This document shows positions 1-64,000 of a DNA stretch of 64,000 nucleotides, one piece after another. Numbering within the stretch: position 1 is the first letter of the stretch; each line of letters opens with the position of its first letter. The DNA is from a virus, in the IMG/VR virus record IMGVR_UViG_3300042294_003292, positions 8,327-72,326 of that record, one strand, 5' to 3'. The notes under the pieces are model-generated. The model saw only the letters and a program-made list of their open reading frames with translations. It did not search any database and was not told where the DNA came from. The translations under genes were made by a program, and so were the position numbers.

Positions 1-332
1 GTTACGATCAATCCATTTCCATCAATAGATGTGTCATGAATGTGATCTGGGATATTGAGGGTATCGTCGATTGTTGCAATTGTTCTCCAAGTGCCCTCAT
101 AAAAAATATTTACTCTTTCAACAATAGTGTCAAACCATAGCAATCCATTTGAAGGATTTTCTGGTGGCATAGAGCCAGATTGCATATTGCCAGAAATAGA
201 GTCTACGTACTCTTTTGTAGCTAAATGTCCAGGCAGAGTAGGGCTGGCCGCAGAAACACGTCCACCAAATAAACCGTCACCAGCTACTTGAATTCCGTGT
301 TTGACTTTAAAGTCTTTATTTACTGCGGTCAT
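1..332 (-). CDS. tail fibre/minor structural protein (runs off window)
   Basis: Manual translation MTAVNKDFKVKHGIQVAGDG...LWFDT; N-terminus paralogous to the adjacent 752-aa protein (KDFKIKSGL). Confidence 0.7.
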   Translation of the reverse strand, partial: MTAVNKDFKVKHGIQVAGDGLFGGRVSAASPTLPGHLATKEYVDSISGNMQSGSMPPENPSNGLLWFDTIVERVNIFYEGTWRTIATIDDTLNIPDHIHDTSIDGNGLIV

Positions 333-357
333 CCTACTACTCCCTGTTTTTTAATAG

Positions 358-2616
358 TTATACCAGTAATGTTCCCATTACCTTGATTGTTGAGCCGTTA
401 TTTGTTGGGGTAACAAGAAGCCTTACGTTACCGTTGCTTACATCAGCAGTAATTGCTGACGCAGAGCCATTAGTTCCAACAACAGCGTACTCTGTAATCG
501 CAATGTTGTCTGAAGAGTCAAGGGTCAAGAGAACCTCTGATACCTCAGTGTGTGATCCGTGTGCAACCTTTACTAGGAACTTTGCTGATCTGTAGTCTGC
601 AGCTGCAAAGCTGTAGGCAACAACGCTTTGGGCGGCATCTCCAGAAGAAGCTGCTGCAACCTGAGTGGCAATTGAATTGATATCAATTTCATCAAAGTTT
701 GGAACTACTGCTTCAAGAGCTGCTACTGCACGAGCGTCAGTAAAGTATAGGTTTGCATTTGGACCAGTGCCTTCAGCAAGATCATTGGTTGTAGAATCAG
801 CTACTCCATTTTCTGCAACAAAGTCAATTTTGTTTGATCCACTGTTGTAGGATACAGAGATGTTTGTCTGAGTTCCACCGTTGATTACGTCTGCAATAGC
901 CGAAACTGCTCGTTCTGGAGTAAAGTACTTGTTTGTAAGTCCTTCCACAAGATCGTCAGTATTAGAATCTGCAACACCATTTTCTGCAGTAATGGTTAGA
1001 CCATCTTCATTTCCAGTAATGGTAATGTTTGTCTTATTGGCATTTACCAAAAGATCTGCAGCAGATCCTTTTGCACGAGCATCTGTGAAGTATTCGTTAG
1101 TAAGGCCTTCTTCGATGTCATCAGTGTTTAGAGCAGAAATTTCCTGATCTGTGTAGAGCTTTGCATCAGCTTCTGCATTATCTGCATAGCCCTGGTAGGC
1201 GGTTGTAATCGCATTTTCACGCTGATCTGTGTATGCCTTTGCATCAACTTCTGCATCGGCTGCATACCCCTGAGCAGCAGCGTCTAGGTCTGAGATTTCT
1301 CCGTCAACATAAGACTTAGTTGCTGTAACGGTGTCGTCAATTGCAAACGAGTTTCCATTTAGGACTAGACCAGTACCTGCAACATACTCACCAGCACCAG
1401 AGAACTGGTCGAAGTTAATTGTGGATGTGCCTAGAGTAGTCACAGTATTTGTCTGAACCCATCCAGTACTTGCGTAAGTGTTACCTCCAGTTACGAAGGT
1501 AAAGTCACCACCCTGAATTTCTGCAGCAGAGTTGTAATCATCTGCACGTACCCAAGCACCAGGCTTGGCTAGATAGATACCATTCTGAGTAGCATTTGAC
1601 TGATCCTTAACAAGAACACGCTCATCTTCGTTCAGACCTACGCCATCAATTGTTAGCAAGCCACCTGTTGCAAGATCTACGTTTGCAGTTGTTGCAGCAA
1701 CAGCAGATGCGTGAACGTGTAGTCCCTCTGCAACTGCGTCTACGTACTGCTTTGTAGCTGCACCAAGTGCCTGGGTAGGGTCTCCAGGAAGAATAACATC
1801 ACCAGTGAAGGTTGCTCCAGCAAGTGGTGCATATAGAGCTGCTGCAGCTGAAGCTGCTGAGCTAATTGCATCTGACTCTGCCTGGTCTGCATAAGCCTTT
1901 AGAGAAGTGTCTAGTGCAGTAATTTCGTCATCTGTGTAGGAGTTGGCGGAACCAAGAGTTGCGGTATCTCCAGCGTCTACATAGTTCTTAGTTGTAGCAT
2001 CTGTACCAGCAGTAGGTGTTCCAAGATCTTCAATCTTGTTACCGTTCATGTCTAGAGCTACTGAAAGGTTGGTTCCAGCTCCCAGTGTCTTGTTTGTAAG
2101 TGTCTGAGAATCGCTAGTGCCAACAACAGCTCCAGTTACACCGTGTACCCCAGTTGTAGCAGAGTTGTGTGTTCCAAGCTCAGTGTCGGTATAGGCTTCC
2201 GCAGCATCAATTGCTTCGCCCTTAGCGGTAGCAACCTCTGCATCAGTAGCAAAATCGCCATCGATTACAGCTTGAATCTGAACATTTGATGTACCATCAA
2301 ACAATACTTCACCAGTAACATCACCAGTTAGCTCAATGGTACGAGCAGTTTCAAGTGCTGTTGCTGTATCTGCATTACCAGTAACGTCACCAGCTAGATC
2401 TGCTGTAATTGTTCCAGCAGCAAAGTTACCAGAGGCATCACGCTTTACAACTGTGCTTGGTGTGTTATCTGGTGTAGCGGTACCGCCAATGAGATCAATA
2501 ATGTAATCTTGATCATCTTCCTTTTTAGTCAAAACATCGTAGCCACCAACGGTTGCATTAGCACCTTCGACTACTAGTCCAGACTTAATCTTAAAGTCTT
2601 TTACGACTGTTGCCAT
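358..2616 (-). CDS. long tail fibre / minor structural protein
   Basis: 752 aa, A/T/G/D-rich; repeated ATKxYVD and TDDLxEGxTNxYFTxxRA motifs typical of phage fibres. Confidence 0.8.
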   Translation of the reverse strand: MATVVKDFKIKSGLVVEGANATVGGYDVLTKKEDDQDYIIDLIGGTATPDNTPSTVVKRDASGNFAAGTITADLAGDVTGNADTATALETARTIELTGDVTGEVLFDGTSNVQIQAVIDGDFATDAEVATAKGEAIDAAEAYTDTELGTHNSATTGVHGVTGAVVGTSDSQTLTNKTLGAGTNLSVALDMNGNKIEDLGTPTAGTDATTKNYVDAGDTATLGSANSYTDDEITALDTSLKAYADQAESDAISSAASAAAALYAPLAGATFTGDVILPGDPTQALGAATKQYVDAVAEGLHVHASAVAATTANVDLATGGLLTIDGVGLNEDERVLVKDQSNATQNGIYLAKPGAWVRADDYNSAAEIQGGDFTFVTGGNTYASTGWVQTNTVTTLGTSTINFDQFSGAGEYVAGTGLVLNGNSFAIDDTVTATKSYVDGEISDLDAAAQGYAADAEVDAKAYTDQRENAITTAYQGYADNAEADAKLYTDQEISALNTDDIEEGLTNEYFTDARAKGSAADLLVNANKTNITITGNEDGLTITAENGVADSNTDDLVEGLTNKYFTPERAVSAIADVINGGTQTNISVSYNSGSNKIDFVAENGVADSTTNDLAEGTGPNANLYFTDARAVAALEAVVPNFDEIDINSIATQVAAASSGDAAQSVVAYSFAAADYRSAKFLVKVAHGSHTEVSEVLLTLDSSDNIAITEYAVVGTNGSASAITADVSNGNVRLLVTPTNNGSTIKVMGTLLV

Positions 2617-2635
2617 TTTATATATCTCCTTTTAG

Positions 2636-3082
2636 TTATGCCTTAAGTCCCATACGAGCGAATCGTACAGTGACTGGCTTAATAGCTGAATCTGGGGTAA
2701 CAGTTAGTGCAACTGTATTTCCAGCTCTAGAGACAGTAATGGTGCCCATATTCCCATCGTTGTCTATTGTTCCATATTCGTTAACAGAGACATTCTGTCC
2801 GTCAACCAATAAAGTAAGTTCTGTGGCGTAGAAGAGGTTGTCCCCCTGTGTGGTCTTTGATATAGAAACAATGTACTTGACCATTCTCCACTGAGTTGCA
2901 TCAAAAGTATCGATGATTGTTGGATTTTCAATACCAAAAATCTCATTCTCATTGTTTCCAAATGTTCCTAGGTCAGTAGCCTGACCAGCAACGGTGTCAA
3001 TTAGATCTTCGTAGTCTGCCTGGCTAGGCCTGTCTCCAGTTTCGTATCTGGATTTTACATAGGGGATAGTTACTCTTGCCAT
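2636..3082 (-). CDS. virion structural protein
   Basis: 148 aa; C-terminal part resembles the C-terminal domain of the neighbouring fibre protein. Confidence 0.6.
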   Translation of the reverse strand: MARVTIPYVKSRYETGDRPSQADYEDLIDTVAGQATDLGTFGNNENEIFGIENPTIIDTFDATQWRMVKYIVSISKTTQGDNLFYATELTLLVDGQNVSVNEYGTIDNDGNMGTITVSRAGNTVALTVTPDSAIKPVTVRFARMGLKA

Positions 3083-3112
3083 GATTATTATTATAAATAG
3101 CTTTTTTAAAAA

Positions 3113-3337
3113 TCAGAGAATATAGTTGCTATAACCGATAATTTGTACGCCAATTCCTGGAACATTGTTATTTGAAAATCCAGGAATCTGAATTGATGTA
3201 AATCTTACTCGAAATGGTAACTCATCTAAAATCTTTACTCGTCCAGAACCATAAGATATCTTAGATCTAAAACTTCCAACCTCGTAGATCTTTCTAACCT
3301 TTTCTGGTTCAACAATCTTTATGGTTGCTTTTGCCAC
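3113..3337 (-). CDS. hypothetical protein
   Basis: 74-aa ORF in the structural operon. Confidence 0.6.
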   Translation of the reverse strand: MAKATIKIVEPEKVRKIYEVGSFRSKISYGSGRVKILDELPFRVRFTSIQIPGFSNNNVPGIGVQIIGYSNYIL

Positions 3338-3747
3338 TAGTCAGTTACATCCTCTAGCACAATAACGCTACCCTGGGCAACTGTCCAGACTTTTGCGTCT
3401 TGTGGCAACGATAGCTGAATGTCAAAAATGTCGCCTGTTTCTAAAACCTGAGACTGATCAGCTGTAATTGATACTGTAAATTCTCCTGGGCCGTCGTCTG
3501 GGGTAACGCTTGGAGTAAGATTCATTATTAGTGTAGCGTCATCAGAGATATCTCCTAATGACAATGAAGTATTAGGTCTCTTAATTTTCATATCAATTGA
3601 CCAGTCTTGGATAACTAATGGCTGCTTAGCATCATCAACAGCAAATACCCGAAATGCAGCAGTATCCCCTCTTACAAAGGTCCAAGATACGAATGGTGGC
3701 TTGTTTCCGACATCGACAAACCTAGAAGAACTTCTTGATACGGCCAT
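3337..3747 (-). CDS. BppU N-terminal-like baseplate/Ig-fold protein
   Basis: RGDT motif and YD/FD-I/L-Q beta strands; paralog of 8827 and 10020 ORFs. Confidence 0.55.
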   Translation of the reverse strand: MAVSRSSSRFVDVGNKPPFVSWTFVRGDTAAFRVFAVDDAKQPLVIQDWSIDMKIKRPNTSLSLGDISDDATLIMNLTPSVTPDDGPGEFTVSITADQSQVLETGDIFDIQLSLPQDAKVWTVAQGSVIVLEDVTD

Positions 3748-3775
3748 AAATAAATTATAACATAATTAAATAATC

Positions 3776-3805
3776 TTGACAGTTTTACCCAAATAGTGGT
3801 ATACT
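3776..3805 (+). promoter_or_regulatory. sigmaA-type promoter
   Basis: TTGACA-N18-TATACT with extended TG upstream of the NlpC/P60 gene. Confidence 0.7.
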
Positions 3806-3854
3806 TTTAGAACGAGACCCTTAAACAAGGTCTTTTTCCTTTAGGAGGTGCAAT

Positions 3855-4475
3855 TTGAATAAAAAAATTGCAATAGTAGGATCAGTATTAGTTTTGCTTG
3901 GTTGCTCCTCAGCAACTACTGCAGAAGAGCGTGTTGTCTCGTCTGCAATTTTTTATGAATCAAAGGCTGCGCCAAATAGCCTAAATGCCCTCTTGGGCAA
4001 AGAAGACAGAGTTACCCTGTTAGAAAAAGCTGTCAAAGAACGAATAGAAAAAAGAGAGGCCCAGAAGGCCAAGAATAGAGCAATTATTGAAAATCGGGTA
4101 GCTATTAGTAAAAGAACCAAAGAGCTTTCTAACTATGTTGGAAAAACTTGGTATGTTTTTTCTGGGTCTACCCCTGGTGGCTGGGACTGCTCTGGACTGG
4201 TTAAATGGTTCTACAAGGGTCTTGGAATTGAGCTTGAGCACTCAGCAACTAAACAAGCCAAATCTGGAATTCGTGTTAAAGAACCAGCAATAGGAGATAT
4301 AGTTGCCTTTAAGCACTTTAGTTCCAAAAAATATTTCCATGTTGGAATCTATATTGGTGATGGAAAAATTATCCACTCTAGAGAACCTGGAACGGTAACA
4401 GCAATATCAGAAATTACTGATAGCTGGTTTGATAGAAGTCATGTTCATTTTGTAAGAATTGTTGAGACGCAGTGA
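3855..4475 (+). CDS. NlpC/P60 cell-wall peptidase with N-terminal signal/lipobox
   Basis: WDCSGLV catalytic Cys, HVGIYIGDGKIIHS; LLGC lipobox-like; AGGAGG RBS. Confidence 0.9.
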   Translation: MNKKIAIVGSVLVLLGCSSATTAEERVVSSAIFYESKAAPNSLNALLGKEDRVTLLEKAVKERIEKREAQKAKNRAIIENRVAISKRTKELSNYVGKTWYVFSGSTPGGWDCSGLVKWFYKGLGIELEHSATKQAKSGIRVKEPAIGDIVAFKHFSSKKYFHVGIYIGDGKIIHSREPGTVTAISEITDSWFDRSHVHFVRIVETQ

Positions 4476-4972
4476 AAATAATATTGCTAGGATTAGTGGC
4501 TGGAATTGCCATATCGGCATCTATGTCATTAGGGGAGCCTCACCTATCTACCGACTCACAATCGCTAAAGGTTTCTAATAACAACAACGTATCATTTGAG
4601 CGTGGTAGTTACGAAATTGTAAAGGCTAAAATTGACAGAAGCAGTCAGCTATCAAAAAAAGAACTTGAAAAAATTCTTAGAATAGCTGGTTTTGATGACA
4701 GCAATATAGATATGGCTATTGCAATTGTTTATTATGAATCTACTTTTAGACCGATGGCACTAAACAGGTCTAGTAACTGCTATGGGCTATTTCAAATTAA
4801 CATGAGCGGTTCACTTGGAGAAAGCCGTAGGAAAAAGTATGGCCTATCTTCAAACGAAGATCTTTTCAATCCAGTAATTAATGCATCTATTGCATACAAA
4901 ATGTCTAATGGTGGCAAAAACTGGTCTGCATGGACAACAAGAGATCTTGCAGAGTCAAAAGTAAATAGCTAA
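4472..4972 (+). CDS. lytic transglycosylase / lysozyme-like secreted protein
   Basis: AIVYYES, YGLFQIN, NP..NA..A, WSAW motifs; signal peptide. Confidence 0.85.
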   Translation: MKIILLGLVAGIAISASMSLGEPHLSTDSQSLKVSNNNNVSFERGSYEIVKAKIDRSSQLSKKELEKILRIAGFDDSNIDMAIAIVYYESTFRPMALNRSSNCYGLFQINMSGSLGESRRKKYGLSSNEDLFNPVINASIAYKMSNGGKNWSAWTTRDLAESKVNS

Positions 4973-5217
4973 ACTTCTTCTTTTTCCCACTTGTGTAGTG
5001 GACACTCTGCGTGAGCAATAGTTGTTTTTGCCCTCATGAAGCATCCGCACTTCTTACAAGTTTTTGTTGTTTGAATTAACTCTGGGCAGATTTTACAAAT
5101 ATCATATCTTGCCTGAGCAATCTCCTTAGAGACATATTTGGTCTTTGGATTAACTAGGTCCCATGGCCTAGTCTCTCCCAGGTTTTCTTTCCACTGCTCC
5201 CACGGCGTTTTAGTCAT
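4969..5217 (-). CDS. Cys-rich DUF6171-like protein
   Basis: RYDICKICP...CKKCGCFM..K....ECPLHKW; paralog at 11813. Confidence 0.7.
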   Translation of the reverse strand: MTKTPWEQWKENLGETRPWDLVNPKTKYVSKEIAQARYDICKICPELIQTTKTCKKCGCFMRAKTTIAHAECPLHKWEKEEV

Positions 5218-5449
5218 CTAGTTCGTACCCTGGCCCCTCATCGTGCTGGTGCGGATTAATTGCTGGCTTATATAAGACACCATCAATTATTCTCCAGGAA
5301 GGAGAAATGTCTTCAAACTGAGTTACCTCTATAATCTCAGGAGAAGAACGCATTCCAGCAATAACTGGCTCAAAAGTTGGTTCTTCTGGAATTCTCATTG
5401 TGTGAAAGATTTCACCATTTACGGCAAATGCAAAGATTTTATCTGTCAT
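5210..5449 (-). CDS. hypothetical protein (probably leaderless)
   Basis: TGATATAAT 7 nt upstream of ATG 5449. Confidence 0.6.
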   Translation of the reverse strand: MTDKIFAFAVNGEIFHTMRIPEEPTFEPVIAGMRSSPEIIEVTQFEDISPSWRIIDGVLYKPAINPHQHDEGPGYELDD

Positions 5450-5478
5450 AAAATAAATTATATCATTCCTGCCAACAT

Positions 5479-6498
5479 TTAGCAACGTGGTGGACAGCCT
5501 GTTGAGAATCTAGGGAAGAATGGGAAGAATGGGAAGAATGGTGGGAAGAATGGACCGAATCTAGGAAAAAACGGTGGGAAAAATGGTGGGAAGAAGGGAG
5601 GGAAAAACGGTGGGAAAAATGGTGGGGTAGGGGCTGGACTAGAGCATCCCCTTGTCTGAATTCTTGAAGTTGAAGAACAGTCTGATGAATATGTCGTCAT
5701 AGACCTATCCTGATAACCGCCAACACAAGAACTCCATGGCCCATAAACCGTTTCACCGCAACATCTAGAATCTGTTTCTTTGTATGTAGTGCAATCAGAT
5801 CTGGTGCATGTCCTAGTTCCAGATTGCTGTCCTCCAGAGCAATCTGACCAAGTATACGAACCGCATCCTGTTGTGCAACAAGATCTTGTTGTTGTTTCTG
5901 TAACAACACTGCAATCGCTTCTTGTACACTGCCTTGTTCCTGTTTGAGTACCGCCAGAGCAGGCTGACCAAGTATATGAACCACAATTAGCAGTGCACGT
6001 TGGGGCTGGTGCTACATAACCACATTGTGCAGAAAGGGCAACGCTTTGAGTTGTAGTAGTTGGGGAACATGCCTGAATTTGTGTAGAGCTTGAGCCATCG
6101 CTATACTGATATGTTACAGTTCTTTCTCTTGAGTATGTCTCTGTAATAATTAAAGTAGTTCCGCTACAAAACGTTGATGTTGTAAATTGTCCAGTATTAG
6201 CGCAAGACCCGTCTATTGTATTTATTAAAATTACTGATGGCTGTGGTGGGGATATATAAGATAAGAAAATGAAACTTATCTCTGTCTCATAACTTATTAA
6301 TGTTCCAGCATCTACAGATTGGGCAACAACTTTGTTGTCAAGGGCGCTATTGGTTGTTGAAGTTGTTGATGTTTCGCCAACAAATACGAGGTTTGAAGAT
6401 GCTAATGCGCTCTTAGCTTCCTCCCTGGTAAGCCCATAAAGGTCTGGCATAACAACCATACCTTTTGATGAACCAAGTTTAGATAGAAGTCCTAGCAT
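5479..6498 (-). CDS. PASTA-domain protein with TSP1-like Cys repeats and (PPFF)n tail
   Basis: MPDLYGLTREEAK..L...VVAQS PASTA pattern; WSxCxGGxQxxxRxC repeats; PPFF repeats. Confidence 0.75.
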   Translation of the reverse strand: MLGLLSKLGSSKGMVVMPDLYGLTREEAKSALASSNLVFVGETSTTSTTNSALDNKVVAQSVDAGTLISYETEISFIFLSYISPPQPSVILINTIDGSCANTGQFTTSTFCSGTTLIITETYSRERTVTYQYSDGSSSTQIQACSPTTTTQSVALSAQCGYVAPAPTCTANCGSYTWSACSGGTQTGTRQCTRSDCSVVTETTTRSCCTTGCGSYTWSDCSGGQQSGTRTCTRSDCTTYKETDSRCCGETVYGPWSSCVGGYQDRSMTTYSSDCSSTSRIQTRGCSSPAPTPPFFPPFFPPFFPPFFPPFFPRFGPFFPPFFPFFPFFPRFSTGCPPRC

Positions 6499-6507
6499 CT
6501 CCTACCC

Positions 6508-7143
6508 CTATGCAGTCAAATCTCCAATTAGATACCAGGTGTTCTCTGCCTTTTTGATTAGCACAGCCTGAGAAAATCTTGATGAAATTTTTCTGTTTCC
6601 AAGCTTACTTAGAATAATGACCGTTTGAGCATTTGATGGGGCAAAGGAAGTTTGTCCAGTTCCAGCTTGAATAAATCCAAACTGAGTTCCTACTGGAATG
6701 GGATCTTGTGCGTTTGTTGGTATCGTAACTGTATTATTTGTTGAAATATTGATTTCTATTGTTCTTCCAGCGTCTGATGAGGACAGTGTAAAGTTTGATG
6801 TTTTTTCTAGCAGGCTTGCGTTGTCACCATAAAGCCTCCAGGATCCATTAAAGTAATACTGAAGCTGGTTTAGGGCATTTCCAGATGCGTTGTTTCTTAA
6901 AAAAGAGATTGCTCCATTTTGAGGAGAAGGAATAAGGGAATCTCTTTGTGCGGGGTTATCAAAATTATTTACCCCTAACCTAGAAATTAGTCCACCAGAT
7001 ACAGAAAGGGAATTTGCAAAAGTGTGGCTGCCGCTCCAGTTAAAATCTTGGGCTGTGTCTACAGAACCAGCTATTGGGAACCAGGTATCTGTTTCTTCGT
7101 TATAGATATAACCAAGCTTTCCAACTGAACTAATGTTAGACAT
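6508..7143 (-). CDS. tail fibre-associated structural protein
   Basis: C-terminal IPVGTQ...QAGTGQ...NTWYLIGDL domain common in phage fibres. Confidence 0.7.
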   Translation of the reverse strand: MSNISSVGKLGYIYNEETDTWFPIAGSVDTAQDFNWSGSHTFANSLSVSGGLISRLGVNNFDNPAQRDSLIPSPQNGAISFLRNNASGNALNQLQYYFNGSWRLYGDNASLLEKTSNFTLSSSDAGRTIEINISTNNTVTIPTNAQDPIPVGTQFGFIQAGTGQTSFAPSNAQTVIILSKLGNRKISSRFSQAVLIKKAENTWYLIGDLTA

Positions 7144-8021
7144 TACGCAATCTCCTTTGCTACTGCCTGAATAGTGTAACTAGCCGACTGCCCGTCAAAA
7201 GTTATCGTCTCTGATGACAAATTTTCAAGAACATAGGTTAGCAAAGATCCTTCTGGTACGGTTACGCTATCAATGTAGTGTATCTGTGGCACAGAAGCTC
7301 CATCGAAGTAAAATGATCCGAGAAGTGTTGGTGATTGCCCTGAGTTAATAAATCTTCTTAGGCCAATATTTCCCTGAGCTGACTGAAGAGCTTTTCCAAA
7401 AACAAAAGAAACCTCTACTTTTGAATTATCCTTTGTCGTAGTAATTGCTGGAGCTAGAGGAACAAGCGCTCCTGAATTTTGATACCCAAAAATTGGAGCT
7501 ATACCTAGGCCAGTCGCTGTTGCTGAGTCAAGTCCAACAATGCTGATTGATTGACCAGTAAGATCTACTACGTTAACTGCTCCTGCGGATGAAGAAGATC
7601 CAGAGGCCACTGTTTTCCAGGTCTCGTCCGCTTCGTCATAAACTTTAATTGCTTTTGTTACGCTATTTACCCATAAAAGGCCATTCTCTTGAGCTGATGG
7701 CTGAGATTCTTGATAATATGCTACAAAAAAGTTTTCATATATTGGTGCATTTGAGGTTGCATCTACCCAAATAGCACCGTCTGCCTTGCTTGAAGGCTCA
7801 TTTGGAGAATAGACAGAGCCAATTCCTAGTTGCTCTAGCGCTGTAAGCCTTACATTTGCTGCCTGCAGATGCCCAGCAACAGATGCTGGAGCTAGCTGTG
7901 AGATATTGGTTGGAACGGTTTTTGTCCCATAGTGAAAAATCTTCAAGGCATCCTGAATATTTGCATTTTCAGTAAGACTTGGTATCTGAGTCGAAAATAT
8001 CGATCCTATTGATTCTGGCAT
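7143..8021 (-). CDS. minor tail protein
   Basis: P...G.(I/L)WV(D/N) fibre repeats; structural operon context. Confidence 0.65.
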   Translation of the reverse strand: MPESIGSIFSTQIPSLTENANIQDALKIFHYGTKTVPTNISQLAPASVAGHLQAANVRLTALEQLGIGSVYSPNEPSSKADGAIWVDATSNAPIYENFFVAYYQESQPSAQENGLLWVNSVTKAIKVYDEADETWKTVASGSSSSAGAVNVVDLTGQSISIVGLDSATATGLGIAPIFGYQNSGALVPLAPAITTTKDNSKVEVSFVFGKALQSAQGNIGLRRFINSGQSPTLLGSFYFDGASVPQIHYIDSVTVPEGSLLTYVLENLSSETITFDGQSASYTIQAVAKEIA

Positions 8022-8070
8022 AGTTATGTAGTCTCCACGACTATTGTATCATAATACTATTAAAACATTG

Positions 8071-8823
8071 TTATTGGGAATCTTGCTCTGAAGTGTTTCC
8101 AATATTTGCAGTTACCGCAATATTCAAAGATCTAATGCCAGTAAGGGGCTGCCAAGAAACTACGGGTAGCGTTGTTTCTGGGTCAATTATAACAGTTGAC
8201 TCTAATGCGCTAATAAGTACTGGAAGAAATACCGTACCCTGAACTTCGTTAGCAAGAATTGGTCCAAGAGTTACAGAGCTAGATATTGGATTATTTACGA
8301 TACCGAGACCTGATGGGTTGTTTATTGGATCAAAAAGCTCTGGGTCGTTTTTTGCAAGAATACTATACTGAACGTTAAAATTAGCAGAATCTAGGATTCC
8401 TAATTCATCTATAGAGAAGAAGTCGTTCAATGGGAAAATTAGTCCTGGCAGCTTCTGCTCATTTACTGTTCTAACTGCTTGGCCATTCAAAAACTCAACG
8501 TCAATATTGGCAATTGCTGTATTTGGAATTAGCCTTAAAATTCTTTCCCAGGTTGCAACACCATTTACATTTTGGTACTGATACAAAAATAGATATTCAT
8601 TATCTGATGGCTTTAGATTAATATAGAAATCAAAAATTTGTGGTGTTGACTGTGCTGGAAGCGATGCAGAAAGAATGGTGACATTATCATCAGTTGGCTT
8701 TCCATCACCAGTAAAGATATAGGTTCCTCTTGAGCCAGGTGGGCCGAAGTCTAGAGACAGGTTTAGTTCTGATGGCCCTCCTAGAACTGACAACTGGTCA
8801 TTAGAAAATACAACATCTACCAT
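8071..8823 (-). CDS. virion structural protein
   Basis: 250 aa with FGPPGSRG collagen-like start; context. Confidence 0.6.
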   Translation of the reverse strand: MVDVVFSNDQLSVLGGPSELNLSLDFGPPGSRGTYIFTGDGKPTDDNVTILSASLPAQSTPQIFDFYINLKPSDNEYLFLYQYQNVNGVATWERILRLIPNTAIANIDVEFLNGQAVRTVNEQKLPGLIFPLNDFFSIDELGILDSANFNVQYSILAKNDPELFDPINNPSGLGIVNNPISSSVTLGPILANEVQGTVFLPVLISALESTVIIDPETTLPVVSWQPLTGIRSLNIAVTANIGNTSEQDSQ

Positions 8824-8826
8824 GTT

Positions 8827-9198
8827 TTATGCCCCAGTTACTTGATCTGTTATTGATAGGTTTCCAGTAAGGAGTGTAAAGACTTTGTTGTATGGCGAAT
8901 CTGTTTTGTTGATTTCAACGTCATAGACATACTCTCTTGTTGCATCTAGTGCATCGCCATCGTCTGGTCTTATCGCACAAGTAATATGCGTTCTGTCTAG
9001 AGAGATTTCGGCATAAGCCTCTACCTTGGTTGGTCGACCATCAATACCTCTCTCAGTAGAGATAGTAAATTTAACACCATTAATTCTGTCATAGCCTTCT
9101 AGGCTAAAGCTTTGCCCATTGGTTAGCTTCGGGTAGATCTTAAACTCGTACGTGTCACCACGGTAGTAGTTAATATTAAAATTAGCTGGAAATGCCAT
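8827..9198 (-). CDS. BppU N-terminal-like protein
   Basis: YRGDT...YVYDVEI...LLTG. Confidence 0.6.
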   Translation of the reverse strand: MAFPANFNINYYRGDTYEFKIYPKLTNGQSFSLEGYDRINGVKFTISTERGIDGRPTKVEAYAEISLDRTHITCAIRPDDGDALDATREYVYDVEINKTDSPYNKVFTLLTGNLSITDQVTGA

Positions 9199-9215
9199 AG
9201 GATTATTATAGCATG

Positions 9216-9923
9216 CTACATTACATAAACAGTAAAACTTTTAATCTTTAATAGGCAGTCATAATCTGACCGAATTTCAGTAAAGATTCCGTTTTGTCTT
9301 TCGATCATTTTTTCAATGATCATGGCATGTTCTGTTGAGACGCTATATGTGTGGGGATACTTAAAGCTTGCCAAAAAGGTCGACTGCTCCTGCTCATCCA
9401 TAGTTGATCTGCACCAAAGCTCTGTATTTGGGACAAGGCTCTCGACCTCAAATTCATATACAACCCTGACAATAGAGCCTATATTTAGGCCTTTTAGGTT
9501 TATTAGCTTAGAATTCTTGTTGTATAGCGTTCCGCTGCCATCTGGCAGATAGTCTTCTATAAATCTGTCGACATCAACAGAAACCTTGACCCACCCCTCA
9601 TCACCCTGGTCTGCCCCTAAACGATAAGTCTTTTTGCCAGAGTCGTAATATTTTGCAAATCCTGGGTTTTGGTTGTTTTTAAGGATAAATGGACTGCCAT
9701 CTTTTCCATCTTTGCCATTCAGGCCTGGCTTTCCATCTTCGCCTTTTGGACCTCTTTCACCCTTGGGACCAACTTCTCCCTTTGGCCCCTGCTCTCCTCT
9801 TGGTCCCGCTGGTCCAGGAATAGATATAAAGTTTTCTTGCCTTGGAGCTGAGGTATTTTGAACTAGCTCAGCATATCTATTCTTAGACTCTACTGGAAAT
9901 GACATATTTTTAGATAGTGCCAA
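9216..9923 (-). CDS. collagen-like (Gly-X-Y) structural protein
   Basis: GPAGPRGEQGPKGEVGPKGERGPKGEDGKPG. Confidence 0.8.
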   Translation of the reverse strand: MALSKNMSFPVESKNRYAELVQNTSAPRQENFISIPGPAGPRGEQGPKGEVGPKGERGPKGEDGKPGLNGKDGKDGSPFILKNNQNPGFAKYYDSGKKTYRLGADQGDEGWVKVSVDVDRFIEDYLPDGSGTLYNKNSKLINLKGLNIGSIVRVVYEFEVESLVPNTELWCRSTMDEQEQSTFLASFKYPHTYSVSTEHAMIIEKMIERQNGIFTEIRSDYDCLLKIKSFTVYVM

Positions 9924-10019
9924 TTACAGCTCCTTATTTTTTAACTGGAAAAGACTTTCCGCCAACCTTAATTACTGAGGGTAGATCTTTAGGGGTATTA
10001 CTTACTCTTACAACTGGCA

Positions 10020-10403
10020 TTATAAGGACCCCGTAGTTACATCACTTAGAACTTTGATAGTTCCGATAAGTGGTGTCCAGATGGAGTTGTCCTCTAGTGT
10101 CACCTGCAAGTCAAATGGGAGCTCTGCTACAGTTTTAGTGAATCCAGATCCCCAAAATGCTGTTACTTCTGAAGAAACAATAATATTTACATATCCAGCA
10201 TGGACATCGACTTCCAGTTCATCCAGGAAGTCTCCTCTGATGTCATAGGCGGTTGCAGCAAAAGACCAAGAAGAAGTGTCAAACTTAGTGACTTCGTCAT
10301 CTTCTAGGAACTCTACTCTAATAGAGGCACTATCTCCTCTTACGACCTGCCAGGTAATATTGGCTGGGTCAGCACCAAAAATTTCAGGGACACAAAGACT
10401 CAT
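10020..10403 (-). CDS. BppU N-terminal-like protein
   Basis: VVRGDS...FDLQV...GTIKV. Confidence 0.55.
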   Translation of the reverse strand: MSLCVPEIFGADPANITWQVVRGDSASIRVEFLEDDEVTKFDTSSWSFAATAYDIRGDFLDELEVDVHAGYVNIIVSSEVTAFWGSGFTKTVAELPFDLQVTLEDNSIWTPLIGTIKVLSDVTTGSL

Positions 10404-10427
10404 AATACTATTATTATACCCCCATAT

Positions 10428-10480
10428 AAAAGAACTAGCATCCAGGATGGTGGGTATGAAGAACAGCCTGAATGCTAGTT
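10428..10480 (-). ncRNA. candidate stand-alone hairpin sRNA
   Basis: TGTTATAAT promoter puts +1 near 10480; 14-bp stem (G-U on minus strand), loop CUGUUCUUCAUACCCACCAU, U-tract after the stem. Confidence 0.6.
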
Positions 10481-10499
10481 AGTTAAATTATAACATATA

Positions 10500-10680
10500 G
10501 ATAACATTGGCATAAAAAACACTATATATAGTAGTTACCAAATTGTTATGAAATCTTTATAAAAACGTAATAGAAAATATCGTTTGTTTCTGTTATAATC
10601 TTATATATATAATATATATAAATATATATAATATATAAATATTAAGTATATATTAATAATTAATATATAATAATCGGTTT
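10500..10680. other. extremely AT-rich non-coding tract with (TA)n runs
   Basis: 10601-10672 is almost only A/T. Confidence 0.7.
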
Positions 10681-10681
10681 T

Positions 10682-11017
10682 CTACTTTTTGTCAAAATGA
10701 TTTAGAAGTGCTTCAAAAAGCTTATCAATTTTTTCTTCTAATCTATAACTATCTTTTTTTAGATCCGTTACTTCTTGGTTAATTTTTTTAATGTCTTTTC
10801 TTAGATCTTCGTGGTCTTTTTCCATTCTGCTAACCTGGTCCTTTATGCTTGAACCTCCATTAGGCCTTAGTTCCTTGGCCACACTTGTGATCTCGTCTTT
10901 AATGTAGACAGTAAATTTCTTGTGAACCTGGTAGGCTATTGAGGACGCCAGCGTAATCAGGGTTAGGATACCGACAGTTAGGGGTACGTAGTTTTCTAGC
11001 CATTCAACAAGGGTCAT
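10682..11017 (-). CDS. membrane-anchored coiled-coil protein (possible lysis accessory)
   Basis: One TM helix, PNGGSS motif, then coiled coil; TATAAT 7 nt before ATG. Confidence 0.6.
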   Translation of the reverse strand: MTLVEWLENYVPLTVGILTLITLASSIAYQVHKKFTVYIKDEITSVAKELRPNGGSSIKDQVSRMEKDHEDLRKDIKKINQEVTDLKKDSYRLEEKIDKLFEALLNHFDKK

Positions 11018-11080
11018 ATCTATAATTATATTGTTTTTTTTAACATTTTTGCTCATGTTATAATTTATTTAGGAGGGTTC

Positions 11081-11719
11081 ATGTCAGTTCAAATATTCGA
11101 TAACTACATTTCAGGCGAACAAGCAAAAATAATAATTGATGGCTTGTCCCCTTACCTGGTAAAGAGTGATCGTATCGGGATGTCTGAAGCTCAGTACGAA
11201 GATCCGACAAAAGCTCTCTTTAATATTTATGACGGTAAGCCAATTATCGACAACGAAGAGTCGCTAGACGCTGCAACTCTTTTTACGGAAATAGTAAATG
11301 ATGTCGCAAAAGAGATCAGCAAATTTTATAATGTAGAGGCTGTGGTTGCAAGTTCGATTTTTGCAGAGGTTGCCGAAGGTGGGTTCAACGGACTTCATTG
11401 CGATAGCGTGATGCTGGATGGAACTCCGTGGGACGATAATAATGAAGCGCTGGATAATCTTGAGTTCTCGGCACTAGTATATTTGAATACTTCGGGAGTA
11501 GATTACGAAGGCGGTCAAATCGAATTTCCAAATCAAAAGATCAGGGTAACGCCAGAAGCTGGGAAGATGGTTTTCTTTCGGGGCGATATTGATCACCCAC
11601 ATGAAGTCTTCGAAGTAACCGCAGGTAAAAGATATACGCTGGTTTTGTTTTATGGCAGGGCCAGTGAAGTCAAGCAATATCAGCGATTTTTGTCGGAGCG
11701 AGATTTCGGCGGTATATAG
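11081..11719 (+). CDS. 2OG-Fe(II) oxygenase (prolyl-4-hydroxylase-like)
   Basis: HCD...YLN..YEGGQIEF...H.V..V..GKRY. Confidence 0.9.
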   Translation: MSVQIFDNYISGEQAKIIIDGLSPYLVKSDRIGMSEAQYEDPTKALFNIYDGKPIIDNEESLDAATLFTEIVNDVAKEISKFYNVEAVVASSIFAEVAEGGFNGLHCDSVMLDGTPWDDNNEALDNLEFSALVYLNTSGVDYEGGQIEFPNQKIRVTPEAGKMVFFRGDIDHPHEVFEVTAGKRYTLVLFYGRASEVKQYQRFLSERDFGGI

Positions 11720-11812
11720 AGATACCATAACCACTATACAGTAAAACCCTGTAATATGGTTACTTGCACTAAAAAGCCTGACATGCTATAATATTTAAAC
11801 AAGGTGGGTTAT

Positions 11813-12013
11813 ATGTCTGATGATGTACGATTTATAGACCTTTTCGATCCTAATCAGCCTAGGAGCGATAAAGAGCTTATCGAGTACAGGCTCAGTATCT
11901 GTAATCAATGTCCCTGGTTTAATAAGCGCCTAGTTAAGTGCAAACAATGTGGGTGCTTCATGAAACTAAAAAGTACGCTAAAACAAGCTAAATGTCCAAT
12001 AGATAGGTGGTAA
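11813..12013 (+). CDS. Cys-rich DUF6171-like protein
   Basis: RLSICNQCP...CKQCGCFM.LK....KCPIDRW. Confidence 0.7.
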   Translation: MSDDVRFIDLFDPNQPRSDKELIEYRLSICNQCPWFNKRLVKCKQCGCFMKLKSTLKQAKCPIDRW

Positions 12014-12201
12014 AAGTGACTAGAGAAGAAGTTGTACAGAAGATGGTTGAAATCGCAGAAGCGTTTAACCTACAGGCTATTCAGGGTGCTGGTCTACCAG
12101 AGACTCAGATTGAGGAAATGGTTGCACAGGTTAGGCCACAGTTGTATACAATCCAAGGCGAGATTTATGATACCCTCGTCGAAGATGGAGTTATTCAGTA
12201 A
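12007..12201 (+). CDS. hypothetical protein
   Basis: 64-aa ORF coupled to upstream gene. Confidence 0.6.
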   Translation: MVKVTREEVVQKMVEIAEAFNLQAIQGAGLPETQIEEMVAQVRPQLYTIQGEIYDTLVEDGVIQ

Positions 12202-12301
12202 TTCTTATTAAGATGGATTCTGTGGAGTCTTGCAAGGACACTTGTCATTACAGCCACATGCCATCTTGTGCTTAATAATCAACATGATATTATTATAATC
12301 T

Positions 12302-13057
12302 ATGATAGTAAAAGATCTTTCTAAGGATATTCTATATATCGAAAATGTCTTTGAACGTGCCCAGGACTTTGTCGATGCTATAGAGAGATTCGATTCAGAT
12401 ACCCAAGTTCATCCTGTTATTCCAGCTTGGAGAGATTGGTATGACGGTGTTCCGTACCAGGATGAAGATGGTGTATGGCAGGTTAACTATCATGATGCCC
12501 CCAAAGGAAAGCAAAAGCTATTTGATTGGAACATATCAGCTACTAACAATTATAGGGTGTGGCCACTTCCAGAAGATGATCTTGGAGACTATGCCCACAA
12601 GATAGCAAATCCAGTTATTCATTTAATTCACGAACCATATCTAAAGGTCCTAGATATTTGGTATGAGAAGACTGGACACAAGAAGCTAGATTATGTCTCT
12701 AAAAACTATACCCTGAAAAAATATAATACTGGTGGCTCTATAGGCACTCATATTGATAAGAATGATCAAGATCCAGGAAGCACCATGGACTATACCGTTC
12801 TTTTTTATCTAACAGATAACTATGAAGGTGGAGAGATAGAGTTTACAGAAGCAAATATAACTCTAAAGCCTGCAGCTGGAAGTGCTTTGATATTTAAAAC
12901 CACAGAGCCCCATATGGCATATGAAGTAAGAGAAGGAGATAAATACTTTATCTTCATGTATATTCACACAGAGTTTGGACATTCCACCAGTTTGTATGAA
13001 GACTTTGTTGCCCTCAATAATTCTATTTCAGAATATAGGAAAAACCTAAATTCATAA
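12302..13057 (+). CDS. 2OG-Fe(II) oxygenase
   Basis: HID...YLTDNYEGGEIEF...H...V..GDKY. Confidence 0.9.
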   Translation: MIVKDLSKDILYIENVFERAQDFVDAIERFDSDTQVHPVIPAWRDWYDGVPYQDEDGVWQVNYHDAPKGKQKLFDWNISATNNYRVWPLPEDDLGDYAHKIANPVIHLIHEPYLKVLDIWYEKTGHKKLDYVSKNYTLKKYNTGGSIGTHIDKNDQDPGSTMDYTVLFYLTDNYEGGEIEFTEANITLKPAAGSALIFKTTEPHMAYEVREGDKYFIFMYIHTEFGHSTSLYEDFVALNNSISEYRKNLNS

Positions 13058-13239
13058 AAATCTGAATATTTTTTAAATATGTACGATACACGATCACGCT
13101 AAAAAACACCAAATTACTAGAGCGCACACCACACCCCGTACGACCCATGTTATAAAAATGTTATAAGACACTACGGCGTGTCTCCCCTAAAATGTCGTAG
13201 GGTGGTGCTAATGTATAAGTAGTTAGAAAGGATAAATAA

Positions 13240-13479
13240 ATGAACATAATGGAAATTAGAAAGAACGGAATTGGTTCTAACTTTTCTGTAATCAACCCAG
13301 AGGACGGATACCGCAAGGACAACCGCCTATGGTTCGGAACTTGTAGCGAGTGTGGTGAGAGCGTCACCAACTCAAGCCTAAAGGGTTCTTGGGTTCACTC
13401 TATTCACTCTCTAACAGAATACGCCCCTGGTAAGTTTGTGAACTCTTATCGTGATTCTGAGGTGTGTCCTAACGCATAA
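13240..13479 (+). CDS. small early protein (CxxC)
   Basis: Own promoter and GAAAGGATAAATAA RBS. Confidence 0.8.
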   Translation: MNIMEIRKNGIGSNFSVINPEDGYRKDNRLWFGTCSECGESVTNSSLKGSWVHSIHSLTEYAPGKFVNSYRDSEVCPNA

Positions 13480-13523
13480 ATGTCGTAGGGTTATGCTAGT
13501 ATCTAAATAGAAAGGATAAATAA

Positions 13524-13724
13524 ATGAGATACCAAAACAAATACTACCAGCCAGTAGATAGCCTAACACGCTACGCTAAGGTAAACCTGCTAAACCTTCA
13601 GGCAGTAGAAGAACAAATAGACTTGCTAATCTCAATTAGTGATGACCCTAGTTGGGAAACTATCAAAGAGGTAGAAGGTCTAATCAAAGTAGCAAAATCA
13701 CTTGGAACTAAGAGGAGTTGGTAA
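13524..13724 (+). CDS. small early protein
   Basis: Own promoter and GAAAGGATAAATAA RBS. Confidence 0.8.
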   Translation: MRYQNKYYQPVDSLTRYAKVNLLNLQAVEEQIDLLISISDDPSWETIKEVEGLIKVAKSLGTKRSW

Positions 13725-14037
13725 TTGTGATAACCCTAACCTTTGAAACTTGGGAAGAGTTTGATAACGCTATTGGTTCTATTGTAGCTTTGGAGACTGC
13801 TATCGCTACCCCCAGCGAATAGCAAAAGTTTTCTAAAACACGGCGTGTCGTATTGACAATGTCGCCCATCTGGGCTCGGGCCCCCCAATATCTAGTAGTC
13901 CTAATTAAGTTAAGACACTAGATCTAGATCTCCCAGAATTATAACAAAATGATAACAAGTATCACGACACACCCCTAAATGTCCCCAAAATGTCGTAGGG
14001 TCGTGATAGGTTTTTAGTAGTTAGAAAGAAGGAATAA

Positions 14038-14223
14038 ATGAGTAGAAGAATGTGGCGTAAAACTGAATGTAAAGGCTGTGGCTATGTCCAAGAAACAAGC
14101 ACTAGCTACTACCTAGACCGCAAGCAGTGGGACGCAAACCACCTGCCCTATCACTACAGCGTGTTGCCCAAGAAAATGTCTGAGGGTTATGCTAAGTTAG
14201 AACTATCAACGAAAGGAAACTAA
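14038..14223 (+). CDS. small early protein (CxxC)
   Basis: Promoter at 13990; AAGGA RBS. Confidence 0.75.
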   Translation: MSRRMWRKTECKGCGYVQETSTSYYLDRKQWDANHLPYHYSVLPKKMSEGYAKLELSTKGN

Positions 14224-14227
14224 ATAA

Positions 14228-14407
14228 ATGACTGAACAGATTTGCGTATTTTGTATGAACCTAGTCAATGACTATGTTTGTTTTGAGTGTGATGACTACA
14301 AGGGTCTAATGCCACTAAAAGAGGCAGAGGCTTACTTGGGTGAGGATTTCCCAGAGGAATACCGCCAACCAATGTCTATCTATGGACAAAACCTAATCTG
14401 GCAATAA
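14228..14407 (+). CDS. small zinc-finger-like early protein (59 aa)
   Basis: Manual translation MTEQICVFC...VCFECDDYKG; GAAAGGA RBS. Confidence 0.7.
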   Translation: MTEQICVFCMNLVNDYVCFECDDYKGLMPLKEAEAYLGEDFPEEYRQPMSIYGQNLIWQ

Positions 14408-14452
14408 TGTCAGACCCCTATGCTAGATTTGTAAAAACGAAAGGATAAATAA

Positions 14453-14623
14453 ATGGCTTACAACAGAGAATCACACGAACTACTAGACTCAGCACTAGAG
14501 GTTCTAAAGACTAAGGCTCAATACCCTTATGCCAGAATGGTTGGATACCTAATGCCTAATGTGCCACTAGAAGATGCTAAGCGTATCGCAGAACTAATCC
14601 TAGAGTGGGAGGGCGACAAGTGA
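14453..14623 (+). CDS. small early protein (56 aa)
   Basis: Manual ORF with CGAAAGGATAAATAA RBS and promoter at 14407. Confidence 0.75.
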   Translation: MAYNRESHELLDSALEVLKTKAQYPYARMVGYLMPNVPLEDAKRIAELILEWEGDK

Positions 14624-14995
14624 GTCTGTCAGTAGAAGAACTAGAAACCCTAATTTTCCAAATTGACCTAATGCTCTCAGAAGATAAAATGTCTGAAGGT
14701 GTTGGTAGTCTTTTTACAACTAGAGAGGATAACTAAATGATTTTCTATAACGGATTCAATCTAATGGTTGATTTGATTTTGGTTGCTGTTGTGTATGTAA
14801 TTGCTCACGGCATTGGATACCGCAAAGCCAAAGACTTTTTTCAGCCCCCGTTCTAACGGCGTGTCGCCTTGACAAAGTGTCAGGGTGGCGGCCGAGCCCT
14901 GGATCAGATCGGGCCCCAATTTGTTTACGAATATTTTTACGACACTCCCAGAAAATCTCCCAATAAATGTCAGAGGGTAGATGTATAATAAAGCT

Positions 14996-15160
14996 ATGAA
15001 ACTAGGAAAAGCTAATGAATCAAGACGCAAGGCGGAAAGTAAAGAACTATTCCGCAACTTACTAAAAGCTCCTCACCTAGTTTCTACACCAGAAAAATAC
15101 AAGGGAAGTCGTCAGTCTAACAATACTAAGGCTATTAGAGAAAGTAAGGCAGATGAGTAA
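14996..15160 (+). CDS. small basic early protein (54 aa, leaderless)
   Basis: TATAAT 6 nt upstream of ATG; K/R-rich. Confidence 0.65.
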   Translation: MKLGKANESRRKAESKELFRNLLKAPHLVSTPEKYKGSRQSNNTKAIRESKADE

Positions 15161-15283
15161 TTATAACTGTTGGGACTGTAATAAGCTAACTAGACACTTA
15201 TTCGAATACAGAACAATAAATGTCTGTGCCTCATGTTATGCTATTAGAGTTGGACACCCCTCAGCAAGAAAGTTGGTAAAGTA

Positions 15284-15586
15284 ATGGGAAGCTTACAAGC
15301 AAGCGAATTCGCTCAAATGGATGTTGATATTGAAACTGCCTTGGCGTGGCACTTGAAGGGTAATCACTATCCACCAATTCCTAGCTCAATGATACAACCA
15401 TGTATAGAGGCTATTGACGCTTATTGGGAAGAGGACTACAACAGACTAATCCAATTGCCAATTGATGGCGTAGACCGTAATGGAGAGCCGTTCCAAATTA
15501 GATGGCGTGATGGCTCAGACAAGGCTCCCGCTTGGGCCCTAGTTGAACACGCTCACCTTGACGCTTGGCTACCTGAAATAGAATAA
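15284..15586 (+). CDS. hypothetical early protein
   Basis: 100-aa ORF after promoter 15220. Confidence 0.75.
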   Translation: MGSLQASEFAQMDVDIETALAWHLKGNHYPPIPSSMIQPCIEAIDAYWEEDYNRLIQLPIDGVDRNGEPFQIRWRDGSDKAPAWALVEHAHLDAWLPEIE

Positions 15587-15628
15587 ATGTCAGACGTAGT
15601 CTGTATAATTATCTAAGAAAGGACCCCT

Positions 15629-16348
15629 ATGCCCCTAATACGTTCAAAAGATAGAAAGGTTACAAATGCGGTATCTCCGAATGGTAAGTCGCCCACTATT
15701 GCTAACACCTTTGGGCTTCCGTCTGGTAAAGCGTTTTCCTGCCCTGGAGCAACTAGTGTATGCGAGAAAATCTGCTATGCGGGTAAACTAGAGAAAATCT
15801 ATAAAGGCGTCAAGGACGTCCTTCTAACCAATTGGGACCTGCTACGTAATGCAGACCAATTGGAAATGGAAGCGCTATTGTTCCAAATGATAGATGAGTT
15901 TGATAAAGACTGTAACAAGCGCAATGCAGAAAAGCTGTTTCGAATTCACTGGGACGGTGACTTCTTCAATGAGACTTATACTCACGCTTGGAAGAATGTA
16001 ATCCTTGCATTCCCTTCCATTCAATTCTGGGTATACACCCGTTCAGACTTTGCGGTACCTATCCTTAGCGATGTTTCTAACTTATCACTGTACTTCTCAA
16101 CTGATGATGATAACTGGCAGCTGGCTAGTGAGTTGAAGAAAGCCAATGGCGTTAAGCTTGCATACCTTGCTCAAAATTTTGCAATGGGTAAAGAGCGGAT
16201 GTTGTCTATCACGCCTAAGTCTGCAATTCCTTGCCCTGAGAATGCGAAGAAACTTCCGCTAATCAGTGACAAGGGTTCCGCCTGCGTTACTTGCGGACAG
16301 TGTGTTTTTGCACGTAATGACATTTTGTTTAGCGCTAGTAAAAAGTAA
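15629..16348 (+). CDS. GP88-like Cys-rich phage protein (possible Fe-S enzyme)
   Basis: CPGATSVCEKICYA, FRIHWDGDF, FWVYTRS, C-terminal CP...CVTCGQC. Confidence 0.75.
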   Translation: MPLIRSKDRKVTNAVSPNGKSPTIANTFGLPSGKAFSCPGATSVCEKICYAGKLEKIYKGVKDVLLTNWDLLRNADQLEMEALLFQMIDEFDKDCNKRNAEKLFRIHWDGDFFNETYTHAWKNVILAFPSIQFWVYTRSDFAVPILSDVSNLSLYFSTDDDNWQLASELKKANGVKLAYLAQNFAMGKERMLSITPKSAIPCPENAKKLPLISDKGSACVTCGQCVFARNDILFSASKK

Positions 16349-16466
16349 GGGGATGAGGTAAAATATATCATGGACACTTTCTACATTCTATTGATTTTAT
16401 TTCTCATGGCCCTGCTACTAGTTTCTAATAATAGAAAATAGAATCATGCTATAGGGGCATGTTAAC

Positions 16467-16530
16467 CTAGGGATCTTGTTATATCCTTTCTTAGGTCCCT
16501 GGCGTCCTGGCCACGACGATAAACTGGCCA
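16467..16530 (+). ncRNA. anti-RBS hairpin A followed by pseudoknot motif
   Basis: 10-bp stem; loop UGUUAUAUCCUUUCUU complementary to AGAAAGGAUA; pseudoknot at 16503-16530. Confidence 0.65.
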
Positions 16531-16638
16531 CATTTCGGCCCGAGCCGCTTTATAACAAAATGGTAACAAGTTTACGACACGTCTCAAAAATGTCCTAGGT
16601 ATGATGTATAGTAATACTACCTAAAAAGAAAGTAGAGT

Positions 16639-17202
16639 ATGGGAACTAGAGGAATCACAGAAGTAGTTTACAATGGTGAAATTGTTGTTAGCCAGTATGG
16701 TCAATGGGACCACTACCCAAGCGGTCAGGGTATCACAGCGTTCAAGTTTCTACGCAGTCAAGAAAACATTGACAACCTAAAGAAAAATCTTGCCCTAGTC
16801 TATGTTCCAAGTGATGACGAATACAAAGCTATTGTAAGCAAGTATTCTGATGAGCGTGGAATGATGACTATGGAACAGGGTGATGAGTTCAACAAGATGT
16901 ATCCAAGTCTAACCAGAGATACTGGTGCTGGTATCCTTGAGATTATTGCTAACGCAACTGAATCAGTCCCACTATTTTTGGACCTAGAGTTCAAAGATGA
17001 CAGACTATTCTGTGAAGGTGTTTATACAATCAACTTAGATGACAACACTTTCACAACTAGATACAATCGCTACGAAAATGACAATGATGAAGATGTTTAT
17101 ACTTTATCTTTTGAGCAGATTCTTTACACGGGTGAAGATGACTATCTTGAAAGAGCAAAGTGTGGAGTCTATCAGTATCAAAAGTCTGAGGCTTTAGCCT
17201 AA
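16639..17202 (+). CDS. hypothetical early protein
   Basis: MGTRG...QYGQWDHYPSGQG; GAAAGTAG RBS. Confidence 0.8.
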   Translation: MGTRGITEVVYNGEIVVSQYGQWDHYPSGQGITAFKFLRSQENIDNLKKNLALVYVPSDDEYKAIVSKYSDERGMMTMEQGDEFNKMYPSLTRDTGAGILEIIANATESVPLFLDLEFKDDRLFCEGVYTINLDDNTFTTRYNRYENDNDEDVYTLSFEQILYTGEDDYLERAKCGVYQYQKSEALA

Positions 17203-17218
17203 CAAGATACCCTGCCAG

Positions 17219-17270
17219 CTTGACAAACTGGCGGGGATCTGCTCGGCCCCAAAACTAGGCGTTTGTCAAG
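17219..17270. repeat. 52-bp dyad-symmetric site
   Basis: CTTGACAAAC...GTTTGTCAAG perfect 10-bp arms centred on the CG of GCTCGGCC. Confidence 0.7.
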
Positions 17271-17423
17271 TTTACGATTATAACAATTTTTCCCCTGAAT
17301 TGTTATAAATAACTTGGGCGTGGCTCTTGATAATGTCGGAGGTATGCCCTATAATTTAGGAGTAGCAAAAACGACTACTAAATAGAAAAATCCTAGTGGA
17401 AAGACTAGGTGAAAGGAAGCAAA

Positions 17424-17579
17424 ATGGCAAATGTAATTGCCCCCGTTGTTGGCTCACAATACACTACTCAGAAATCAGGCGTTTCTGGGATTGTTCAGGA
17501 AGTTGTCGCAAACAAGACTGGAACTTTCCGTGTCCGTCTTGATGTAAATGGGCAGCCTCGCTGGACTACTATCAAGTAA
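17424..17579 (+). CDS. small beta-rich early protein (51 aa)
   Basis: Manual translation MANVIAPVVGSQYTTQKSGVSG...RWTTIK; GAAAGGA RBS. Confidence 0.7.
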   Translation: MANVIAPVVGSQYTTQKSGVSGIVQEVVANKTGTFRVRLDVNGQPRWTTIK

Positions 17580-17590
17580 TAAATTAGTTT

Positions 17591-17627
17591 GAGGGGGTAG
17601 AGTTATTTATCCTTTCGCTACCCCCTC
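17591..17627 (+). ncRNA. anti-RBS hairpin B
   Basis: Perfect 10-bp stem; loop contains the exact reverse complement of (C)GAAAGGATAAATAA. Confidence 0.75.
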
Positions 17628-17687
17628 TCCTAAAATGTCTGACCCTGCCCCTATAATGTAATTACCCCAAATAGAAAGTAGAAACAA

Positions 17688-18134
17688 ATGGCTAGAACCC
17701 TGTCCGTAAAAGTTCCAACAAGCAAACTAATCGCAGACATTGAGCAGTCTATCGCTAAGATTGACGCAGACATTGAGGCGTATTCTGGATTGCGTAAGAA
17801 GTATGAAGCAGACATCAAGCAGTATGAGAAAGACCTTATTGCTTATGCTGTAAAGGCACTACAAGACCCAAACAATGTTGGCACAGACCACAACTCTCTA
17901 ATTCGTGTATCAACCAACAACTACCGCAACTCTGTATCTGTTGATTTTGATACTGAGGGTCTTGGTTTCCCAAAGAAGCCAGAAGAGCCAGCAAGACCAA
18001 ATGAGAAGACCTACTTTGGTAGGGACTACACCACACGCAAGGAAATCCTAGAGAAGAACCTGCGTATTCTAAAGATGACCTCTCAAGAGGAAGTATCAGC
18101 AAGTTCTTACTCTGCTGTGATTGACCTAATCTAA
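17688..18134 (+). CDS. hypothetical early protein (coiled coil)
   Basis: 148 aa; own promoter; GAAAGTAG RBS. Confidence 0.8.
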   Translation: MARTLSVKVPTSKLIADIEQSIAKIDADIEAYSGLRKKYEADIKQYEKDLIAYAVKALQDPNNVGTDHNSLIRVSTNNYRNSVSVDFDTEGLGFPKKPEEPARPNEKTYFGRDYTTRKEILEKNLRILKMTSQEEVSASSYSAVIDLI

Positions 18135-18143
18135 TTAGGGAAA

Positions 18144-18170
18144 CGACCTGAGCAAGTCGCTAAACTGCTC
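18144..18170 (+). ncRNA. 3'-UTR H-type pseudoknot motif
   Basis: CGAC-CT-GAGCA-A-GTCG-CTAAAC-TGCTC, 9 nt after the stop codon. Confidence 0.7.
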
Positions 18171-18374
18171 TCCCCTTGGCACAAATACTGCGTGATCTGA
18201 TCACCCAAAGCTGAAGCCAGGGGGATCTTCCCGTTTTTGGCTCGGGCCGCCGTTACCAAATTGTTATTTTAAGAAGTCTAATTATTTTGCCCCAGATTCT
18301 TGACAATGTCAGAGGGTGGCTGTAAAATAGTCTCAACAAACAAATAACTAATAACCCTAATAGAAAGTAGAAAA

Positions 18375-19376
18375 ATGGCACATTTGCTAGAACAGTCCGC
18401 AACAGGCGAAACCGCTTTTGCTTCTTTTCGTGAGCCAGCTTGGCACCAGCTAGGCACAGTTTTCAATGAGGAAGTCTCAACTAACAAGATGTTGAAACTC
18501 GCACACCTTGACAACTGGAATGTTCGCTTGGAAGATGTAGCAATTCCAAATGGTTTTGAGAGTGACAAGAATTATTTCTTCGTGACTAGAACTAACCCAT
18601 TCAACAAGCAACAGAATGATGTTCTTGGCGTTGTTGGTGAAAGATACAATGTTCTTCAGAATGAAGACTTGTTTGATTTTGGTGATGCCCTGCTGGACGG
18701 CGGTCGCTGGGAGACTGCTGGTTCTATCAAGAACGGCAGACAGGTTTTCGGTTCTCTTGCTCTTGAGCGTGAAACAGTTCTTGACCCTAACGGCGTTTCA
18801 GATGTTGTGAAGTCTTATTTGCTAATCAACACTAGCCACGACGGCTCAGTTGCTATTCAGGCTTCTATCACACCTGTTCGTGTTGTATGTGCTAACACTC
18901 TAAACCTTGCTCTTGGTAAAGGCAACAGAGGTGTCAAGCAGTCTTTCAAGATTCGCCACACCCAAACCGCTTCAGGCAAAGTTGCTCAGGCTCGTGAGGC
19001 TCTTGGTCTTGCTAATAAGTATCTTGATGAGTTTGACAAGCTTGCTCAGTCTATGATTGAAAAAGAATTGACTAAGGCTCAGTTTGACAAGATTGTTGAG
19101 CTGGCTTACCCAAAGCCAGACAAAGATACCAAAGGTGCTGTCAAGAAGTGGGAAAACAAAACAGACATTCTTCAGAGTATCTATGTTGGTTCAACTAACG
19201 GAATGATTGCTGGAACTGCTTGGGGTGCTTTCAATGCTCTAACTGAGAGACTAGACTGGTATCGCACTGCTAGAGGTGGCTCTAACGAATCTATTCTAGC
19301 AGCTGCTTCTGGTTTTGACCCTGTGACTACCGCAGAAAAAAACAGACTGCTTCAGTTGGTCTTGGCTAACAGCTAA
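18375..19376 (+). CDS. DUF932 / TIGR03299-like phage-plasmid protein
   Basis: PAWHQLG, VVGERYNVLQN, ETAGSIKNGR, SHDGS, RVVCANTL, GTAWGAFNALTE. Confidence 0.9.
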   Translation: MAHLLEQSATGETAFASFREPAWHQLGTVFNEEVSTNKMLKLAHLDNWNVRLEDVAIPNGFESDKNYFFVTRTNPFNKQQNDVLGVVGERYNVLQNEDLFDFGDALLDGGRWETAGSIKNGRQVFGSLALERETVLDPNGVSDVVKSYLLINTSHDGSVAIQASITPVRVVCANTLNLALGKGNRGVKQSFKIRHTQTASGKVAQAREALGLANKYLDEFDKLAQSMIEKELTKAQFDKIVELAYPKPDKDTKGAVKKWENKTDILQSIYVGSTNGMIAGTAWGAFNALTERLDWYRTARGGSNESILAAASGFDPVTTAEKNRLLQLVLANS

Positions 19377-19382
19377 CCAAAA

Positions 19383-19408
19383 GTCCTGGGCATGACCAAA
19401 AACTGCCC
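19383..19408 (+). ncRNA. 3'-UTR H-type pseudoknot motif
   Basis: GTC-CT-GGGCA-T-GAC-CAAAAAC-TGCCC, 6 nt after the stop codon. Confidence 0.7.
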
Positions 19409-19569
19409 TCCATTCACACTTGACAAGATCGCAATTTTCGGGCCGAGCGCCTAAAGTAAAATTAGTTAATAAAAAATACCAATTACGAAGTGGTAAATAA
19501 TTTCCCAGAAATCTTGATAATGTCAGAGGCAACCACTATAATGTAACTACCCTAAAAGAAAGTAGACAA

Positions 19570-19755
19570 ATGCCCAAATACTATGTAAAGATGCGTATTG
19601 ACTTTGCTGGAGAAATTGAAGCAGAATCTAAAGAGGCAGCAGAAGACCTAGCTTGGACTAGCTGGGGTGATTCAATGGACAATGAAATAACCTATGATGG
19701 TGTTTATGACATTGACGTTGAGGAAATTGAGGATGACGAGGAAGACGAGGAATAA
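19570..19755 (+). CDS. small acidic early protein
   Basis: 61 aa, D/E-rich; GAAAGTAG RBS. Confidence 0.75.
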   Translation: MPKYYVKMRIDFAGEIEAESKEAAEDLAWTSWGDSMDNEITYDGVYDIDVEEIEDDEEDEE

Positions 19756-19785
19756 ATGTCCTACCCTAGTGTTATAGTGGATACT

Positions 19786-20151
19786 ATGAATGCCCCTGTT
19801 GAATGCCCCAATCACAATGGTTCTTTTGACTGTAATCCTTTTTGTCGTTTGTGTGAGGGAAACCAGGAAACAACTCTAGACGAAATGCTATACCAAGCAG
19901 ATTCAGTATCGTTTGATGGTTGTCACAAAATCTATCTAAACATGGACGCCAAGCAGACTGAGAAGATGGTTGGCTATGGTTATGACAAGACTATTAGTGA
20001 TACACCTGCTGCCATGAAAGACCTAGTCTTTTCTTGGTATGAAGATTCTTGTAGTCTCAGATTCATTGACGCTGTATTTACTGATGACGACGAGACTGAC
20101 AAGTTTATTACTGTTATTGGACAATTCTTTGGAGAGGACGAAGACGAATGA
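19786..20151 (+). CDS. hypothetical early protein (Cys cluster)
   Basis: CPNHNGSFDCNPFCRLC; start moved to ATG 7 nt after the -10 box. Confidence 0.7.
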   Translation: MNAPVECPNHNGSFDCNPFCRLCEGNQETTLDEMLYQADSVSFDGCHKIYLNMDAKQTEKMVGYGYDKTISDTPAAMKDLVFSWYEDSCSLRFIDAVFTDDDETDKFITVIGQFFGEDEDE

Positions 20152-21134
20152 AAGAGTGGACTCAGTTCATAAACAAGACTGACAAGAATGAGTTTGAGAC
20201 TTTGCTAGCAGACATAATGTCAGAGGCTCTTGCTAAAATAGACTCTATCCCTGATGAAGAATTAGAAAGGCTAGTTGACTGTGAGTAGTCCTATGAAAAA
20301 GTATGTAGTTACTTATACCGCTGAGTATGTGGTAGAAGCTCTTGACGAAGAAGAAGCTATTGACCAAGCGATAGAGATACACTTTGAATTACCTGACGGA
20401 AGCTGGGAGGCAACTCTTGAAAACTAATGAAGAAATCATTGAGTATCTTACTAAAGACATTCAAGAGCTAATGCCTGAGAGAGAGTCTCTTGACATCAAC
20501 GATTCCTATGGCGACTACCTTGATGGCATCATTGGTAGAAGCCAGTCTGTCCTAAGAATGATGGGTGTTCCAGAAGTTCTTATCCCGCAGAATGGAGACT
20601 GCTAATGTATAGCAAGATTTGGACTGTTGAGAAAGATGGAGAACACGTTCCGATTGTCTTTGTTACAAAGAAAGACGCTGTGGAGTGGATAGCAGAAAAA
20701 GAGAATCCAGATAAGTACACATACTACAAGGAGACAGATAAGTAATGGCTGTATCAGAGATGGAACAGATTGGCTATGAGCAGGGTATGGTTGATACCCT
20801 TGCTTATGTAGAAAGAACAATAACAAAAGCTATGGACAATCCTGCGATGGACATCTTGACACCACGACAGGTACTGGGTATACTATTGGCATCTATCAGA
20901 ATACAAGAAGAGGACGAATAAATGGCTTGGGTAACTAACGATGGTGAATACAATGGCTCTTCCCTTGTGTTGGAGTTTGACTTCAATGCCCTCAACGAAC
21001 AGCAGTGGTCTAACCTAGAGGACATGTCTTCTATGGACAGGCTTGACTATGTTGAGGCTATCCTTGCTGGAGATGACGACAAAGTTCGTCACATTGAGCT
21101 TGATAACTTTACAGAGGAGTGGGGTCTGGAGTAA
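20148..21134 (+). other. run of about 6 tightly coupled small acidic ORFs (incl. 20417-20605, 20922-21134)
   Basis: Overlapping stop/start codons and RBSs on the + strand. Confidence 0.65.
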
Positions 21135-21276
21135 TCCAGGCCTTACGGCCTCGGGCCATCTTAATATAAACTGTTTAACCCCAAAAAACCTTTACGATCC
21201 TTTGAAAAATTTTCCCAGATCTATTGACAATGTCGTAGGGTTAGTGTATAGTAATAGCTAGTAGGAAGGAAACCCA

Positions 21277-21672
21277 ATGAGACAATCTGTCATGGTAAAT
21301 AAAATTGATACTGATAAGCTAACCAAGCTGTTGTATTGGAAGGCTGTTGAGGTTGGATCTGATTCAAGACCTGAAGGTGAATCAATGGTTGTTGTCAATA
21401 CCCCAAAAGGTTTAGCTACCGTATGCCATGAAGGCGTTGGATGGTGGAAGAATGACGACAACAAGTACCTTGTAGGTGGCTACATTGGATACAGCAACCC
21501 TACGTACTACATCACAGAAGATGAATTACTATCCTGTTTGTCAGATGAGATGGTAGATCTAGCAAGTTTTATAAATACCTTTGGGGATAGGCTAGAGAAC
21601 AACTACAGCTTATGGTACCACCAGGTAAAGGACACCCCACAAAATGTCAGTGGGTTGGCGTATAATCATTAA
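21277..21672 (+). CDS. hypothetical early protein
   Basis: 131 aa after TTGACA-ATGTC promoter. Confidence 0.75.
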   Translation: MRQSVMVNKIDTDKLTKLLYWKAVEVGSDSRPEGESMVVVNTPKGLATVCHEGVGWWKNDDNKYLVGGYIGYSNPTYYITEDELLSCLSDEMVDLASFINTFGDRLENNYSLWYHQVKDTPQNVSGLAYNH

Positions 21673-22026
21673 GAAAGGAAAGTAGATGCCCCTCTATAAA
21701 ATACAACGAGAGTACACCAACTGGGAAGAGATTACAGTTGAGGCTGATTCAGAAGACCAGGCACTGGAGCTGGCTGAGGATGAAGATACATGGGAGTATG
21801 CATATGATGTTAACTCATATAATTACACAGGCGAGACATGGATTGAGGAACAGTAATGGCAAAGCACGTACACTACTATAGCTATGGCGCTTGCACCTGG
21901 TGTGGCAAGAAGGTCAACAAAGGCCTTGGCGTGGATCTATACCGTGGAAAAAAAGTTTAAGAACCCTCTTGACAAAACCCCAGAAATTTGAGACAATAGT
22001 TTTACCCTAGAGAAAGTATAACCCCA

Positions 22027-22551
22027 ATGCACGTAATACAATACATTGCAACAAAAGCAGATGACACCAGCCATGCATTCAACTCTGTCAAAAACTATCT
22101 TGAGGAACAGCTAGGTAGCGGAGACAACTACAACACTTGGTATGACTGGTTCATAACAGGCGGAGGACGTTGGGCCTCTGGAGAAGACAATCAGTATAAC
22201 GATAACTATCAGGGTGATGTAGTTCATCAGTCTGACCCTAAGTTTGAGGAATACCTAGATACCGCTCACAAATACAGGCAGCAGGAGCTATCAGAGTATG
22301 AGGCTCAGGCACGTAAGATAAATCTAACAGAACTATTAGACAGCCTTCAAGACTTTGAGTTTGACCACTTCAAGGCTGGTATGGAGCTATACCCTATTAA
22401 GAAGCTGTATGACCTATGCATGGGTGTATGGGACTATCAGTCTTACTTCTTTGACATTGATAACGATAGCACCAGCAGAAAATATATGCGTGAAAGTATT
22501 GACAAAGGAGCAGATAGCTGGTATCTTGTTCCTGTGGACTTCCATTTTTAG
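22027..22551 (+). CDS. hypothetical phage protein
   Basis: WYDWFITGGGRW motif; ends LVPVDFHF. Confidence 0.8.
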   Translation: MHVIQYIATKADDTSHAFNSVKNYLEEQLGSGDNYNTWYDWFITGGGRWASGEDNQYNDNYQGDVVHQSDPKFEEYLDTAHKYRQQELSEYEAQARKINLTELLDSLQDFEFDHFKAGMELYPIKKLYDLCMGVWDYQSYFFDIDNDSTSRKYMRESIDKGADSWYLVPVDFHF

Positions 22552-22563
22552 AAAGTAGGAGCA

Positions 22564-22980
22564 ATGGAAATGACAAAAGTAGAACCGCAGTACACAGAGT
22601 ATCAGGGCTGGAATGAGTGGGCTGATAAGTACAAGCCAATCAAAAACCATCTTGTTTCTGACCCAGACCAGCAGATGTTTGAGACCTATGGCGAAGAGCT
22701 GGAGTATGTTCAGTCTGTTGAGCCTAACCGTATCTGGACCTACCTACAGGGAGACATGTCTGACCTTATTTGCGCAGGCTATCACTTTGTAAACAGGATT
22801 GGTTACTACATCACTGAGGTACCTTGGACCAACGAAGATGACTATGTCCTTCTATCAGTAGAAGAAGAGTGTAAGTGTTACAGCGAAGACGAAGATGTCA
22901 TGGCAACCCGCAACGATGAGTATGGGGACCCAAGCTGTGTAGAGTGCGAAGGGTATGGATATGTCACAAACTATGTATAG
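22564..22980 (+). CDS. hypothetical protein with C-terminal zinc-finger
   Basis: GYHFVNRIGYYITE; CKC...CVECEG; GAAAGTAGGA RBS. Confidence 0.8.
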   Translation: MEMTKVEPQYTEYQGWNEWADKYKPIKNHLVSDPDQQMFETYGEELEYVQSVEPNRIWTYLQGDMSDLICAGYHFVNRIGYYITEVPWTNEDDYVLLSVEEECKCYSEDEDVMATRNDEYGDPSCVECEGYGYVTNYV

Positions 22981-23323
22981 AAACAAGAACAGAAACAAGA
23001 CTCTTATTGACTATGACCTTAACATCTACATGCCTGAAGAGTACGACGACATATCAGATGAGTACTACTTTGACCCAAGTAACTGGAAGATTCATGTCTA
23101 CATTGTTAACGACCGTGGCCACGAGGAATGGGATGAGCCGTTGCATCTGACAGCTGAAGAGATTAGGCACCTAGGCCTAAACAGGGAATCGTACTTCAAA
23201 GACGAACAAGACGTCTGGTACGGCCTGGAGGGATTTAGGTTAGACTATTGGGATAGGATGTCCGATAGGCTGAAGGAATATTTCGATCGCCTGCCTAAGT
23301 ACGTAGAGGACGTAGGTCCATAA
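22973..23323 (+). CDS. hypothetical acidic protein
   Basis: ORF overlapping the upstream stop. Confidence 0.7.
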   Translation: MYRNKNRNKTLIDYDLNIYMPEEYDDISDEYYFDPSNWKIHVYIVNDRGHEEWDEPLHLTAEEIRHLGLNRESYFKDEQDVWYGLEGFRLDYWDRMSDRLKEYFDRLPKYVEDVGP

Positions 23324-23335
23324 TTAAATAAGGAT

Positions 23336-23441
23336 TGATGCGTTGAGCTGAGCTCCGCATCATGTGAGATACGACAGTTAGGGGTAGCTAGCGTATCTCA
23401 AGGGGTGTCAAGACTTTTCCTACTTTCAGTCTTGACACCCC
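23336..23441 (+). ncRNA. three-hairpin RNA ending in anti-RBS hairpin C
   Basis: Stems of 7, 9 and 14 bp; last loop UUUCCUACUUUC is antisense to GAAAGUAGGAAA. Confidence 0.65.
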
Positions 23442-23487
23442 CACCAATTTGTGGGATAATACACATAGGAGAATAACCAGATTGAGA

Positions 23488-23676
23488 ATGAGTGATGAGG
23501 AAAAGGTCGCAGTAAAAATCACTGGACTTCTCTCTGACCATAGGCTAAACTTAGATAGGGTTGGCTTGTATGTGGCAAGAGAAGAACCAAGTAGCAATTA
23601 CAGACGACTGATGATTGTGGCGGAAGCCGCTGATGAAGAATGGGAGAGTAGGTATGGCAGACACGACAGAGTATAG
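23488..23676 (+). CDS. hypothetical protein
   Basis: After TTGACA-N17-GATAAT promoter. Confidence 0.65.
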   Translation: MSDEEKVAVKITGLLSDHRLNLDRVGLYVAREEPSSNYRRLMIVAEAADEEWESRYGRHDRV

Positions 23677-23935
23677 AACACAGATAGAAGTCCTAGCAGA
23701 ACTTTGGATGGACTATCGTGATGACGAAGCATTTGCCGAATTGTTTGAGTATGCTGATTTGGGCTTTCCCCTTTCCTATGCTCTGGACAACGGAGTTGTG
23801 GATTCAACTGTTCACGCAGAGAAACTTATCGAAAGCACATTTGATTTGCTACTCAAACTTCTTGCCGTTGAGGACACAGGGTTTGAGAGCCTGAACGATT
23901 TGCTTGACACAGCTGAGCAGAAGAATCAAAAGTAA
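23654..23935 (+). CDS. hypothetical protein, paralog of 29433-29708
   Basis: EVLAELWMDYR...DLGFPLSY...VEDTGFESL. Confidence 0.75.
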   Translation: MADTTEYRTQIEVLAELWMDYRDDEAFAELFEYADLGFPLSYALDNGVVDSTVHAEKLIESTFDLLLKLLAVEDTGFESLNDLLDTAEQKNQK

Positions 23936-24190
23936 TCTAGTCTAACTTCCTGATCCTGGTTATCAGGGGGGTAGGCCCGAGTACCTTTATCAAAATGTTA
24001 TAAAACCACTATTGACAAACCTTATTACGATGGTATATAATATTTCCCTGAAATTTGATCGATGCCTATCCAAACCTCAAACCTTATTTAAATAAACATA
24101 TTACGATCAGATCAAAAAAATCGCTGAAATATTTGGCTATAAGGGTTTGGGTATTTTTAGAAGTCTTACCAAACATGATATACTTTATAC

Positions 24191-24385
24191 ATGAGTCCAA
24201 GAAACTATCTAAGAGTCTTTCATCCAGAAGAAGCCAGGAAGATTGATCAGGGATATTCTGATGCTGGTATTATAGTCGTTAATGTATTTACTAGAGCTAT
24301 AAGGTTTATGTTTCCTTTCTTTGTGCCTCGGGCTGAAGAGTCTATCAAGACTGATAATGATAATGCCGAAGGCATCAAAGAATAA
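24191..24385 (+). CDS. hypothetical protein
   Basis: TGATATACT 6 nt upstream of ATG. Confidence 0.55.
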   Translation: MSPRNYLRVFHPEEARKIDQGYSDAGIIVVNVFTRAIRFMFPFFVPRAEESIKTDNDNAEGIKE

Positions 24386-24939
24386 CCCCCTTCCCCCCTA
24401 TATAAATAACATTACGAAGAACAATTATTTTTCCCTGAAATATAAAACCTTTTAAATCTTTTTGGCCAGATTTCATTTAAAATGGTTTAGTTTTTTATAT
24501 TTTTATGGCCATATTTTGTATAAAAAATGCTTGACATTTGACGGATATTATGATATAGGGGTTTGGGGGTATAGGGGTTTGGGGTTTGAAATGATTACGA
24601 GTTTAAGTTAATATGTGCTCCATTCTCCACTATCCTCCATATCACTCCACTTTAACTCTATTAAACTTAATAAACAGTAAGATCTTTTAGTCTAAAACCA
24701 TGTCCAAAACATACTCTAAATAGCCCTAGAATGGATTCTGACGGGGTATTCAAACCTTCGTAAGACGGATATGGGGTTATCTTCGATTACGTCTTTTCTT
24801 GGTTTCATCTAGCTCAAATAGCACCAAAACCACAGCTGCCAATAGGAAAGATCCCACCAAAGAACATACTAACAAATACGTATTATCCATACGTATAAGT
24901 ATAACTTATTATGTATTTATATAGGGGGTGGAGGTTTGC

Positions 24940-25527
24940 TTATTCGATACCGTCGGAGATTCCAGCATCTCTTATCTTACGTACTTCATCAAAGATAGGG
25001 TCATCCTGGCTATACCGCATGTGCGAATAGTCTACCTCACCTGTGGCATCTGGAAACCTAAAGAAGATCATTGTGACGAACTCTCCTTCTTTAAAGGTTT
25101 TATGTGGTCTCCAGTGTGGATACTCGTTGGGGTTAAATATGATAGCCTCATTGTCTTCCATCTCGAAGACTTCCTTGTCTACCCCAAGACCCCATGTCGT
25201 ATTGGACTTGTATTGGTAGTCAATGATTAGGTCATTGGTATCACCATCATAATGTGGTGGCAGGTTAGGCTGACCATACTTAGCCTCATAGTCCACAAAC
25301 ATGCCAGACATTGGTTGTAGTGGTCTTCCCACTAGAAGCTCAACTCTCATCTTGATAGACTCTAGCATTGAGTTCGGAAGAAATACCGCATACATTATCC
25401 TACCTAGAGTTGGGTCTTCCTTTTTCTCTGACCTGGATGTCCACTCTTCTTCGTCAGTTAGCAAGTAGTGGATAGTCTCTAGCTCTTCTGGGAGGAGGAA
25501 GTCTTTGACCCTGTATACGTTTTCCAT
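24940..25527 (-). CDS. 2OG-Fe(II) oxygenase
   Basis: LPPHYD...HWR facial-triad pattern. Confidence 0.8.
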   Translation of the reverse strand: MENVYRVKDFLLPEELETIHYLLTDEEEWTSRSEKKEDPTLGRIMYAVFLPNSMLESIKMRVELLVGRPLQPMSGMFVDYEAKYGQPNLPPHYDGDTNDLIIDYQYKSNTTWGLGVDKEVFEMEDNEAIIFNPNEYPHWRPHKTFKEGEFVTMIFFRFPDATGEVDYSHMRYSQDDPIFDEVRKIRDAGISDGIE

Positions 25528-25535
25528 GAAGTCTA

Positions 25536-25748
25536 TTATACCAGGATGTCCTTCAGGTGGGAAAAGATGGTCTCCTGATAGAGGGGTGTCCTTGTCCTAT
25601 GAGACTGCTCTTCTAGACTATTTATTTCATTAAGAATACGCTGTCTCTCGTCCCTCTTTACCTTCTCTAGAAAGTCATTAATTGCCTTTGCATCTGACTT
25701 AGACATAGCTGAATTTAGGACTAGCATTCCGTGTTCGTAGTTGATCAT
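25536..25748 (-). CDS. hypothetical protein (ERxRI family)
   Basis: DERQRILNEI motif. Confidence 0.6.
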   Translation of the reverse strand: MINYEHGMLVLNSAMSKSDAKAINDFLEKVKRDERQRILNEINSLEEQSHRTRTPLYQETIFSHLKDILV

Positions 25749-25974
25749 TTCGTTACCTTATAAAGTAGCCACCAAGCAAATAGGATTCCAAAGGCTACAT
25801 AGTATGCCCAGGCAGCCCCTAGGATATCTCTCATAAATTGGTCCATTGTTTTCCTTAAGTGAAAGTTATTGTTCTTTTAATGAAAGTATACAGGGAATGG
25901 TAGAGAATGTCAAGACGGAGTCTTGTTGTGATCTCTTATTTACCGCCGAGCTTTTTGCGCCCGAACTTTAATTG

Positions 25975-26048
25975 TAGGATGACTGGGACTTGAACCCAGG
26001 ACCGACGGATTATGAGTCCGTTGCTCTAACCCGCTGAGCTACCATCCC
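25975..26048 (-). tRNA. tRNA with CAT anticodon, probably tRNA-Ile2 (lysidine)
   Basis: GGGATGG acceptor, GACTCATAATC anticodon arm, GTTCAAGTC T-loop; no encoded CCA. Confidence 0.9.
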
Positions 26049-26301
26049 AGGGCTTTATGACAATATCTAAATCAGGATACTCTTCTATAATCCTTTTACG
26101 AGCATGTCCAATATCGTGCCCTGCCTGTTCGTGCTTGTCTAGGTGTGCCAGCGCATTGCGTGGTGTGCTAAAGCTAGCGAAAAAGTCGTCGGCCTCTATA
26201 GATAACCCAAGGCCACTTAGCCAACATCCACAGCACTCAATAAATCCATCTACATGCTCAAACATATAGATGTCTGATGTACTAAATCTTTCAAAGCTCA
26301 T
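26026..26301 (-). CDS. hypothetical protein
   Basis: ECCGC...H..H motif; 3' end overlaps the tRNA. Confidence 0.65.
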   Translation of the reverse strand: MSFERFSTSDIYMFEHVDGFIECCGCWLSGLGLSIEADDFFASFSTPRNALAHLDKHEQAGHDIGHARKRIIEEYPDLDIVIKPWDGSSAG

Positions 26302-27311
26302 TTAATCTTCTCCCCTAATTAGTACAATTATATCGCAAATTCGGCAGGCCATTCCTTCGTAGTGGGTCTTACCATTGTGCCCCGTTTCTACATGCAAAAT
26401 TTCAATAATTCTATCTTGCTCATATTTTGCTCCCTGGGCCCAGGTATCAGACTGAAGCCTGTATAGCTGCTCTGGAGTCAGCTTGGCAGGATCCAGCATA
26501 TCCCTCACTTCTTATAGCCTCTCCAAAACGAATAAACATATCTGCCCAAATAAATATTTATTCCCTTATACTTTGGGTGAACATCAATAACAAATCCGAA
26601 GAACTTATTTGGCTCATACTTGTGTGGACCGTGTTTGCGATAGTTAATCCATTTCTTCTTTAGCCTGTCTTGCAAGTCTTTGTCTGTGTAGCCTTCTGCG
26701 TGTAGGCTTGCCATCTTAGCCATTCTGCTCTCCCTCTGAATGCCAGAACTCTATGCCCATGTAAAGGTTTAGTATCTCAAATGTGAATGATCTATCATAT
26801 AAGTTAATGTTTGCACCAATGCCCCAGTGATCTGTTCTACCAGCATAGAAACATATACTATTAAATAGCACAATGCTTCCTGATAGGCCCCAGCTACTCT
26901 TTTCAATCTTAATCCACTTACTCATCTGTCTCTCCTTTGATTAGTTCAATGGCATATGCATAACTAGGTGCAGAGCAGTCTTCTGGATAACAGCCCAGCT
27001 CACAGTCTCTATGTTCGGCAAGAGGCTCTAACAATTTAATGATACGCTCACGCTCATAATCTCTGCCAGCGTTCCAATACTTCTTGTCACTAATAGTGTA
27101 ATCAGTTAGCCCCATGCTCTACCCAGTCTCCCTTATAGGTAAAGTTTACTCCCATGCCAGGCAGGTAGACGCAAATCTCGTCTGGCTCTAGGTATTTGGT
27201 TTGCTTATCAGATGTGATAAGGAACATCCACGTTCCCTCCGATATAGGCGTTTCTACATCTATATCACTCATAAGATTAATATATGTATCACGTTTAGCT
27301 GTTACAAACAC
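26302..27311 (-). other. run of five small overlapping ORFs (26302-26508, 26505-26723, 26716-26925, 26918-27115, 27102-27311)
   Basis: Coupled stop/start overlaps; two carry the ERxRIIxxL motif. Confidence 0.7.
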
Positions 27312-27394
27312 AGGGCTCCTTTTATACTTACTTAGATATTTTACAACATTGGCAGATAAATGTCAATACCGCAGGAATCTGGTAAAATTGATAC

Positions 27395-27589
27395 ATGGAC
27401 CTGTCTCACTTGACGCCACAAGAAAAGGTGGCATATATCACCTCTAGAATTAAAGACCCATGCCCAGATGGCCAGCATGTTTACGAAGACCTGGTAAAGG
27501 TTTTGGGCAAGTCAACAATTCTTGATCAAATCTGCACTGTTTGTTTTAATTTTCAGGGATGGATATACAACTGGGAAAAACAAGACTGA
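27395..27589 (+). CDS. small zinc-binding protein (leaderless)
   Basis: TGGTAAAAT 6 nt upstream; C..H...CxxC. Confidence 0.6.
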   Translation: MDLSHLTPQEKVAYITSRIKDPCPDGQHVYEDLVKVLGKSTILDQICTVCFNFQGWIYNWEKQD

Positions 27590-27606
27590 TGGTATAATAA
27601 AAAACT

Positions 27607-27789
27607 ATGTCAAGAACACAACACGAATTTGAGGAGCTTGAGTCTCCAGTTACCCTAACCGTACACACTAAGTCTCCAAATAAGTGGCTACTTATAGACA
27701 GAGAGACTGGTGTTGCATATCAGGGGTCAGAGCATGGTAGATGGGATAAGCTGATTCCCAAAGTTAAAGAAGAAAAACCACAGATATAA
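27607..27789 (+). CDS. hypothetical protein
   Basis: TGGTATAAT upstream; 60 aa. Confidence 0.6.
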   Translation: MSRTQHEFEELESPVTLTVHTKSPNKWLLIDRETGVAYQGSEHGRWDKLIPKVKEEKPQI

Positions 27790-28057
27790 TAATCTTATGG
27801 CCCCTATTCTTTGTGTCTCCTGTGGACAACCAGCCACAGAGCCTAGTAGAATTTCAAATGGAATAATTCCAAGGTTTCCAATAAGGTGTCTTAGCTGTTC
27901 AAAAAAGACTTAATCGTTATTTAGTAATTGATTGTCAAGCTCTACTTCCAGAAACCTTATATCCATTTCAATAGTCTCTATAGCCTCAGCATTCATAGCC
28001 AAGCCCATCTCTAGCCTATCTAGGGCTCTTTTGATCACCTCCAGCTCTTGGAAGATA

Positions 28058-28252
28058 TCATTCATAAATAATCCTGTTTAGCTCTTCTTTGCTAATGTAG
28101 ACGTTATTATAGCCTGGAGATAGCTCCTGTAGCTTAGACCATATTTCGTCTTGCTTCTTTTTCTGTCCCGCCTTAAAAGCATCAGCAACAAACTTCATAT
28201 CTTCTGGAGAGCTTGCACTAGAAAGCTGAACGCTATACTCAAACATACCCAT
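28058..28252 (-). CDS. hypothetical protein
   Basis: 64-aa ORF. Confidence 0.55.
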   Translation of the reverse strand: MGMFEYSVQLSSASSPEDMKFVADAFKAGQKKKQDEIWSKLQELSPGYNNVYISKEELNRIIYE

Positions 28253-28263
28253 GGCTTCTTAGA

Positions 28264-28605
28264 CTAAAAGTCTTCCTCTTCTAACCACTCAACTATGTCT
28301 GGGTTATCACGAAGAACCATAAGGATAGCATTTTCATAAACCCCAATGAAGTAGTGCTCCCATTCTTCAAAGTCAGCTTCTGGCTTTGGCATTACGTTTT
28401 CAAAGACCATTCTCATTGCATGCAGAATTTCGTGCAACAGCGTGACCTGTTGCTTGCTACGGCTAAGTGCACTAGAAACAACAATAAGATTCCCCATATC
28501 CAAAGTATAGCCATTTGTTCCATCATTCAACATTCCGTCATTTTTTGGATCACGGAAGTCAATCTTAAATATCTGACTTCCCACTTTTACTTTTGTAGGT
28601 TTCAT
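28264..28605 (-). CDS. HExxH metallopeptidase-like protein
   Basis: TLLHEILHA followed by a downstream Glu. Confidence 0.7.
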   Translation of the reverse strand: MKPTKVKVGSQIFKIDFRDPKNDGMLNDGTNGYTLDMGNLIVVSSALSRSKQQVTLLHEILHAMRMVFENVMPKPEADFEEWEHYFIGVYENAILMVLRDNPDIVEWLEEEDF

Positions 28606-28789
28606 TCTTAGAGCTCCTCAACCTCAGATGTTTCTCTAATGCTAATTGCACGTTGAACACCTGCAATGTACCCCTGCTGCCAAGAGGTGACGGCACTTTC
28701 GGTTGTTTCTCTTCCGACGCTTGCCATCCATTTTTGTAAATCTAAAGCGGCAAACTTAACTACTTCTGATTCAATATCCACTTAATCTC

Positions 28790-29284
28790 CTATGCTACTA
28801 ATGGCTCTTTGTTTACATGCGTTACCCAAAAATAGCTACAGGTTTCGCAGCATGGCTTGTTATCCTTGCTCATGGTTGCGATCTTGAACGAGTAGTAATA
28901 TTCTGGGTCCTTCCTGTAAAGGTTTGCCCTATGCGTTGTTATGATTCTATCACTAAATTCTGGGTTCTGCAACCACTCTGGAAACTGGCTTCCCCACAGG
29001 GATTTCTTTGATGACCTAAGAACTGCCAGGTTCTCCTCGTTCTTATCGGTTTTAATCCCACGTCTTTTGGCCTCAGCAACCATAGCCTTGGCGTAGGTAA
29101 AAAGAACATGCTCAGAACCACGCCACATTCGAACTGCTGGATGATTTCTCCAGCCAGCCTTGGGATCGTCACTAGAAAGAACTTTTAGTATCTGGTAAGT
29201 TTCTAGTATCTGTTTGTTTAACCTTCGAGAGTCTAGCGTCTTTGCTATGTCATTAAAGTTTTTTGAAGTAAGAAAGGTTTGCAA
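28790..29284 (-). CDS. pyrimidine-dimer DNA glycosylase-like protein (MSMEG_6728 family)
   Basis: MQTFL...LDSRRLNKQILE..Q...HPAVRMWRG...HRANLYRKDP. Confidence 0.85.
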   Translation of the reverse strand: MQTFLTSKNFNDIAKTLDSRRLNKQILETYQILKVLSSDDPKAGWRNHPAVRMWRGSEHVLFTYAKAMVAEAKRRGIKTDKNEENLAVLRSSKKSLWGSQFPEWLQNPEFSDRIITTHRANLYRKDPEYYYSFKIATMSKDNKPCCETCSYFWVTHVNKEPLVA

Positions 29285-29432
29285 AATTATCCTCTAACAT
29301 TTATCCTATATTTTATGTCTTAATTATAGCTCATGGCCAGCTGCATGTCAACAACATATTTTATTTATGATCAATAAGTTAGTTATTGATTATTGACAGA
29401 TAGCATTATTTTTGATATAATTGTAGCAAGGA

Positions 29433-29708
29433 GTGCCATTGCCAGAAACGCCGTTTAACATTAAAGCTGAGATTTTAGCCGATCTTTGGATGAACCATAG
29501 AGAGGCTGACATTTTTTTAGACTTTGTAGAATATAACGACCTGGGGCTTCCAGTTGCCTACCTCGTGGCTAACGGGGTTGTAGAAAGAAATAAGATTATT
29601 AATGAGTTTGTTGAAGAAACATTTTCTCTTTTATTGTCTATTCTAAACGTTGAAGACACGGGGTTTAACTCTTTGTCAGATTTAATATCGCCAGACATCT
29701 ATGATTAA
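29433..29708 (+). CDS. hypothetical protein, paralog of 23654-23935
   Basis: EILADLWMNHR...DLGLPVAY...VEDTGFNSL. Confidence 0.75.
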   Translation: MPLPETPFNIKAEILADLWMNHREADIFLDFVEYNDLGLPVAYLVANGVVERNKIINEFVEETFSLLLSILNVEDTGFNSLSDLISPDIYD

Positions 29709-29808
29709 TTGTTATAGTTTGGTATAATTGTTTTAACCCAGCTGGCTTGGGAACGGGAAATGAATGGGTCAGCTGGGCTTATACTTATAATAAAATTAGG
29801 AGAATCCC

Positions 29809-30030
29809 ATGACAATAGTATATGTAAAGCCCTCTTGTGTGCAGTGTGATGCAACAAAAAGACTTATGGACCGCCTAGGTGTTAAATATGACACTGTAGA
29901 CATCACAAAAGATGATACGGCACTAGAAAAGATTTTAAGCATGGGATTCAAGGCAGCTCCCGTTGTCATAACAGACACAGATGCCTGGTCTGGCTTTAAT
30001 CCAGACAAGGTTAGCCAGCTGGCAGCATAG
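29809..30030 (+). CDS. nrdH: NrdH-redoxin
   Basis: KPSCVQCDATKR, APVV, WSGFNPDK. Confidence 0.92.
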   Translation: MTIVYVKPSCVQCDATKRLMDRLGVKYDTVDITKDDTALEKILSMGFKAAPVVITDTDAWSGFNPDKVSQLAA

Positions 30031-30054
30031 CTTCCTGGCGTGTATAATATATCT

Positions 30055-30723
30055 ATGAGACATGAGCTTCAGAATCTAACTAAGCAAAGATTTCTTGATC
30101 TTGGCTACTCTGTAGATGAAATAGATACTGAGATATTCTTAGTCAAAGACTTTTTGACAGATGAAGAAGTTAAGACATTTTTAGACATAGCAAATTCTGC
30201 CAGCGAAGAGGATTGGTCAGTCTATTACATGGAGGGCCTTAAATCTTTTGCTAAAACAAAATTTGGACATGATGATTTGGACGAGCTTGTTGAAAGCGGT
30301 AAGCTTGAGATTACCCACAGATGGAAAGATAAAAACCTTTACGTGTCTGACCAAAGCCTGATATCTCCAATTAATGAGCGAGCATCGAAGATTGTAGAAA
30401 TCATTCCTGAATTAACATTTAATGGGATTGATGCCATTCAAAGGCAGTATGAGGGTGCAGAGCTCATTGTACACGTTGACAATCATACGGACCCATCCCT
30501 TGTATATGCTGCAATCATGTATTTAAATGATGATTATACCGATGGAGAACTAATCTTTCCTGATCGTGGCATTGAAGTAAAGCCTAAAGCAAAAACTTTA
30601 GCCATATTTCCAACCCATGAGGAATACCTGCATGGGACCAATGCTCCAGGACCAGGCCCAGTACGCTATGTTTTACCATGCTTTATTGGCATTAGAGGCT
30701 TTTACGAGACACATAGATACTAA
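30055..30723 (+). CDS. 2OG-Fe(II) oxygenase
   Basis: HVD...YLNDDYTDGELIF...H...RY. Confidence 0.9.
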   Translation: MRHELQNLTKQRFLDLGYSVDEIDTEIFLVKDFLTDEEVKTFLDIANSASEEDWSVYYMEGLKSFAKTKFGHDDLDELVESGKLEITHRWKDKNLYVSDQSLISPINERASKIVEIIPELTFNGIDAIQRQYEGAELIVHVDNHTDPSLVYAAIMYLNDDYTDGELIFPDRGIEVKPKAKTLAIFPTHEEYLHGTNAPGPGPVRYVLPCFIGIRGFYETHRY

Positions 30724-30744
30724 ACTATGTTAAAATAGAGTGTT

Positions 30745-31344
30745 ATGAGTATAAATGCATGGGGCAGAATTAGCCCTAGAAGACGTCAAAAGATGCAAGA
30801 GCTTGCAGATAGAAATGACCCTACCAAAATCACTAAAGAAAAGATTGAGGATCAAAAGAGACAGCGCTATGAGCTTCAAGAATCAAAACGTGCCCCAAAG
30901 ATTCAGGTAGATCAAAAACTAATTCTTTGGGCATGGCTAATCGGTATTGCTGCTGCCTTTATCTCATCTGCAATAGTATCGTTTAACGGCATTACGTCTG
31001 TTGCGACATTTGTTGGACTGTCACAGGCATGGATGGCAGGGCTATTCTTCTTTTTCATTGAGCTTATGTATCTATTGTTCTTGATTGCATACCTAGTCCT
31101 AGCATCACGAATTGATGAAGATGGTAACCCAGAAAAAACTGGCGGTGCTCTTATAGGAATGATTGCTTTTGGTGGCATTGCAGTTCTTGCTAATGCTTTT
31201 CATACCTTTGATTTTTGGCAGTGGGATTGGGTAGAGCCTAGGATGTGGGCAGGTATTACTCTAAGCGTTGCTGCTCCTATTGCAATTATTAGCGCATCAA
31301 AGATGGCTTCCAGGGTTGTATTCGCTAAGGCAATTAAGCTATAA
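30745..31344 (+). CDS. multi-pass membrane protein
   Basis: Four hydrophobic segments. Confidence 0.75.
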   Translation: MSINAWGRISPRRRQKMQELADRNDPTKITKEKIEDQKRQRYELQESKRAPKIQVDQKLILWAWLIGIAAAFISSAIVSFNGITSVATFVGLSQAWMAGLFFFFIELMYLLFLIAYLVLASRIDEDGNPEKTGGALIGMIAFGGIAVLANAFHTFDFWQWDWVEPRMWAGITLSVAAPIAIISASKMASRVVFAKAIKL

Positions 31345-31365
31345 CAGCTGATATAATAGTCCTGT

Positions 31366-31647
31366 ATGGTAAAGTCTGCCAAACAGCGTAAAGAATTGCA
31401 TAAGGTTTTAGAGGAATTGCACCTCTATAAAGAGAAACACGGCTGCGCAGATTGTAGAAATCACTTTCCGCATTATGTCTTAGAATTTGATCACAGGCCT
31501 GAAGAAACAAAAATAGATGTTGTCTACAGAGTATTAAGAACTTATGGGCCAGAAGCGGCCTGGTCAGAAGTCAAGAAATGTGACGTTGTTTGTGCAAACT
31601 GTCACAAGATTAGGACCTACCAGAGAGAGCAAGAGAATGAGTCTTGA
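31366..31647 (+). CDS. HNH endonuclease
   Basis: CADC...LEFDH...CANCH. Confidence 0.85.
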   Translation: MVKSAKQRKELHKVLEELHLYKEKHGCADCRNHFPHYVLEFDHRPEETKIDVVYRVLRTYGPEAAWSEVKKCDVVCANCHKIRTYQREQENES

Positions 31648-31769
31648 AGATGAGATTAAAAATATATTATTTGAGATTGGCAAAGATATAAAGGTTCACA
31701 AGCTAATTGATGGCAATCTTATTATAGAAATAGATTACGAAAAATACTCAAACGAGATATTGGAACTAT

Positions 31770-32735
31770 TTAAAAAATATCGTTAAGAGGTTTAGACTTT
31801 GTATAGTCTTTTCCGAAGTCAGCAAAGATATACTTGTCTTTCATTCTTTGGACTATCTTTCTTGACCAAGAATACCCAGCATCTCCGCCCCAGGCAAGCC
31901 ACATAATGTACCCATTAGACGGATTGGCTGTGTTACCCCAGTCCTTGCCTTTCTTGTCTACTTCGTGACGAGAAAAGTAAGAATACATACGCTTTACAGT
32001 GCTTAGCGATAGTGTCTCTCCATTAGCCAGTTGTCTAGCTCGTGTCCATCCAACTGCAGTTCCTGCGCCTTTGGCCTTGCCATCTTCTTTGAACTTGATA
32101 GCACGACGAGCAGCAGAACGAGCCCCAGCAGGAGGAGAGTAGCCTTCAGCTTTATCCATATATTCATCATCTTCATAATCTTCCATACTAATATTTGGCA
32201 TGTTAATTCTTTGTATATCAGACATTAGCGCTCCGATAGAATATGGGGTATAGTAGTATACTCCATCTTCTTCCTCTAGCATTCTAATGGCTACGGCTGG
32301 ATTTTCTGGAGTAGACTCTACAGCGTAAGGATTTCCTGGCTGACCGTATGTTCCGCCCTCAACCATGATATGCTCAACCTGGCCAACGACTGGTCCCTCG
32401 GTTGTCATTGCAATAACAAAATCTCCCTCAGTAATTGGAGACTCTGCTTTAGAAACTGGAACACAGTTTGGAACCATTCTTCCACCCTTGCCTGGCTTCA
32501 TGCCTCTTTGAGTATAGCCTTCCCAGCATGGATCCGCCTTAGATACTGGCCACTCTTGTGGGTCTTCGATGCCAACGCCCTTGTCTCCAATGTTGCCTTC
32601 TGATTGATTAATAGCATAAATTTGATTAGCTGCTTCTTCAGCTGTTTTGTGGCAACCCATTACGGTTCCATCATCTTTTACCGCAGGGTAGCCTGAGCAA
32701 CCGTACGATCCCTTTTCTCCAACGTGATATGGCAT
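31770..32735 (-). CDS. modular phage protein, possibly head-associated
   Basis: CWEGY...VPNCVP module and RARQLANG...KRMYSYFSRH...WLAWGGDAG module. Confidence 0.65.
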   Translation of the reverse strand: MPYHVGEKGSYGCSGYPAVKDDGTVMGCHKTAEEAANQIYAINQSEGNIGDKGVGIEDPQEWPVSKADPCWEGYTQRGMKPGKGGRMVPNCVPVSKAESPITEGDFVIAMTTEGPVVGQVEHIMVEGGTYGQPGNPYAVESTPENPAVAIRMLEEEDGVYYYTPYSIGALMSDIQRINMPNISMEDYEDDEYMDKAEGYSPPAGARSAARRAIKFKEDGKAKGAGTAVGWTRARQLANGETLSLSTVKRMYSYFSRHEVDKKGKDWGNTANPSNGYIMWLAWGGDAGYSWSRKIVQRMKDKYIFADFGKDYTKSKPLNDIF

Positions 32736-32750
32736 GACTATATTGTACCA

Positions 32751-34280
32751 CTATTCGGCTATATATGTACCAGAAATGTGGAAGTTGTCTGCTACGTTAA
32801 GGGTGACTGGTGTGCTGTGGGTGAAGAGCTCGTCTTGACCATTTGATCCAGTGTAATTTAGGAATAGCCTGTTTGTTCCTGCCTGGACATGGCCACCTAC
32901 CGAATACTGATTGTTTGCAGATATATCGTGCAGGCACCCATCATTAAGCTGGTAAGCGTACTTAGCATTAAATGGCAAGTCAACGTAGTATTGTCCAGTT
33001 CCAAAGTTAGTAATATTATCCATATCTACCTGAATCTCAAAGTGAACTAGTGGGCCAGTCTTAACATAATTTCCAGTGAAAAGTGGGGCTCCGTTAAAGG
33101 TTGGCTGTGTTCCAGCAGTACCGCCATTAACTGTAAATGACACTTCTACTGGTGCTGAATTAGAGATATCTCCAATAGTTGCAATTTGGTTGTTTGGATT
33201 AGATGAGTCATGTAAGTACTCTCCGTTACTTTCTCCACCACTAATAACAAGATTTTGATCTGCCTGAACTTCTAAATTACCGTCATCATTTATAATACCT
33301 GTGACACGTAGATAACCTGTTTCTGTAGGTCCATTTAGGTAACCTGTTTTGTTGAAGTTCCAGAAATGAGTTCCGTTATCTCTAGTGAATGTATAGTTGG
33401 CATTTTGTATAAAACCAATACTTGGGGTAGTTTCATAAGAAGTAGTTCCATTTGGTTCATCTCTAATTACGCTAGTAATTATATGCTTCTGACCATTGAT
33501 GATTGTAAAGTCATTAATGTCTGGCTCAGCCATTGCAGTCGCTACTACATAGATCTGATCTCCCTGGCCAATATTCTGGTATGTCCAAACGTAATCTTCT
33601 TGCTTTGACTGAACAACAGTGGTTCCGTCTGTGTCAGAAACACGAACTCCTGCACGCTCTCCGCCAAGGATTAAGTCTGCATTTGAATAATCTTGTACTC
33701 CACCTGCACGAATGTGAATGTGGTTTGGTCCAGTTGGGTCAATAATTATATACTGATCTCCACCATTCCAAATTAAATCGTCATCTGGAACAAGTTTAAG
33801 TGTGTCATTTCCAGATCCGTCACCAGAACTATTTAGTGGATTTTCAATATACCCTGCACCAGGAAGTTGGAACTTTCCTTCTGAATCCATTCTCCAGTAA
33901 TAAGCTGTTTCAGACTCAGCATTTTCGTGTCCTGCTGAGAATCTAATATCGTCTGCTGCCTCAAGATGAATATCATCTCCTGCTCCAAGAGTTTGAATGT
34001 AAAGGTCATCTCCAGCAGTTAGGTATAGATCGCTATCTGCTCCTGCTTCAATTTTCATACTCTTATCGCCTGGAAGAGTTATTGAGCTATTCCAGTCATT
34101 ATCTGTAAAAATAAAGTCTGCAATGTTTGCAGTTCCGCCACCACCAAGAGAATCTAACCACTCTTGCTCTGTACCAACAAAACCATTGGCTACTGCAATT
34201 TCGTATGCGGAATCACCAGCTGGACCAGTTGGTCCTGGAATTCCAGAGCCTCCGCCTGCCCCGCCAGAAAATCTAGCCAT
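32751..34280 (-). CDS. tail fibre / receptor-binding-like protein
   Basis: SAYEIAVANGFVGTEQEWL motif, Gly-rich beta repeats, C-terminal head-like domain. Confidence 0.7.
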   Translation of the reverse strand: MARFSGGAGGGSGIPGPTGPAGDSAYEIAVANGFVGTEQEWLDSLGGGGTANIADFIFTDNDWNSSITLPGDKSMKIEAGADSDLYLTAGDDLYIQTLGAGDDIHLEAADDIRFSAGHENAESETAYYWRMDSEGKFQLPGAGYIENPLNSSGDGSGNDTLKLVPDDDLIWNGGDQYIIIDPTGPNHIHIRAGGVQDYSNADLILGGERAGVRVSDTDGTTVVQSKQEDYVWTYQNIGQGDQIYVVATAMAEPDINDFTIINGQKHIITSVIRDEPNGTTSYETTPSIGFIQNANYTFTRDNGTHFWNFNKTGYLNGPTETGYLRVTGIINDDGNLEVQADQNLVISGGESNGEYLHDSSNPNNQIATIGDISNSAPVEVSFTVNGGTAGTQPTFNGAPLFTGNYVKTGPLVHFEIQVDMDNITNFGTGQYYVDLPFNAKYAYQLNDGCLHDISANNQYSVGGHVQAGTNRLFLNYTGSNGQDELFTHSTPVTLNVADNFHISGTYIAE

Positions 34281-34564
34281 TAGTTGCCACTCTCTAAGTT
34301 AGTCTTTAGCACTGCAACATACGATTGTTCTGCGTCAGTAGTTGCATATAACGCATCTGTTCCTGGCAGCTCAAAAGAAATAGCTGAGCCAGGATTCAGT
34401 CGGTATCCGAAATTTTCAGAATTTAAAGTATCTTCACCACCGATGTAAACATAGGCAGCAGAGTCAACATTCTGAATAGTAATGTCCATTCCAGAATGAA
34501 TTCCGTTAGGTGTGAGTCTTGTGGCTGTCCCACTGGACAGGCTAATGGTTGCGTGTATAGTCAT
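34280..34564 (-). CDS. small structural protein
   Basis: IQN...VYIGG...GYRL beta-sandwich pattern. Confidence 0.6.
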   Translation of the reverse strand: MTIHATISLSSGTATRLTPNGIHSGMDITIQNVDSAAYVYIGGEDTLNSENFGYRLNPGSAISFELPGTDALYATTDAEQSYVAVLKTNLESGN

Positions 34565-34690
34565 AGTAAGATTATACTACTAATATTAAAACCCCTATAC
34601 AGAACCTACATCTGGCCGCTTTGTAAAATGGTAACTACTCATCCTAAGTTTGCGTCCTTGTCCTGTATAGGGGACGTTTATATTATAGTA

Positions 34691-35332
34691 TTATTTCTTA
34701 AAGCCTGGAACAGGGTTTACAAGTTTCTTCTTCTTCCCTGGCTTTTTCTTTGCTGTTAGATGATCAACATCTAGACTTGGAGCAGCCTCACTTGGAGCAC
34801 CATCGTCTGGAGTTATCTCAGCTGCAGATGCCTTAAGCTTTTCAAAGGCCATTACAGCCTCTACGAAAGCAATTGGACTAACAAATCCTTTGCCATTTAG
34901 GTCCCACCTATGAACTCTTCCCTCAACAATTTCAAAGTGCAAATGTCTTCCAGCTGAGGCACCAGTGTTCCCCATGATTCCAAGAATTGTTCCAGCTTCA
35001 ACCTTTTGACCAGTCTTAACCTTTAAAGAACCCTCTGCCATGTGGCCATATCTTGTTACATACCACTTGCCGTCAATCTTAGAACGAAGATCAACGTAGT
35101 ATCCGACACCGCCAAGAGAGCCATCTGAGTTTTTTAACTTTGAGGTTCCAGCATACACAACTGTTCCGTCGTGCCACGCTTCGCAGTATATCTTAGGATT
35201 TGATCCCCAGATGTCATCGCCGTTATGATGTTTTTTCGTTTTTTCGATGGGATGTATCCTCCATCCGAAGGGGCTTGTGATTTTCCAAGCTTTGCCCTTT
35301 TTGCCATCTATGGGGTACTGTGTTTTTGCCAT
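34691..35332 (-). CDS. M23 peptidase
   Basis: HNGDD, YGHM, GNTGASAGRHLHFE. Confidence 0.92.
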   Translation of the reverse strand: MAKTQYPIDGKKGKAWKITSPFGWRIHPIEKTKKHHNGDDIWGSNPKIYCEAWHDGTVVYAGTSKLKNSDGSLGGVGYYVDLRSKIDGKWYVTRYGHMAEGSLKVKTGQKVEAGTILGIMGNTGASAGRHLHFEIVEGRVHRWDLNGKGFVSPIAFVEAVMAFEKLKASAAEITPDDGAPSEAAPSLDVDHLTAKKKPGKKKKLVNPVPGFKK

Positions 35333-35400
35333 TTTTTCTCCTTACACGAGTAAAATTATGTTCCTTTTATGGAACGTAGTCTCATTATAGCAGAAAAAAG

Positions 35401-35427
35401 TGGGCCTTTTTGCTCATGCCCAGGAGC
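35401..35427 (-). ncRNA. 3'-UTR pseudoknot motif after hsp20
   Basis: GCTC-CT-GGGCA-T-GAGC-AAAAAG-GCCC. Confidence 0.65.
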
Positions 35428-35433
35428 TTGTTG

Positions 35434-35832
35434 CTAACTGATTTCTATTTTCTTTGGCTTCTTTTCTTCTGGAACACGCTTGTACAAATCAATGTACAAG
35501 ATTCCATCAATCATAGATGCCCTGTCTACCTCAAAGTATTCTGGCAGACTAAATGATCGTGAGAACTTGCGTCCCGCAATGCCCTTGTGAACATAGTTGG
35601 CACCCTCGTCCTCCTGACGCTCACCCTTAACTGTTAGCACGTCCTTCTCTACCGAGATATCAATGCCTTTCTGGTTAAATCCAGCAACGGCAAACTCTAA
35701 GACGTAGTGTTCGTCTGAGATTTTGTTGACGTTGTATGGTGGGTAAGTTGCCTTTGATGGCTGTCCTGTGTAGAATACCTTCTCAAATTCCTGAGCAAGG
35801 TTTCCAATAAATGGGTCATTAAAAATAACCAT
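35434..35832 (-). CDS. small heat-shock protein Hsp20
   Basis: YPPYNV...AVAGF...HKGIAGRKFSRSF...DGILYIDL. Confidence 0.95.
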   Translation of the reverse strand: MVIFNDPFIGNLAQEFEKVFYTGQPSKATYPPYNVNKISDEHYVLEFAVAGFNQKGIDISVEKDVLTVKGERQEDEGANYVHKGIAGRKFSRSFSLPEYFEVDRASMIDGILYIDLYKRVPEEKKPKKIEIS

Positions 35833-35841
35833 ATGTATCAT

Positions 35842-35859
35842 CTCCTTATATTAAGCGAG
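35842..35859 (-). promoter_or_regulatory. ROSE-like RNA thermometer hairpin
   Basis: CUCGCUUA pairs with UAAGGAG (SD) leaving a bulged G. Confidence 0.65.
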
Positions 35860-36110
35860 TTAATTGCCCCCAAATGGCAGGCATGTTAATTATATCACAA
35901 CTCAGGGAAAAGCAATAGCCCGAATTACCAAAGGCTTAGGCCCTTTTCCAGGACATCAAAGTGAAAGGAACAAACAGACAGCTCCCTGTCTGTAGATTCA
36001 AATATGACTGTTGCATCATTTTCGCAGCGAGAGATTGCACATAATCCATTGAGGCAGTCCAAATTGTCTGCATTGTTCTTTAGTCCTAGCATTCTAATAT
36101 TATAGCATGA

Positions 36111-36488
36111 CTAGTCTTGTGTCTTATTTGGAAGAAGTTCCTTTATCTTTTTATATGCTTTGATTGCTTCTTCGTCTGCGACTTTTGAAAAAACAGGATC
36201 TGCCTTAGCAATAAAGTCAGAGATGTCTTGCTGTGCAGACTCAATGTATTCAAATGCAGCATCTCTTGACTCAGACAAAAACCTTATGAATCCATCAGAG
36301 CGAGTAAGCTCATTCTCTTTGACAGACTTTTCTAGGTTGTCAATTACCGCCATCTTGTCAATTTCTAGCTGAACCATTGCCATCAGGCTTTTCTTGTACT
36401 TATGCCTAATTCTAAAGTTGTCTACAACTAAAACAGAAATAATAATCGCAATAACTATTAGTGCCAGGACATCAAATAGGTTAGGCAT
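36111..36488 (-). CDS. membrane-anchored hypothetical protein
   Basis: N-terminal TM helix; FLSESRDAAFEYIE. Confidence 0.7.
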   Translation of the reverse strand: MPNLFDVLALIVIAIIISVLVVDNFRIRHKYKKSLMAMVQLEIDKMAVIDNLEKSVKENELTRSDGFIRFLSESRDAAFEYIESAQQDISDFIAKADPVFSKVADEEAIKAYKKIKELLPNKTQD

Positions 36489-36726
36489 CTGGTTTACCGC
36501 CTTCTCTAACCAAAAGAACTATTGCGCCGTTTTGCTCAAGAGCCTTCTTTACTCTGACCATGTAGTCTATTGCAAGTCTCTTGTCCCTGTCTGCTAAACT
36601 AAAAAACTCTTTTTCTGGAGCAACGACTGTTAGGAAGTTGTCGTTGTCAACTATCTTGACACCAAAGCCCTTTGGGCTATAGTGATCTAGGGACCTGACT
36701 GCTCTCCTCATCTCGTCCGTATACAT
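36481..36726 (-). CDS. hypothetical protein
   Basis: 81-aa ORF in operon. Confidence 0.7.
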   Translation of the reverse strand: MYTDEMRRAVRSLDHYSPKGFGVKIVDNDNFLTVVAPEKEFFSLADRDKRLAIDYMVRVKKALEQNGAIVLLVREGGKPDA

Positions 36727-36730
36727 CTAA

Positions 36731-37021
36731 TTACTTCCCCTTATCCATTGTAAGAACTTCCCAGGTTTTTGCCCAGTCCTTCTTATTTCTATGACGATTA
36801 AATTCTTTTGATATTTTTCCAGCTTCTAGGTATACACCACCCCAAACACCCCACTCTTTCTGTGAGATGCCCACAGCAAAACACTGCCTTGCTACTGGGC
36901 ACCCAGAACAAAGCTGGTCTATAGCTGGACGTAAGAGTTCGTCTTCTTCGTATGTATCAAAAAATAAATTAGTATCATAATCACGACAAGAGGAATCATC
37001 TTTCCACTTGCCACTATCCAT
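36731..37021 (-). CDS. whiB: WhiB-family transcription factor
   Basis: Four Cys (C..CSGCP..C) and WGVWGG motif. Confidence 0.92.
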   Translation of the reverse strand: MDSGKWKDDSSCRDYDTNLFFDTYEEDELLRPAIDQLCSGCPVARQCFAVGISQKEWGVWGGVYLEAGKISKEFNRHRNKKDWAKTWEVLTMDKGK

Positions 37022-37232
37022 TTTTGTTTAGGAATCCCTCTGGTACAGACCATCCCTTTTCAGAAACTGGGTATCTTTTTTGAACATACCACTTTCCAGA
37101 TACTAAAACTCCATCACGCTTCTTCCAAGCAGAGTAGTCTGGAATTCTTAGAATTACATCCCATCCATCCCAGGACAACCTCTTGTTGCCTCGAACGATT
37201 GATTCCATCTTTTCAAGAGACTTTACTAACAT
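37014..37232 (-). CDS. hypothetical protein
   Basis: LSWDGWDV motif. Confidence 0.65.
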   Translation of the reverse strand: MLVKSLEKMESIVRGNKRLSWDGWDVILRIPDYSAWKKRDGVLVSGKWYVQKRYPVSEKGWSVPEGFLNKNG

Positions 37233-37288
37233 GATCTTTCCTATGTTTTTATTATTTTTATTTAGCATTGCACATTCCGCTTGCTAAA

Positions 37289-37639
37289 TTATAGATACCT
37301 ATAAACATCGTTTTTGATATCTTTTGCAGATAAGAAGTTAACGATTTCTGGGATTGATTCTTTAGCGTTGCAAAAATATGCAAATTGATCAACCACTGGA
37401 TGATTTGTCTTAAACCATTTAAGAGGGACACGCACTAGCTTTGTCTTTATTCCTCTTGACTTAAAGTTTGAAACATTCAAATATTCTTCTGCCATCTGCG
37501 TTACACGATACGGTCCTGCAGAAAATATTACAAACTCTCTATTTTCTGAGTCCCTCATTGAGTACAATGCTCTGGCCATTCCAGATAGGAATATGTTATA
37601 GTCATTGAAGTTTTTACTTCCATGAATTCCCAAGATCAT
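37289..37639 (-). CDS. SLOG/YspA-like protein
   Basis: GIHGSKNFNDY N-terminus. Confidence 0.5.
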   Translation of the reverse strand: MILGIHGSKNFNDYNIFLSGMARALYSMRDSENREFVIFSAGPYRVTQMAEEYLNVSNFKSRGIKTKLVRVPLKWFKTNHPVVDQFAYFCNAKESIPEIVNFLSAKDIKNDVYRYL

Positions 37640-38039
37640 TTCTGTTCTGCCCTTCGTTTAGCTTGTCTACAATAAACATCATGTCTTTTAATTCTACCTT
37701 ATCCATAGACATAATGTCAAGTGTTTTTGTGGATTTTTCGTCTACGATTCCGTTGACCAATTCTGCTGAGTATATAGAGTTATCCTTTATCCAGTAGGCC
37801 TTGCCTTTAAAGAATAGAACCTTTTGGTGTCTGCTATCAAAGAACTTGGTAGACTGAGTCGTTAGCTCTTTTCTGCCCATGCCCTCTTCGATAGAGAATA
37901 GAGAGGTCCCCAGGAGGCTAAATATGTGACTTTGTCTATAGCGAACTCTCATAATTGGCTCATTGACAGTCTTAGAAAAGATCTTTGCCAATACAAATAA
38001 GCTTGCAGTTGCGACTATTGCTCCAATTAAGTATTCCAC
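37614..38039 (-). CDS. membrane-anchored hypothetical protein
   Basis: N-terminal TM helix. Confidence 0.7.
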   Translation of the reverse strand: MEYLIGAIVATASLFVLAKIFSKTVNEPIMRVRYRQSHIFSLLGTSLFSIEEGMGRKELTTQSTKFFDSRHQKVLFFKGKAYWIKDNSIYSAELVNGIVDEKSTKTLDIMSMDKVELKDMMFIVDKLNEGQNRNDLGNSWK

Positions 38040-38050
38040 CTAGTCACCTC

Positions 38051-38395
38051 TCAGCCATTGTTTTCACGAAATGCACGAACTATTTCTTGTAAAGTGTTTC
38101 TGTGGTCAGCATCTAGCTTAGCCACCTCTACTGGATCAAAGGCTTTCTTTAGCAGGTGAACCAGGGGATTTTCTTCAAATATATTAATGTCCAAAAACCC
38201 TAGCTCCCAAAGCTTCATAACCTCTTTGTAGAATAAGTCATTAAACCTATCATACATTTTAGGGTCCTGAGACCTCAGCTTATCTGTGATAGAGTAAAGC
38301 ATTTCTCCAGTTACGGGGTCTATGCCAGCAAACTCTACCGCACCAGACAGAATTAAATCTTGTAGATACTCGTCATCACTGGTGCTCATATGCAA
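38051..38395 (-). CDS. hypothetical protein
   Basis: 114-aa ORF in operon. Confidence 0.7.
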   Translation of the reverse strand: MHMSTSDDEYLQDLILSGAVEFAGIDPVTGEMLYSITDKLRSQDPKMYDRFNDLFYKEVMKLWELGFLDINIFEENPLVHLLKKAFDPVEVAKLDADHRNTLQEIVRAFRENNG

Positions 38396-38406
38396 ACCTG
38401 CCTAAA

Positions 38407-38649
38407 CTAGTCTTCTATTAGTCGATTATTTGAGCTTAGCTTTTCACGTTCATCAATTATTTGATACGCAAACTTCATCATCTTGTCGTAGCCAACGGCA
38501 TTATCAACAATAAGATTGTAGTGATGTGCACAGAACAAAAGCTCTCCAGAGACTCCAATTGCTTTTACATAAGCTTGGGCACCACAATTTCCAGTGTCAC
38601 ACCTATCATTAGCTGTTAACTCTACTTCTTGTATAGTTTCAGTCTTCAT
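38407..38649 (-). CDS. small zinc-binding protein
   Basis: DRCD..CGAQA...LLFCAHH. Confidence 0.75.
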   Translation of the reverse strand: MKTETIQEVELTANDRCDTGNCGAQAYVKAIGVSGELLFCAHHYNLIVDNAVGYDKMMKFAYQIIDEREKLSSNNRLIED

Positions 38650-38650
38650 G

Positions 38651-38833
38651 CTACTTTCCTTTATCTGTTGAATAAAAACCACTGCCACTAAAAGTGACAC
38701 CAACAGATGAATAAATTCTAACTAGTTTTTTATTACAGTTATCGCAAAAATAATCTGGCTCTGGTTCTGTAATACCCCGCACTTTTACATGCGGGGTATC
38801 GCAGTCTCCACAGCGATATTCATATACCGCCAT
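38651..38833 (-). CDS. FmdB-family zinc-ribbon protein
   Basis: YEYRCGDC...CDNC...FSGSGFYSTD. Confidence 0.9.
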   Translation of the reverse strand: MAVYEYRCGDCDTPHVKVRGITEPEPDYFCDNCNKKLVRIYSSVGVTFSGSGFYSTDKGK

Positions 38834-38839
38834 AATTAG

Positions 38840-39166
38840 TTACTTCTTTGGGGAAGCCTTTTTAGTTGAAGCTGTGGCCTTCTTAGCGGCTGGCTTCTTG
38901 ATATCCGAAGACGCAACCTTGCCAGTTCCAGCAGACTTCTGAACGGCCTCTACGACATCTACGATGGCCTTTCCAAGGTCCTTGTTCTTAGACGGAGTTA
39001 CGTTAGCAAAAGCCAGGGAAGATCCTCCCACTGCTAGTACAGCAGCTGCAATTGTTAGAACCTGCTGTGCAACATCGTCGCTGATTGCTCCGATAATAAC
39101 TAGCACAGGAACTCCTGCAGCAACAAGTCCATAAATTGACTTTCGAACTTCTGGTGTTAGATTCAT
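38840..39166 (-). CDS. holin
   Basis: RKSIYG + two TM helices + basic tail; directly downstream of the endolysin. Confidence 0.75.
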   Translation of the reverse strand: MNLTPEVRKSIYGLVAAGVPVLVIIGAISDDVAQQVLTIAAAVLAVGGSSLAFANVTPSKNKDLGKAIVDVVEAVQKSAGTGKVASSDIKKPAAKKATASTKKASPKK

Positions 39167-39269
39167 AATTAATTATTCCTTTGTTTTAATTAAAATAGTT
39201 ATTGATTCCATACCCTTAAGTAGAGAATCAATGCAATAATTGTACCACTACAGCAATAGAATGTCAAGA

Positions 39270-40094
39270 CTATGGGAGCTTAATTACTTGACCAACAAGT
39301 ATTAGATTTGGGTTTTTGATGCCATTAATCTTTACAAGGGCTTCCACAGTTGTTTTATACTTGCGAGCAATGCCAGTAAGAGTTTCTCCATGAACAACAC
39401 TATGAGTTTTTGTTGACTTCTTTGCTGCTGGCTTGGTGGCAGGCTTCTTGGTTGCTGGCTGTACCGACGCCTTGGGGGCAGACTTTGGCTTGTCAGATAG
39501 AGAAGCTGGTGGGTCAACTTTTACAGATGCCCCAGGTGTTACTGGAGAGGATGCCTTGTTTGAACTAGTTGATGCAACATCTGCGTATGCTGCTGCACCA
39601 TTTAAGGCAATAACTGCATTCATAAACTCAATAGGCTCAACAAAGCCCTTGCCGTTGTCTGTCCAACCATGGGACTGGCCCTTCCAGATTTCCCAGTGCA
39701 AGTGTACTCCAGTACTCATGCCACTGGTCCCCATTACGCCCAGAACGTCTCCTGGCTTTACCTTATCTCCCTGCTTAACCTCAAAAGATCCTTTTTCTAG
39801 GTGAGCATATAGAGAGCTATAGAATTCTCCATTAATGTTGTGGGTAATCTTTACGTAGTAGCCGAACCCGCCTGGCTCCCCGTTATCTTTCTTAGTTTTT
39901 GATGGCCCAGCGTACGTAACAGTTCCAGCGTAGGGTGCGTAAATTCTGTTATCCTTTTTATTAGTATAGATAATGTCTGTGCCGTTGTGATGCTTTTTAG
40001 TCTTATGAACTGGGTGTATTCTCCAGCCCATGTAGCTTGTCACTTTCCAGTCTTTGCCTGGCTTTCCAGAAAGCGGTAGTCTTGGTGTAGTCAT
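39270..40094 (-). CDS. endolysin, M23 peptidase + LysM
   Basis: HNGTD, YAHL, HLHWE; C-terminal GETLTGIA...NPNLILVGQ LysM. Confidence 0.92.
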   Translation of the reverse strand: MTTPRLPLSGKPGKDWKVTSYMGWRIHPVHKTKKHHNGTDIIYTNKKDNRIYAPYAGTVTYAGPSKTKKDNGEPGGFGYYVKITHNINGEFYSSLYAHLEKGSFEVKQGDKVKPGDVLGVMGTSGMSTGVHLHWEIWKGQSHGWTDNGKGFVEPIEFMNAVIALNGAAAYADVASTSSNKASSPVTPGASVKVDPPASLSDKPKSAPKASVQPATKKPATKPAAKKSTKTHSVVHGETLTGIARKYKTTVEALVKINGIKNPNLILVGQVIKLP

Positions 40095-40161
40095 AATATA
40101 TCTCCTCAAAATAATTATATCATTAATAATAAAAATCCTGTCGAATGATATAATTGTAGAT

Positions 40162-40860
40162 ATGTCTCTTAACTTAGCGAACATACCCAGAATAGTGCCT
40201 GGAACATATGGCAGGGTAAAGATATCCTTCTCTCACACAGATAGATCGTACCGTTTGTATTATGATAATGTTCAGTGGATGGGGGTTTTTGCAGATTTCT
40301 CCGATGCCTTTGATAACCTATACTCTCAGTATGAAATTGCCCATGGCCGTGTTCTGATTACTGGGCTTGGCTTTGGTATCTTGCTCAAAGCCCTAGACGC
40401 AAAACAAGAAGTAGAATCAATTACTGTTATCGAAAAAGAGCAGGATATTATTGATGCTTTTTTAAAGAATAACAGGGTAAGCGACAAAGTTAAGATTATT
40501 AAAGATGACGCTACAACATATGCCCCAGAAGAAGAGTATGATTGTCTGCTGCCAGATCATTATGAAAAACAGACCTGGGAGTGGAAGGTAAACGACATGA
40601 ACGCTATTTCAAAAAGAATAAAGCACAAGCACTTCTGGCCATGGTCTATAGAGTTGTTGTTTTTTAAAAAGGTCTACCCTAAAAATGAACACACAAAAGA
40701 CATTGCCCTAATGCTCTCAGAAAATCCGTCAGAAGTTTATAAAAAATGGCAAGACTTTATTAAGGATTATTTTGAGGGAAATGAGTATCTTTTAAGTATT
40801 GAGCAGGAAAAAATAGTTCAATATCTATACTTATACAAAAAGCACTATCCTTACAGATAG
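40162..40860 (+). CDS. class I SAM-dependent methyltransferase / spermidine-synthase-like
   Basis: VLITGLGFG, ITVIEK, IIKDDA. Confidence 0.75.
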   Translation: MSLNLANIPRIVPGTYGRVKISFSHTDRSYRLYYDNVQWMGVFADFSDAFDNLYSQYEIAHGRVLITGLGFGILLKALDAKQEVESITVIEKEQDIIDAFLKNNRVSDKVKIIKDDATTYAPEEEYDCLLPDHYEKQTWEWKVNDMNAISKRIKHKHFWPWSIELLFFKKVYPKNEHTKDIALMLSENPSEVYKKWQDFIKDYFEGNEYLLSIEQEKIVQYLYLYKKHYPYR

Positions 40861-40863
40861 TGA

Positions 40864-41181
40864 TTACTGCTGCTCTTCGCCGTCTTCGATAGCAAGTTCT
40901 TCTGGAGCCTCTTCAACGACAGATGCTTCTGTTTGGCTACCATTGTTTTGACCAATCAGAATTCCTGCTAGTGTTCCAGTAATAAACGTTGCAATGCTTC
41001 CCAATACATTGAAGAACATCTTGTCGTTCTCAGACTGAGCTCCAATTGGCTGAGTCACAAAAATTAAAGCGTACAAGATTCCTATTGCAGTCATTAACAG
41101 AATAGATCCAAGGATCAGTCCGAGACTAAACTTAAGTCTAGCCTCTAGTTCTGATGAAGTATATCTGCGACCTCTAGCCAT
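40864..41181 (-). CDS. two-TM membrane protein
   Basis: Two hydrophobic helices. Confidence 0.75.
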   Translation of the reverse strand: MARGRRYTSSELEARLKFSLGLILGSILLMTAIGILYALIFVTQPIGAQSENDKMFFNVLGSIATFITGTLAGILIGQNNGSQTEASVVEEAPEELAIEDGEEQQ

Positions 41182-41476
41182 TTACATTTTCCTCTACTGT
41201 TTCAGACTCTTCTTCTACGACTACCTCTTCGGAGCTAGTAGATTCGTCTACGGTTTGATCTTCTTCTATTGTATCAGATTCTGGAGCAAATGGATCGTAG
41301 CCAAGAAGGTCTTTTAGGCATGTACCAGAGGCCTCACAAACTGGAGGCTTGCACTCTACTTTTTCCCAGTTTTCTGGATCCTGGCAGGGGTACCGATAAT
41401 GACCGTCATAGCCGCATCCAGAGAGGGTAATTGTTAGAAATGCAGCAGAAATAAGTCCCAATACTTTCTTTTTCAT
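41174..41476 (-). CDS. lipoprotein
   Basis: LSGC lipobox; RYPCQDPENW. Confidence 0.75.
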   Translation of the reverse strand: MKKKVLGLISAAFLTITLSGCGYDGHYRYPCQDPENWEKVECKPPVCEASGTCLKDLLGYDPFAPESDTIEEDQTVDESTSSEEVVVEEESETVEENVNG

Positions 41477-41498
41477 ATCTATATTATATCTCTCTTTA

Positions 41499-41678
41499 TT
41501 ACTCGCTCTTGTTTCTGATTGGATAGGTCACAACCCAGATACCTAGGGTAATCAGGATAAGCATACCAGTTAGGTCTTTAGCGCTTCCCTCCAAAACCAG
41601 CCAGGCAACAACCATTCCAAGCAAAGTCCAAGACTGGTCTACTATGTCTTTAAAAAGACCCTGTAAGAACTTCTTCAT
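41499..41678 (-). CDS. small two-TM membrane protein (59 aa)
   Basis: Manual translation MKKFLQGLFKDIVDQSWTLLGM...; GGAGG RBS. Confidence 0.65.
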   Translation of the reverse strand: MKKFLQGLFKDIVDQSWTLLGMVVAWLVLEGSAKDLTGMLILITLGIWVVTYPIRNKSE

Positions 41679-41686
41679 TTTTCCTC

Positions 41687-42085
41687 CTACTTTTTACGTT
41701 TTGATTTTAGTAAATCAAAATCCTTAACCTTGGTTTCTCCAAGGTAGCTCCAGGCATATCCTTCATCAATCATTATTTCATTGATTGATTTGTTTGATCC
41801 GTCTAGAAATACCCATCCCAAGACTCTTCCATATTTTTCTGAAGAGTCTGGCTTTTCTGTTTTAATAACAACATCTTTTGCTGAAGAAATTGCCTTTTTT
41901 AAAAACTCTTTTGACTCAAGACCTAGGGCTTTTTCTTCTTTATCCTTTGTTCTTGACTCTGGAGTATCTATTCCAGCAAGTCTGACTCTTTGAGAATAAG
42001 AAATATTAAACCCAAGATCTATGTCTACATCGATTGTATCCCCATCGACTATGCCAGCAACCCTCTTTACTCTATATTCATACAT
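41687..42085 (-). CDS. thermonuclease (SNase family)
   Basis: VDGDTIDV, RVRLAGIDTPE, KYGRVLG. Confidence 0.92.
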   Translation of the reverse strand: MYEYRVKRVAGIVDGDTIDVDIDLGFNISYSQRVRLAGIDTPESRTKDKEEKALGLESKEFLKKAISSAKDVVIKTEKPDSSEKYGRVLGWVFLDGSNKSINEIMIDEGYAWSYLGETKVKDFDLLKSKRKK

Positions 42086-42086
42086 A

Positions 42087-43919
42087 TTATGATCCGTTCC
42101 TTATGTTTATTGTAGTTGCAATTCCACTTATAGAGATTGCAGACAGTGCTGCCTGGACTGCAACAATTGCTGTAACCACTACCTTCTCCGAAGTTTCTCT
42201 AACTTGCGGACTCATGTCTGCTCCAGCATTACCCAAAAAGTTTACAAGCTCTACAGCCCCCTCAAGGGCATCTCCTAGGAGAGGCACAGCTGCAAGGGAC
42301 TCGTCTAATACAATGTCATCTTGCTGAGCTGCAACCATTAAGGCTTCTAGGGCCTGCTCATATTCTTCAGAACCCTGCTCTGCTGTCTCAAAGACCGCTA
42401 GGGCTGCCTCAACTAGCGCTTCTGCTTGTTCAGCAGTCAGCTCTGTTGGCACGATCTCTTCCAAGTTTACCGACATAAGCTCTTCTGGCGAAATGTCTAC
42501 TGGTAAATCTTCGGCAGATGTGATAGACTCTTCTTCAGAAGGAGATGGTTCAGGTGAAGGTTCAGGATCAACTGGCTCAGGAGATGGCTCAGGCAAAGGC
42601 CCTGGTTCAACAGGCTCTGGAGAGGGCTCTACAGGTTCTGTGGTTGGCTCTTCTGGTTGCACTGGTTCCACTGGCTCTGGTGTGGTCGTTTCTTCTGGCA
42701 CTGGTTCCAGGGACGGTTCTGGCTCTGGGACTACTGGTATGGTTGGCGGTACGACAGGTTCAACGGGCGGTACGACAGGAAGAACTGGGGTAGGTTCAGG
42801 CGTTGGCTCAGGAGTAGGAGCTGGAGTAACTGGAATATCCTCGTAAACTACAAGAAGAATAAGAACTTTTGGGGTTCCAGGTGCTGGATCGTTTCCAAAT
42901 ACAATATTTGATACCTCAACTGTTGCAGAGGTTGATCCGCCAATTAGGTCAAATAAAATTGATGAAACGTCTTGGCCACGAGTTCCGTCATCAGGGTCTC
43001 CGTAATATCCCGAAACGCTTGCAACTCTTTGTCCTTGTGGGGCAACTACTGAAAAGCTAGAGTTTTCCTGAACTACTGTGGCACCTTCTGGAACAACTGG
43101 AGCACTTACAGATGGGGTAGGAGTTGGTGTTGGAGACTCTGTGGGCGTAGGAGTTGGTTCTGGGGATACTGTAGGGGATTCTGTGGGTGTTGGAGTTGGC
43201 TCTGGGGATACTGTAGGGGATTCTGTGGGTGTTGGAGTTGGCTCTGGAACAAAGGGCGATTCAGTAGTTGGCTCTGGTGCTAGCTCTGGAGTCTCTTCTG
43301 TTTCCTGAATTCCATATGTTTCAAAGTCTACAACAGTTCCATCGTTTAGACGCACACCAGTTCTTGGATTATTCTGTGGATATTCTGGGCCACTTAAAGT
43401 GTAAGCCATGGCTACCGTACCGTCTGAAAGAATGGCAGCTGTAATGACGATATTAGTTGGCTCTGGCGTATTTTGTAGCCAGATAGGTCTGGCAGAAATA
43501 TCTACCTGGAACCCTCCATCAGAAGATCTAATGATTAAGTGCTCATCGCTTCTCCATTGTGGGTATACCACCCAGTCAAAAGAGTATAGTGAAATCGAAG
43601 GTGTGCTTGGGTAGGTCCAATAAGTACCGTCTGGCCTGCCAAAGGTGATTACTGAATTTGTTGTGGCATAGATGCTGTTATAGCTTACTCCATCAAATGT
43701 AACATTGACGGACAGTGGGACCTGATAAGAGACATCGTCTCCACCACAGGTGTTGATTTCTACAACCACTGGCTCAGATGAAGAGGCCTGTTGTGCAGCT
43801 GCTACAGCAGCTACCTGACCTGGGTTTACGCAATTTGCATTTGCAATATCGGATATGCCAAACACTGGAAAGAATGCCAGGGTAAGGGCAGCGATAATTC
43901 TTCCTACTTTATTTTTAAT
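42087..43919 (-). CDS. secreted/anchored Pro-Thr-Glu-rich surface protein (probable ATT start)
   Basis: Signal peptide complete only from ATT 43919; [14 protein letters not shown] repeats; C-terminal hydrophobic anchor. Confidence 0.75.
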
Positions 43920-43982
43920 CTTATATCACTCCAGATTAAATTAGTTAAAATACTTTCTTATCAATTATAAGACATTTTTACA

Positions 43983-44555
43983 TTAACTAATAATCTGAGC
44001 GTTAAACTGTAGTCCGCCTCTGACTGAGTCCTGGGTCTCTATTCTGTGCCATAGGCCCTGTGGGAAAAACAAAAGGTCTCCAGGCTCTGGGTAAAACTCT
44101 TCTAGGTAAGATGCAGATTCCGAATCTTTAGAATTTGACAGAACCCACTTTGCTTTTCCCTCACACTGCAGGGCAAAGGCATGCCAAGAATCTACGTGAA
44201 AGTCAACAATGTGTGGGCCTATACATATCTTTGGCCCCACTAGCATTATGTTAATATTAGTTTTTTCTCTAATGCTATTTAACATTTCCTCTATTTTAGG
44301 AAAGTGAATTGATGCTTTTGTATTATCTAAGTGTGATGATAGATAAAGATTGTCTGATAAGAGAACATTTCCATAAGCTTTTTCTTTAGAGCTTAAGTCT
44401 TTAGCATCGCTTTCCTGAGACTCCTGGTGCAAGCAGTTTAATAGATCACTCCAGGTTGGGGTATCGTTTTTGCTAAGAAAACCTTTAAACAGAAAACCTG
44501 TTTTGTCTAGTATTGCCTGATCTACCTTTTGCTTAAAGTCTTCATAATTTATCAT
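43983..44555 (-). CDS. JmjC/cupin-like oxygenase
   Basis: FHVD...QCEGKAKW...PGDLLFFPQGLWH. Confidence 0.85.
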   Translation of the reverse strand: MINYEDFKQKVDQAILDKTGFLFKGFLSKNDTPTWSDLLNCLHQESQESDAKDLSSKEKAYGNVLLSDNLYLSSHLDNTKASIHFPKIEEMLNSIREKTNINIMLVGPKICIGPHIVDFHVDSWHAFALQCEGKAKWVLSNSKDSESASYLEEFYPEPGDLLFFPQGLWHRIETQDSVRGGLQFNAQIIS

Positions 44556-44576
44556 AGAATCATTTTATCATAATGA

Positions 44577-44652
44577 TGGCAGTCCGTACGGGACTTGAAC
44601 CCGTGTTCTTCTGCGTGAAAGGCAGACGAGATAACCACTACTCCAACGGACC
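44577..44652 (-). tRNA. tRNA-Glu(TTC)
   Basis: Cloverleaf, CTTTCAC anticodon loop, encoded CCA. Confidence 0.95.
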
Positions 44653-44655
44653 CTG

Positions 44656-44727
<72 letters not shown>

Positions 44728-44731
44728 ATGA

Positions 44732-44758
44732 GGGCAGTTTTATATCTTGCCCAGGATA
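44732..44758 (-). ncRNA. 3'-UTR pseudoknot between katG and tRNA-Thr
   Basis: TATC-CT-GGGCA-A-GATA-TAAAAC-TGCCC. Confidence 0.7.
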
Positions 44759-44763
44759 GTCTG

Positions 44764-46917
44764 TTAGAACAAGTCGGAATTCATCAGCTTTGTCCAAACT
44801 TTAGAAAAGTCTTTCTTTAGCTTTTCTAGTCCATCGCTTGAGGCGTATACTTCGCAGTAAGCCCTTAGTACAGAGTTTGAAGCAAATACCATATCTGATC
44901 TTGTAGCGGTCCACTTAAGGTCCCTTGTCTTACGGTCGAAGCCGTTGTATAGGCTATCCTCAGATGCCTTCCACTCAGTATTCATATCTAGGACATTAAT
45001 AAAGAAGTCGTTAGACAGAGTTCCTGGATTGTCTGTTAGGACGCCCCTACCGTTAGACGGGATTCCCAAAGATCGTAGTCCTCCATAAAGAGCTGTCATC
45101 TCTGGAGGAGTAAGACCTAGCAAGGTTGCCTTTTCAATTAATGACTTGTCTAATGAATCAGCAAACTCTTTATGAGACCAGTTAACGAATGCATCTGCAA
45201 CTGGATATAGATAGTTGAATGACTCTATATCTGTCAGCTCCTGCGTGGCGTCTCCACGACCACCAGTAAATACAACACGAGTATCAGAGGCCTTTTCTAG
45301 TGCATATGTTCCAGCTAAAACAATCAGGTCTGCCAATGACATCTGGTTTCCCATTTCATTACGAACCTCTTGAACCGCATCTAGAGTTGCAAGAACAGAA
45401 GAGTTTACTGGCCATGATCGTTGAGGCAAGAATGCAATCCTTGCACCATTTGCACCGCCCCTCTTGTCAGTGTTTCTGTAAGTAGAGGCGGAGGCATAGG
45501 CAAGCCTAATTAAGTCCACATTGCTAACGTCTAGGCCATCGATAAGCTTTTTTGCTTTTTCAATGGCGGTCTCGTCTGGGACTGGTGCACTCTGCACAGG
45601 ATCTTGCCACAGAAGAACTTCTGCTGGGACCTCTGAGCCGTGGTACCTGGATCTTGGTCCCATATCTCTGTGGGTTAGCTTAAACCATGCACGTGCAAAT
45701 GCATCTGTAAAGTACTCAAAGTCTTCCAAGAACTTTCTACAAATCTTGTCATACTCCTCGTCACCAAACCTTAGCGCAAGGTCAGTAGTAAGCATTCTTG
45801 GAACAACCTTTACATCTTCAAGGTGTGCATGAGGAGCTGCATCTTGTGCCTCAAAGTTAGATGGAACCCACTGCTTAGCTCCTGCTGGAGATTCTTCTGG
45901 TACCCAATCATACTTATAGATTAGCCTTAGATAGTCGTTATCCCACTGAGTAGGATTTGGCGTCCAGGTAACCTCTAGACCAGAAGAGATGGTGTCTTCT
46001 GAGTGTCCCTTGCCCTGGGAGTTTTTCCAGCCTAATCCAACTGCAGCAAGATCGTCAACAGCTTCTGGCTCTGGTCCAACCTGCGAGGCAGGTCCCGCTC
46101 CATGAGTCTTTCCAAATGCGTGTCCTCCAGCAATAAGAGCTACAGTTTCTTCATCATTCATAGCCATTCGTCCGAATGTCTCACGAATATCTGCAGCAGC
46201 CAGCTTAAAGTCTGGATTGCCATCTGGTCCTTCTGGATTTACATAAATCAGCCCCATCTGCACTGCAGCAAGAGGATCCTCTAGTGTGCTTGCTTCTCTT
46301 GACTCGTCATACCGCTTGCTTGCTAGCCACTCAGTCTCGTCACCCCAATAGGTGTTGTCTGGCTCCCAGACATCTTCACGACCTCCTGCAAATCCAAAGG
46401 TAGGGAAGCCCATGTCTTCAAGAGCAACGTTCCCTGCTAGAATCATTAGATCAGCCCAGCTGAGTTTGCGACCGTACTTCTGCTTGACTGGCCACAAAAG
46501 TCTACGGGCCTTATCTAGGTTAATGTTGTCTGGCCAGGAGTTTAGTGGGGCAAAGCGATGTAGTCCCTGTCCGCCACCTCCACGGCCATCTGAAACACGA
46601 TATGTTCCAGCAGAGTGCCAAGCCATTCTAATGAACAGTGGGCCATAGTGTCCGTAGTCTGCAGGCCACCACTCTTGCGATGTCCTCATGACTTGAACAA
46701 TATCCTTCTTTACATCTGCCAAGTCTAGTGTCTTAAACTCTTCAACATAGTTAAAGTCATCATCCATAGGATTGCTCTTAGGATTATTGTGAAGCAGTGG
46801 CTCTAATGAAATTTGATTAGGCCACCAGTCTTTATTTGTTGTGCCTCTTGAACTTGAAGCTTTTGTTTTTGATCCATGCTGACCGTGGTCAACTGGACAC
46901 TCATTAATATCTGCCAT
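44764..46917 (-). CDS. katG: catalase-peroxidase
   Basis: [51 protein letters not shown]. Confidence 0.98.
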
Positions 46918-46932
46918 ATTATCTCTTTCTAA

Positions 46933-47130
46933 TTACTTAATCTTTACAAATCTGGCCCAGATACGCTCATGAATGAAATATGCCAGAGCCTCCCAAGCAA
47001 TGTAAACAAGTGCTCCTAGACTAGCATACTCCCACTTGCCTGTGATTATAAAGATTACTCCTGCTATGATAACCAGGTGCACGAACTCCCAGCTCAGTGT
47101 CTTGATTAAACTTCTCTTTGTGCTTTCCAT
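46933..47130 (-). CDS. DUF2061-like membrane protein
   Basis: RSLIKTLSW...YFIHERIW. Confidence 0.8.
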   Translation of the reverse strand: MESTKRSLIKTLSWEFVHLVIIAGVIFIITGKWEYASLGALVYIAWEALAYFIHERIWARFVKIK

Positions 47131-47158
47131 GTTTCCTTCCTATTGGCTTTTCTGCCAG

Positions 47159-47232
47159 CGACTCCAACCAGACTTGAACTGGCGACCCCTACCGTGACAG
47201 GGTAGTGCTCTAACCAACTGAGCTATGGAGCC
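47159..47232 (-). tRNA. tRNA-Asp(GTC)
   Basis: Cloverleaf, CTGTCAC anticodon loop. Confidence 0.95.
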
Positions 47233-47285
47233 TAATGCCCATTTTTATCTCATACCCGTGAGAGTGGTATGGGCCACACCATTAG

Positions 47286-47357
47286 CTCCCCCTCGTGGAT
47301 TCGAACCACGAACCTTAGAGTTAACAGCTCTCTGCTCTGCCATTGAGCTAAGGGGGA
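47286..47357 (-). tRNA. tRNA-Asn(GTT)
   Basis: Cloverleaf, CTGTTAA anticodon loop. Confidence 0.95.
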
Positions 47358-47362
47358 ATTTG

Positions 47363-47605
47363 CTATAAGCTAAATCCACTATTCGTTGCTCTCCAGATTG
47401 ATGGAGAGTGATTTTCTTCTACTGCAGCTTTTACCTCAGTGTCTTCATAAAGTCTGATGATATGAACACAAGGGTCTCCATCTTCAAACTCGGTATATTC
47501 TTGATCACTTAGAGGTAGACCATCATGTGTATAGCAAACAGCTGGTCCACAAAATCCATTTGTGATTCCTTCCTGAAGCCATTCTGAAAAGTCAATCTTG
47601 CTCAT
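47363..47605 (-). CDS. hypothetical protein
   Basis: CGPAVCYTHDGLP...DPCVHIIRL. Confidence 0.7.
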   Translation of the reverse strand: MSKIDFSEWLQEGITNGFCGPAVCYTHDGLPLSDQEYTEFEDGDPCVHIIRLYEDTEVKAAVEENHSPSIWRATNSGFSL

Positions 47606-47620
47606 AGCTGTTCCTTTTGT

Positions 47621-48406
47621 TTACTTGTTGGTAGCAGCAGCAATTACTGTTGCCACAGAGGTTGTAAAGCCTACCATGAAAGGGTTGCTGTCTGTTAGAG
47701 TTACGGCAAAAGAGTCGTGAAGACCTTGCAAAGCAGTTCTAGACGACTTTAGCTTTGCGCTAGAGTAAACTGGCCCAGACAAAAGGATGTCAGACAGCTT
47801 AGCGCTTCCTACATACTGACTAGATCCAACAGCAACTGCATCAGAGATACATGCTGGGTAGTCAACATTATTTCCGCTTGCATAGTTTCCAGAGGATGCA
47901 TAGAACTTAACTCCAGCATTCTTTAAACCAGCAATGGCGTTTACAATGTTCGTGTGAGCAACGTTAACGTTTACTCCTGGAGAAGATGGTAGGCACCTTG
48001 CACCATTTCCAGCATTATAAGAGAAAGATACAGCCTTGATGTTGTACTGTGCAGCATTTGCTACTACCCAGTTAAGGGCTGTCAGCAACTGGTTTCCAGT
48101 AATTACACCAGTCTTAGTTGACCCAGCCTCAAGAAGAAGCAGGTGTGCTGATGGATTGTTTGCCCTAGCGATATCTGCCATAGCTGTTCCGTGGTTAAAT
48201 GCTTTAAACTGTGAAGCATTTCTAGGAGTTACAGACATGTTACAAATTGTCTGAGAGGTTACGCAAACCTCTGTAACCTTTCCATCAATCAGATGAGACT
48301 CAAAGTTTACATCGATGATCGCTACGGATGGTTGGTTGTTTGCTTGTGCTGGCGCAACGCTAAATACAGCTAGCAGTGCAACGGCAGCAATTATAATTTT
48401 TTTCAT
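47621..48406 (-). CDS. secreted subtilisin-like (S8) protein
   Basis: Signal peptide, VAIID, HGTAM, ASSGN, YPACI, TTSVAT. Confidence 0.8.
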   Translation of the reverse strand: MKKIIIAAVALLAVFSVAPAQANNQPSVAIIDVNFESHLIDGKVTEVCVTSQTICNMSVTPRNASQFKAFNHGTAMADIARANNPSAHLLLLEAGSTKTGVITGNQLLTALNWVVANAAQYNIKAVSFSYNAGNGARCLPSSPGVNVNVAHTNIVNAIAGLKNAGVKFYASSGNYASGNNVDYPACISDAVAVGSSQYVGSAKLSDILLSGPVYSSAKLKSSRTALQGLHDSFAVTLTDSNPFMVGFTTSVATVIAAATNK

Positions 48407-48491
48407 TGTTTCATACCCTATCGTTTTCATAGTAATAATATACCAAATAACTGCAAAAAAAGCAAGAACTATTTATTTAAAATAAAACAAA

Positions 48492-48872
48492 TTAAGACTG
48501 ATCTAGGATCTTAAAGCCATTTTGTCTATCTAAATACTGCCACTGCATATCTACTATGCCAAAGGTTTCAGACAAGTAGTCTAGAACGTCTATGTGGCTT
48601 AAGTCTCCACAGGTATACAGGTCAAACTGAATAACCATAGGGTCAAGCTTTTCCCAAATATGAAAAGCAATATGAGATGTCTCTACTGATACCGTTGCAG
48701 TTATGCCCTCGTTTCCAGGCATATCTACATACTTTGAAATTGGCCCAGCTGCTATCTTCATGTCGATTCTATCGACTAGCCGTCTTAGCCAATCTTTTGC
48801 ATCTTCTTCTGTCCTAATTGGGTTTGTGATTTCTGCTCTTACCATTAGGTGCAGGTGTTTGATTTCTTTCAT
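48492..48872 (-). CDS. speD: S-adenosylmethionine decarboxylase proenzyme
   Basis: ETSHIAFHIW and FDLYTCG. Confidence 0.88.
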   Translation of the reverse strand: MKEIKHLHLMVRAEITNPIRTEEDAKDWLRRLVDRIDMKIAAGPISKYVDMPGNEGITATVSVETSHIAFHIWEKLDPMVIQFDLYTCGDLSHIDVLDYLSETFGIVDMQWQYLDRQNGFKILDQS

Positions 48873-48884
48873 GTACTTCCTATC

Positions 48885-51952
<3,068 letters not shown>

Positions 51953-51960
<8 letters not shown>

Positions 51961-52354
51961 ATAGTATCTCCAACCTCTTTTTTATTTTTTCAACGTCATA
52001 TTCAGTCCCAAAGATTTCGACCTTTGCAACTATCGGTACGCCAGTTTTACTTGAAATCATTTCTGCAGCTTTGCAAAAATGTTCCCCAAAGTTTGTGTTT
52101 CCAGTTCCTATTACTCCACGTAGTAGGTCTCTGTTTTGTTCGATATTTAAAAAATGTCGAACCTGTCGTGGGATTGCAGATTTATCACTGCCCCCACCAT
52201 AAGTAGGTACAACAAGTATGTACTCGCTATGAACAACGGTAGGAGAGCCAGGGTCCCAATCAATAGGAATGCGGGTAGCAGCTCCACTTATTTTTTCTAC
52301 CAATCTTTTAGTATTTCCAGAATAGTTAGAAAAATATACAATGTTGATGGACAT
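51953..52354 (-). CDS. nrdI: NrdI flavodoxin
   Basis: [23 protein letters not shown]. Confidence 0.95.
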
Positions 52355-52387
52355 CTATTCTAACTCCTGTTTTAAACTTGGTGAGGC

Positions 52388-52420
52388 AAAGGGGAGGGCA
52401 TTTTAATACCTCTCCCCTTT
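52388..52420. terminator. intrinsic terminator-like hairpin
   Basis: AAAGGGGAGGG...CCTCTCCCCTTT. Confidence 0.6.
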
Positions 52421-52434
52421 ACCAATATCTTTAC

Positions 52435-53361
52435 TTACTTTGAGCTAATTAGCTTTACCTTTGCACGTGGGAACTTCTTGTTCCACTGCTTTGCAAGACC
52501 ATTGTACTTCTTGCGATTATCTACAGCCTTTGCCTCAGCAGCAGCAAGCTTTGCCTCAAGGTCAGCCACCTTGGCATCTAGCGCTGCTACCTGGCCAGCA
52601 AGGTCTGCAACGGCAACTGTAGAAATAATCTCAGTTACTGGCTTTGCAAGACCTGCGACAGCAGATGCAGTAATGGTGTTTGCAATAACTGTTGAACCTG
52701 CAGTTGCAGGAGCAGTTAGGGTTGCTTCATAGCGCTTGTCAGTTGCATCATATGAGAACGATCCAAGCGTACCACGAATTACCGTAGAGGAAATTGTTGC
52801 ATTTGTTACAGCATTTCCAAATACGTCTGTTACTGTTGCAGTAACTTCAACTGCAGCCCCAAGGTTTGCAACATTTGGCGCAGCTACCGCTAGGTTATAT
52901 GCAGCACCAGCGTTACCCTTAACGTAGTAAACGGTAGTAGCATTGTCTGCAGTTACCGATACTGATCCAGTTAGAGTAGTAGTGGTGTATACATAAACGT
53001 CAGCAGTGGTTCCAGTCCCAGTCGGGATTGTTGCCGAAGCTGTTCCCGCATCTGCCTTAACAGTAGCGGAGCCAGATGTAATTGAAGTAACTACCTTGGC
53101 ATTCGTAGCAGATACTACAACATTGCTTCCAGCAGTTAGGCCAGACAAAGCGATGCGCAAAACATCAGCAGAGTCTACGCTGTTGTCAGCTGGCACTGGG
53201 AGAGCAATAGCAGTTGCAGAGGAAGTACCAGTTGTAGCAGGAGCAGAACCAGCAACAGTTAGTGCTGTGGTTGCTGCATTAGCAGGAACAGCCAAAATAG
53301 CTGTAGCTGCAAGCGCTACTGCAGATGCAATAGCAATAAATGGCTTCTTTAGTGAAGTCAT
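52435..53361 (-). CDS. secreted Ig-like, Ala/Thr-rich protein
   Basis: Signal peptide (PANA), VTDVFGNAV Ig-like motif, C-terminal coiled coil. Confidence 0.75.
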   Translation of the reverse strand: MTSLKKPFIAIASAVALAATAILAVPANAATTALTVAGSAPATTGTSSATAIALPVPADNSVDSADVLRIALSGLTAGSNVVVSATNAKVVTSITSGSATVKADAGTASATIPTGTGTTADVYVYTTTTLTGSVSVTADNATTVYYVKGNAGAAYNLAVAAPNVANLGAAVEVTATVTDVFGNAVTNATISSTVIRGTLGSFSYDATDKRYEATLTAPATAGSTVIANTITASAVAGLAKPVTEIISTVAVADLAGQVAALDAKVADLEAKLAAAEAKAVDNRKKYNGLAKQWNKKFPRAKVKLISSK

Positions 53362-53379
53362 GGTTGTGTTTCTCCTTAT

Positions 53380-55155
53380 CTATATTAAGTCAAACTGACT
53401 CAAATAATCTTCTAGATCTTTATTAGAAGGTTTATATTGTATCACGTTAGACCTATCCTTGTCAATGCTGTCTTTAGGCCTTTCCTTAAAGGTGTGAATC
53501 TCAACCTCTTCGTTAATGTTACGTGGCGTATGAGATATGGCTCCAAATATGGCACCGCAGACGGCATCTGCCAAGTCTTTTGATTTTTTGCGTGGGTGGT
53601 CTACCTTATTATTATTCATAATCTTAAGCTCAATAAGCTCTTCGTAAAGAAGATCAATCATTGGCATTGCCAACCTTTCCTCATAAATTAGCATGGCCAT
53701 GTCTTCATAATGCTTTTTACCAACAGAAACAGTATCAGTTCTCATTCCTACTGATTTTAACTCATTCTGAATATCAAAGGATTGCCAGCGGTCAAATGAG
53801 ACCATCCCAATATTAAATCCAATTCTTCTAAGGTTTTGTATCCATTGCTTAACTTCTGATAAATTAACTGGACCCTCTGCCCTTGGCTCCCACCAGGCTA
53901 CGGCATCGACAACTACGACTGGAGCAATCTGCTGATAGTCTTTAATAATTTGAATGTTGACCCACTTATCTACGTGAGCGATTGCAACAGCACACTTGTC
54001 ATGTTTCTGCGCAAGGTCAGCATGAACATAATAGATTTTGTCTGGGTCTGGCACGAAGGTGTCTTCAAACCTTCTGATAAAGTCTAGTGGGTTTCTAATG
54101 TTCATAGCAGATCGTACCTTTTCTACCTGCTTAAAGAATCTATCAGAAGAGAATGTTGGAACGCATGCAAAGCGTTGCATAGCATCACCCATATCTGTAA
54201 AGAATGCTAGCTTAAAATCATCAATCTTACGAGTAGGGTTGACCTCCCAGGTTGGTCTTTTTAGGGCAAAAACATTTGGATACTTATATGAAGAAATCTG
54301 ATCCTCGTCCCACTCAATAGTCATAGAGTTTCCGTCAGAGTCTGTAGGCAAATCTGGATTTAATATAAAAGTGTGGGTCTTTGTAACAACTTCTTTTTCT
54401 GCAATTACAGCATCATACCTTGCAGAGATAAAGTCTCCAGGGTATCTTGGGAACGATAGAAGCGCTACCTTTCCAAGGTCTGGGAAACGAGAGTCTACTG
54501 ATGCACGGAAGGCTTTATAGATGTTATCCGCTGTTTTACCCTGATCATTGCCAGTTCCAATTTCAGTAGCAAATCCAGAGATCTCGTCAAGTACTGCAAG
54601 AATAAGGTTAAGACCTTCATGTGACTCTCTCTCTGAGTGACCTGAGTATACTGTAATGGATTTATCAAACTCAATGGATTCTGCTTTTGCATAAAACTTT
54701 CCCGCAAACCAGGAAGATTTCTCAATCTTTGTCTTAAAGCCTTTAAAGAATACATTCTTCGCCTGTTGTGCGTTGATCGCAACGTTAATGATATCAATGG
54801 CATCACCACTAGGCTTACCAAAATACCGTGCAGGATCTTTAAGGCAAAGAAGCTTGTACACAATATAGGCACAAGCAACCGTGGATGTGAAGTCTTTTCC
54901 TGAACCCTTGCCCAGCTGGAGAATAACCTCATTCTTTGTATACTTTTTGTAGTATCTTCTTCCATCTTCATCTCCCATTAGCTCAATCAAATCTTCTAAC
55001 TTATAGATTTGACTCATTGCCTCTACAATGTCGTACTGAATTGGCGACAGTGGGGGCTGATTTAAAAAGTTTTCACCCTCGACAAAAGTCTTGGCGTCTA
55101 CAGGACGCTCTTCAAAATTATCAGACTTAAGGGCTTCTAAAAAATCATCAAACAT
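53380..55155 (-). CDS. terL: terminase large subunit
   Basis: GKGSGKD Walker A, VLDE Walker B, HADLA, DHP..SKDLADA nuclease motifs. Confidence 0.92.
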   Translation of the reverse strand: MFDDFLEALKSDNFEERPVDAKTFVEGENFLNQPPLSPIQYDIVEAMSQIYKLEDLIELMGDEDGRRYYKKYTKNEVILQLGKGSGKDFTSTVACAYIVYKLLCLKDPARYFGKPSGDAIDIINVAINAQQAKNVFFKGFKTKIEKSSWFAGKFYAKAESIEFDKSITVYSGHSERESHEGLNLILAVLDEISGFATEIGTGNDQGKTADNIYKAFRASVDSRFPDLGKVALLSFPRYPGDFISARYDAVIAEKEVVTKTHTFILNPDLPTDSDGNSMTIEWDEDQISSYKYPNVFALKRPTWEVNPTRKIDDFKLAFFTDMGDAMQRFACVPTFSSDRFFKQVEKVRSAMNIRNPLDFIRRFEDTFVPDPDKIYYVHADLAQKHDKCAVAIAHVDKWVNIQIIKDYQQIAPVVVVDAVAWWEPRAEGPVNLSEVKQWIQNLRRIGFNIGMVSFDRWQSFDIQNELKSVGMRTDTVSVGKKHYEDMAMLIYEERLAMPMIDLLYEELIELKIMNNNKVDHPRKKSKDLADAVCGAIFGAISHTPRNINEEVEIHTFKERPKDSIDKDRSNVIQYKPSNKDLEDYLSQFDLI

Positions 55156-55684
55156 CGTTATGGACCACGGTGATAACTTCTTGCTGCTTAGACACCGTAG
55201 AAAGCCTTCTCATAATCTCGTCTCGCACCTCTGGGTGCTCTGCAGCAATATCTCTTAGGATGCCCACTAGAATTTCCTGCTTTCTTTCGATTTCCAGCAT
55301 TTCTTCTGCAAGCTCTTTGTTTTCTAGCAGTCCCGCTTTTTGAAGCATATCAATTCTTTTTGACTCAATGTCTAGCACTAGCTTAATTCCAGCGGTCTTT
55401 GATGGGAGATTTGCGGTTGTAGTAGCCTCATCAATAACCTCATAAGCCTTTTGAATTAATTTATTATAATGAGCATCTGCACCAACTAGTGCCTCTTTTG
55501 CCCGTGCACGAATCAACGCATTGTCAGCAGCCATTGCTCTCCACTCATTAATGTGGTTCACAACTTTTTGCCTAGGCAAATTTAATTCTTTAGAAATCTG
55601 AGTTGGCTCATTACCTGCCAGGTACTTCTCGACAACCTTGTTTACTTCATCAAGGTGTGCAATAGTCAAGTCTTCAAACGACAC
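55148..55684 (-). CDS. putative terminase small subunit (HTH)
   Basis: N-terminal HTH, helical; overlaps the terL start. Confidence 0.6.
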   Translation of the reverse strand: MSFEDLTIAHLDEVNKVVEKYLAGNEPTQISKELNLPRQKVVNHINEWRAMAADNALIRARAKEALVGADAHYNKLIQKAYEVIDEATTTANLPSKTAGIKLVLDIESKRIDMLQKAGLLENKELAEEMLEIERKQEILVGILRDIAAEHPEVRDEIMRRLSTVSKQQEVITVVHNDV

Positions 55685-55958
55685 GCTTCCCTCGCTTTCC
55701 CCTAGTAGGAATTCTTTTTATTCGGTCTTCCTTAAAAGACCTAAACACAGAAGAGACTCCATTGATTATCTCAAAGCAGTCTACCCACTGAGATCCAGTT
55801 AAGTTATTTTTGGTAACTCCAATAAACTTAAACTTCGCTCCGTGTTCTCCTTGTACCTTAATTATATCACCAGCGGTGATCTCAAACTTATCAATCTGTA
55901 GGTACGGGGTTGTTTCAAAGTAGGTTGGCTTAACATCTACCCGACTTCTCCTAGGCAT
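55674..55958 (-). CDS. hypothetical SH3-like protein
   Basis: GDIIKVQGE..FKF...WVDC. Confidence 0.65.
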   Translation of the reverse strand: MPRRSRVDVKPTYFETTPYLQIDKFEITAGDIIKVQGEHGAKFKFIGVTKNNLTGSQWVDCFEIINGVSSVFRSFKEDRIKRIPTRGKRGKRVV

Positions 55959-56217
55959 TACGCTCCTTGGCAATCTTTAGAAGAACAAGGTAACCGATTA
56001 GGTCATCAATATCGTTGTCCCCTGGCCAGTCCTGTCCGTTTTTAATCCTAGAAAGCTTGTCGTCAATTCTTACGAGGAGCTGCTCAATTGCATCCGCTTT
56101 TGAAAAAATTCTGGCTGGATTAAGGGCAGAGTCTCCGTATGACTTATTCTTTGCAATCAACAAGTCGGAAACTTGCTTAGAGACTCTCTCAATGTCCTGT
56201 TGTGTTTGTGTCTTCAT
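55951..56217 (-). CDS. nucleotide-modification-associated helical protein
   Basis: KNKSYGDS...RIDDKLSRI...DLIGY. Confidence 0.75.
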   Translation of the reverse strand: MKTQTQQDIERVSKQVSDLLIAKNKSYGDSALNPARIFSKADAIEQLLVRIDDKLSRIKNGQDWPGDNDIDDLIGYLVLLKIAKERNA

Positions 56218-56374
56218 TTGTTGGCCTTACGTCTAGTCTTTTACCGCAATTACGGCAAGTTGTATATGTCAGTCTTGTAAATGGACAAGAGGCTACTCCG
56301 TAATCAGAGTGCTTGCAAAAAAACCTCACGATCGTCCATCTTGAAACTTTAATGAAATGCTTTAAGTACTTCAT
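56189..56374 (-). CDS. small Cys-rich protein
   Basis: CKH...CPFT...CRNC. Confidence 0.6.
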   Translation of the reverse strand: MKYLKHFIKVSRWTIVRFFCKHSDYGVASCPFTRLTYTTCRNCGKRLDVRPTNEDTNTTGH

Positions 56375-56535
56375 CTTTTTGACTTTCTTAAATTAAATTT
56401 AGCCAAGTAAACATAAATTGTTTCCTGACTCGTCCCACACTCCTTGGCTATTTCTAGAGGAGACTTTTTATCAAAGACATACCTCTTTGTTAGCCAGGCT
56501 TTATTGGTATAAAGCTTTGTGCTGCCAGCGCTCAC
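56371..56535 (-). CDS. small HTH protein
   Basis: Manual translation KLYTNKAWL...EIAKECGTSQETIY. Confidence 0.65.
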   Translation of the reverse strand: MSAGSTKLYTNKAWLTKRYVFDKKSPLEIAKECGTSQETIYVYLAKFNLRKSKR

Positions 56536-57107
56536 TTTATTAACTTCTCCCAGTTACTTATTGCATAGTGACCTATACCTATGGCATCGGCTATGTCGTG
56601 GTCAGAAACATTGACTTGATAGTATCTATTAACGAAATTAATAGTCTTTTCTTTTCTTATGTCTCTCTCTTTTGACTTGTACCAAGACTTGCTTTTGCCA
56701 GGGTGTTGCTCAATTATATCTTTCTTTGCTTGGTCTGTCAACCTTCCATTTCCAATAAAGGTTTGCCAAGCAATTGGACCGACAGATCTAAACTCACGGA
56801 TTCCAGCCAGGTGAGCTGATCCCAGTATTGCACCTTGTACTGTTGCAAGTTCTGACATGGTCTTTGGGCTATTTATAAAAACAGTATGTTCTATAACTAG
56901 TGCATCAACCTTGCTTGATTTGATGGCATCCCCACTCTTTTCTGCAGCATATCCTAGCTTTTCATAAAAGTTAGATCCAGAAAAGGATAGCTTGTCAAAA
57001 CTTACTAGCTCTCCGTCTATAAAAATTGCAAAAGCAAAGTTATTGGTGCTGGCGTCAACCGCACAGATAGTTCTAGGAACGTTAATTAGTTTATTAAGAT
57101 TCATCAA
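56532..57107 (-). CDS. RuvC-like Holliday junction resolvase
   Basis: AVDAS, LVIE, DIADAIGI. Confidence 0.85.
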   Translation of the reverse strand: MMNLNKLINVPRTICAVDASTNNFAFAIFIDGELVSFDKLSFSGSNFYEKLGYAAEKSGDAIKSSKVDALVIEHTVFINSPKTMSELATVQGAILGSAHLAGIREFRSVGPIAWQTFIGNGRLTDQAKKDIIEQHPGKSKSWYKSKERDIRKEKTINFVNRYYQVNVSDHDIADAIGIGHYAISNWEKLIK

Positions 57108-57375
57108 AAAGCTCCTTTAAATCTTTAAGAGCTTCATTAACATCTTTAAAGTTGACTACACAAGAAGAGCATAGTGGCCCATCATTATAAGACGACAGCT
57201 TCCTCGTACACTGACGACAACGCCTGTCTTTGTTTCTACGCTTCTTAACTCGTAAGATAGCGTATCTTTCAGCAATCTTTTCTTTTGTCGCAGCTTCTCT
57301 ACATTCTGGGCTGCAGTATATCTGATACGAAACTGTGGCAGAGAATGAGGTATCACACCATTGACAATGCTTCAT
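57094..57375 (-). CDS. zinc-finger protein
   Basis: CQWC..YCSPEC..CRQC..CSSC. Confidence 0.7.
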   Translation of the reverse strand: MKHCQWCDTSFSATVSYQIYCSPECREAATKEKIAERYAILRVKKRRNKDRRCRQCTRKLSSYNDGPLCSSCVVNFKDVNEALKDLKELFDES

Positions 57376-58153
57376 CTATCGGCTCCAGGGACTTAATCTT
57401 TATTAGTCCCTCGCCAGCCGAATCACAAGTCGCCCTAAGAGGACATGTCTTGCAAATCTTTGAGTTAGATCTGTAGTTCTTGCTTGGAAGAGTCTTGCTC
57501 TCCCAGGCTTTTCGAACTTCCTTCATCCAATCAAATGTTTGGTTTACCCACCTAATATAATAATCGCTAATCTCAACAGGTAGAATTAGCAATTCATGAT
57601 TGTTTTTGTTTTCATAAATCAAGACGGCTTTTGTCTTATTTAGAATCTTCATATAAATCAAAAGCTGAACCAAGTGACCAAGCTTGGGCTTGCCAGATGC
57701 TTTTCTATATTCAAAGCCCTCGTTTGGCATAGTCTTGATTTCTCCCAGCAGGTCTTCTCCTGCCCAGTCTAGAATGACATCTCCAAATCCAAAAATTGGA
57801 GGATCATTCCACGTAACCTTAAACTCAGAATCTTTTAGAATGCCAGCATCTTCCATTGCCTGCTGGATTCTTTCGTGAGACTTTGTACCAGAAGTCATGT
57901 TTGCGCCACCATACGGATCTGTATTATCCTCAAAAACAGCACCTTCGAATGCTAAGTACCAGTATCGAGGGCACTCTCCATGAGAGTATGCGATTGTGCT
58001 AGGTGCAAAAGAGTTTTTCTTTTGAAACTTAGACTCACGCTTAACAACATACCCGCTATTTATCTTATCGATAAGTGCCTGAGAGTCAAGAAACGACTTG
58101 CTAAGCTTGTCTTCTGCCTTGAGCATAACTTGCTGCAATAAATTTTTTGCCAT
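57353..58153 (-). CDS. Cas4-like PD-(D/E)XK exonuclease
   Basis: CPR, GT..HE, D...EIK, Q..IY, C-terminal CKTCP...C. Confidence 0.85.
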   Translation of the reverse strand: MAKNLLQQVMLKAEDKLSKSFLDSQALIDKINSGYVVKRESKFQKKNSFAPSTIAYSHGECPRYWYLAFEGAVFEDNTDPYGGANMTSGTKSHERIQQAMEDAGILKDSEFKVTWNDPPIFGFGDVILDWAGEDLLGEIKTMPNEGFEYRKASGKPKLGHLVQLLIYMKILNKTKAVLIYENKNNHELLILPVEISDYYIRWVNQTFDWMKEVRKAWESKTLPSKNYRSNSKICKTCPLRATCDSAGEGLIKIKSLEPIDEALSMV

Positions 58154-58158
58154 AATAA

Positions 58159-58473
58159 CTACTTAACAATATACTTTAGCGCAGATACTAGATCAGTGAT
58201 TGCATCATGTGCAGTAAAGTAAATGTTTTTCTTCTCCCTGTTTCCTTTTTCGACATTAACCATCCAGGTTGCTTTGAAGGCCATCTTGGCAGCAATAGCC
58301 TGAAGCCTTACGATTTCTATAGTAGCAACATTCATAGGGATGTCTGGCTTGACAATTAGTTTTGCAATGGTAACCAAGGCCTGAGTTAGGTCCTCGTCAT
58401 TCATAAAGTCTGCGATCTCAGAAAGACCGTTTACCATCTCAATTGTTGTTTTATCTTTAATAACTTGTTCCAT
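58159..58473 (-). CDS. hypothetical helical protein
   Basis: 104-aa ORF in the recombination cluster. Confidence 0.7.
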   Translation of the reverse strand: MEQVIKDKTTIEMVNGLSEIADFMNDEDLTQALVTIAKLIVKPDIPMNVATIEIVRLQAIAAKMAFKATWMVNVEKGNREKKNIYFTAHDAITDLVSALKYIVK

Positions 58474-58480
58474 AAAAATA

Positions 58481-59089
58481 TTATACCACGCCGTCGGCTT
58501 CTTGAATAGCCTGCTTTTCCTTACTAGTTACCCTTCCATTTGGAACCAACCAAGGAAGCAAAATATCATAAAGGTCTACCAATAGATTTACATCTTGAAT
58601 CTGATATTCCTTCATCTCTTTCCAGGCCTTCTTGTCTCCGTCCATGCACCTTAGCCAGAGGCTAAATCCAGAGTGCTTTACCTTTGCACCAACCTCAAGC
58701 TTTTGAGCAACATAATCTAGTTTATTAGATGGGAATAGAAAGTTCGCCTTGGTTACCGTCATAAGGTCTAAGTCCTTTACAGTAGATGGCGGTGTCATAC
58801 CGTTTTCTAGAAATTCCCGATTAATGTGCTTGTGGTCAAATGCTGCTGAGTTCCAACCAACCAGAACGTCTGCCTCGTCCATAAGCTTGTGTAGGTCTTC
58901 CAGCATGGCCGTCTTGCCATCGTGGTGCACGGACCTAAACATGACCTTCTTTTCTCCTAGCCATCGTGCTCCGAAACAGAGCATCTCGGTGCTTTTAATT
59001 ATCTGATCAATAGAAATATTTTGATCGAACAGACCCCAGGTATATACCTGTAGCGGTGTTGTCTCAATATCTAGAAACAGTGTCTTCAA
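58481..59089 (-). CDS. DEDD 3'-5' exonuclease (RNase H-like)
   Basis: LDIET, WNSAAFD, YQIQDV. Confidence 0.88.
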   Translation of the reverse strand: MKTLFLDIETTPLQVYTWGLFDQNISIDQIIKSTEMLCFGARWLGEKKVMFRSVHHDGKTAMLEDLHKLMDEADVLVGWNSAAFDHKHINREFLENGMTPPSTVKDLDLMTVTKANFLFPSNKLDYVAQKLEVGAKVKHSGFSLWLRCMDGDKKAWKEMKEYQIQDVNLLVDLYDILLPWLVPNGRVTSKEKQAIQEADGVV

Positions 59090-59093
59090 TTTA

Positions 59094-59375
59094 TTATTCT
59101 CCTAATAGTTCTTCTAAGACTGACAGCTCTATAACTGCTAGTCTTGTCTTTTTATTGTCTTCTCCGAGCACTACAAAGATTGCTGGGTCATTTCCATTCT
59201 TAAGGGCATCGGTTGTTGCCTTTGCCCAGTTGTCTTGGTTAATACTAAAGCTTTTTGGATACTCTTTGAAGTCGACAGTAAATCGCTTCCATGTTGCATC
59301 ACCCTTTTTAGTATTTCTTCCAGAGTTCTTGTGCTTTGTAGCACCTATTCTCTTGGACTCAGATCTTTCACTCAT
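59094..59375 (-). CDS. small PD-(D/E)XK nuclease / resolvase
   Basis: SE...NSGR..KGD....VDFKE. Confidence 0.7.
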   Translation of the reverse strand: MSERSESKRIGATKHKNSGRNTKKGDATWKRFTVDFKEYPKSFSINQDNWAKATTDALKNGNDPAIFVVLGEDNKKTRLAVIELSVLEELLGE

Positions 59376-59547
59376 TATTGTTTTTCTTTTTCTTGTTACG
59401 CTTTACATCTAAACTAACACGACTTACGTGTTTATCGGAACACATCCAGGTCAACTCTTTATCGTCAACATAGTGTCTTAGGCTGCTAACTGTAGCATTG
59501 CATACCTGGCACTTAAAGACTCCTCCGTAAACGTTATACTTGCCCAT
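59368..59547 (-). CDS. small zinc-ribbon protein (59 aa)
   Basis: Manual translation CQVC...WMCSDKH. Confidence 0.6.
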   Translation of the reverse strand: MGKYNVYGGVFKCQVCNATVSSLRHYVDDKELTWMCSDKHVSRVSLDVKRNKKKKNNNE

Positions 59548-60553
59548 TAAGTTTTTCTACCAAATCTTTTTGATAATCTTTATTTTCTTTTACGTACTCA
59601 ATAAAGGCATCACGTCCCTGTACCTTGCCACCATCTGGCAACTTGTACCATGCACCAGTTCTTTCAACTAGGCCATTCAACTCTGCAGTGTCAACAAGAT
59701 CCGCTATTGAGTCAATTCCAGTTAAGTCTCCCTTAAAGTAGAAATCATACTCGCCACTATCTCCTGGAGCCGAAGTTTTTGCATACTGAACTTCCCAACG
59801 AACACGTCTACCAACCTTTTGCTCTATAAGCTTGTCTCCAACACGGATCTTGCCCTTGATTGCCTGTGAGTCAGATGGCGATGAGAACAGCTTCACAATT
59901 GTCGATGAGAAGAACTGCGATGCCTGCCCACCAGTTGGAACGGCCTGAGTATACATAGCTCCAATATTATTCCTGGACTGAGAAATCGCAATAACCAAAG
60001 ATGCCTTTTCTCTGTTGTTTGCCCAGTTAATCATTTTCCAGGCATGCTTTAGATCTTGGGCTTCCGCACCAATCTGCTTTACATTTTCAAGACTCTTTAG
60101 CTCTTCCGAGTCTTTTTCGAAATAGACCGCTGGAAGTAACGAACTAATGCTGTCAATTACAATTAGATCAACCCCTGCACCAAGCAATGCAATAGTGACA
60201 TCCACCATATCATTGATGCTTCGTGCCTCGGAATAGATAAGCTGAGAGGTATCGACACCGAGCTTCTCTGCCCACTTTTCGTCATAGGACATTTCGGCAT
60301 CAATCCATGCACAAAGCTTTCCACTCTTTTGTGCTAGGCCAACTGTCTGTAGGCACAGCGACGACTTGGCACTAGACTTGCTTCCCCACAACATAACCTG
60401 TCTGCCATATGGAAACCCTCCACCCAGGGCCTTGTTTAGGCCAACGCTAGGCGTGGGTTGCATCTCAATCTTAATATCGGTAGCTGGCCCCAATCTTTTT
60501 CTTATCTTTGGGTCAAGCATTGATAGCGCTTCATCTATTGTTGTCAAGTACAT
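59534..60553 (-). CDS. recA: RecA-family recombinase
   Basis: ALGGGFP.GR, WIDAE, IVIDSI, GAWY. Confidence 0.92.
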   Translation of the reverse strand: MYLTTIDEALSMLDPKIRKRLGPATDIKIEMQPTPSVGLNKALGGGFPYGRQVMLWGSKSSAKSSLCLQTVGLAQKSGKLCAWIDAEMSYDEKWAEKLGVDTSQLIYSEARSINDMVDVTIALLGAGVDLIVIDSISSLLPAVYFEKDSEELKSLENVKQIGAEAQDLKHAWKMINWANNREKASLVIAISQSRNNIGAMYTQAVPTGGQASQFFSSTIVKLFSSPSDSQAIKGKIRVGDKLIEQKVGRRVRWEVQYAKTSAPGDSGEYDFYFKGDLTGIDSIADLVDTAELNGLVERTGAWYKLPDGGKVQGRDAFIEYVKENKDYQKDLVEKLNGQV

Positions 60554-63500
60554 CCTCCATCATTAATGTTCCATCTTTAGTTTTTTCAAGTGAAAACTTG
60601 TAATAGTTTCCCTCTTTAATCTTCATATACGCCTTTGGAAATGCGGTTGGGAAGACCACAACAGAGTGCAAAGCTCTTGTAGTATCTGCCAAAGTTAGAT
60701 AAGCCATCTTCTTTCCAGTCTTTGTCTCTCTCGGCCTAAAAGCCACAACGTACATCTCAGAATCTGAGTAGGGCAAGTTTTTATAGTTTAAGAATCTTAC
60801 CAGAGCATTCTCCGTGTCTTTTGCATTCTCAATTGGAATTGCAGACATAACACGATTGTCGCTTGCCAGAATGATATAAGTCTTTCCAGCTTCAATCGAT
60901 GTTTGCTCAACATCAAATATTCCAACTAGCCCCGTCTTATCCAGTATCTCAACCCTGGACCAGCCTTTTCCACGCTTAATGTTTTTTACCATTCCCATTA
61001 GGATGAAAGATCCCTTTTCCTCATAATCCTCTGCCTCAGATATAAAGGCATAATAGTGAGCTGGAACTGTGATATTAAACTCTGGAAGGTTTAGGTAGTC
61101 ATACAAATTCTCTCTAATCTCTTCATCATTTCTTGGATTATCCAAAAATGTTGCAGCGCCAATGAGCCTTAAAGACTCAAGCTGTCGACTAGTCACTCCA
61201 TTACCCTTTTGAGAAAAGACTTGCTTTAGGTGATCGTAAGAGGAGAATGGCCTACTTTCAAGAATAACCTTGGCAGCATTATCTGAAATAAACTTAATAC
61301 TAGTTAGACCAAACCTTATGCCCTTGCCCTCAATCTTAAAGTCAGCATCAGAATCATTGACGTGAGGAAGTCTGATTGGAATCCCCATCCTCTTTGCCTC
61401 AATAAGGTAGTCTGTACGAGCATCTTTATCTTTTTCATTCTTAAGAAGAGCAAACATAAACTCTAGTGGGTAGTAATACTTTAGCCATGCAGTCCAGTAA
61501 GACAGAGTTGAATAGGCAACAGCATGAGACTTATTAAAAGAGTACCCTGCGTGTGCTTCAAAGTCGTGCCACAGATCAAGTGCAATGTTCGGGCTAAGGT
61601 ACCTAGACGCTCCCTCTACGAATTTATCTTTAAAGACGTCAAACTCTTTTGCATCTTTCTTCTTACCAATAATCTTTCTAACCTTGTCAGCTTCTGCCAT
61701 AGACATGCCACCCAGTTCAACACATGCCTGCATAACCTGTTCTTGGTACAAAATACACCCATAGGTATCAAGAGTAAACTCTTTCATCTTGGTGTGCTTG
61801 TAGTCTATATTCTGCTTACCATGCTTTCTTAGAATGTAGTCTTTTCCAATTGTATTCATGGCACCTGGTCGAACCAAGGCATTAGATGCAGCCAGCTCAG
61901 AGAAGTTCCTTACGCCCATCTTTACTAGAAGATTCGTGTATGGAGTAGCTTCACATTGAAACACTCCACGGGTATAGCCAGAGGATAGCATTTCGTATAC
62001 CTTTGGATCTTCCATATTGATAGAAAGCAAATCAATATCTTTTGAGTGCCTCTCCTTGATGGTATTAAGAATGTCATTAAGAACACTAAGAGTCTTAAGT
62101 CCAAGTGCGTCAATCTTAATTAGACCGATGCGCTCTGCCTCTTCCATGTCTACCGCCACGACTGGAATTCTTTCTTTGCTTCCTGGAGAAGTTCTAGTTT
62201 CCATTGGAGCATGCCTAAAGATAGGGGTCTTACTGGTTACAACTCCTGCAGCGTGAATTCCTGTTCCACGAATTCTTCCACGGAGCTTTTCTCCATACTT
62301 TTCAATCTCTGGATATTTTTCTCTGAACCAGGCTGCCTGCCTTGATGTGCAGTAGTCATCCCAAGTATCAACAACTTTTAGTACCTTGTTAACATCTGGC
62401 AGTGGAATGTGCAATACTCTAGCAATATCTCTTACGACACCCTTATCTTTGAACTGCAAAAATGTAGCAATAGATGCAACGTGCCTATACTGCTTAACAA
62501 GATACTCCTTGACCTCTTCTCGCCTAGTATCTTGAATATCAGTATCAATATCTGGAAAGTCATTACGTTCTGGATTAATGAATCGGAAAAACAAAAGTCC
62601 ATGTTTAATCGGATCAATGTCCGTAATTTGTAGGGCATAGCATAGCAAGGAACCAGCCGACGAACCTCTACCAGGACCTACTAGAATTCCTTCTTTTTTA
62701 GCCCAGCTAATCATGTTTCTTACAACAAGGAAGTATGGAGCAAACTTCTTTTGTTTAATGACGCTAAGCTCTTCTTCTAGTCTTTCTAAGTATTTTTCTG
62801 ATGTGGTTCCTCTGTACTCCAGCCCCTCTAGAGCGATCTTTCGGAGCTCTTCGTCTGGGTTCTGGTACTGAACTGGCAAAAGATCAAGACCATCCTTGAT
62901 GCCATAGTCTTCAATCTTATTGGCAATCTCAATAGTGTTTAGATAGATGTCTTCTCTATCAATGCCCTGCTTAGCCATCGCAGAGCGAATCTCTTCATCC
63001 GACAAAAGGTGGATATCAAACTTATTAAACGACATCTGTCTATCAGCACCGTACAAGTAGTCAAGCCTATCCATAAGATTATCTAGCTTCTTAGACTTGT
63101 CATACGTCGCTTCTTTTTGAACCTTGTTAGAGTATGTATTTAGAATCAGTTTAAGTTCTTGGATTTCTTTTTGGCCAGTGTGTGAGTGGTGGCAGTCTGG
63201 AGTGACGACGGCCTTAATGGCATACTTGTCTGCAAAGTTTAGCAGCTCCTGGTTTATCTTTGGTGGGTTGTGTGGCATGACCTCGATGTAGAAGTCATCA
63301 CCAAACACCTCCTGGTGCCACTCAACGAGCCTTTTTGCCTCTGCATACTCGTCAGACTCTACGGCCTTAGCCAAGGCACCAGAAAGGCACCCAGAGAGGA
63401 CGATAAGCCCTTCTGAGTACTTTTCTAGCACCTTGTAATCAATTCTTGGCTTCTTAAAGAACCCCTCAGTCCAAGCAATCTCATTTAGCTTGTTTAGATT

Positions 63501-63812
63501 TTCTAATCCAATCTGGTTCTTGGCAAGAATGATTATGTGATTATAGACTAGGTCAAGCGGTCCAGACCTGGAATCATTATCCCTAGTGTCAAATCGATTT
63601 TCTGTTATGTAGCCTTCTATGCCCAATATTGGCTTAATGTTCTTTTCTTTTGCTGCACGATACATCTCTCTGTGGCCAGATAGCGAACCGTGATCGGTAA
63701 TCGCTATTGCTGGCATCCCGAGGTCGTGCGCACGATCTACATACTCTTGTGGAGTTGCAATTCCATCAAAGAGGCTGTAGTGAGTATGAACATGTAGTCC
63801 AATATAAGACAT
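60531..63812 (-). CDS. dnaE: DNA polymerase III alpha subunit
   Basis: LHVHTHYS PHP domain, GRGSSAGS, PDIDTD, HAAG, YSFNKSH. Confidence 0.97.
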   Translation of the reverse strand: MSYIGLHVHTHYSLFDGIATPQEYVDRAHDLGMPAIAITDHGSLSGHREMYRAAKEKNIKPILGIEGYITENRFDTRDNDSRSGPLDLVYNHIIILAKNQIGLENLNKLNEIAWTEGFFKKPRIDYKVLEKYSEGLIVLSGCLSGALAKAVESDEYAEAKRLVEWHQEVFGDDFYIEVMPHNPPKINQELLNFADKYAIKAVVTPDCHHSHTGQKEIQELKLILNTYSNKVQKEATYDKSKKLDNLMDRLDYLYGADRQMSFNKFDIHLLSDEEIRSAMAKQGIDREDIYLNTIEIANKIEDYGIKDGLDLLPVQYQNPDEELRKIALEGLEYRGTTSEKYLERLEEELSVIKQKKFAPYFLVVRNMISWAKKEGILVGPGRGSSAGSLLCYALQITDIDPIKHGLLFFRFINPERNDFPDIDTDIQDTRREEVKEYLVKQYRHVASIATFLQFKDKGVVRDIARVLHIPLPDVNKVLKVVDTWDDYCTSRQAAWFREKYPEIEKYGEKLRGRIRGTGIHAAGVVTSKTPIFRHAPMETRTSPGSKERIPVVAVDMEEAERIGLIKIDALGLKTLSVLNDILNTIKERHSKDIDLLSINMEDPKVYEMLSSGYTRGVFQCEATPYTNLLVKMGVRNFSELAASNALVRPGAMNTIGKDYILRKHGKQNIDYKHTKMKEFTLDTYGCILYQEQVMQACVELGGMSMAEADKVRKIIGKKKDAKEFDVFKDKFVEGASRYLSPNIALDLWHDFEAHAGYSFNKSHAVAYSTLSYWTAWLKYYYPLEFMFALLKNEKDKDARTDYLIEAKRMGIPIRLPHVNDSDADFKIEGKGIRFGLTSIKFISDNAAKVILESRPFSSYDHLKQVFSQKGNGVTSRQLESLRLIGAATFLDNPRNDEEIRENLYDYLNLPEFNITVPAHYYAFISEAEDYEEKGSFILMGMVKNIKRGKGWSRVEILDKTGLVGIFDVEQTSIEAGKTYIILASDNRVMSAIPIENAKDTENALVRFLNYKNLPYSDSEMYVVAFRPRETKTGKKMAYLTLADTTRALHSVVVFPTAFPKAYMKIKEGNYYKFSLEKTKDGTLMMEDVLDNNR

Positions 63813-63820
63813 GCTACTTC

Positions 63821-64000
63821 TTACCAGTCGATGTTGGTTGAAGAAGTAACAGACGGGCTATCGAAGCCCAGGTAGAACGCTTCTTGTTCTGCGTATGGAA
63901 TCTTGTTAAGAGCTGACTCAAGTGGGAATGGCTTTGCGCTACTCCAGTTGAATGGCTCCTTATCTGGAACAGATGGGATTAGAGTATAGCTTGTCTCAGT
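63821..64000 (-). CDS. C-terminus of probable ssDNA-binding protein (partial)
   Basis: TETSYTLIP...SSTNIDW* tail upstream of dnaE. Confidence 0.55.
   Translation of the reverse strand, partial: TETSYTLIPSVPDKEPFNWSSAKPFPLESALNKIPYAEQEAFYLGFDSPSVTSSTNIDW

Follow-up and report, generated by a model that had tools for sequence, protein, structure and literature searches.

Hairpin loops complementary to two classes of early ribosome-binding sites in an uncultured actinophage-like virus

Early genes and their ribosome-binding sites

The window, i.e., the whole stretch of 64,000 nucleotides that was analysed, belongs to an uncultured phage of the actinobacteria type (actinophage-like), and the early block described here is probably lytic. 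Two classes of ribosome-binding sites (RBSs) occur in front of the plus-strand genes of this block (Table 1). The class-1 RBS, recognized in an earlier note on this DNA as common to the first early genes, consists of a 14-mer, GAAAGGATAAATAA, which is present in three forward copies (the third one at 14439), each directly followed by an ATG. Its reverse complement occurs only once, at 17603-17616, inside the loop of hairpin B, and the pattern read backwards finds no match across the whole 72,326-bp record. The class-2 RBS, GAAAGTAG, is indeed the different signal that had been reported for later genes, with six forward copies followed 3-10 nt further by a start codon, one of them (21678) lying within a site that combines both motifs. 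Its reverse complement is found at 23420, 38651 and 61252, and in a hairpin context only at 23420. The two classes thus differ in motif, as claimed in the note, but they are not cleanly zoned into blocks: GAAAGGA-type sites additionally occur at 14211, 15617, 17411 and 21673, and the site of the gene starting at 21686 is mixed. Sites of the GAAAG type precede 16 of the 32 called genes of the plus-strand block versus 8 of the 86 minus-strand genes, 18 of which possess AGGAG.

Table 1. Ribosome-binding sites and RNA elements of the early block (positions of the window; predicted energies)
Feature	Positions	Strand	Description
Class-1 RBS GAAAGGATAAATAA	13226..13239	+	directly 5' of ATG, gene 13240-13479 (79 aa); duplex with loop B, -17.1 kcal/mol
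Class-1 RBS, identical 14-mer	13510..13523	+	before gene 13524-13724 (66 aa)
Class-1 RBS	14438..14452	+	15-nt exact complement of loop B plus closing base, -18.6 kcal/mol; gene 14453-14623 (56 aa)
gp88-family gene, 5'UTR and start	15614..15631	+	TAAGAAAGGA, CCCCT, ATG; gene 15629-16348
Small hairpin	16445..16461	+	TAGGGG at tip; directly 5' of hairpin A
Hairpin A	16469..16500	+	8-bp stem, 16-nt loop TGTTATATCCTTTCTT, antisense to class-1 RBSs (10 nt)
Pseudoknot-like element	16503..16531	+	CGTC-CTGGCCA-CGACG..AAAC-TGGCCAC; 3' of hairpin A
Class-2 RBS GAAAGTAG	16628..16635	+	before gene 16639-17202
Hairpin B	17591..17627	+	10-bp G+C-rich stem, 17-nt loop AGTTATTTATCCTTTCG; -20.5 kcal/mol, z = -3.8
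Class-2 RBS	17674..17681	+	before gene 17688-18134
Class-2 RBS	18363..18370	+	before DUF932 gene 18375-19376
Class-2 RBS	19558..19565	+	before gene 19570-19755
Mixed RBS TAAGAAAGGAAAGTAG	21670..21685	+	both motifs; before gene 21686-21856
Class-2 RBS GAAAGTAGGA	22551..22560	+	before gene 22564-22980; top match of loop C (10 nt, -14.5 kcal/mol)
Two hairpins before hairpin C	23336..23400	+	second hairpin, 23365-23400
Hairpin C	23402..23441	+	14-bp stem, 12-nt loop TTTCCTACTTTC, antisense to class-2 RBSs; -25 kcal/mol, z = -5.6

Hairpins at the ends of the early units

Three hairpins, A, B and C, are located 3-120 nt after stop codons, at the ends of gene units. The loops of A, which the earlier note had placed at 16467, and of B are antisense to the class-1 RBS and that of C, which contains the complement at 23420, to the class-2 RBS, in agreement with the note. 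Hairpin A is weak when taken alone (z = -1.9), yet it is kept in relatives, and the motif TAAGAAAGGA of the gp88 5'UTR is a 10-nt complement of its loop, which itself sits in the 3' region of the same gp88 gene. The TAGGGG-tip motif also precedes the type A and type C hairpins of relatives, and the pseudoknot-like element is repeated behind other genes, with covarying stems. Hairpin B occurs 11 nt 3' of the stop codon of a conserved 51-aa gene (17424-17579) and is directly followed by the next promoter. The 3' arm of hairpin C contains the -35 box TTGACA (23432-23437) of the next promoter, whose -10 box GATAAT ends at 23460; part of the conservation of hairpin C could be explained by this double use of the stem. 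In the hairpin that immediately precedes it, the inner stem is tipped by an invariant GGGG within TTAGGGGTA. The promoter scan returned no good promoter-like site directly upstream of the hairpins.

Compared to an intrinsic terminator, a G+C-rich stem-loop is present but the loops are long (12-17 nt) and the bases following the three stems (GGCGTCC, TCCTAAAA and CACCAATT) form no U tract. A terminator scan restricted to loops of 3-8 nt lists none of the three hairpins. Searching the whole window against Rfam with cmscan at gathering scores yielded only five tRNAs, and an E-value scan of 13000-24500 gave one chance snoRNA-like match and neither C4 nor 6C.

Complementarity and covariation of loops and ribosome-binding sites

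The loops are exactly complementary to RBSs of the same block over 14-15 nt for loop B and 8-10 nt for loops A and C, a full 14-15-bp helix being presumably impossible, from established RNA geometry, for a loop of 12-17 nt unless the stem opens. Predicted duplexes reach -9.5 to -18.6 kcal/mol with the cognate class versus about -4.5 to -5 kcal/mol across classes, so that the loops should be able to discriminate between the two classes, as suggested in the note. With class-1 RBSs, loop B forms duplexes of -17.1 to -18.6 kcal/mol, the value for the 16S rRNA 3' end, which we take to be ..CCUCCUUUCU, being about -10 kcal/mol; the corresponding values for loop C and class-2 RBSs are -9.5 to -14.5 kcal/mol, and -6.4 to -9.3 kcal/mol for the same presumed 16S tail. 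The reverse complements of 23 distinct anti-SD loops match the 5'UTR set of their own genome over a mean of 9.96 nt, versus 7.52 nt for the same loops complemented without reversal, 7.42 nt for shuffled loops and 6.15 nt for 62 distinct other hairpin loops.

The comparison set consisted of the window (10 kb on either side of the DUF932 gene) and 80 related viral loci. At least one antisense-loop hairpin was found in 40 of these 81 sequences, the other 41 being devoid of it by the criteria used. Among G+C-rich hairpins with stems of at least 10 bp, CCTTTC or ACTTTC occurs in 41 of 114 loops and the sense motif in none; for stems of at least 8 bp, the antisense motif occurs in 59 and the sense motif in 3 of 621 loops. 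The type B stem exhibits two-sided changes in 6 of its 12 pairs and 90.8% of cells are paired, which none of 500 shuffles equalled, around nearly invariant loop positions TTATCCTTTC; the type C two-hairpin module shows compensatory changes in 9 of 17 pairs. The plus strand is indicated by G.T pairs in 30 of 47 distinct hairpins, the mirror scan allowing A.C pairs giving 26 hairpins, 11 of which use A.C.

The covariation of loops and RBSs that the note had proposed looking for in relatives was observed, each genome's loop variants (GGA/GGT/GTA and GGAT/GGAA) tracking its RBS variants. With kinship ignored, genomes with a GAAAGTA-type loop possess a mean of 4.2 such RBSs versus 0.9 in those without (Mann-Whitney p = 1.5e-4), the respective means being 4.4 and 2.7 for GAAAGGA (p = 0.001) and 2.6 and 1.3 for GAAAGGT (p = 0.07), and at the next position GGAT loops occur with 45 T and 32 A RBSs, GGAA loops with 9 T and 34 A. 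Depending on the genome, the hairpin at position C, present in 17 genomes, has either a class-2 loop (13 genomes, with 1-7 GT-type RBSs in block 2) or a class-1-type loop (4 genomes, with 0, 1, 0 and 0). For 33 distinct loops, the longest 5'UTR match averages 10.06 nt in the own genome versus 8.94 nt in other genomes, an excess reached in none of 20,000 resamplings, kinship again being ignored. The matched variants perhaps come from three or four independent lineages.

The perfect match of 14-15 nt is not itself conserved, since in L005, the closest relative (DUF932 identity, 98%), the window-type loop B is retained with RBSs that match just 9-11 nt of it. A common loop, CGTTTCTTATCCTTTCT, has an 11-nt match, its 5' part being without any match nearby. 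In L022, the type B stem is retained with an unrelated loop of 6 nt; this lost loop, and the lack of hairpins in about half of the relatives, indicate that the element is dispensable. In the cultured Streptomyces phage Evy, a distant relative, none of six hairpins matches a 5'UTR by at least 7 nt. The strand bias of the motif, the covarying stems and the 5'UTR matches support the view that selection has shaped the loops as strand-specific antisense copies of the early RBS classes of the phage itself.

Proposed function and alternative explanations

We hold with middling confidence that A, B and C are conserved plus-strand RNA structures which end early units and whose apical loops are antisense to the phage's own early 5'UTR/SD sequences. 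Because dozens of relatives keep the loop/RBS match, the loops probably pair with class-matched RBSs and control early protein synthesis. Loops A and B would be aimed at the GAAAGGAUAA class and loop C at the GAAAGUAGGA class. Hairpin-bearing transcripts, or stable 3' fragments of them, may accumulate and pair with the RBSs; by out-competing the 16S rRNA 3' tail, the loops would lower the translation of class-matched genes, the duplexes perhaps being exposed to double-strand-specific RNases, and canonical AGGAG-type sites in other gene blocks would be left untouched. With several promoters and kilobases of DNA between most targets and the hairpin downstream of them, the action would be mainly in trans. 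Hairpin A may additionally act in cis on the 5'UTR of its own gp88 mRNA, since hairpins of this type match the 5'UTR of their own upstream gene. Such control may be staged in time and may need no protein. The more elaborate proposal of a two-tier RNA-only timer, in which two private SD variants would tag the early waves and the loop of an end-of-wave hairpin would silence that wave in trans, class by class and with no dedicated repressor protein, a design common to a large clade of uncultured actinobacterial phages, seems rather unlikely to us; in such a timer, the GGGG-loop hairpin and the pseudoknot would serve as auxiliaries of each hairpin.

The location of the targets bears on this action in trans. 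The note had placed each hairpin downstream of the genes it matches, which is mostly so: with kinship ignored, RBSs matched over at least 9 nt by class-1 hairpins number 117 upstream and 18 on the other side, versus 364 and 249 for the entire set of GAAAG-type RBSs in the surroundings of these hairpins (odds ratio 6.1). The median distance upstream is about 3-4 kb (3.1-3.7 kb), and only 12 of 135 matched class-1 RBSs occur within 1.5 kb, which argues against a purely local effect, i.e., a 3'UTR hairpin pairing with the 5'UTR/SD of the same mRNA and limiting the translation or stability of its own operon. We give this cis model a limited chance, comparable to that of the timer. It agrees with loop A, complementary over 10 nt to the 5'UTR of the gp88 gene just ahead: where a hairpin follows gp88 (11 genomes), own pairs of 5'UTR and loop average -14.5 versus -11.3 kcal/mol for swapped pairs (permutation p = 3.5e-4, kinship ignored), and the gp88 leader 5' of the SD varies (TTAGTTAGA versus CTAAGA) in step with the 3' portion of the loop. 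The top match of loop C (22551) also belongs to the operon closed by hairpin C. The model has a precedent in icaR of Staphylococcus aureus, where base pairing of a 3'UTR anti-SD motif to the SD region prevents initiation and yields a substrate for RNase III (PMC3868564). The position of hairpin A behind gp88 fits this 5'UTR-3'UTR layout; unlike the UCCCCUG motif of icaR, which belongs to one bacterial gene, the phage motifs are loop-displayed, repeated and RBS-class-specific, with best matches mostly several kb away. However, the gene just ahead of hairpin B has a conserved RBS, GGAAGCAAA, to which type B loops are not matched, own and swapped pairs hardly differ for type C loops and the 5'UTR that opens the preceding operon (15 genomes, -9.96 versus -9.73 kcal/mol, p = 0.36), two of the gp88 cases pair weakly (L015, -9.1 kcal/mol; L051, -6.4 kcal/mol), and the perfect 15-16-nt matches of L009 belong to other genes.

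Ordinary terminators or 3'-end stabilisers, with pyrimidine-rich loops that remain unpaired in function and a complementarity that is a by-product, are slightly less probable still. Their G+C-rich stems, the position of all three at gene-unit ends with a promoter directly after, and the type B stem of L022 with its unrelated loop agree with this explanation, and U tracts are often absent from actinobacterial terminators. It is opposed by loop sequences that are better conserved than the stem sequences, by the advantage of the reverse complement over unreversed and shuffled loops, by loop variants that track RBS variants, and by the lack of a T run 3' of all three stems.

It is very improbable that the loops act as decoys resembling the 16S 3' tail for host mRNA SDs (host shut-off) or bind a factor recognizing that tail: UCCUUUC is common to the loops and to the presumed 16S 3' end, but the CCTCC core occurs in none of 33 distinct loops, class-2 loops have an A where the presumed tail has a C, fitting the U of GAAAGUAG, the loop consensus ..TTAT before CCTTTC fits the phage GGATAA and not GGAGG, and loop B pairs weakly with AGGAG-type minus-strand leaders (3 of 62 at -10 kcal/mol or better). 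Without the CCUCC core the loops are therefore not simple 16S mimics, and loop-RBS pairing is well supported. Just as remote is a DNA-level element, an inverted operator-like sequence shared with early promoters or leaders and bound by a protein, or a recombination scar at module boundaries. A class-1 leader TAGTTAGAAAGGATA conserved well past an SD and a region built as a mosaic of small gene cassettes speak for it; against it, the loop motif has a single orientation and is in every case enclosed by an inverted repeat that covaries, with G.T pairs favouring the plus strand.

The classical explanation for the timed shut-off of early phage genes invokes proteins, for example repressors, RegA/RegB-type factors and sigma switching. 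If true, RNA control of whole gene classes would be added by conserved anti-RBS elements displayed in loops, and phages could give gene classes private Shine-Dalgarno 'addresses'; the distinctive trait here is that one genome has two specificities, both varying in step with the RBS variants. As elements they are short and modular. To our knowledge, the actinobacterial hosts are without Hfq.

In phages P1 and P7, the c4 RNA derives from the same operon as its target and its recognition is two-part. Complementary sequences, probably in loops, bind a phage mRNA around its RBS and thereby prevent translation (PMC12197685). The loops described here are likewise complementary to the RBS region of phage mRNAs, so the statement of the earlier note that no such phage system had been described is too strong, c4 being an antisense RNA of phages whose loop sequences are directed to an RBS. 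Unlike c4, which has one target, the ant operon, and serves lysogenic immunity, three hairpins here address two early RBS classes and lie downstream of their targets. RNAIII and RsaE of S. aureus are further sRNAs with anti-SD loop seeds. The hairpin loops of the actinobacterial 6C sRNA directly bind several mRNA targets with no chaperone (PMC6486639). Such sRNAs use C-rich loops against G-rich host sites and are stand-alone genes, whereas the phage-borne loops are U/C-rich (UAUCCUUUC, CCUACUUUC), complementary over 10-16 nt and located at mRNA ends. The CCCC/UCCC of loop-seed sRNAs is absent from them, the neighbouring hairpins showing GGGG instead.

RBS motifs and complementary loops in the window

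The motif GAAAGGATAAATAA directly precedes an ATG three times (13226, 13510, 14439) and its reverse complement occurs once, inside the 17-nt loop of hairpin B, which together with its closing base gives a 15-nt match to 14438-14452. Similarly, GAAAGTAG is located before six starts and its complement lies in the loop (12 nt) of hairpin C, the stem of which has 14 bp, while hairpin A displays TATCCTTTCTT, a 10-nt match to both AGAAAGGATA and TAAGAAAGGA. All coordinates attributed to these RBSs and hairpins by the earlier note proved correct on re-examination. When folding is compared to that of shuffled sequences, hairpins B and C stand out (z = -3.8 and z = -5.6, respectively), whereas hairpin A taken alone (z = -1.9) is not better. 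Two RBS classes, the GAAAGGA-type class 1 facing loops A and B and the GAAAGT-type class 2 facing loop C, had also been assigned to successive gene blocks. Both motifs are indeed present, but their clean spatial separation is not, since GAAAGGA-type sites also occur before genes 14228, 15629, 17424 and 21686 and the classes overlap.

With respect to the coding strands, GAAAG-type sites precede 16 of the 32 called genes of the plus-strand block versus 8 of 86 minus-strand genes, which mostly possess AGGAG-type or leaderless starts; the loops would therefore spare the minus-strand genes. Some minus-strand starts, e.g., 9198, 10403, 34564 and 36092, are devoid of SD and exhibit a TATAAT box 6-8 nt before (gctataataatcctATG, ggtataataatagtattATG), suggesting leaderless mRNAs, which are common in actinobacteria.

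Coordinates and neighbourhood of the features discussed in the text (window numbering)
Feature	Coordinates	Position and neighbouring elements
Hairpin A (type A)	16469-16500	3' of the gp88-family gene; small TAGGGG-tipped hairpin before it, pseudoknot-like CCTGGCCA..AAACTGGCCA element after it
Hairpin B (type B)	17591-17627	6-11 nt past the stop of the highly conserved 48-54-aa gene; next promoter directly after
Hairpin C (type C)	23402-23441	3-5 kb beyond the DUF932 gene; a hairpin tipped by an invariant GGGG lies before it
GGGG-tip hairpins	16445-16461, 23365-23400	directly before hairpins A and C
gp88-family gene	15629-16348	upstream of hairpin A
48-54-aa gene	17424-17579 (+)	
DUF932 gene	18375-19376	
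CCTG-stem...AAAC-TG-stem element	16503-16531, 17210-17236, 18148-18178, 19389-19416	gene ends
GGCCCGAG/CTCGGGCC box	13868-13880, 14886-14896, 16536-16548, 17240-17250, 18240-18252, 19441-19452, 21146-21158, 23974-23982	between gene-end hairpin and next promoter
Block of small genes	about 11,081-24,400 (+)	minus-strand blocks on both sides
A+T-rich non-coding region	24400-24900	end of the plus-strand block
AT-rich inverted repeat	24490-24528	within the preceding region
Catalase-peroxidase-like gene	44764-46917 (-)	tRNA genes adjoin

Distribution and structure of the hairpins in related viruses

The anti-RBS hairpins observed in the window extend to the related clade. Using the DUF932 protein as a query, 445 related viral contigs were retrieved, of which 80 loci (72-98% identity) were fetched and scanned, together with the matching part of the window, for hairpins with a stem of at least 8 bp containing at most one G.T pair, a loop of 6-24 nt and a stem G+C content of at least 50%. 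Among the 621 hairpins recovered, CCTTTC or ACTTTC occurs in 59 loops and the sense motifs in 3; with stems of at least 10 bp, 41 of 114 hairpins carry an antisense motif and none a sense motif. At least one antisense-loop hairpin occurs in 40 of the 81 sequences, and the hairpins belong to three positional types. By our own inspection, type B is found in 14 of the 61 loci holding the 48-54-aa gene, and the 3' arm of type C often contains the -35 box of the promoter that follows.

The stem sequences vary among genomes while their pairing is kept. Both sides are changed in 6 of the 12 pairs of type B, with 90.8% of cells paired, a result reached by none of 500 shuffles, and changes are compensatory in 9 of the 17 pairs of type C, whereas the loop positions TTATCCTTTC are invariant or almost so. 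Of 47 distinct hairpins, 30 contain G.T pairs when read on the plus strand, compared with 11 using A.C among the 26 hairpins of a mirror scan allowing A.C. Taken together, the stem covariation, the fixed loop and the strand bias of G.T pairs indicate a selected plus-strand RNA structure, the loop of which is itself selected. The hairpins are accessory elements, because in one related locus (L022) the type B stem carries a 6-nt loop of unrelated sequence, and such hairpins are missing from half of the relatives. Streptomyces phage Evy has no anti-RBS loop in any of the six hairpins of its early block.

Many loci, e.g., L010, L018 and L030 after a small gene, contain another gene-end element, CCTG-stem ... 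AAAC-TG-stem, with covarying arms (TGGCCA/TGGCCA, TGAGCA/TGCTCA, TGGGCA/TGCCCA, TGGGTA/TACCCA) and the potential to form a pseudoknot. This element stands in place of the type B hairpin in many relatives.

Correspondence of loop and RBS variants, and proposed mode of action

The covariation between loops and RBSs that the earlier note had proposed to look for is borne out, in that loop variants track RBS variants among relatives, in statistics that are uncorrected for relatedness and include only three or four matched variants of independent origin. Genomes with GAAAGTA-type loops contain on average 4.2 such RBSs versus 0.9 in those without (p = 1.5e-4), the corresponding means being 4.4 versus 2.7 for GAAAGGA (p = 0.001) and 2.6 versus 1.3 for GAAAGGT (p = 0.07). 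At position C, class-2 loops are seen in 13 genomes, whose preceding block contains 1-7 GT-type RBSs, and GG-type loops in four, where these RBSs number 0, 1, 0 and 0; the loci L058 and L061 combine ACCTTTC loops with GAAAGGT sites. At the next base, the RBSs that accompany GGAT loops have T in 45 cases and A in 32, and those that accompany GGAA loops have T in 9 and A in 34. The longest exact match of 33 distinct loops averages 10.06 nt in the leader set of the same genome versus 8.94 nt in other genomes (0 of 20,000 resamplings). Base composition does not account for the match, since reverse complements reach 9.96 nt versus 7.52 nt for complements without reversal and 7.42 nt for shuffled loops. 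The extent of the match differs among lineages: that of the type A loop of L009 reaches 5' of the SD (TTAGTTAGAAAGGATA, 15-16 nt), unlike that of loop B in the window, which reaches 3' of it, and L005 has the same loop B as the window, yet its RBS matches cover only 9-11 nt. Pairing of the loops with RBSs, as deduced from these comparisons, is well supported.

Whether the loops would pair in cis or in trans depends on the hairpin type. Around class-1 hairpins, RBSs matched over at least 9 nt number 117 upstream versus 18 downstream, at a median distance of 3.7 kb, the full set of GAAAG-type sites around these hairpins being distributed 364 upstream versus 249 downstream; the 25 upstream versus 0 downstream matches of class 2 are uninformative owing to the few sites located downstream at all (12 of 250). 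For type A, the hairpin pairs better with its own gp88 leader than with swapped ones (-14.5 versus -11.3 kcal/mol, p = 3.5e-4), across 11 genomes, among which one hairpin is doubtful and two cases are weak. For type C, the leader of the gene opening the operon is not favoured over those of other genomes (p = 0.36), and for type B, pairing in cis with the preceding gene was rejected, since the RBS of this gene, GGAAGCAAA, does not match the loop. Our reading is that types B and C would act in trans, and type A in cis and/or trans.

Mimicry of the 16S 3' tail, with which the loops presumably share UCCUUUC, was also considered and judged unlikely. CCTCC is found in none of the 33 distinct loops, the loop consensus extends into the complement of the phage GGATAA, and class-2 loops hold the base pairing with the U of GAAAGUAG; the loops are therefore not simple 16S mimics. 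Predicted duplexes are stronger for the loop than for the assumed 16S tail, and for the cognate than for the non-cognate class. The loop of hairpin B as RBS of a minus-strand ORF was discarded, as no start codon follows.

The hairpin region matches no Rfam family, and no description of such hairpins in actinophages was found in the literature searched. The c4 RNA of P1/P7 binds around the RBS via sequences thought to be in loops (PMC12197685), icaR mRNA pairs through its 3'UTR with its own SD (PMC3868564) and 6C sRNA binds its targets through loops with no chaperones (PMC6486639). None of them is a homologue, and the phage loops differ from the C-rich loop-seed family (6C) in the loop chemistry that defines it.

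A timer cascade, as imagined in the earlier note, is a reasonable but hypothetical model: the hairpins would be transcribed, their RNAs would accumulate and repress the RBS-matched genes, block 1 would be expressed before block 2, and silencing would need no protein.

Accompanying elements and genome setting

The GGGG-tip hairpins possess an invariant (T)TAGGGG(T) tip, and CCCC or ACCCTAA occurs beside the SD in several leaders, e.g., those of gp88 (GGACCCCTATG) and gene 22027 (ACCCTAG..AACCCCAATG). A two-part recognition, associating the GGGG loop with CCCC/CCCTA in leaders, is possible: judged by eye, the SD is followed by CCCCTATG in gp88 and by AACCCCAATG in gene 22027, an order that suits two side-by-side loops. 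However, one relative (L006) keeps the GGGG hairpin with a gp88 leader devoid of CCCC, and the ACCCTAA box of class-2 leaders is placed on the side of the SD that does not suit such a recognition.

The 48-54-aa gene preceding hairpin B, among the most conserved seen in the early block, occurs in 61 of the 81 sequences with a conserved RBS. Its product (..RVRLDVNGQPRWTTVK) has no Pfam or PHROG family and no PDB match at E <= 0.001, and its AlphaFold model consists of an SH3/Tudor-like barrel (pLDDT 81.9). A CsrA- or Hfq-like RNA binder was considered and set aside, with no family match and no basis for a link to the hairpins.

The window corresponds to positions 8327-72326 in a viral record of 72,326 bp and encodes a DnaE-type polymerase, a class Ib ribonucleotide reductase, an M23/LysM lysin, the gp88-family and DUF932 proteins, and a 717-aa catalase-peroxidase-like protein (Pfam peroxidase, E = 1.5e-66). 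DnaE and DUF932 share about 55% identity with their counterparts from large Streptomyces phages (tblastn), and no close DNA relative was found in the phage collection (megablast, 13000-24000). The G+C content of 41.5%, together with the actinophage-type genes, suggests that the host is probably a low-G+C freshwater actinobacterium.

Almost all units of the plus-strand block possess a promoter-like site of their own, which is an extended -10 or TTGACA-17-TATAAT and follows an ATGTC box. About 15-18 such sites, in plus-strand intergenic regions between 13180 and 23460, have in common an (A)AATGTC box located about 12 nt ahead of the extended -10 or TATAAT, often without a -35 box. The G+C-rich short box GGCCCGAG or its complement CTCGGGCC, including variants, is present in most of the intergenic regions of this block, and TTATAACAA or TTTACGA often comes next. 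The non-coding region closing the block contains repeats of GGGGTTTGGGG-like units and may represent an origin or packaging region.

Follow-up and report, generated by a model that had tools for sequence, protein, structure and literature searches.

The DNA analyzed here, a window of 64,000 nt, is part of a 72-kb IMG/VR virus record with a completeness estimate of 64%, and contains five tRNA genes. The closest cultured relatives of its DnaE-type polymerase were Streptomyces phages, at 55% identity (Streptomyces phage Ankus, the top match, 55.5%; Streptomyces phage BillNye, 55.2%), and we infer that the host is actinobacterial. Near-identical DNA was present in lake and freshwater metagenome runs, and 11 further studies contained at least half of the sampled words; no RNA run was among the data sets found to contain the sequence. 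The module under study lies in a spacer (16349-16638) within a plus-strand block of small early genes, between a GP88-family gene and a gene for 187 aa without a known family. The features of this region, in window coordinates, are:

15615-15631, plus strand: translation start region of the GP88 gene, AAGAAAGGACCCCUAUG, which contains the start codon AUG (15629) and is the predicted partner of the loops of hp1 and hairpin A
15629-16348, plus strand: GP88-family gene, 239 aa (PF17338, E = 7.8e-51; phrog_1392, unknown function), upstream of the spacer and opening the module's transcription unit
16370-16441, plus strand: tiny ORF of 23 codons, MDTFYILLILFLMALLLVSNNRK, hydrophobic by its translation, with its stop 3 nt before hp1
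16445-16461, plus strand: hp1, a hairpin with a G-rich loop, CAUGCU-AUAGG-GGCAUG (-6.4 kcal/mol, z = -2.95)
16467-16502, plus strand: hairpin A, with a 10-bp stem and a 16-nt loop, from sequence, folding and homologues
16503-16530, plus strand: pseudoknot copy 1, H-type (covariance model, 49.7 bits)

A first-pass annotation of this DNA had proposed a unit of about 65 nt. The actual unit is about 86 nt and is made up of hp1 (16445-16461), hairpin A and the pseudoknot, which ends at 16530. Small hydrophobic ORFs like that at 16370-16441 were also found in loci L040 and L049-L052 and are lacking in L041, L044, L047, L048, L053 and L075. Spacers also hold the repeated DNA words GGCC(C)GAG and GATC, in both orientations.

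In hairpin A, the 5′ arm CUAGGGAUCU (16467-16476) is paired with the 3′ arm AGGUCCCUGG (16493-16502), and the loop is UGUUAUAUCCUUUCUU (16477-16492). The plus strand folded at -13.8 kcal/mol (z = -3.18; 0 of 200 shuffles as good), whereas the minus strand reached only -7.6 kcal/mol (z = -0.92; 34 of 200 shuffles as good). This gap arises because two G-U pairs, U16468-G16501 and U16474-G16495, become A-C on the other strand, which bears out the proposal that G-U pairs favor the plus strand. The functional RNA strand of hairpin A is thus supported as plus.

S1 of the pseudoknot starts at 16503, the base after hairpin A, as annotated. It pairs CGUC (16503-16506) with GACG (16515-16518), S2 pairs UGGCCA (16508-16513) with UGGCCA (16525-16530), and the loops are C (L1), C (junction) and AUAAAC (L3). 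The window contains three further copies:

18144-18171, plus strand: pseudoknot copy 3, S1 CGAC/GUCG, S2 UGAGCA/UGCUC, 9 nt after the stop of a 148-aa ORF
19382-19409, plus strand: pseudoknot copy 2, S1 GUC/GAC, S2 GGGCA/UGCCC, 5 nt after the stop of a DUF932 gene (42.6 bits)
44731-44758, minus strand: pseudoknot copy 4, S1 UAUC/GAUA, S2 GGGCA/UGCCC, 5 nt after the stop of a 717-aa ORF and 3 nt before tRNA-Thr

The covariance model used for searching paired S2 only, S1 being absent from it. In 100 sources searched at E up to 1, the model had 94 matches, of which 92 were on the gene strand; another 25 sources, searched at E up to 0.1, added 26. For 57 aligned matches (49 distinct), 94.9% of cells were paired and 8 of the 10 pairs had changed on both sides; 0 of 500 shuffles reached any of four covariation measures, S1 included. 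Both stems therefore carry the compensatory changes expected of an H-type pseudoknot, and the structure to which hairpin A was said to be fused is real. With a structural descriptor, about 1 Mb of sequence gave 227 distinct copies, and the gene strand carried 210 of these; for the first 40 loci, there were 123 copies in the real sequence and 0 in shuffles. L1 was C in 225 of the 227 copies.

Genes upstream of the knots are unrelated to each other. Among 220 copies near an ORF end, the distance from the stop codon was 0-12 nt in 120, 13-40 nt in 55, 41-100 nt in 40 and 101-150 nt in 4, and one copy overlapped the ORF. The minimum was 4 nt and the commonest distance 5 nt (37 copies), followed by 6 nt (28 copies). 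The module's own knot lies 61 nt from the stop codon.

Knots of the copy 1 type were found in 23 IMG/VR stretches and in 18 records of cluster M mycobacteriophages, and the commonest S2 variant was found in at least 120 IMG/VR stretches. In the S2-variant set, which contains 54 S1 sequences, 111 of 132 distinct sites paired at all three free S1 positions, compared with 8.9% when arms were re-paired, and the spacing limit recurred, with 25 copies at 5 nt. Cultured phages bearing the knot include the Mycobacterium phages PegLeg and Labelle (both M. smegmatis), Molivia (Arthrobacter), S-RIM4 (Synechococcus), NMeng1 (Nostoc) and ParMal1 (Paracoccus), so that its function is directly testable. A single knot was found in PegLeg, where it sits between the stop of gp104 and tRNA-Arg (44.8 bits); the Molivia knot is followed within 3 nt by tRNA-Gly, and that of NMeng1 precedes a tRNA-like gene. 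Streptomyces phage BillNye gave no convincing knot (best E 0.19). Four knot-pattern sites in bacterial genomes were taken as chance: all were in sequence of high G+C, lacked the AAAC loop and had no tRNA in the vicinity.

A gathering-threshold scan of the whole window with Rfam 15 returned the five tRNAs only, and at E up to 10 no Rfam 15 match to a hairpin or knot was obtained for 16300-17750, 17700-19600 or five cultured-phage loci. Full-text literature searches returned no description of the knot or the module. The cluster M repeats CR1-CR4, as given in an excerpt of PMC7953290, are different from the knot. According to an excerpt of PMC10690425, that large IMG/VR screen yielded 8495 candidate RNAs, and the knot may already be among them, nameless.

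The distances to stop codons and tRNAs bear on a reading in which the knot acts on the terminating ribosome (by slowed termination, read-through or a scanning block) or serves as a tRNA-like RNase P signal, with hairpin A as an accessory; we regard this as improbable. Frameshift and read-through knots are placed 5-9 nt after the site at which they act, and 5-6 nt is the spacing at which the knot of a frameshift signal meets the mRNA entrance of the ribosome. In two independent sets, stop codon and knot are separated by distances that peak at 5-6 nt and stop abruptly at a lower limit of 4-5 nt, and the gap to the annotated stop is 6 nt in four of the five phages Labelle, Molivia, S-RIM4, NMeng1 and ParMal1. 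The limit is one-sided, however, and there is a long tail of copies at 13-40 and 41-100 nt, a pattern more in keeping with steric exclusion and compaction than with one set working distance; the unrelatedness of the upstream genes and the 61-nt distance of the module's knot also count against an action on the ribosome. A position 3-12 nt before a tRNA, seen in the window, PegLeg, Molivia, NMeng1 and 12 of 181 copies of the S2-variant set, favors the RNase P form of this reading, as does the precedent, described in the abstract of PMC12710915, of a small pseudoknot that can be an RNase P substrate if RCCA follows. The bases after S2 are often CC (CCN in 73 of 227 copies) and rarely CCA (24 of 227), and S1 and S2 together provide 10 bp, compared with about 12 bp plus RCCA for an RNase P substrate.

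For the hairpins, IMG/VR was searched with the two flanking proteins, giving 37 and 80 loci. The spacer was recognizably retained behind homologous GP88 genes, which encode proteins with 68-95% identity to that of the window. In related uncultured lake phages, pseudoknots were adjoined by 29 CCUUUC-loop hairpins with 23 distinct stems, in which G-U accounts for 18 of 204 bp; the loop retains UCCUUUCU, and its CCUUUCU core is invariant across the 29 homologues. Because MAFFT, applied to 15 hairpin A sequences, anchored the loop and not the arms, stem covariation was counted with a separate script. Arms of the same hairpin paired at 6.9 of 7 inner positions, against 3.0 of 7 for arms re-paired between hairpins, and 25 of 506 chimeric arm combinations paired fully (hairpins next to pseudoknots). 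An arm swap is seen between the window (GGGAUCU...AGGUCCC) and L044/L128 (GGUCCCC...GGGGAUC), with an identical loop. Across the loci, sense-strand TCCTTTC was located in the loops of hairpins with stems of at least 7 bp at 50 of 88 distinct sites, compared with 6-16% for control words (GAAAGGA 32/289, CTTTCCT 6/37, AGGAAAG 7/114). The word occurs three times on the plus strand of the window, and two of these copies are the loops of 10-bp hairpins, namely hairpin A and a second one:

17591-17627, plus strand: hairpin B, with a 10-bp G-rich stem and the loop AGUUAUUUAUCCUUUCG, from folding and covarying homologues

Hairpin B, which carries UUAUUUAUCCUUUCG, comes after a 51-aa gene (17424-17579) and is itself followed directly by a promoter-like site; its stem is unrelated to that of hairpin A. 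Its homologues have covarying G-rich stems and the same loop, each with a promoter-like site directly after it. The occurrence of one loop motif on two unrelated stems is thus real, and the argument for selection on the loop stands, since stems vary, the loop core is kept and the word is placed in loops.

Of 227 pseudoknots, 38 are preceded by a hairpin that has a GGGG loop and a stem of varying sequence. In the window's lineage, both hairpins accompany 16 of the 227 knots, the CCUUUC hairpin alone 15, hp1 alone 22 and neither 174. In the wider knot set, the CCUUUC loop was found in 1 of 131 and the GGGG loop in 3 of 131, so hairpin A is lineage-specific among knot-bearing phages. Among cultured phages, none with hairpin A came to light.

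Changes of this kind are hard to reconcile with a feature that acts as DNA, for example as an inverted repeat for protein binding, recombination or replication: stem sequences change while their pairing is kept, G-U pairs, which would read A-C on the opposite strand, are present in the window and among the 204 stem pairs, and 210 of 227 knots lie on the gene strand. The single-stranded parts of the knot (the nearly invariant C of L1 and the AAAC) would be meaningless in duplex DNA. Conserved sequences at gene boundaries could serve module exchange, and the GGCC(C)GAG and GATC words lie in the same spacers in both orientations; a DNA function is nevertheless most improbable.

The loop segment TATCCTTTCT (16482-16491) is, as annotated, an exact 10-nt reverse complement of AGAAAGGATA, which has three exact copies in the window (13225 and 13509 on the plus strand, 16482 on the minus strand). 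Allowing up to one mismatch, the window contained 17 matches where 7.6 were expected; none of 100 shuffles gave as many as 17. As AGAAAGGATA is found 5 nt upstream of two ATGs (13240 and 13524), it was assigned as a ribosome-binding site. The sites of this class, termed class 1, are:

13225-13234, plus strand: class-1 ribosome site AGAAAGGAUA, before the ATG at 13240; family D1
13509-13518, plus strand: second copy of the class-1 site, before the ATG at 13524
14438-14447, plus strand: third copy of the class-1 site, CGAAAGGAUA, before the ATG at 14453

Hairpin A UAUCCUUUCU is complementary to AGAAAGGAUA at 13225 and 13509, and the best duplexes of hairpin A alone were formed with these two sites, at -13.1 kcal/mol. 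In the 17 nt before 1516 distinct start codons, the commonest 8-mers were overlapping shifts of AAAGAAAGGAA, and AGAAAGGA ranked eighth with 52 occurrences. The loop core UCCUUUCU(U) is the complement of AAAGAAAGGAA, the consensus Shine-Dalgarno region of the family. The description of the loop as anti-class-1 is therefore correct for its best lone pairing and too narrow for its core, which complements the family-wide consensus and not class 1 alone.

The best sense-strand loop matches all precede an ATG by 4-8 nt. Taken by itself, hairpin A has a 10-nt match in the window that does not exceed chance (46 of 200 shuffled loops reach it), and the loops of L131, L124, L141, L059 and L079 were no better than shuffled loops in the longest-match test; the contrast with shuffles is poor because pyrimidine loops readily find partners on a purine-rich sense strand. 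Longer matches were found for L015/L125 (16 nt), L138 (13 nt), L122 (12/12) and hairpin B (15 nt), with 0-1 of 200 shuffled loops matching as long. The 15 nt of hairpin B are complementary to the ribosome site at 14438-14452, and 0 of 200 shuffled loops gave a match of that length. Co-variation across phages between AUCC or UUCC loops and GGAU or GGAA ribosome sites was mixed; L141 has an AUCC loop and mostly GGAA sites. Display of the ribosome sites themselves in hairpin loops was considered and rejected, since they are not enriched there (32/289, within the 6-16% control range). A classical loop-loop design on the target side is thus unsupported, and a 9-bp stem around 13509 is not claimed.

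Position and structure were also compared with the possibility that hairpins A and B are purely structural, for instance terminators without a U tract or exonuclease barriers, with the loop kept for cleavage resistance or Rho loading. Both hairpins are always found behind stop codons and before the next promoter-like site, the stem of hairpin B is long and G-C, and the adjoining knot is a general 3′-boundary element that in 174 of 227 copies has neither hairpin. Such a role leaves unexplained why an invariant core of 7-8 nt is kept on 23 stems and why this core complements the commonest ribosome-site word exactly. The plus strand at 16445-16550 yielded no terminator-like site, and hairpin A, whose 16-nt loop is itself unlike that of an intrinsic terminator, is followed by CGUCCUGG, with no U tract. 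A purely structural role is considered unlikely.

Conservation of the core on very different stems, in two hairpin families, would fit a recognition site equally well. The loop could mimic the 16S rRNA 3′ end, or be a protein site rich in pyrimidines, and bind or titrate a ribosomal protein, an initiation factor or a nuclease instead of mRNA, and UCCUUUCU is identical to what we take to be the last 8 nt of actinobacterial 16S rRNA. The loop extensions, however, track mRNA leaders and not rRNA: UAU precedes CC, UAACUAACU follows CC in L125/L138 and UUAUUUAU is found in hairpin B, giving ribosome-site matches of 13-16 nt. In addition, hp1 contributes complementarity to the adjacent CCCC spacer, and no candidate protein was found, the neighboring genes being without known function. 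We give this reading a small chance of being correct.

Antisense pairing of the loops with ribosome-binding regions is the reading that we pursue, and the GP88 start region is its best predicted target. Hairpin A UCCUUUCUU (16484-16492) is complementary to AAGAAAGGA (15615-15623), and AUAGGGG of hp1 (16451-16457) to CCCCUAU (15624-15630). Together the two loops expose sequence complementary to 16 contiguous nt of this ribosome-binding region (15615-15630), a stretch running from the Shine-Dalgarno sequence through the first two bases (AU) of the GP88 start codon. For target ranking, the duplex energies of both loops were summed against every start region of a locus, which is a crude score. In the window, the GP88 start region ranked 1 of 14 at a summed duplex energy of -23.8 kcal/mol, and it was first among 12-22 candidates in 10 of the 11 lineages in which the module lies behind GP88; in L041 it ranked only 4 of 19. 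Shuffled loops placed GP88 first in 5-20 of 100 trials, and since the 11 GP88-linked lineages are related, they are perhaps equivalent to five or six independent observations. Between ribosome site and ATG, 100 of 1522 start regions had a CCCC spacer, compared with 30 for GGGG and 35 for TTTT.

A general rule by which each hairpin targets its own upstream gene was rejected, as the relation holds for GP88-linked modules only and not for 9 other hairpins (among them L122, read on the wrong strand, and L131, without upstream sequence). For hairpins behind other genes, the best partners were early ribosome sites 2-4 kb upstream.

Ahead of the GP88 gene, TATAAT at 15604-15609 matches the consensus of a -10 box. 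With this box, the GP88 message would start at about 15615-15617, and the loop target would be the extreme 5′ end of an mRNA with a short leader. The GP88 start region is thus probably the extreme 5′ end of the mRNA, the promoter and transcript start being predicted from the consensus only.

Among known systems, the closest in operation are C4 RNA and the loop-seed small RNAs of Gram-positive bacteria, by analogy. In C4 RNA of P1 and P7, two exposed loops pair with adjacent sites over a ribosome-binding region in the same transcription unit and turn translation off; C4 has no promoter of its own, is excised from the transcript, being released by RNase P, and lies upstream of its target. The module resembles C4 in being phage-encoded and in having two loop sequences complementary to two adjacent sites of a ribosome region in the same unit. 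Unlike C4, which is from enterobacterial phages and has no pseudoknot, it is placed 3′ of its target and bears a pseudoknot, and the Rfam C4 model gave no match to the module at E up to 10. The 6C/B11, RsaE/RoxS and RNAIII RNAs use a C/U-rich hairpin-loop seed that is complementary to a ribosome site and acts independently of Hfq. A pyrimidine-rich loop seed complementary to the Shine-Dalgarno sequence is common to these RNAs and the module. They are, however, chromosomal genes with their own promoter and terminator and with C-rich loops (CCCC/UCCC), whereas the module is a 3′ UTR element with a UCCUUUCU loop and a pseudoknot at its end, and has no Rfam match. By this comparison, the module appears to work most like C4 and the Gram-positive loop-seed RNAs. 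It belongs to neither group, given its different layout and the lack of any model match. CpxQ, SroC and similar regulatory pieces share the 3′ end of a coding transcript and end in an intrinsic terminator hairpin; the module is also borne at a 3′ end, but the pseudoknot replaces the terminator and there is no U tract.

For the knot, frameshift signals of luteoviruses (beet western yellows virus type) are compact H-type pseudoknots placed 5-6 nt downstream of the decoded codon. They share with the phage knot an S1 of 4-5 bp, a one-base C first loop, a single junction base and an A-rich last loop. The phage knot differs in following a stop codon and not a slippery heptamer, in its 6-bp S2 and in its occurrence in DNA phages behind many unrelated genes with no second frame evident. 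The preQ1-I riboswitch is likewise a small H-type pseudoknot with an A-rich tail; it is found in 5′ leaders, hides a ribosome site and has longer loops for the ligand pocket, and cmscan with preQ1-I gave no match at E up to 10 in four knot-holding stretches. REP elements and the RNase III sites of T7 early mRNA are repeated intergenic structures that define or protect 3′ ends and are plain hairpins, whereas the phage element is a pseudoknot, has single-stranded bases that do not vary and keeps a strict minimal spacing from the stop codon.

Taken together, the reading that we favor, with about even confidence, is that the hairpin A module is a 3′-UTR antisense element directed against early translation start sites and anchored by a general 3′-boundary pseudoknot. 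It probably tunes early protein synthesis, judging from the predicted pairing. In the proposed arrangement, hp1, hairpin A and the knot would follow one another in the 3′ untranslated end of the GP88/tiny-ORF transcript, with the information held by the loops and the stems merely presenting them. The loops would act as antisense to the sites at which ribosomes bind the short-leader early mRNAs of the phage itself, with hairpin A masking the Shine-Dalgarno sequence and hp1 the CCCC spacer of GP88 and the first two bases of its start codon. Pairing could take place within one mRNA, from 3′ end to 5′ end, or between molecules if a 3′ piece outlives the message. In either case it would block 30S binding and lower early translation, with GP88 as the best target.

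The knot would be a separate and wider phage element that marks the 3′ boundary of a translated gene, sitting as near the stop codon as the footprint of the terminating ribosome permits and sometimes being left as the 3′ end once a downstream tRNA is excised. Most likely it protects the RNA end and stabilizes the module. In the window's lineage, one or two loop-presenting hairpins may have been inserted between stop codon and knot. A bolder version of this history, which we consider possible and rather doubtful, holds that the 28-nt knot is an undescribed RNA class, present in phages of at least three bacterial phyla, that acts at the stop codon through the terminating ribosome or RNase P to set 3′ ends, and that a lineage of lake phages added two hairpins to it, making a two-part antisense switch that silences the 5′ start site of its own mRNA.

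The knot matters beyond the window's phage, as it is short, strongly supported by covariation, absent from Rfam 15 and subject to a ribosome-sized distance rule at stop codons. For the module, an antisense arrangement in a 3′ tail had no description for a phage in the literature searched. Should pairing of the loops with start regions occur, early protein synthesis in these phages would be timed or limited by RNA carried in the tails of the same messages, and neither a protein repressor nor a separate small-RNA gene would be necessary.

CCCC between the ribosome site and the start codon is unusually common in the start regions of all loci, being present in 100 of 1522, compared with 30 for GGGG. 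The loop of hp1, the GGGG-loop hairpin of the RNA module, matches this CCCC part of a start region. In three more distant relatives (L054, L074 and L079), the stem of the anti-ribosome-site hairpin is built from GUAGGG(G)/CCCCUAC, and its G-rich word is the one that forms the hp1 loop elsewhere. The features are as follows.

Window 15624-15627, and also upstream of 22027: examples of the CCCC spacer
L054 4660-4691, L074 4637-4668 and L079 5775-5806: anti-ribosome-site hairpins with the GUAGGG(G)/CCCCUAC stem
Window 16370-16441: hydrophobic ORF of 23 codons (MDTFYILLILFLMALLLVSNNRK), which has a GAGG ribosome site of its own

The 23-codon ORF is flanked by the GP88-family gene on one side and the RNA module on the other. 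Tiny, similar counterparts with differing codons were found in L040 and L049-L052, loci from related phages, and the ORF is missing from other relatives.

Promoter-like repeats and an A+T-rich stretch were also located.

Window 13185-21253: two families of promoter-like repeats (repeat families D1, D4, D7, D8)
Window 13939-13984 and 16550-16595: two copies, 83% identical, of a 46-nt A+T-rich stretch (TTATAACAAAATGRTAACAAGT...ACGACAC)

Within the spacer, both promoter-like families contain AATGTC(R)NAGGG. TTGACA/TTGATA stands at -35 in one, while the class 1 family (13185-14740) lacks this and is joined to a fixed short leader and ribosome site, AGAAAGGAUAAAUAAAUG. Each copy of the A+T-rich stretch lies 5′ of a promoter, and TTTACGA-like words likewise recur ahead of promoters in relatives. 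A G+C-rich word, GGCC(C)GAG, occurs eight times in the window, all within 13875-23981, often close to GATC and 5′ of the next promoter-like site; a looser pattern has only 4 matches across the remaining 53 kb. Because its orientation is mixed (4 copies each way), the sequence suggests a DNA site.

Window 5505-5626 and 43098-43253: tandem repeats of short period (12 nt and 42 nt), inside - strand coding regions

These repeats look like parts of genes for glycine-rich repeat proteins.

Cultured phages that infect Mycobacterium, Arthrobacter, Synechococcus, Nostoc and Paracoccus carry the same 28-nt pseudoknot as the RNA module.

L143 (PegLeg) 1508-1533, and L270-L274 at about 398-430: the pseudoknot in cultured phages

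Every one of these lies in an unannotated gap 3′ of a coding gene, in three cases with a tRNA gene directly after it.

Follow-up and report, generated by a model that had tools for sequence, protein, structure and literature searches.

The window, that is, the whole stretch of DNA analyzed here, comprises 64 kb of a 72,326-bp IMG/VR virus record with a completeness estimate of 64% and a G+C content of about 41%. The stretch was found in 20 sequencing runs from 16 freshwater or lake studies; of the 21 runs listed, none is recorded as RNA. Its closest cultured kin are Streptomyces phages of the BE cluster (55% amino acid identity in the DUF932 protein), and the remaining cultured matches of the window are all actinobacteriophages. 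Rightward genes occupy approximately 11 to 24.4 kb, and all other genes are leftward. Few of the early proteins have a family match: a 2OG-Fe(II) oxygenase (12302-13057), a GP88-family protein (15629-16348), and the DUF932 protein (18375-19376). Five tRNA genes (Met, Glu, Thr, Asp, and Asn) lie on the minus strand between 25974 and 47357.

The rightward genes are served by about 18 promoter-like elements on the plus strand (13191-21643), which carry a conserved AATGTC box in the spacer. The earlier of these elements have an extended -10 (TGCTA...) and lack a -35, and the later ones have the form TTGAYA-17-TATAAT. Repeated TTACGA and GGCCCGAG-like motifs are present in the long intergenic regions of the same interval. 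AT-rich palindromes are located where the leftward and rightward clusters diverge (10583-10669), and the convergence of gene clusters (24000-24600) is marked by repeats of GGTTTGGGG and TTCCCTGAAAT plus a perfect TTGACA-18-TATAAT; these palindromes and repeats may be origin or control regions. Lake metagenome contigs from four runs join the segment 13150-17700 in different ways (13244 to 14252, 13958 to 14406, and, running backward, 17663 to 15617). The joints lie at promoter-leader cassettes, which means that strains exchange their small early genes in the form of cassettes, an arrangement reminiscent of the early promoter/stem-loop cassettes of T4-type phages.

The early genes differ in the type of their ribosome binding site (RBS). 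In rightward genes the RBS is AGAAAGGA (7 sites ahead of a start codon) or AGAAAGTAG (5 to 6 sites), and in leftward genes it is AAGGAG. Within the rightward island (13226-23470), the RBS types follow one another in the order GAAAGGA, GAAAGTAG, and, after a hairpin designated A, AGGAG. The two unusual forms deviate from the perfect extended Shine-Dalgarno (SD) sequence at the same position. In relatives, GAAAGAAGG also serves as an RBS.

A second hairpin, designated B, is located in this island, directly after the small gene P0005. The features of this locus and of the three leaders that mirror the loop of hairpin B are as follows.

13226-13239, plus strand: RBS/leader of gene 13240-13479 (79 aa), 14/14 complementary to loop B
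13510-13523, plus strand: RBS/leader of gene 13524-13724 (66 aa), 14/14 complementary to loop B, duplex -17.1 kcal/mol
14438-14452, plus strand: RBS/leader of gene 14453-14623 (56 aa), 15/15 complementary to loop B, duplex -18.6 kcal/mol
17327-17355, plus strand: promoter-like TTGATA-17-TATAAT upstream of P0005, an 11/12 consensus match in a consensus scan
17424-17579, plus strand: P0005 (51 aa), with its stop 11 nt before hairpin B
17591-17627, plus strand: hairpin B, a 10-bp stem with 7 G-C pairs and a 17-nt loop
17591-17600, plus strand: 5' arm of hairpin B, GAGGGGGTAG
17601-17617, plus strand: loop of hairpin B, AGTTATTTATCCTTTCG, with the anti-RBS stretch at 17603-17617
17618-17627, plus strand: 3' arm of hairpin B, CTACCCCCTC
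17634-17657, plus strand: promoter-like element (AATGTC box and TATAAT), beginning 7 nt past hairpin B, of gene 17688-18134

As RNA, hairpin B folds with -19.4 kcal/mol (z = -3.67), and 1 of 200 shuffled sequences folded as well. According to the initial annotation, its loop is the exact complement of the 14 to 15 nt that run up to the ATGs at 13240, 13524, and 14453, and an exact search confirmed this. The 14-mer GAAAGGATAAATAA occurs on the plus strand at 13226, 13510, and 14439, and its single minus-strand copy, at 17603-17616, is loop B. With up to two mismatches allowed, 7 matches were obtained against 0.93 expected, a number reached by none of 100 shuffles. All three plus-strand copies end directly at an ATG (13240, 13524, and 14453), and these ATGs open ORFs of 79, 66, and 56 aa. 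The leaders that hold the copies contain no other SD sequence, and the copies sit at SD distance from the ATGs. The three identical copies are probably cassette duplicates. Among the matches listed for the DNA contigs from four runs, there was no informative variant in loop B or in its targets.

To express the strength of pairing, energies were taken as the loop-only duplex plus the opening energy. The duplex of loop B with the 13240 leader amounts to -17.1 kcal/mol at an opening cost of 0.5 kcal/mol and spans about -15 to -1 relative to the start codon. For the three targets together, opening costs range from 0.5 to 2.5 kcal/mol, and the net energy is about -16 kcal/mol. By comparison, a perfect complement of the 8-nt core yields -9.8 kcal/mol, and 36 minus-strand leaders average -6.8 kcal/mol. 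After 13240, 13524, and 14453, the next best partners of loop B are 14228, its own gene at 17424, and 14038, all of which lie upstream. With its ends closed by the stem, a 17-nt loop can form all 15 pairs only under strain or if the stem opens. Whole-molecule cofolding of the hairpin with the leaders was also carried out and its numbers were discarded, because the contact of the loop with a linear partner at an intact stem is a pseudoknot in that representation, which makes the numbers meaningless.

Hairpin B occupies the position of an intrinsic terminator, with a G+C-rich stem directly after a gene, 11 nt past the double stop of P0005. After the stem comes TCCTAAAATG. With a loop of 17 nt and no T-run, the hairpin departs from the terminator criterion of a short loop (3 to 8 nt) and a T-run. 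The terminator consensus scan lists neither hairpin B nor hairpin A. Terminators without a T-run are known in actinobacteria, and therefore the missing T-run does not exclude termination at hairpin B. Judged from the sequence, the promoter-like element at 17327-17355 and hairpin B would together define a transcript of about 270 nt. The promoter-like element 3' of hairpin B has the same layout in relatives. Hairpin B would lie in the 3' UTR of P0005. The RBS of P0005 itself, GAAAGGA at 17411, is complementary to only 7 nt of the loop (net -11.4 kcal/mol). The matches of 14 to 15 nt belong to genes 3 to 4 kb upstream, and these share an mRNA with the hairpin only if transcription does not terminate earlier.

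The loop contains UCCUUUC, which would agree with the 3' tail of Gram-positive and actinobacterial 16S rRNA. Such a resemblance also follows from the use of its complement, GAAAGGA, as an RBS. A coding reading of the loops on the minus strand was considered and dropped, since neither a start codon nor an ORF comes after the RBS-like sequence there.

P0005 itself was found in 75 of the 80 relatives' loci. It belongs to no Pfam or PHROG family, gave no tblastn match in 50,697 phage records, and is absent from cultured phages. Its AlphaFold model (pLDDT 80.6) predicts a four-strand small barrel, for which Foldseek returned only weak SH3/Tudor-like matches (best E value, 0.065); P0005 was considered as a candidate RNA chaperone.

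Two further hairpins of the island display anti-RBS sequences in their loops. The corresponding features are as follows.

16465-16505, plus strand: hairpin C, imperfect stem, -15 kcal/mol, z = -3.25
22551-22563, plus strand: RBS GAAAGTAGGA of gene 22564-22980, predicted to pair best with loop A
23402-23441, plus strand: hairpin A, 14-bp stem, -25 kcal/mol, z = -6.74
23416-23427, plus strand: loop of hairpin A, TTTCCTACTTTC, antisense to the RBS type GAAAGTAGG (also given as GAAAGTAGGAAA)

When perfect stems of at least 8 bp were searched for, hairpins B and A were the only strong G+C-rich hairpins with a large loop in the rightward island. Loop A matches the RBS of gene 22564 exactly over 10 nt, with a net energy of -12.2 kcal/mol. 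The 3' arm of hairpin A contains the TTGACA -35 of the next promoter, and the -35 lies in the 3' arm in all 21 A-type elements. The first gene 3' of hairpin A uses AGGAG. Loop C (16477-16492) contains TATCCTTTCTT, which is antisense to AGAAAGGATA, and a related hairpin is found at position 7882 of another locus (L036). Complements of the 7-nt and 8-nt RBS cores occur four times on the plus strand of the island, and three of these occurrences lie in the loops of B, A, and C. Hairpin A is one of three hairpins in tandem, the other two being at 23338-23362 and 23365-23400. A search with Rfam 15, including the 6C and C4 antisense RNA families, gave no matches at E values up to 1 in window positions 10000 to 26000.

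Two scans of IMG/VR were performed for the comparison with relatives. The first comprised 25 loci, and the second comprised the best 80 of 445 relatives of the neighboring DUF932 gene. The survey set consisted of 81 loci (the window and L035 to L114) from uncultured freshwater phages that are distant kin of the Streptomyces BE-cluster phages. A covariance model of hairpin B (R1) found 14 strong homologues in 81 sources, all of them directly after the stop of a P0005 homologue. In the alignment of six distinct B sequences, 5 of the 12 stem pairs were changed on both sides, and the covariation score was reached in none of 500 shuffles. Hairpins of type A were found in 21 loci (hairpin A and 20 relatives). 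In an alignment of 12 of their sequences, 98.1% of the cells were paired and 5 of 14 pairs were changed on both sides, again with 0 of 500 shuffles reaching the score. A second A-type group has a quite different stem sequence around the same loop, and the B-type loop motif recurs between unrelated stems at other sites.

The hairpin after P0005 is variable. A B-type hairpin follows this gene in only 14 of the 75 loci that contain it. In one locus (L052), the B stem carries a loop of 7 nt from which the motif is missing, and the anti-RBS loop is not essential at the P0005 site. In the homologous region of Streptomyces phage LukeCage, the nearest cultured relative examined, the hairpins are exclusively of the TTCG-tetraloop kind.

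To count loop motifs, hairpins were collected from the survey set if they had a perfect stem of 8 bp or more, no fewer than 5 G-C pairs, and a loop of 7 to 24 nt, which resulted in 75 distinct hairpins. The complement of the 5-nt RBS core was present in the loop of 22 of the 75, and the core itself in none. Among these 22 anti-RBS loops, 11 were anti-GAAAGGA and 8 were anti-GAAAGTAG. Matches of at least 9 nt to the plus-strand windows of 22 nt before start codons were obtained for 21 of the 75 loops, compared with 5 of 75 in the same-sense control and 1 of 75 for minus-strand leaders; at 12 nt or more, the respective numbers were 9, 2, and 1. Since the surveyed loci are related, such counts are not independent events and overstate independence. 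Under a looser stem criterion, hairpin loops accounted for 20 of the 26 occurrences of the anti-GAAAGTAG 8-mer and for 51 of the 109 occurrences of the anti-GAAAGGA 7-mer, compared with 18 of 114 (GAAAGTAG type) and 39 of 309 (GAAAGGA type) for the sense motifs. As DNA, an inverted repeat is symmetric, yet the strand bias is strict, which indicates a function in the sense transcript.

The loops also vary with the lineage. Loop variants match the leaders of their own locus over 12 to 16 nt, past the SD core, as seen for TTAGTTAGAAAGGATA in L039, AGAAAGTAGGAAAT in L047, CGAAAGTAGGAT in L068, TAAGAAAGGTAA in L020, and GAAAGTAGGT in L031. The complementarity reaches into the phage-specific part of the leader, TAAATAA in the case of hairpin B and TTAGTTAG in relatives. 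In 36 of 48 hairpins the match at the own locus exceeded the mean of the other loci, and in only 3, including hairpin B, was the own locus the unique best; the cognate advantage of a loop for its own locus is therefore modest. Shuffled loops matched over 6.5 nt on average against 7.8 nt observed, with some shuffles reaching 10 to 12 nt, because the loops are pyrimidine-rich and the leaders purine-rich, and fairly long matches arise by composition alone.

The presence of loop A and that of its RBS type are loosely associated. Loci with an anti-A loop have an average of 2.85 A-type RBSs, compared with 0.57 in loci without it. The exact A-type RBS is absent in 7 of the 20 loci with an anti-A loop. 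In five of them (L040, L041, L043, L049, and L053), loop A is nearly unchanged and no exact 8-nt core was found 2 to 12 nt before an ATG within 10 kb on either side; what these loci do have are partial sites (for example, AAAGTAGAAAGG), located farther upstream of one gene. Strict co-occurrence of loop and RBS holds only loosely.

The order of the RBS types relative to the hairpins was counted in the six loci with both hairpin types, which include the window and its near-duplicate L035. There, 31 of 37 GAAAGGA RBSs lie upstream of hairpin B. Of 30 RBSs of the GAAAGTAG type, 23 lie between B and A, 7 lie upstream of B, and none follows A. According to this arrangement, each hairpin closes the gene block whose RBS type is mirrored by its loop.

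Regulators with an anti-SD loop, of the RNAIII, Rsa, and 6C type, are characterized by a conserved hairpin with a pyrimidine-rich loop complementary to RBSs, and the phage hairpins have this structure. The proposal in the initial annotation that the loop is antisense to phage RBSs is supported, and it applies to a conserved family in which the stems covary around loops that stay fixed and occur on a single strand. On balance, we lean toward the interpretation that RNA hairpins in terminator position pair, through their anti-RBS loops, in cis or in trans with the RBSs of the phage's own early genes and thereby limit or stop translation. This interpretation starts from what is observed: the conserved structure, the loop fixed on one strand, the complementary sequences, and how the hairpins are placed relative to the RBS classes. 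From these we infer that transcripts run through the hairpin and terminate there, that pairing takes place in vivo, and in which direction it acts. Several observations count against the interpretation: the hairpin after P0005 is of the B type in a minority of loci, loop A is conserved in lineages with few exact targets, the cognate advantage is modest, fairly long matches can arise by composition, the surveyed loci are related, complete pairing would strain the loop or open the stem, and the hairpins of LukeCage are tetraloops only.

In this favored model, the transcripts of the upstream early genes, or a short P0005 transcript, would end in or include hairpin B. The loop would pair with early genes of the matching RBS type, over their RBS and spacer (about -15 to -1); for hairpin B, these would be the GAAAGGATAAATAA sites at 13240, 13524, and 14453, with weaker pairing at 14228 and at its own gene, 17424. 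Since the predicted duplex is longer than any SD/anti-SD helix, it would compete with the 30S subunit and repress translation, and it may also mark the mRNA for decay. In the cis route, the 3' end would fold back on its own mRNA, and in the trans route, stable 3'-end fragments would act on other messages. Hairpin A would act likewise on the GAAAGTAG class in the next gene block.

Other explanations must be weighed against this model. The same pairing could have the opposite outcome, namely, that it circularizes or masks early mRNAs against ribonucleases or a host defense nuclease, or delays their translation. The structural and comparative evidence for pairing applies equally to this case, and contacts between the 5' and 3' UTRs that control ribonuclease action have been described for the hbs mRNA of B. 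subtilis, as far as the available part of that source goes (PMC5737220). However, the duplex would cover the SD and the spacer up to the ATG, and in the precedents, as described in the accessible portions of these reports, initiation is blocked and decay is faster (PMC12697547 and PMC3868564), so that we regard protection as quite unlikely. It is unlikely, too, that the hairpins are ordinary terminators with a loop that is a functionless by-product of descent, for example, an inverted promoter-leader cassette left by recombination in the early region. Hairpin B does lie at a terminator-like position, between a double stop 11 nt upstream and the next promoter-like element 7 nt downstream; in most relatives the same place is taken by another hairpin; the early region is a mosaic with joints at leader cassettes, as the lake metagenome contigs indicate; and the three identical plus-strand copies are probably cassette duplicates. 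A by-product would nevertheless not be expected to keep its loop while the stems change by compensatory substitutions, to recur as one loop motif between many unrelated stems at different sites, or to be strictly one-stranded (22 versus 0). Moreover, loops of 12 to 23 nt without a T-run are a poor terminator design, the consensus scan omits both B and A, and the cultured relative uses tetraloops.

At the DNA level, the conserved motif of 12 to 15 bp could be an operator- or stoperator-like double-stranded site of a phage regulator that would also recognize the motif in inverted orientation before early genes. Each of the 21 A-type elements has its loop immediately 5' of the -35 in the 3' arm, which is the usual place of activator sites and UP elements, and the motif is repeated. 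Its inverted copies, however, are confined to hairpin loops with covarying arms, and a DNA site leaves both the covarying inverted-repeat flanks and this confinement unexplained. Its plus-strand copies are at SD distance from ATGs, in leaders that have no other SD. We thus consider a DNA element very unlikely. Least credible to us is an anti-SD mimic that sequesters either the SD sequences of host mRNAs or a factor with affinity for the 16S 3' tail and so shuts off host translation while the phage messages escape. The initial annotation had offered such a decoy of host mRNAs as its alternative, with phage genes escaping through GAAAGTAG, and had equated the UCCUUUC(U) of the loops with the 16S tail; loop A presumably differs from a 16S-type tail by one base. 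This part of the annotation was not supported by the comparison, whereas its antisense-loop idea was. Hairpin A and its 20 relatives are antisense to exactly GAAAGTAG, so that the supposed escape class is perfectly matched by loop A. In addition, the complementarity runs past the SD core into the phage-specific leader on both sides, which points to the phage's own mRNAs as partners, and the AAGGAG of the phage's minus-strand genes overlaps the SD family expected for host genes.

Returning to repression of the phage's own early genes, the order of the RBS blocks allows a broader and doubtful extension, in which the early region would be an RNA-only, class-specific translational timer with RBS blocks of GAAAGGA, then GAAAGUAG, then AGGAG. 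The first two blocks would each close with a stable hairpin antisense to their own RBS type. As the early mRNAs decay, the protected 3'-end hairpins would accumulate, and each class would be switched off in turn. If true, such a timer would be an RNA counterpart of T4 RegB across a large family of abundant freshwater actinobacterial phages.

The class of mechanism proposed here is known from bacteria. In RNAIII of Staphylococcus aureus, the loop of the terminator hairpin itself takes part in pairing. As the available part of the source describes it, RNAIII resembles the proposed phage elements in that its transcript codes for a small peptide and has at its 3' end a stable hairpin with a pyrimidine-rich anti-SD loop and several target RBSs (PMC2837412). 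The two have no sequence or Rfam relationship, and the phage loops are U/C-rich rather than C-rich and reach 12 to 16 nt into phage-specific leaders. Unlike RNAIII, the element described here is a phage-encoded candidate whose putative targets are its own neighboring genes. In the icaR mRNA of S. aureus, an anti-SD motif in the 3' UTR pairs with the SD, blocks the initiation complex, and creates a substrate for RNase III, according to the part of the report at hand, and this corresponds to the cis version of the proposed model (PMC3868564). That case, in the same source, concerns a single gene, the motif UCCCCUG, and a long 3' UTR (PMC3868564), whereas the phage loops stand at the end of multi-gene units, fall into two classes for two RBS types, and are found phage-family-wide.

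In B. subtilis, aSD-like sequences pair with an RBS hundreds of nucleotides away, which blocks translation and accelerates decay, as stated in the accessible part of a preprint (PMC12697547). They are described there as pyrimidine-rich, deleterious, and depleted from genes (PMC12697547); those of the phages are conserved and displayed in loops and would therefore be used rather than avoided. The 6C sRNA is, like the elements proposed here, an actinobacterial regulator that binds multiple mRNAs through hairpin loops, but in the portion of the source considered it has C-rich loops and is a chromosomal stand-alone sRNA (PMC6486639), and the Rfam search of window positions 10000 to 26000 gave no match to it. 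By RBS class, the regulatory logic is that of the T4 endoribonuclease RegB, which inactivates early mRNAs through a GGAG SD and, as far as the source seen describes it, is a protein nuclease helped by ribosomal protein S1 (PMC3014915). In the phage hairpins, by contrast, the proposed effector is an RNA loop, and the classes are the RBS types GAAAGGA, GAAAGTAG, and AGGAG. Among phages, the c4 RNA of P1 and P7 is an antisense RNA that uses its loops to pair with the RBS region of a gene lying downstream in its operon; it is a processed RNA of 77 nt with two loop-target pairs and one controlled gene. The region 10000 to 26000 of the window has no Rfam match, including to C4 antisense RNA. In the literature searched, no described phage element of this kind was found. 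The conservation across a phage family, the position at the ends of gene blocks, and the two loop classes matched to two RBS types appear to be new.

If the loops act as proposed, widespread lake phages would control early translation by hairpins at the ends of messages, with no need for a protein regulator; the 445 IMG/VR relatives of the neighboring DUF932 gene give an idea of the breadth. A phage example with two loop/RBS classes would then join the few cases in which anti-SD sequences act from the 3' ends of bacterial mRNAs, and aSD-like sequences, which are otherwise purged from bacterial genes, could be retained for regulation. Large-loop hairpins whose loops mirror the local RBS could serve as a signature in annotation, and the combination of a 37-nt hairpin and a 15-nt leader offers compact parts for reporter systems.

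In most loci with P0005, the gene is followed not by a B-type hairpin but by one that consists of CCTGRGCA, a loop of variable sequence with AAAC at its end, and TGCYC. In the window, hairpins of this type lie shortly after stop codons at 16506-16529, 18147-18170, and 19385-19408. Their stem covaries (GAGCA/TGCTC, GGGCA/TGCCC, and GGGTA/TACCC), and the type may be the standard terminator or a processing site of this family. In LukeCage (L034, record positions 1-14179), a TTCG-tetraloop hairpin stands behind nearly every early gene, with a GCCGCCCCGG motif after the hairpin, and the RBSs are of the CGAAGGGA or GGAGG type.
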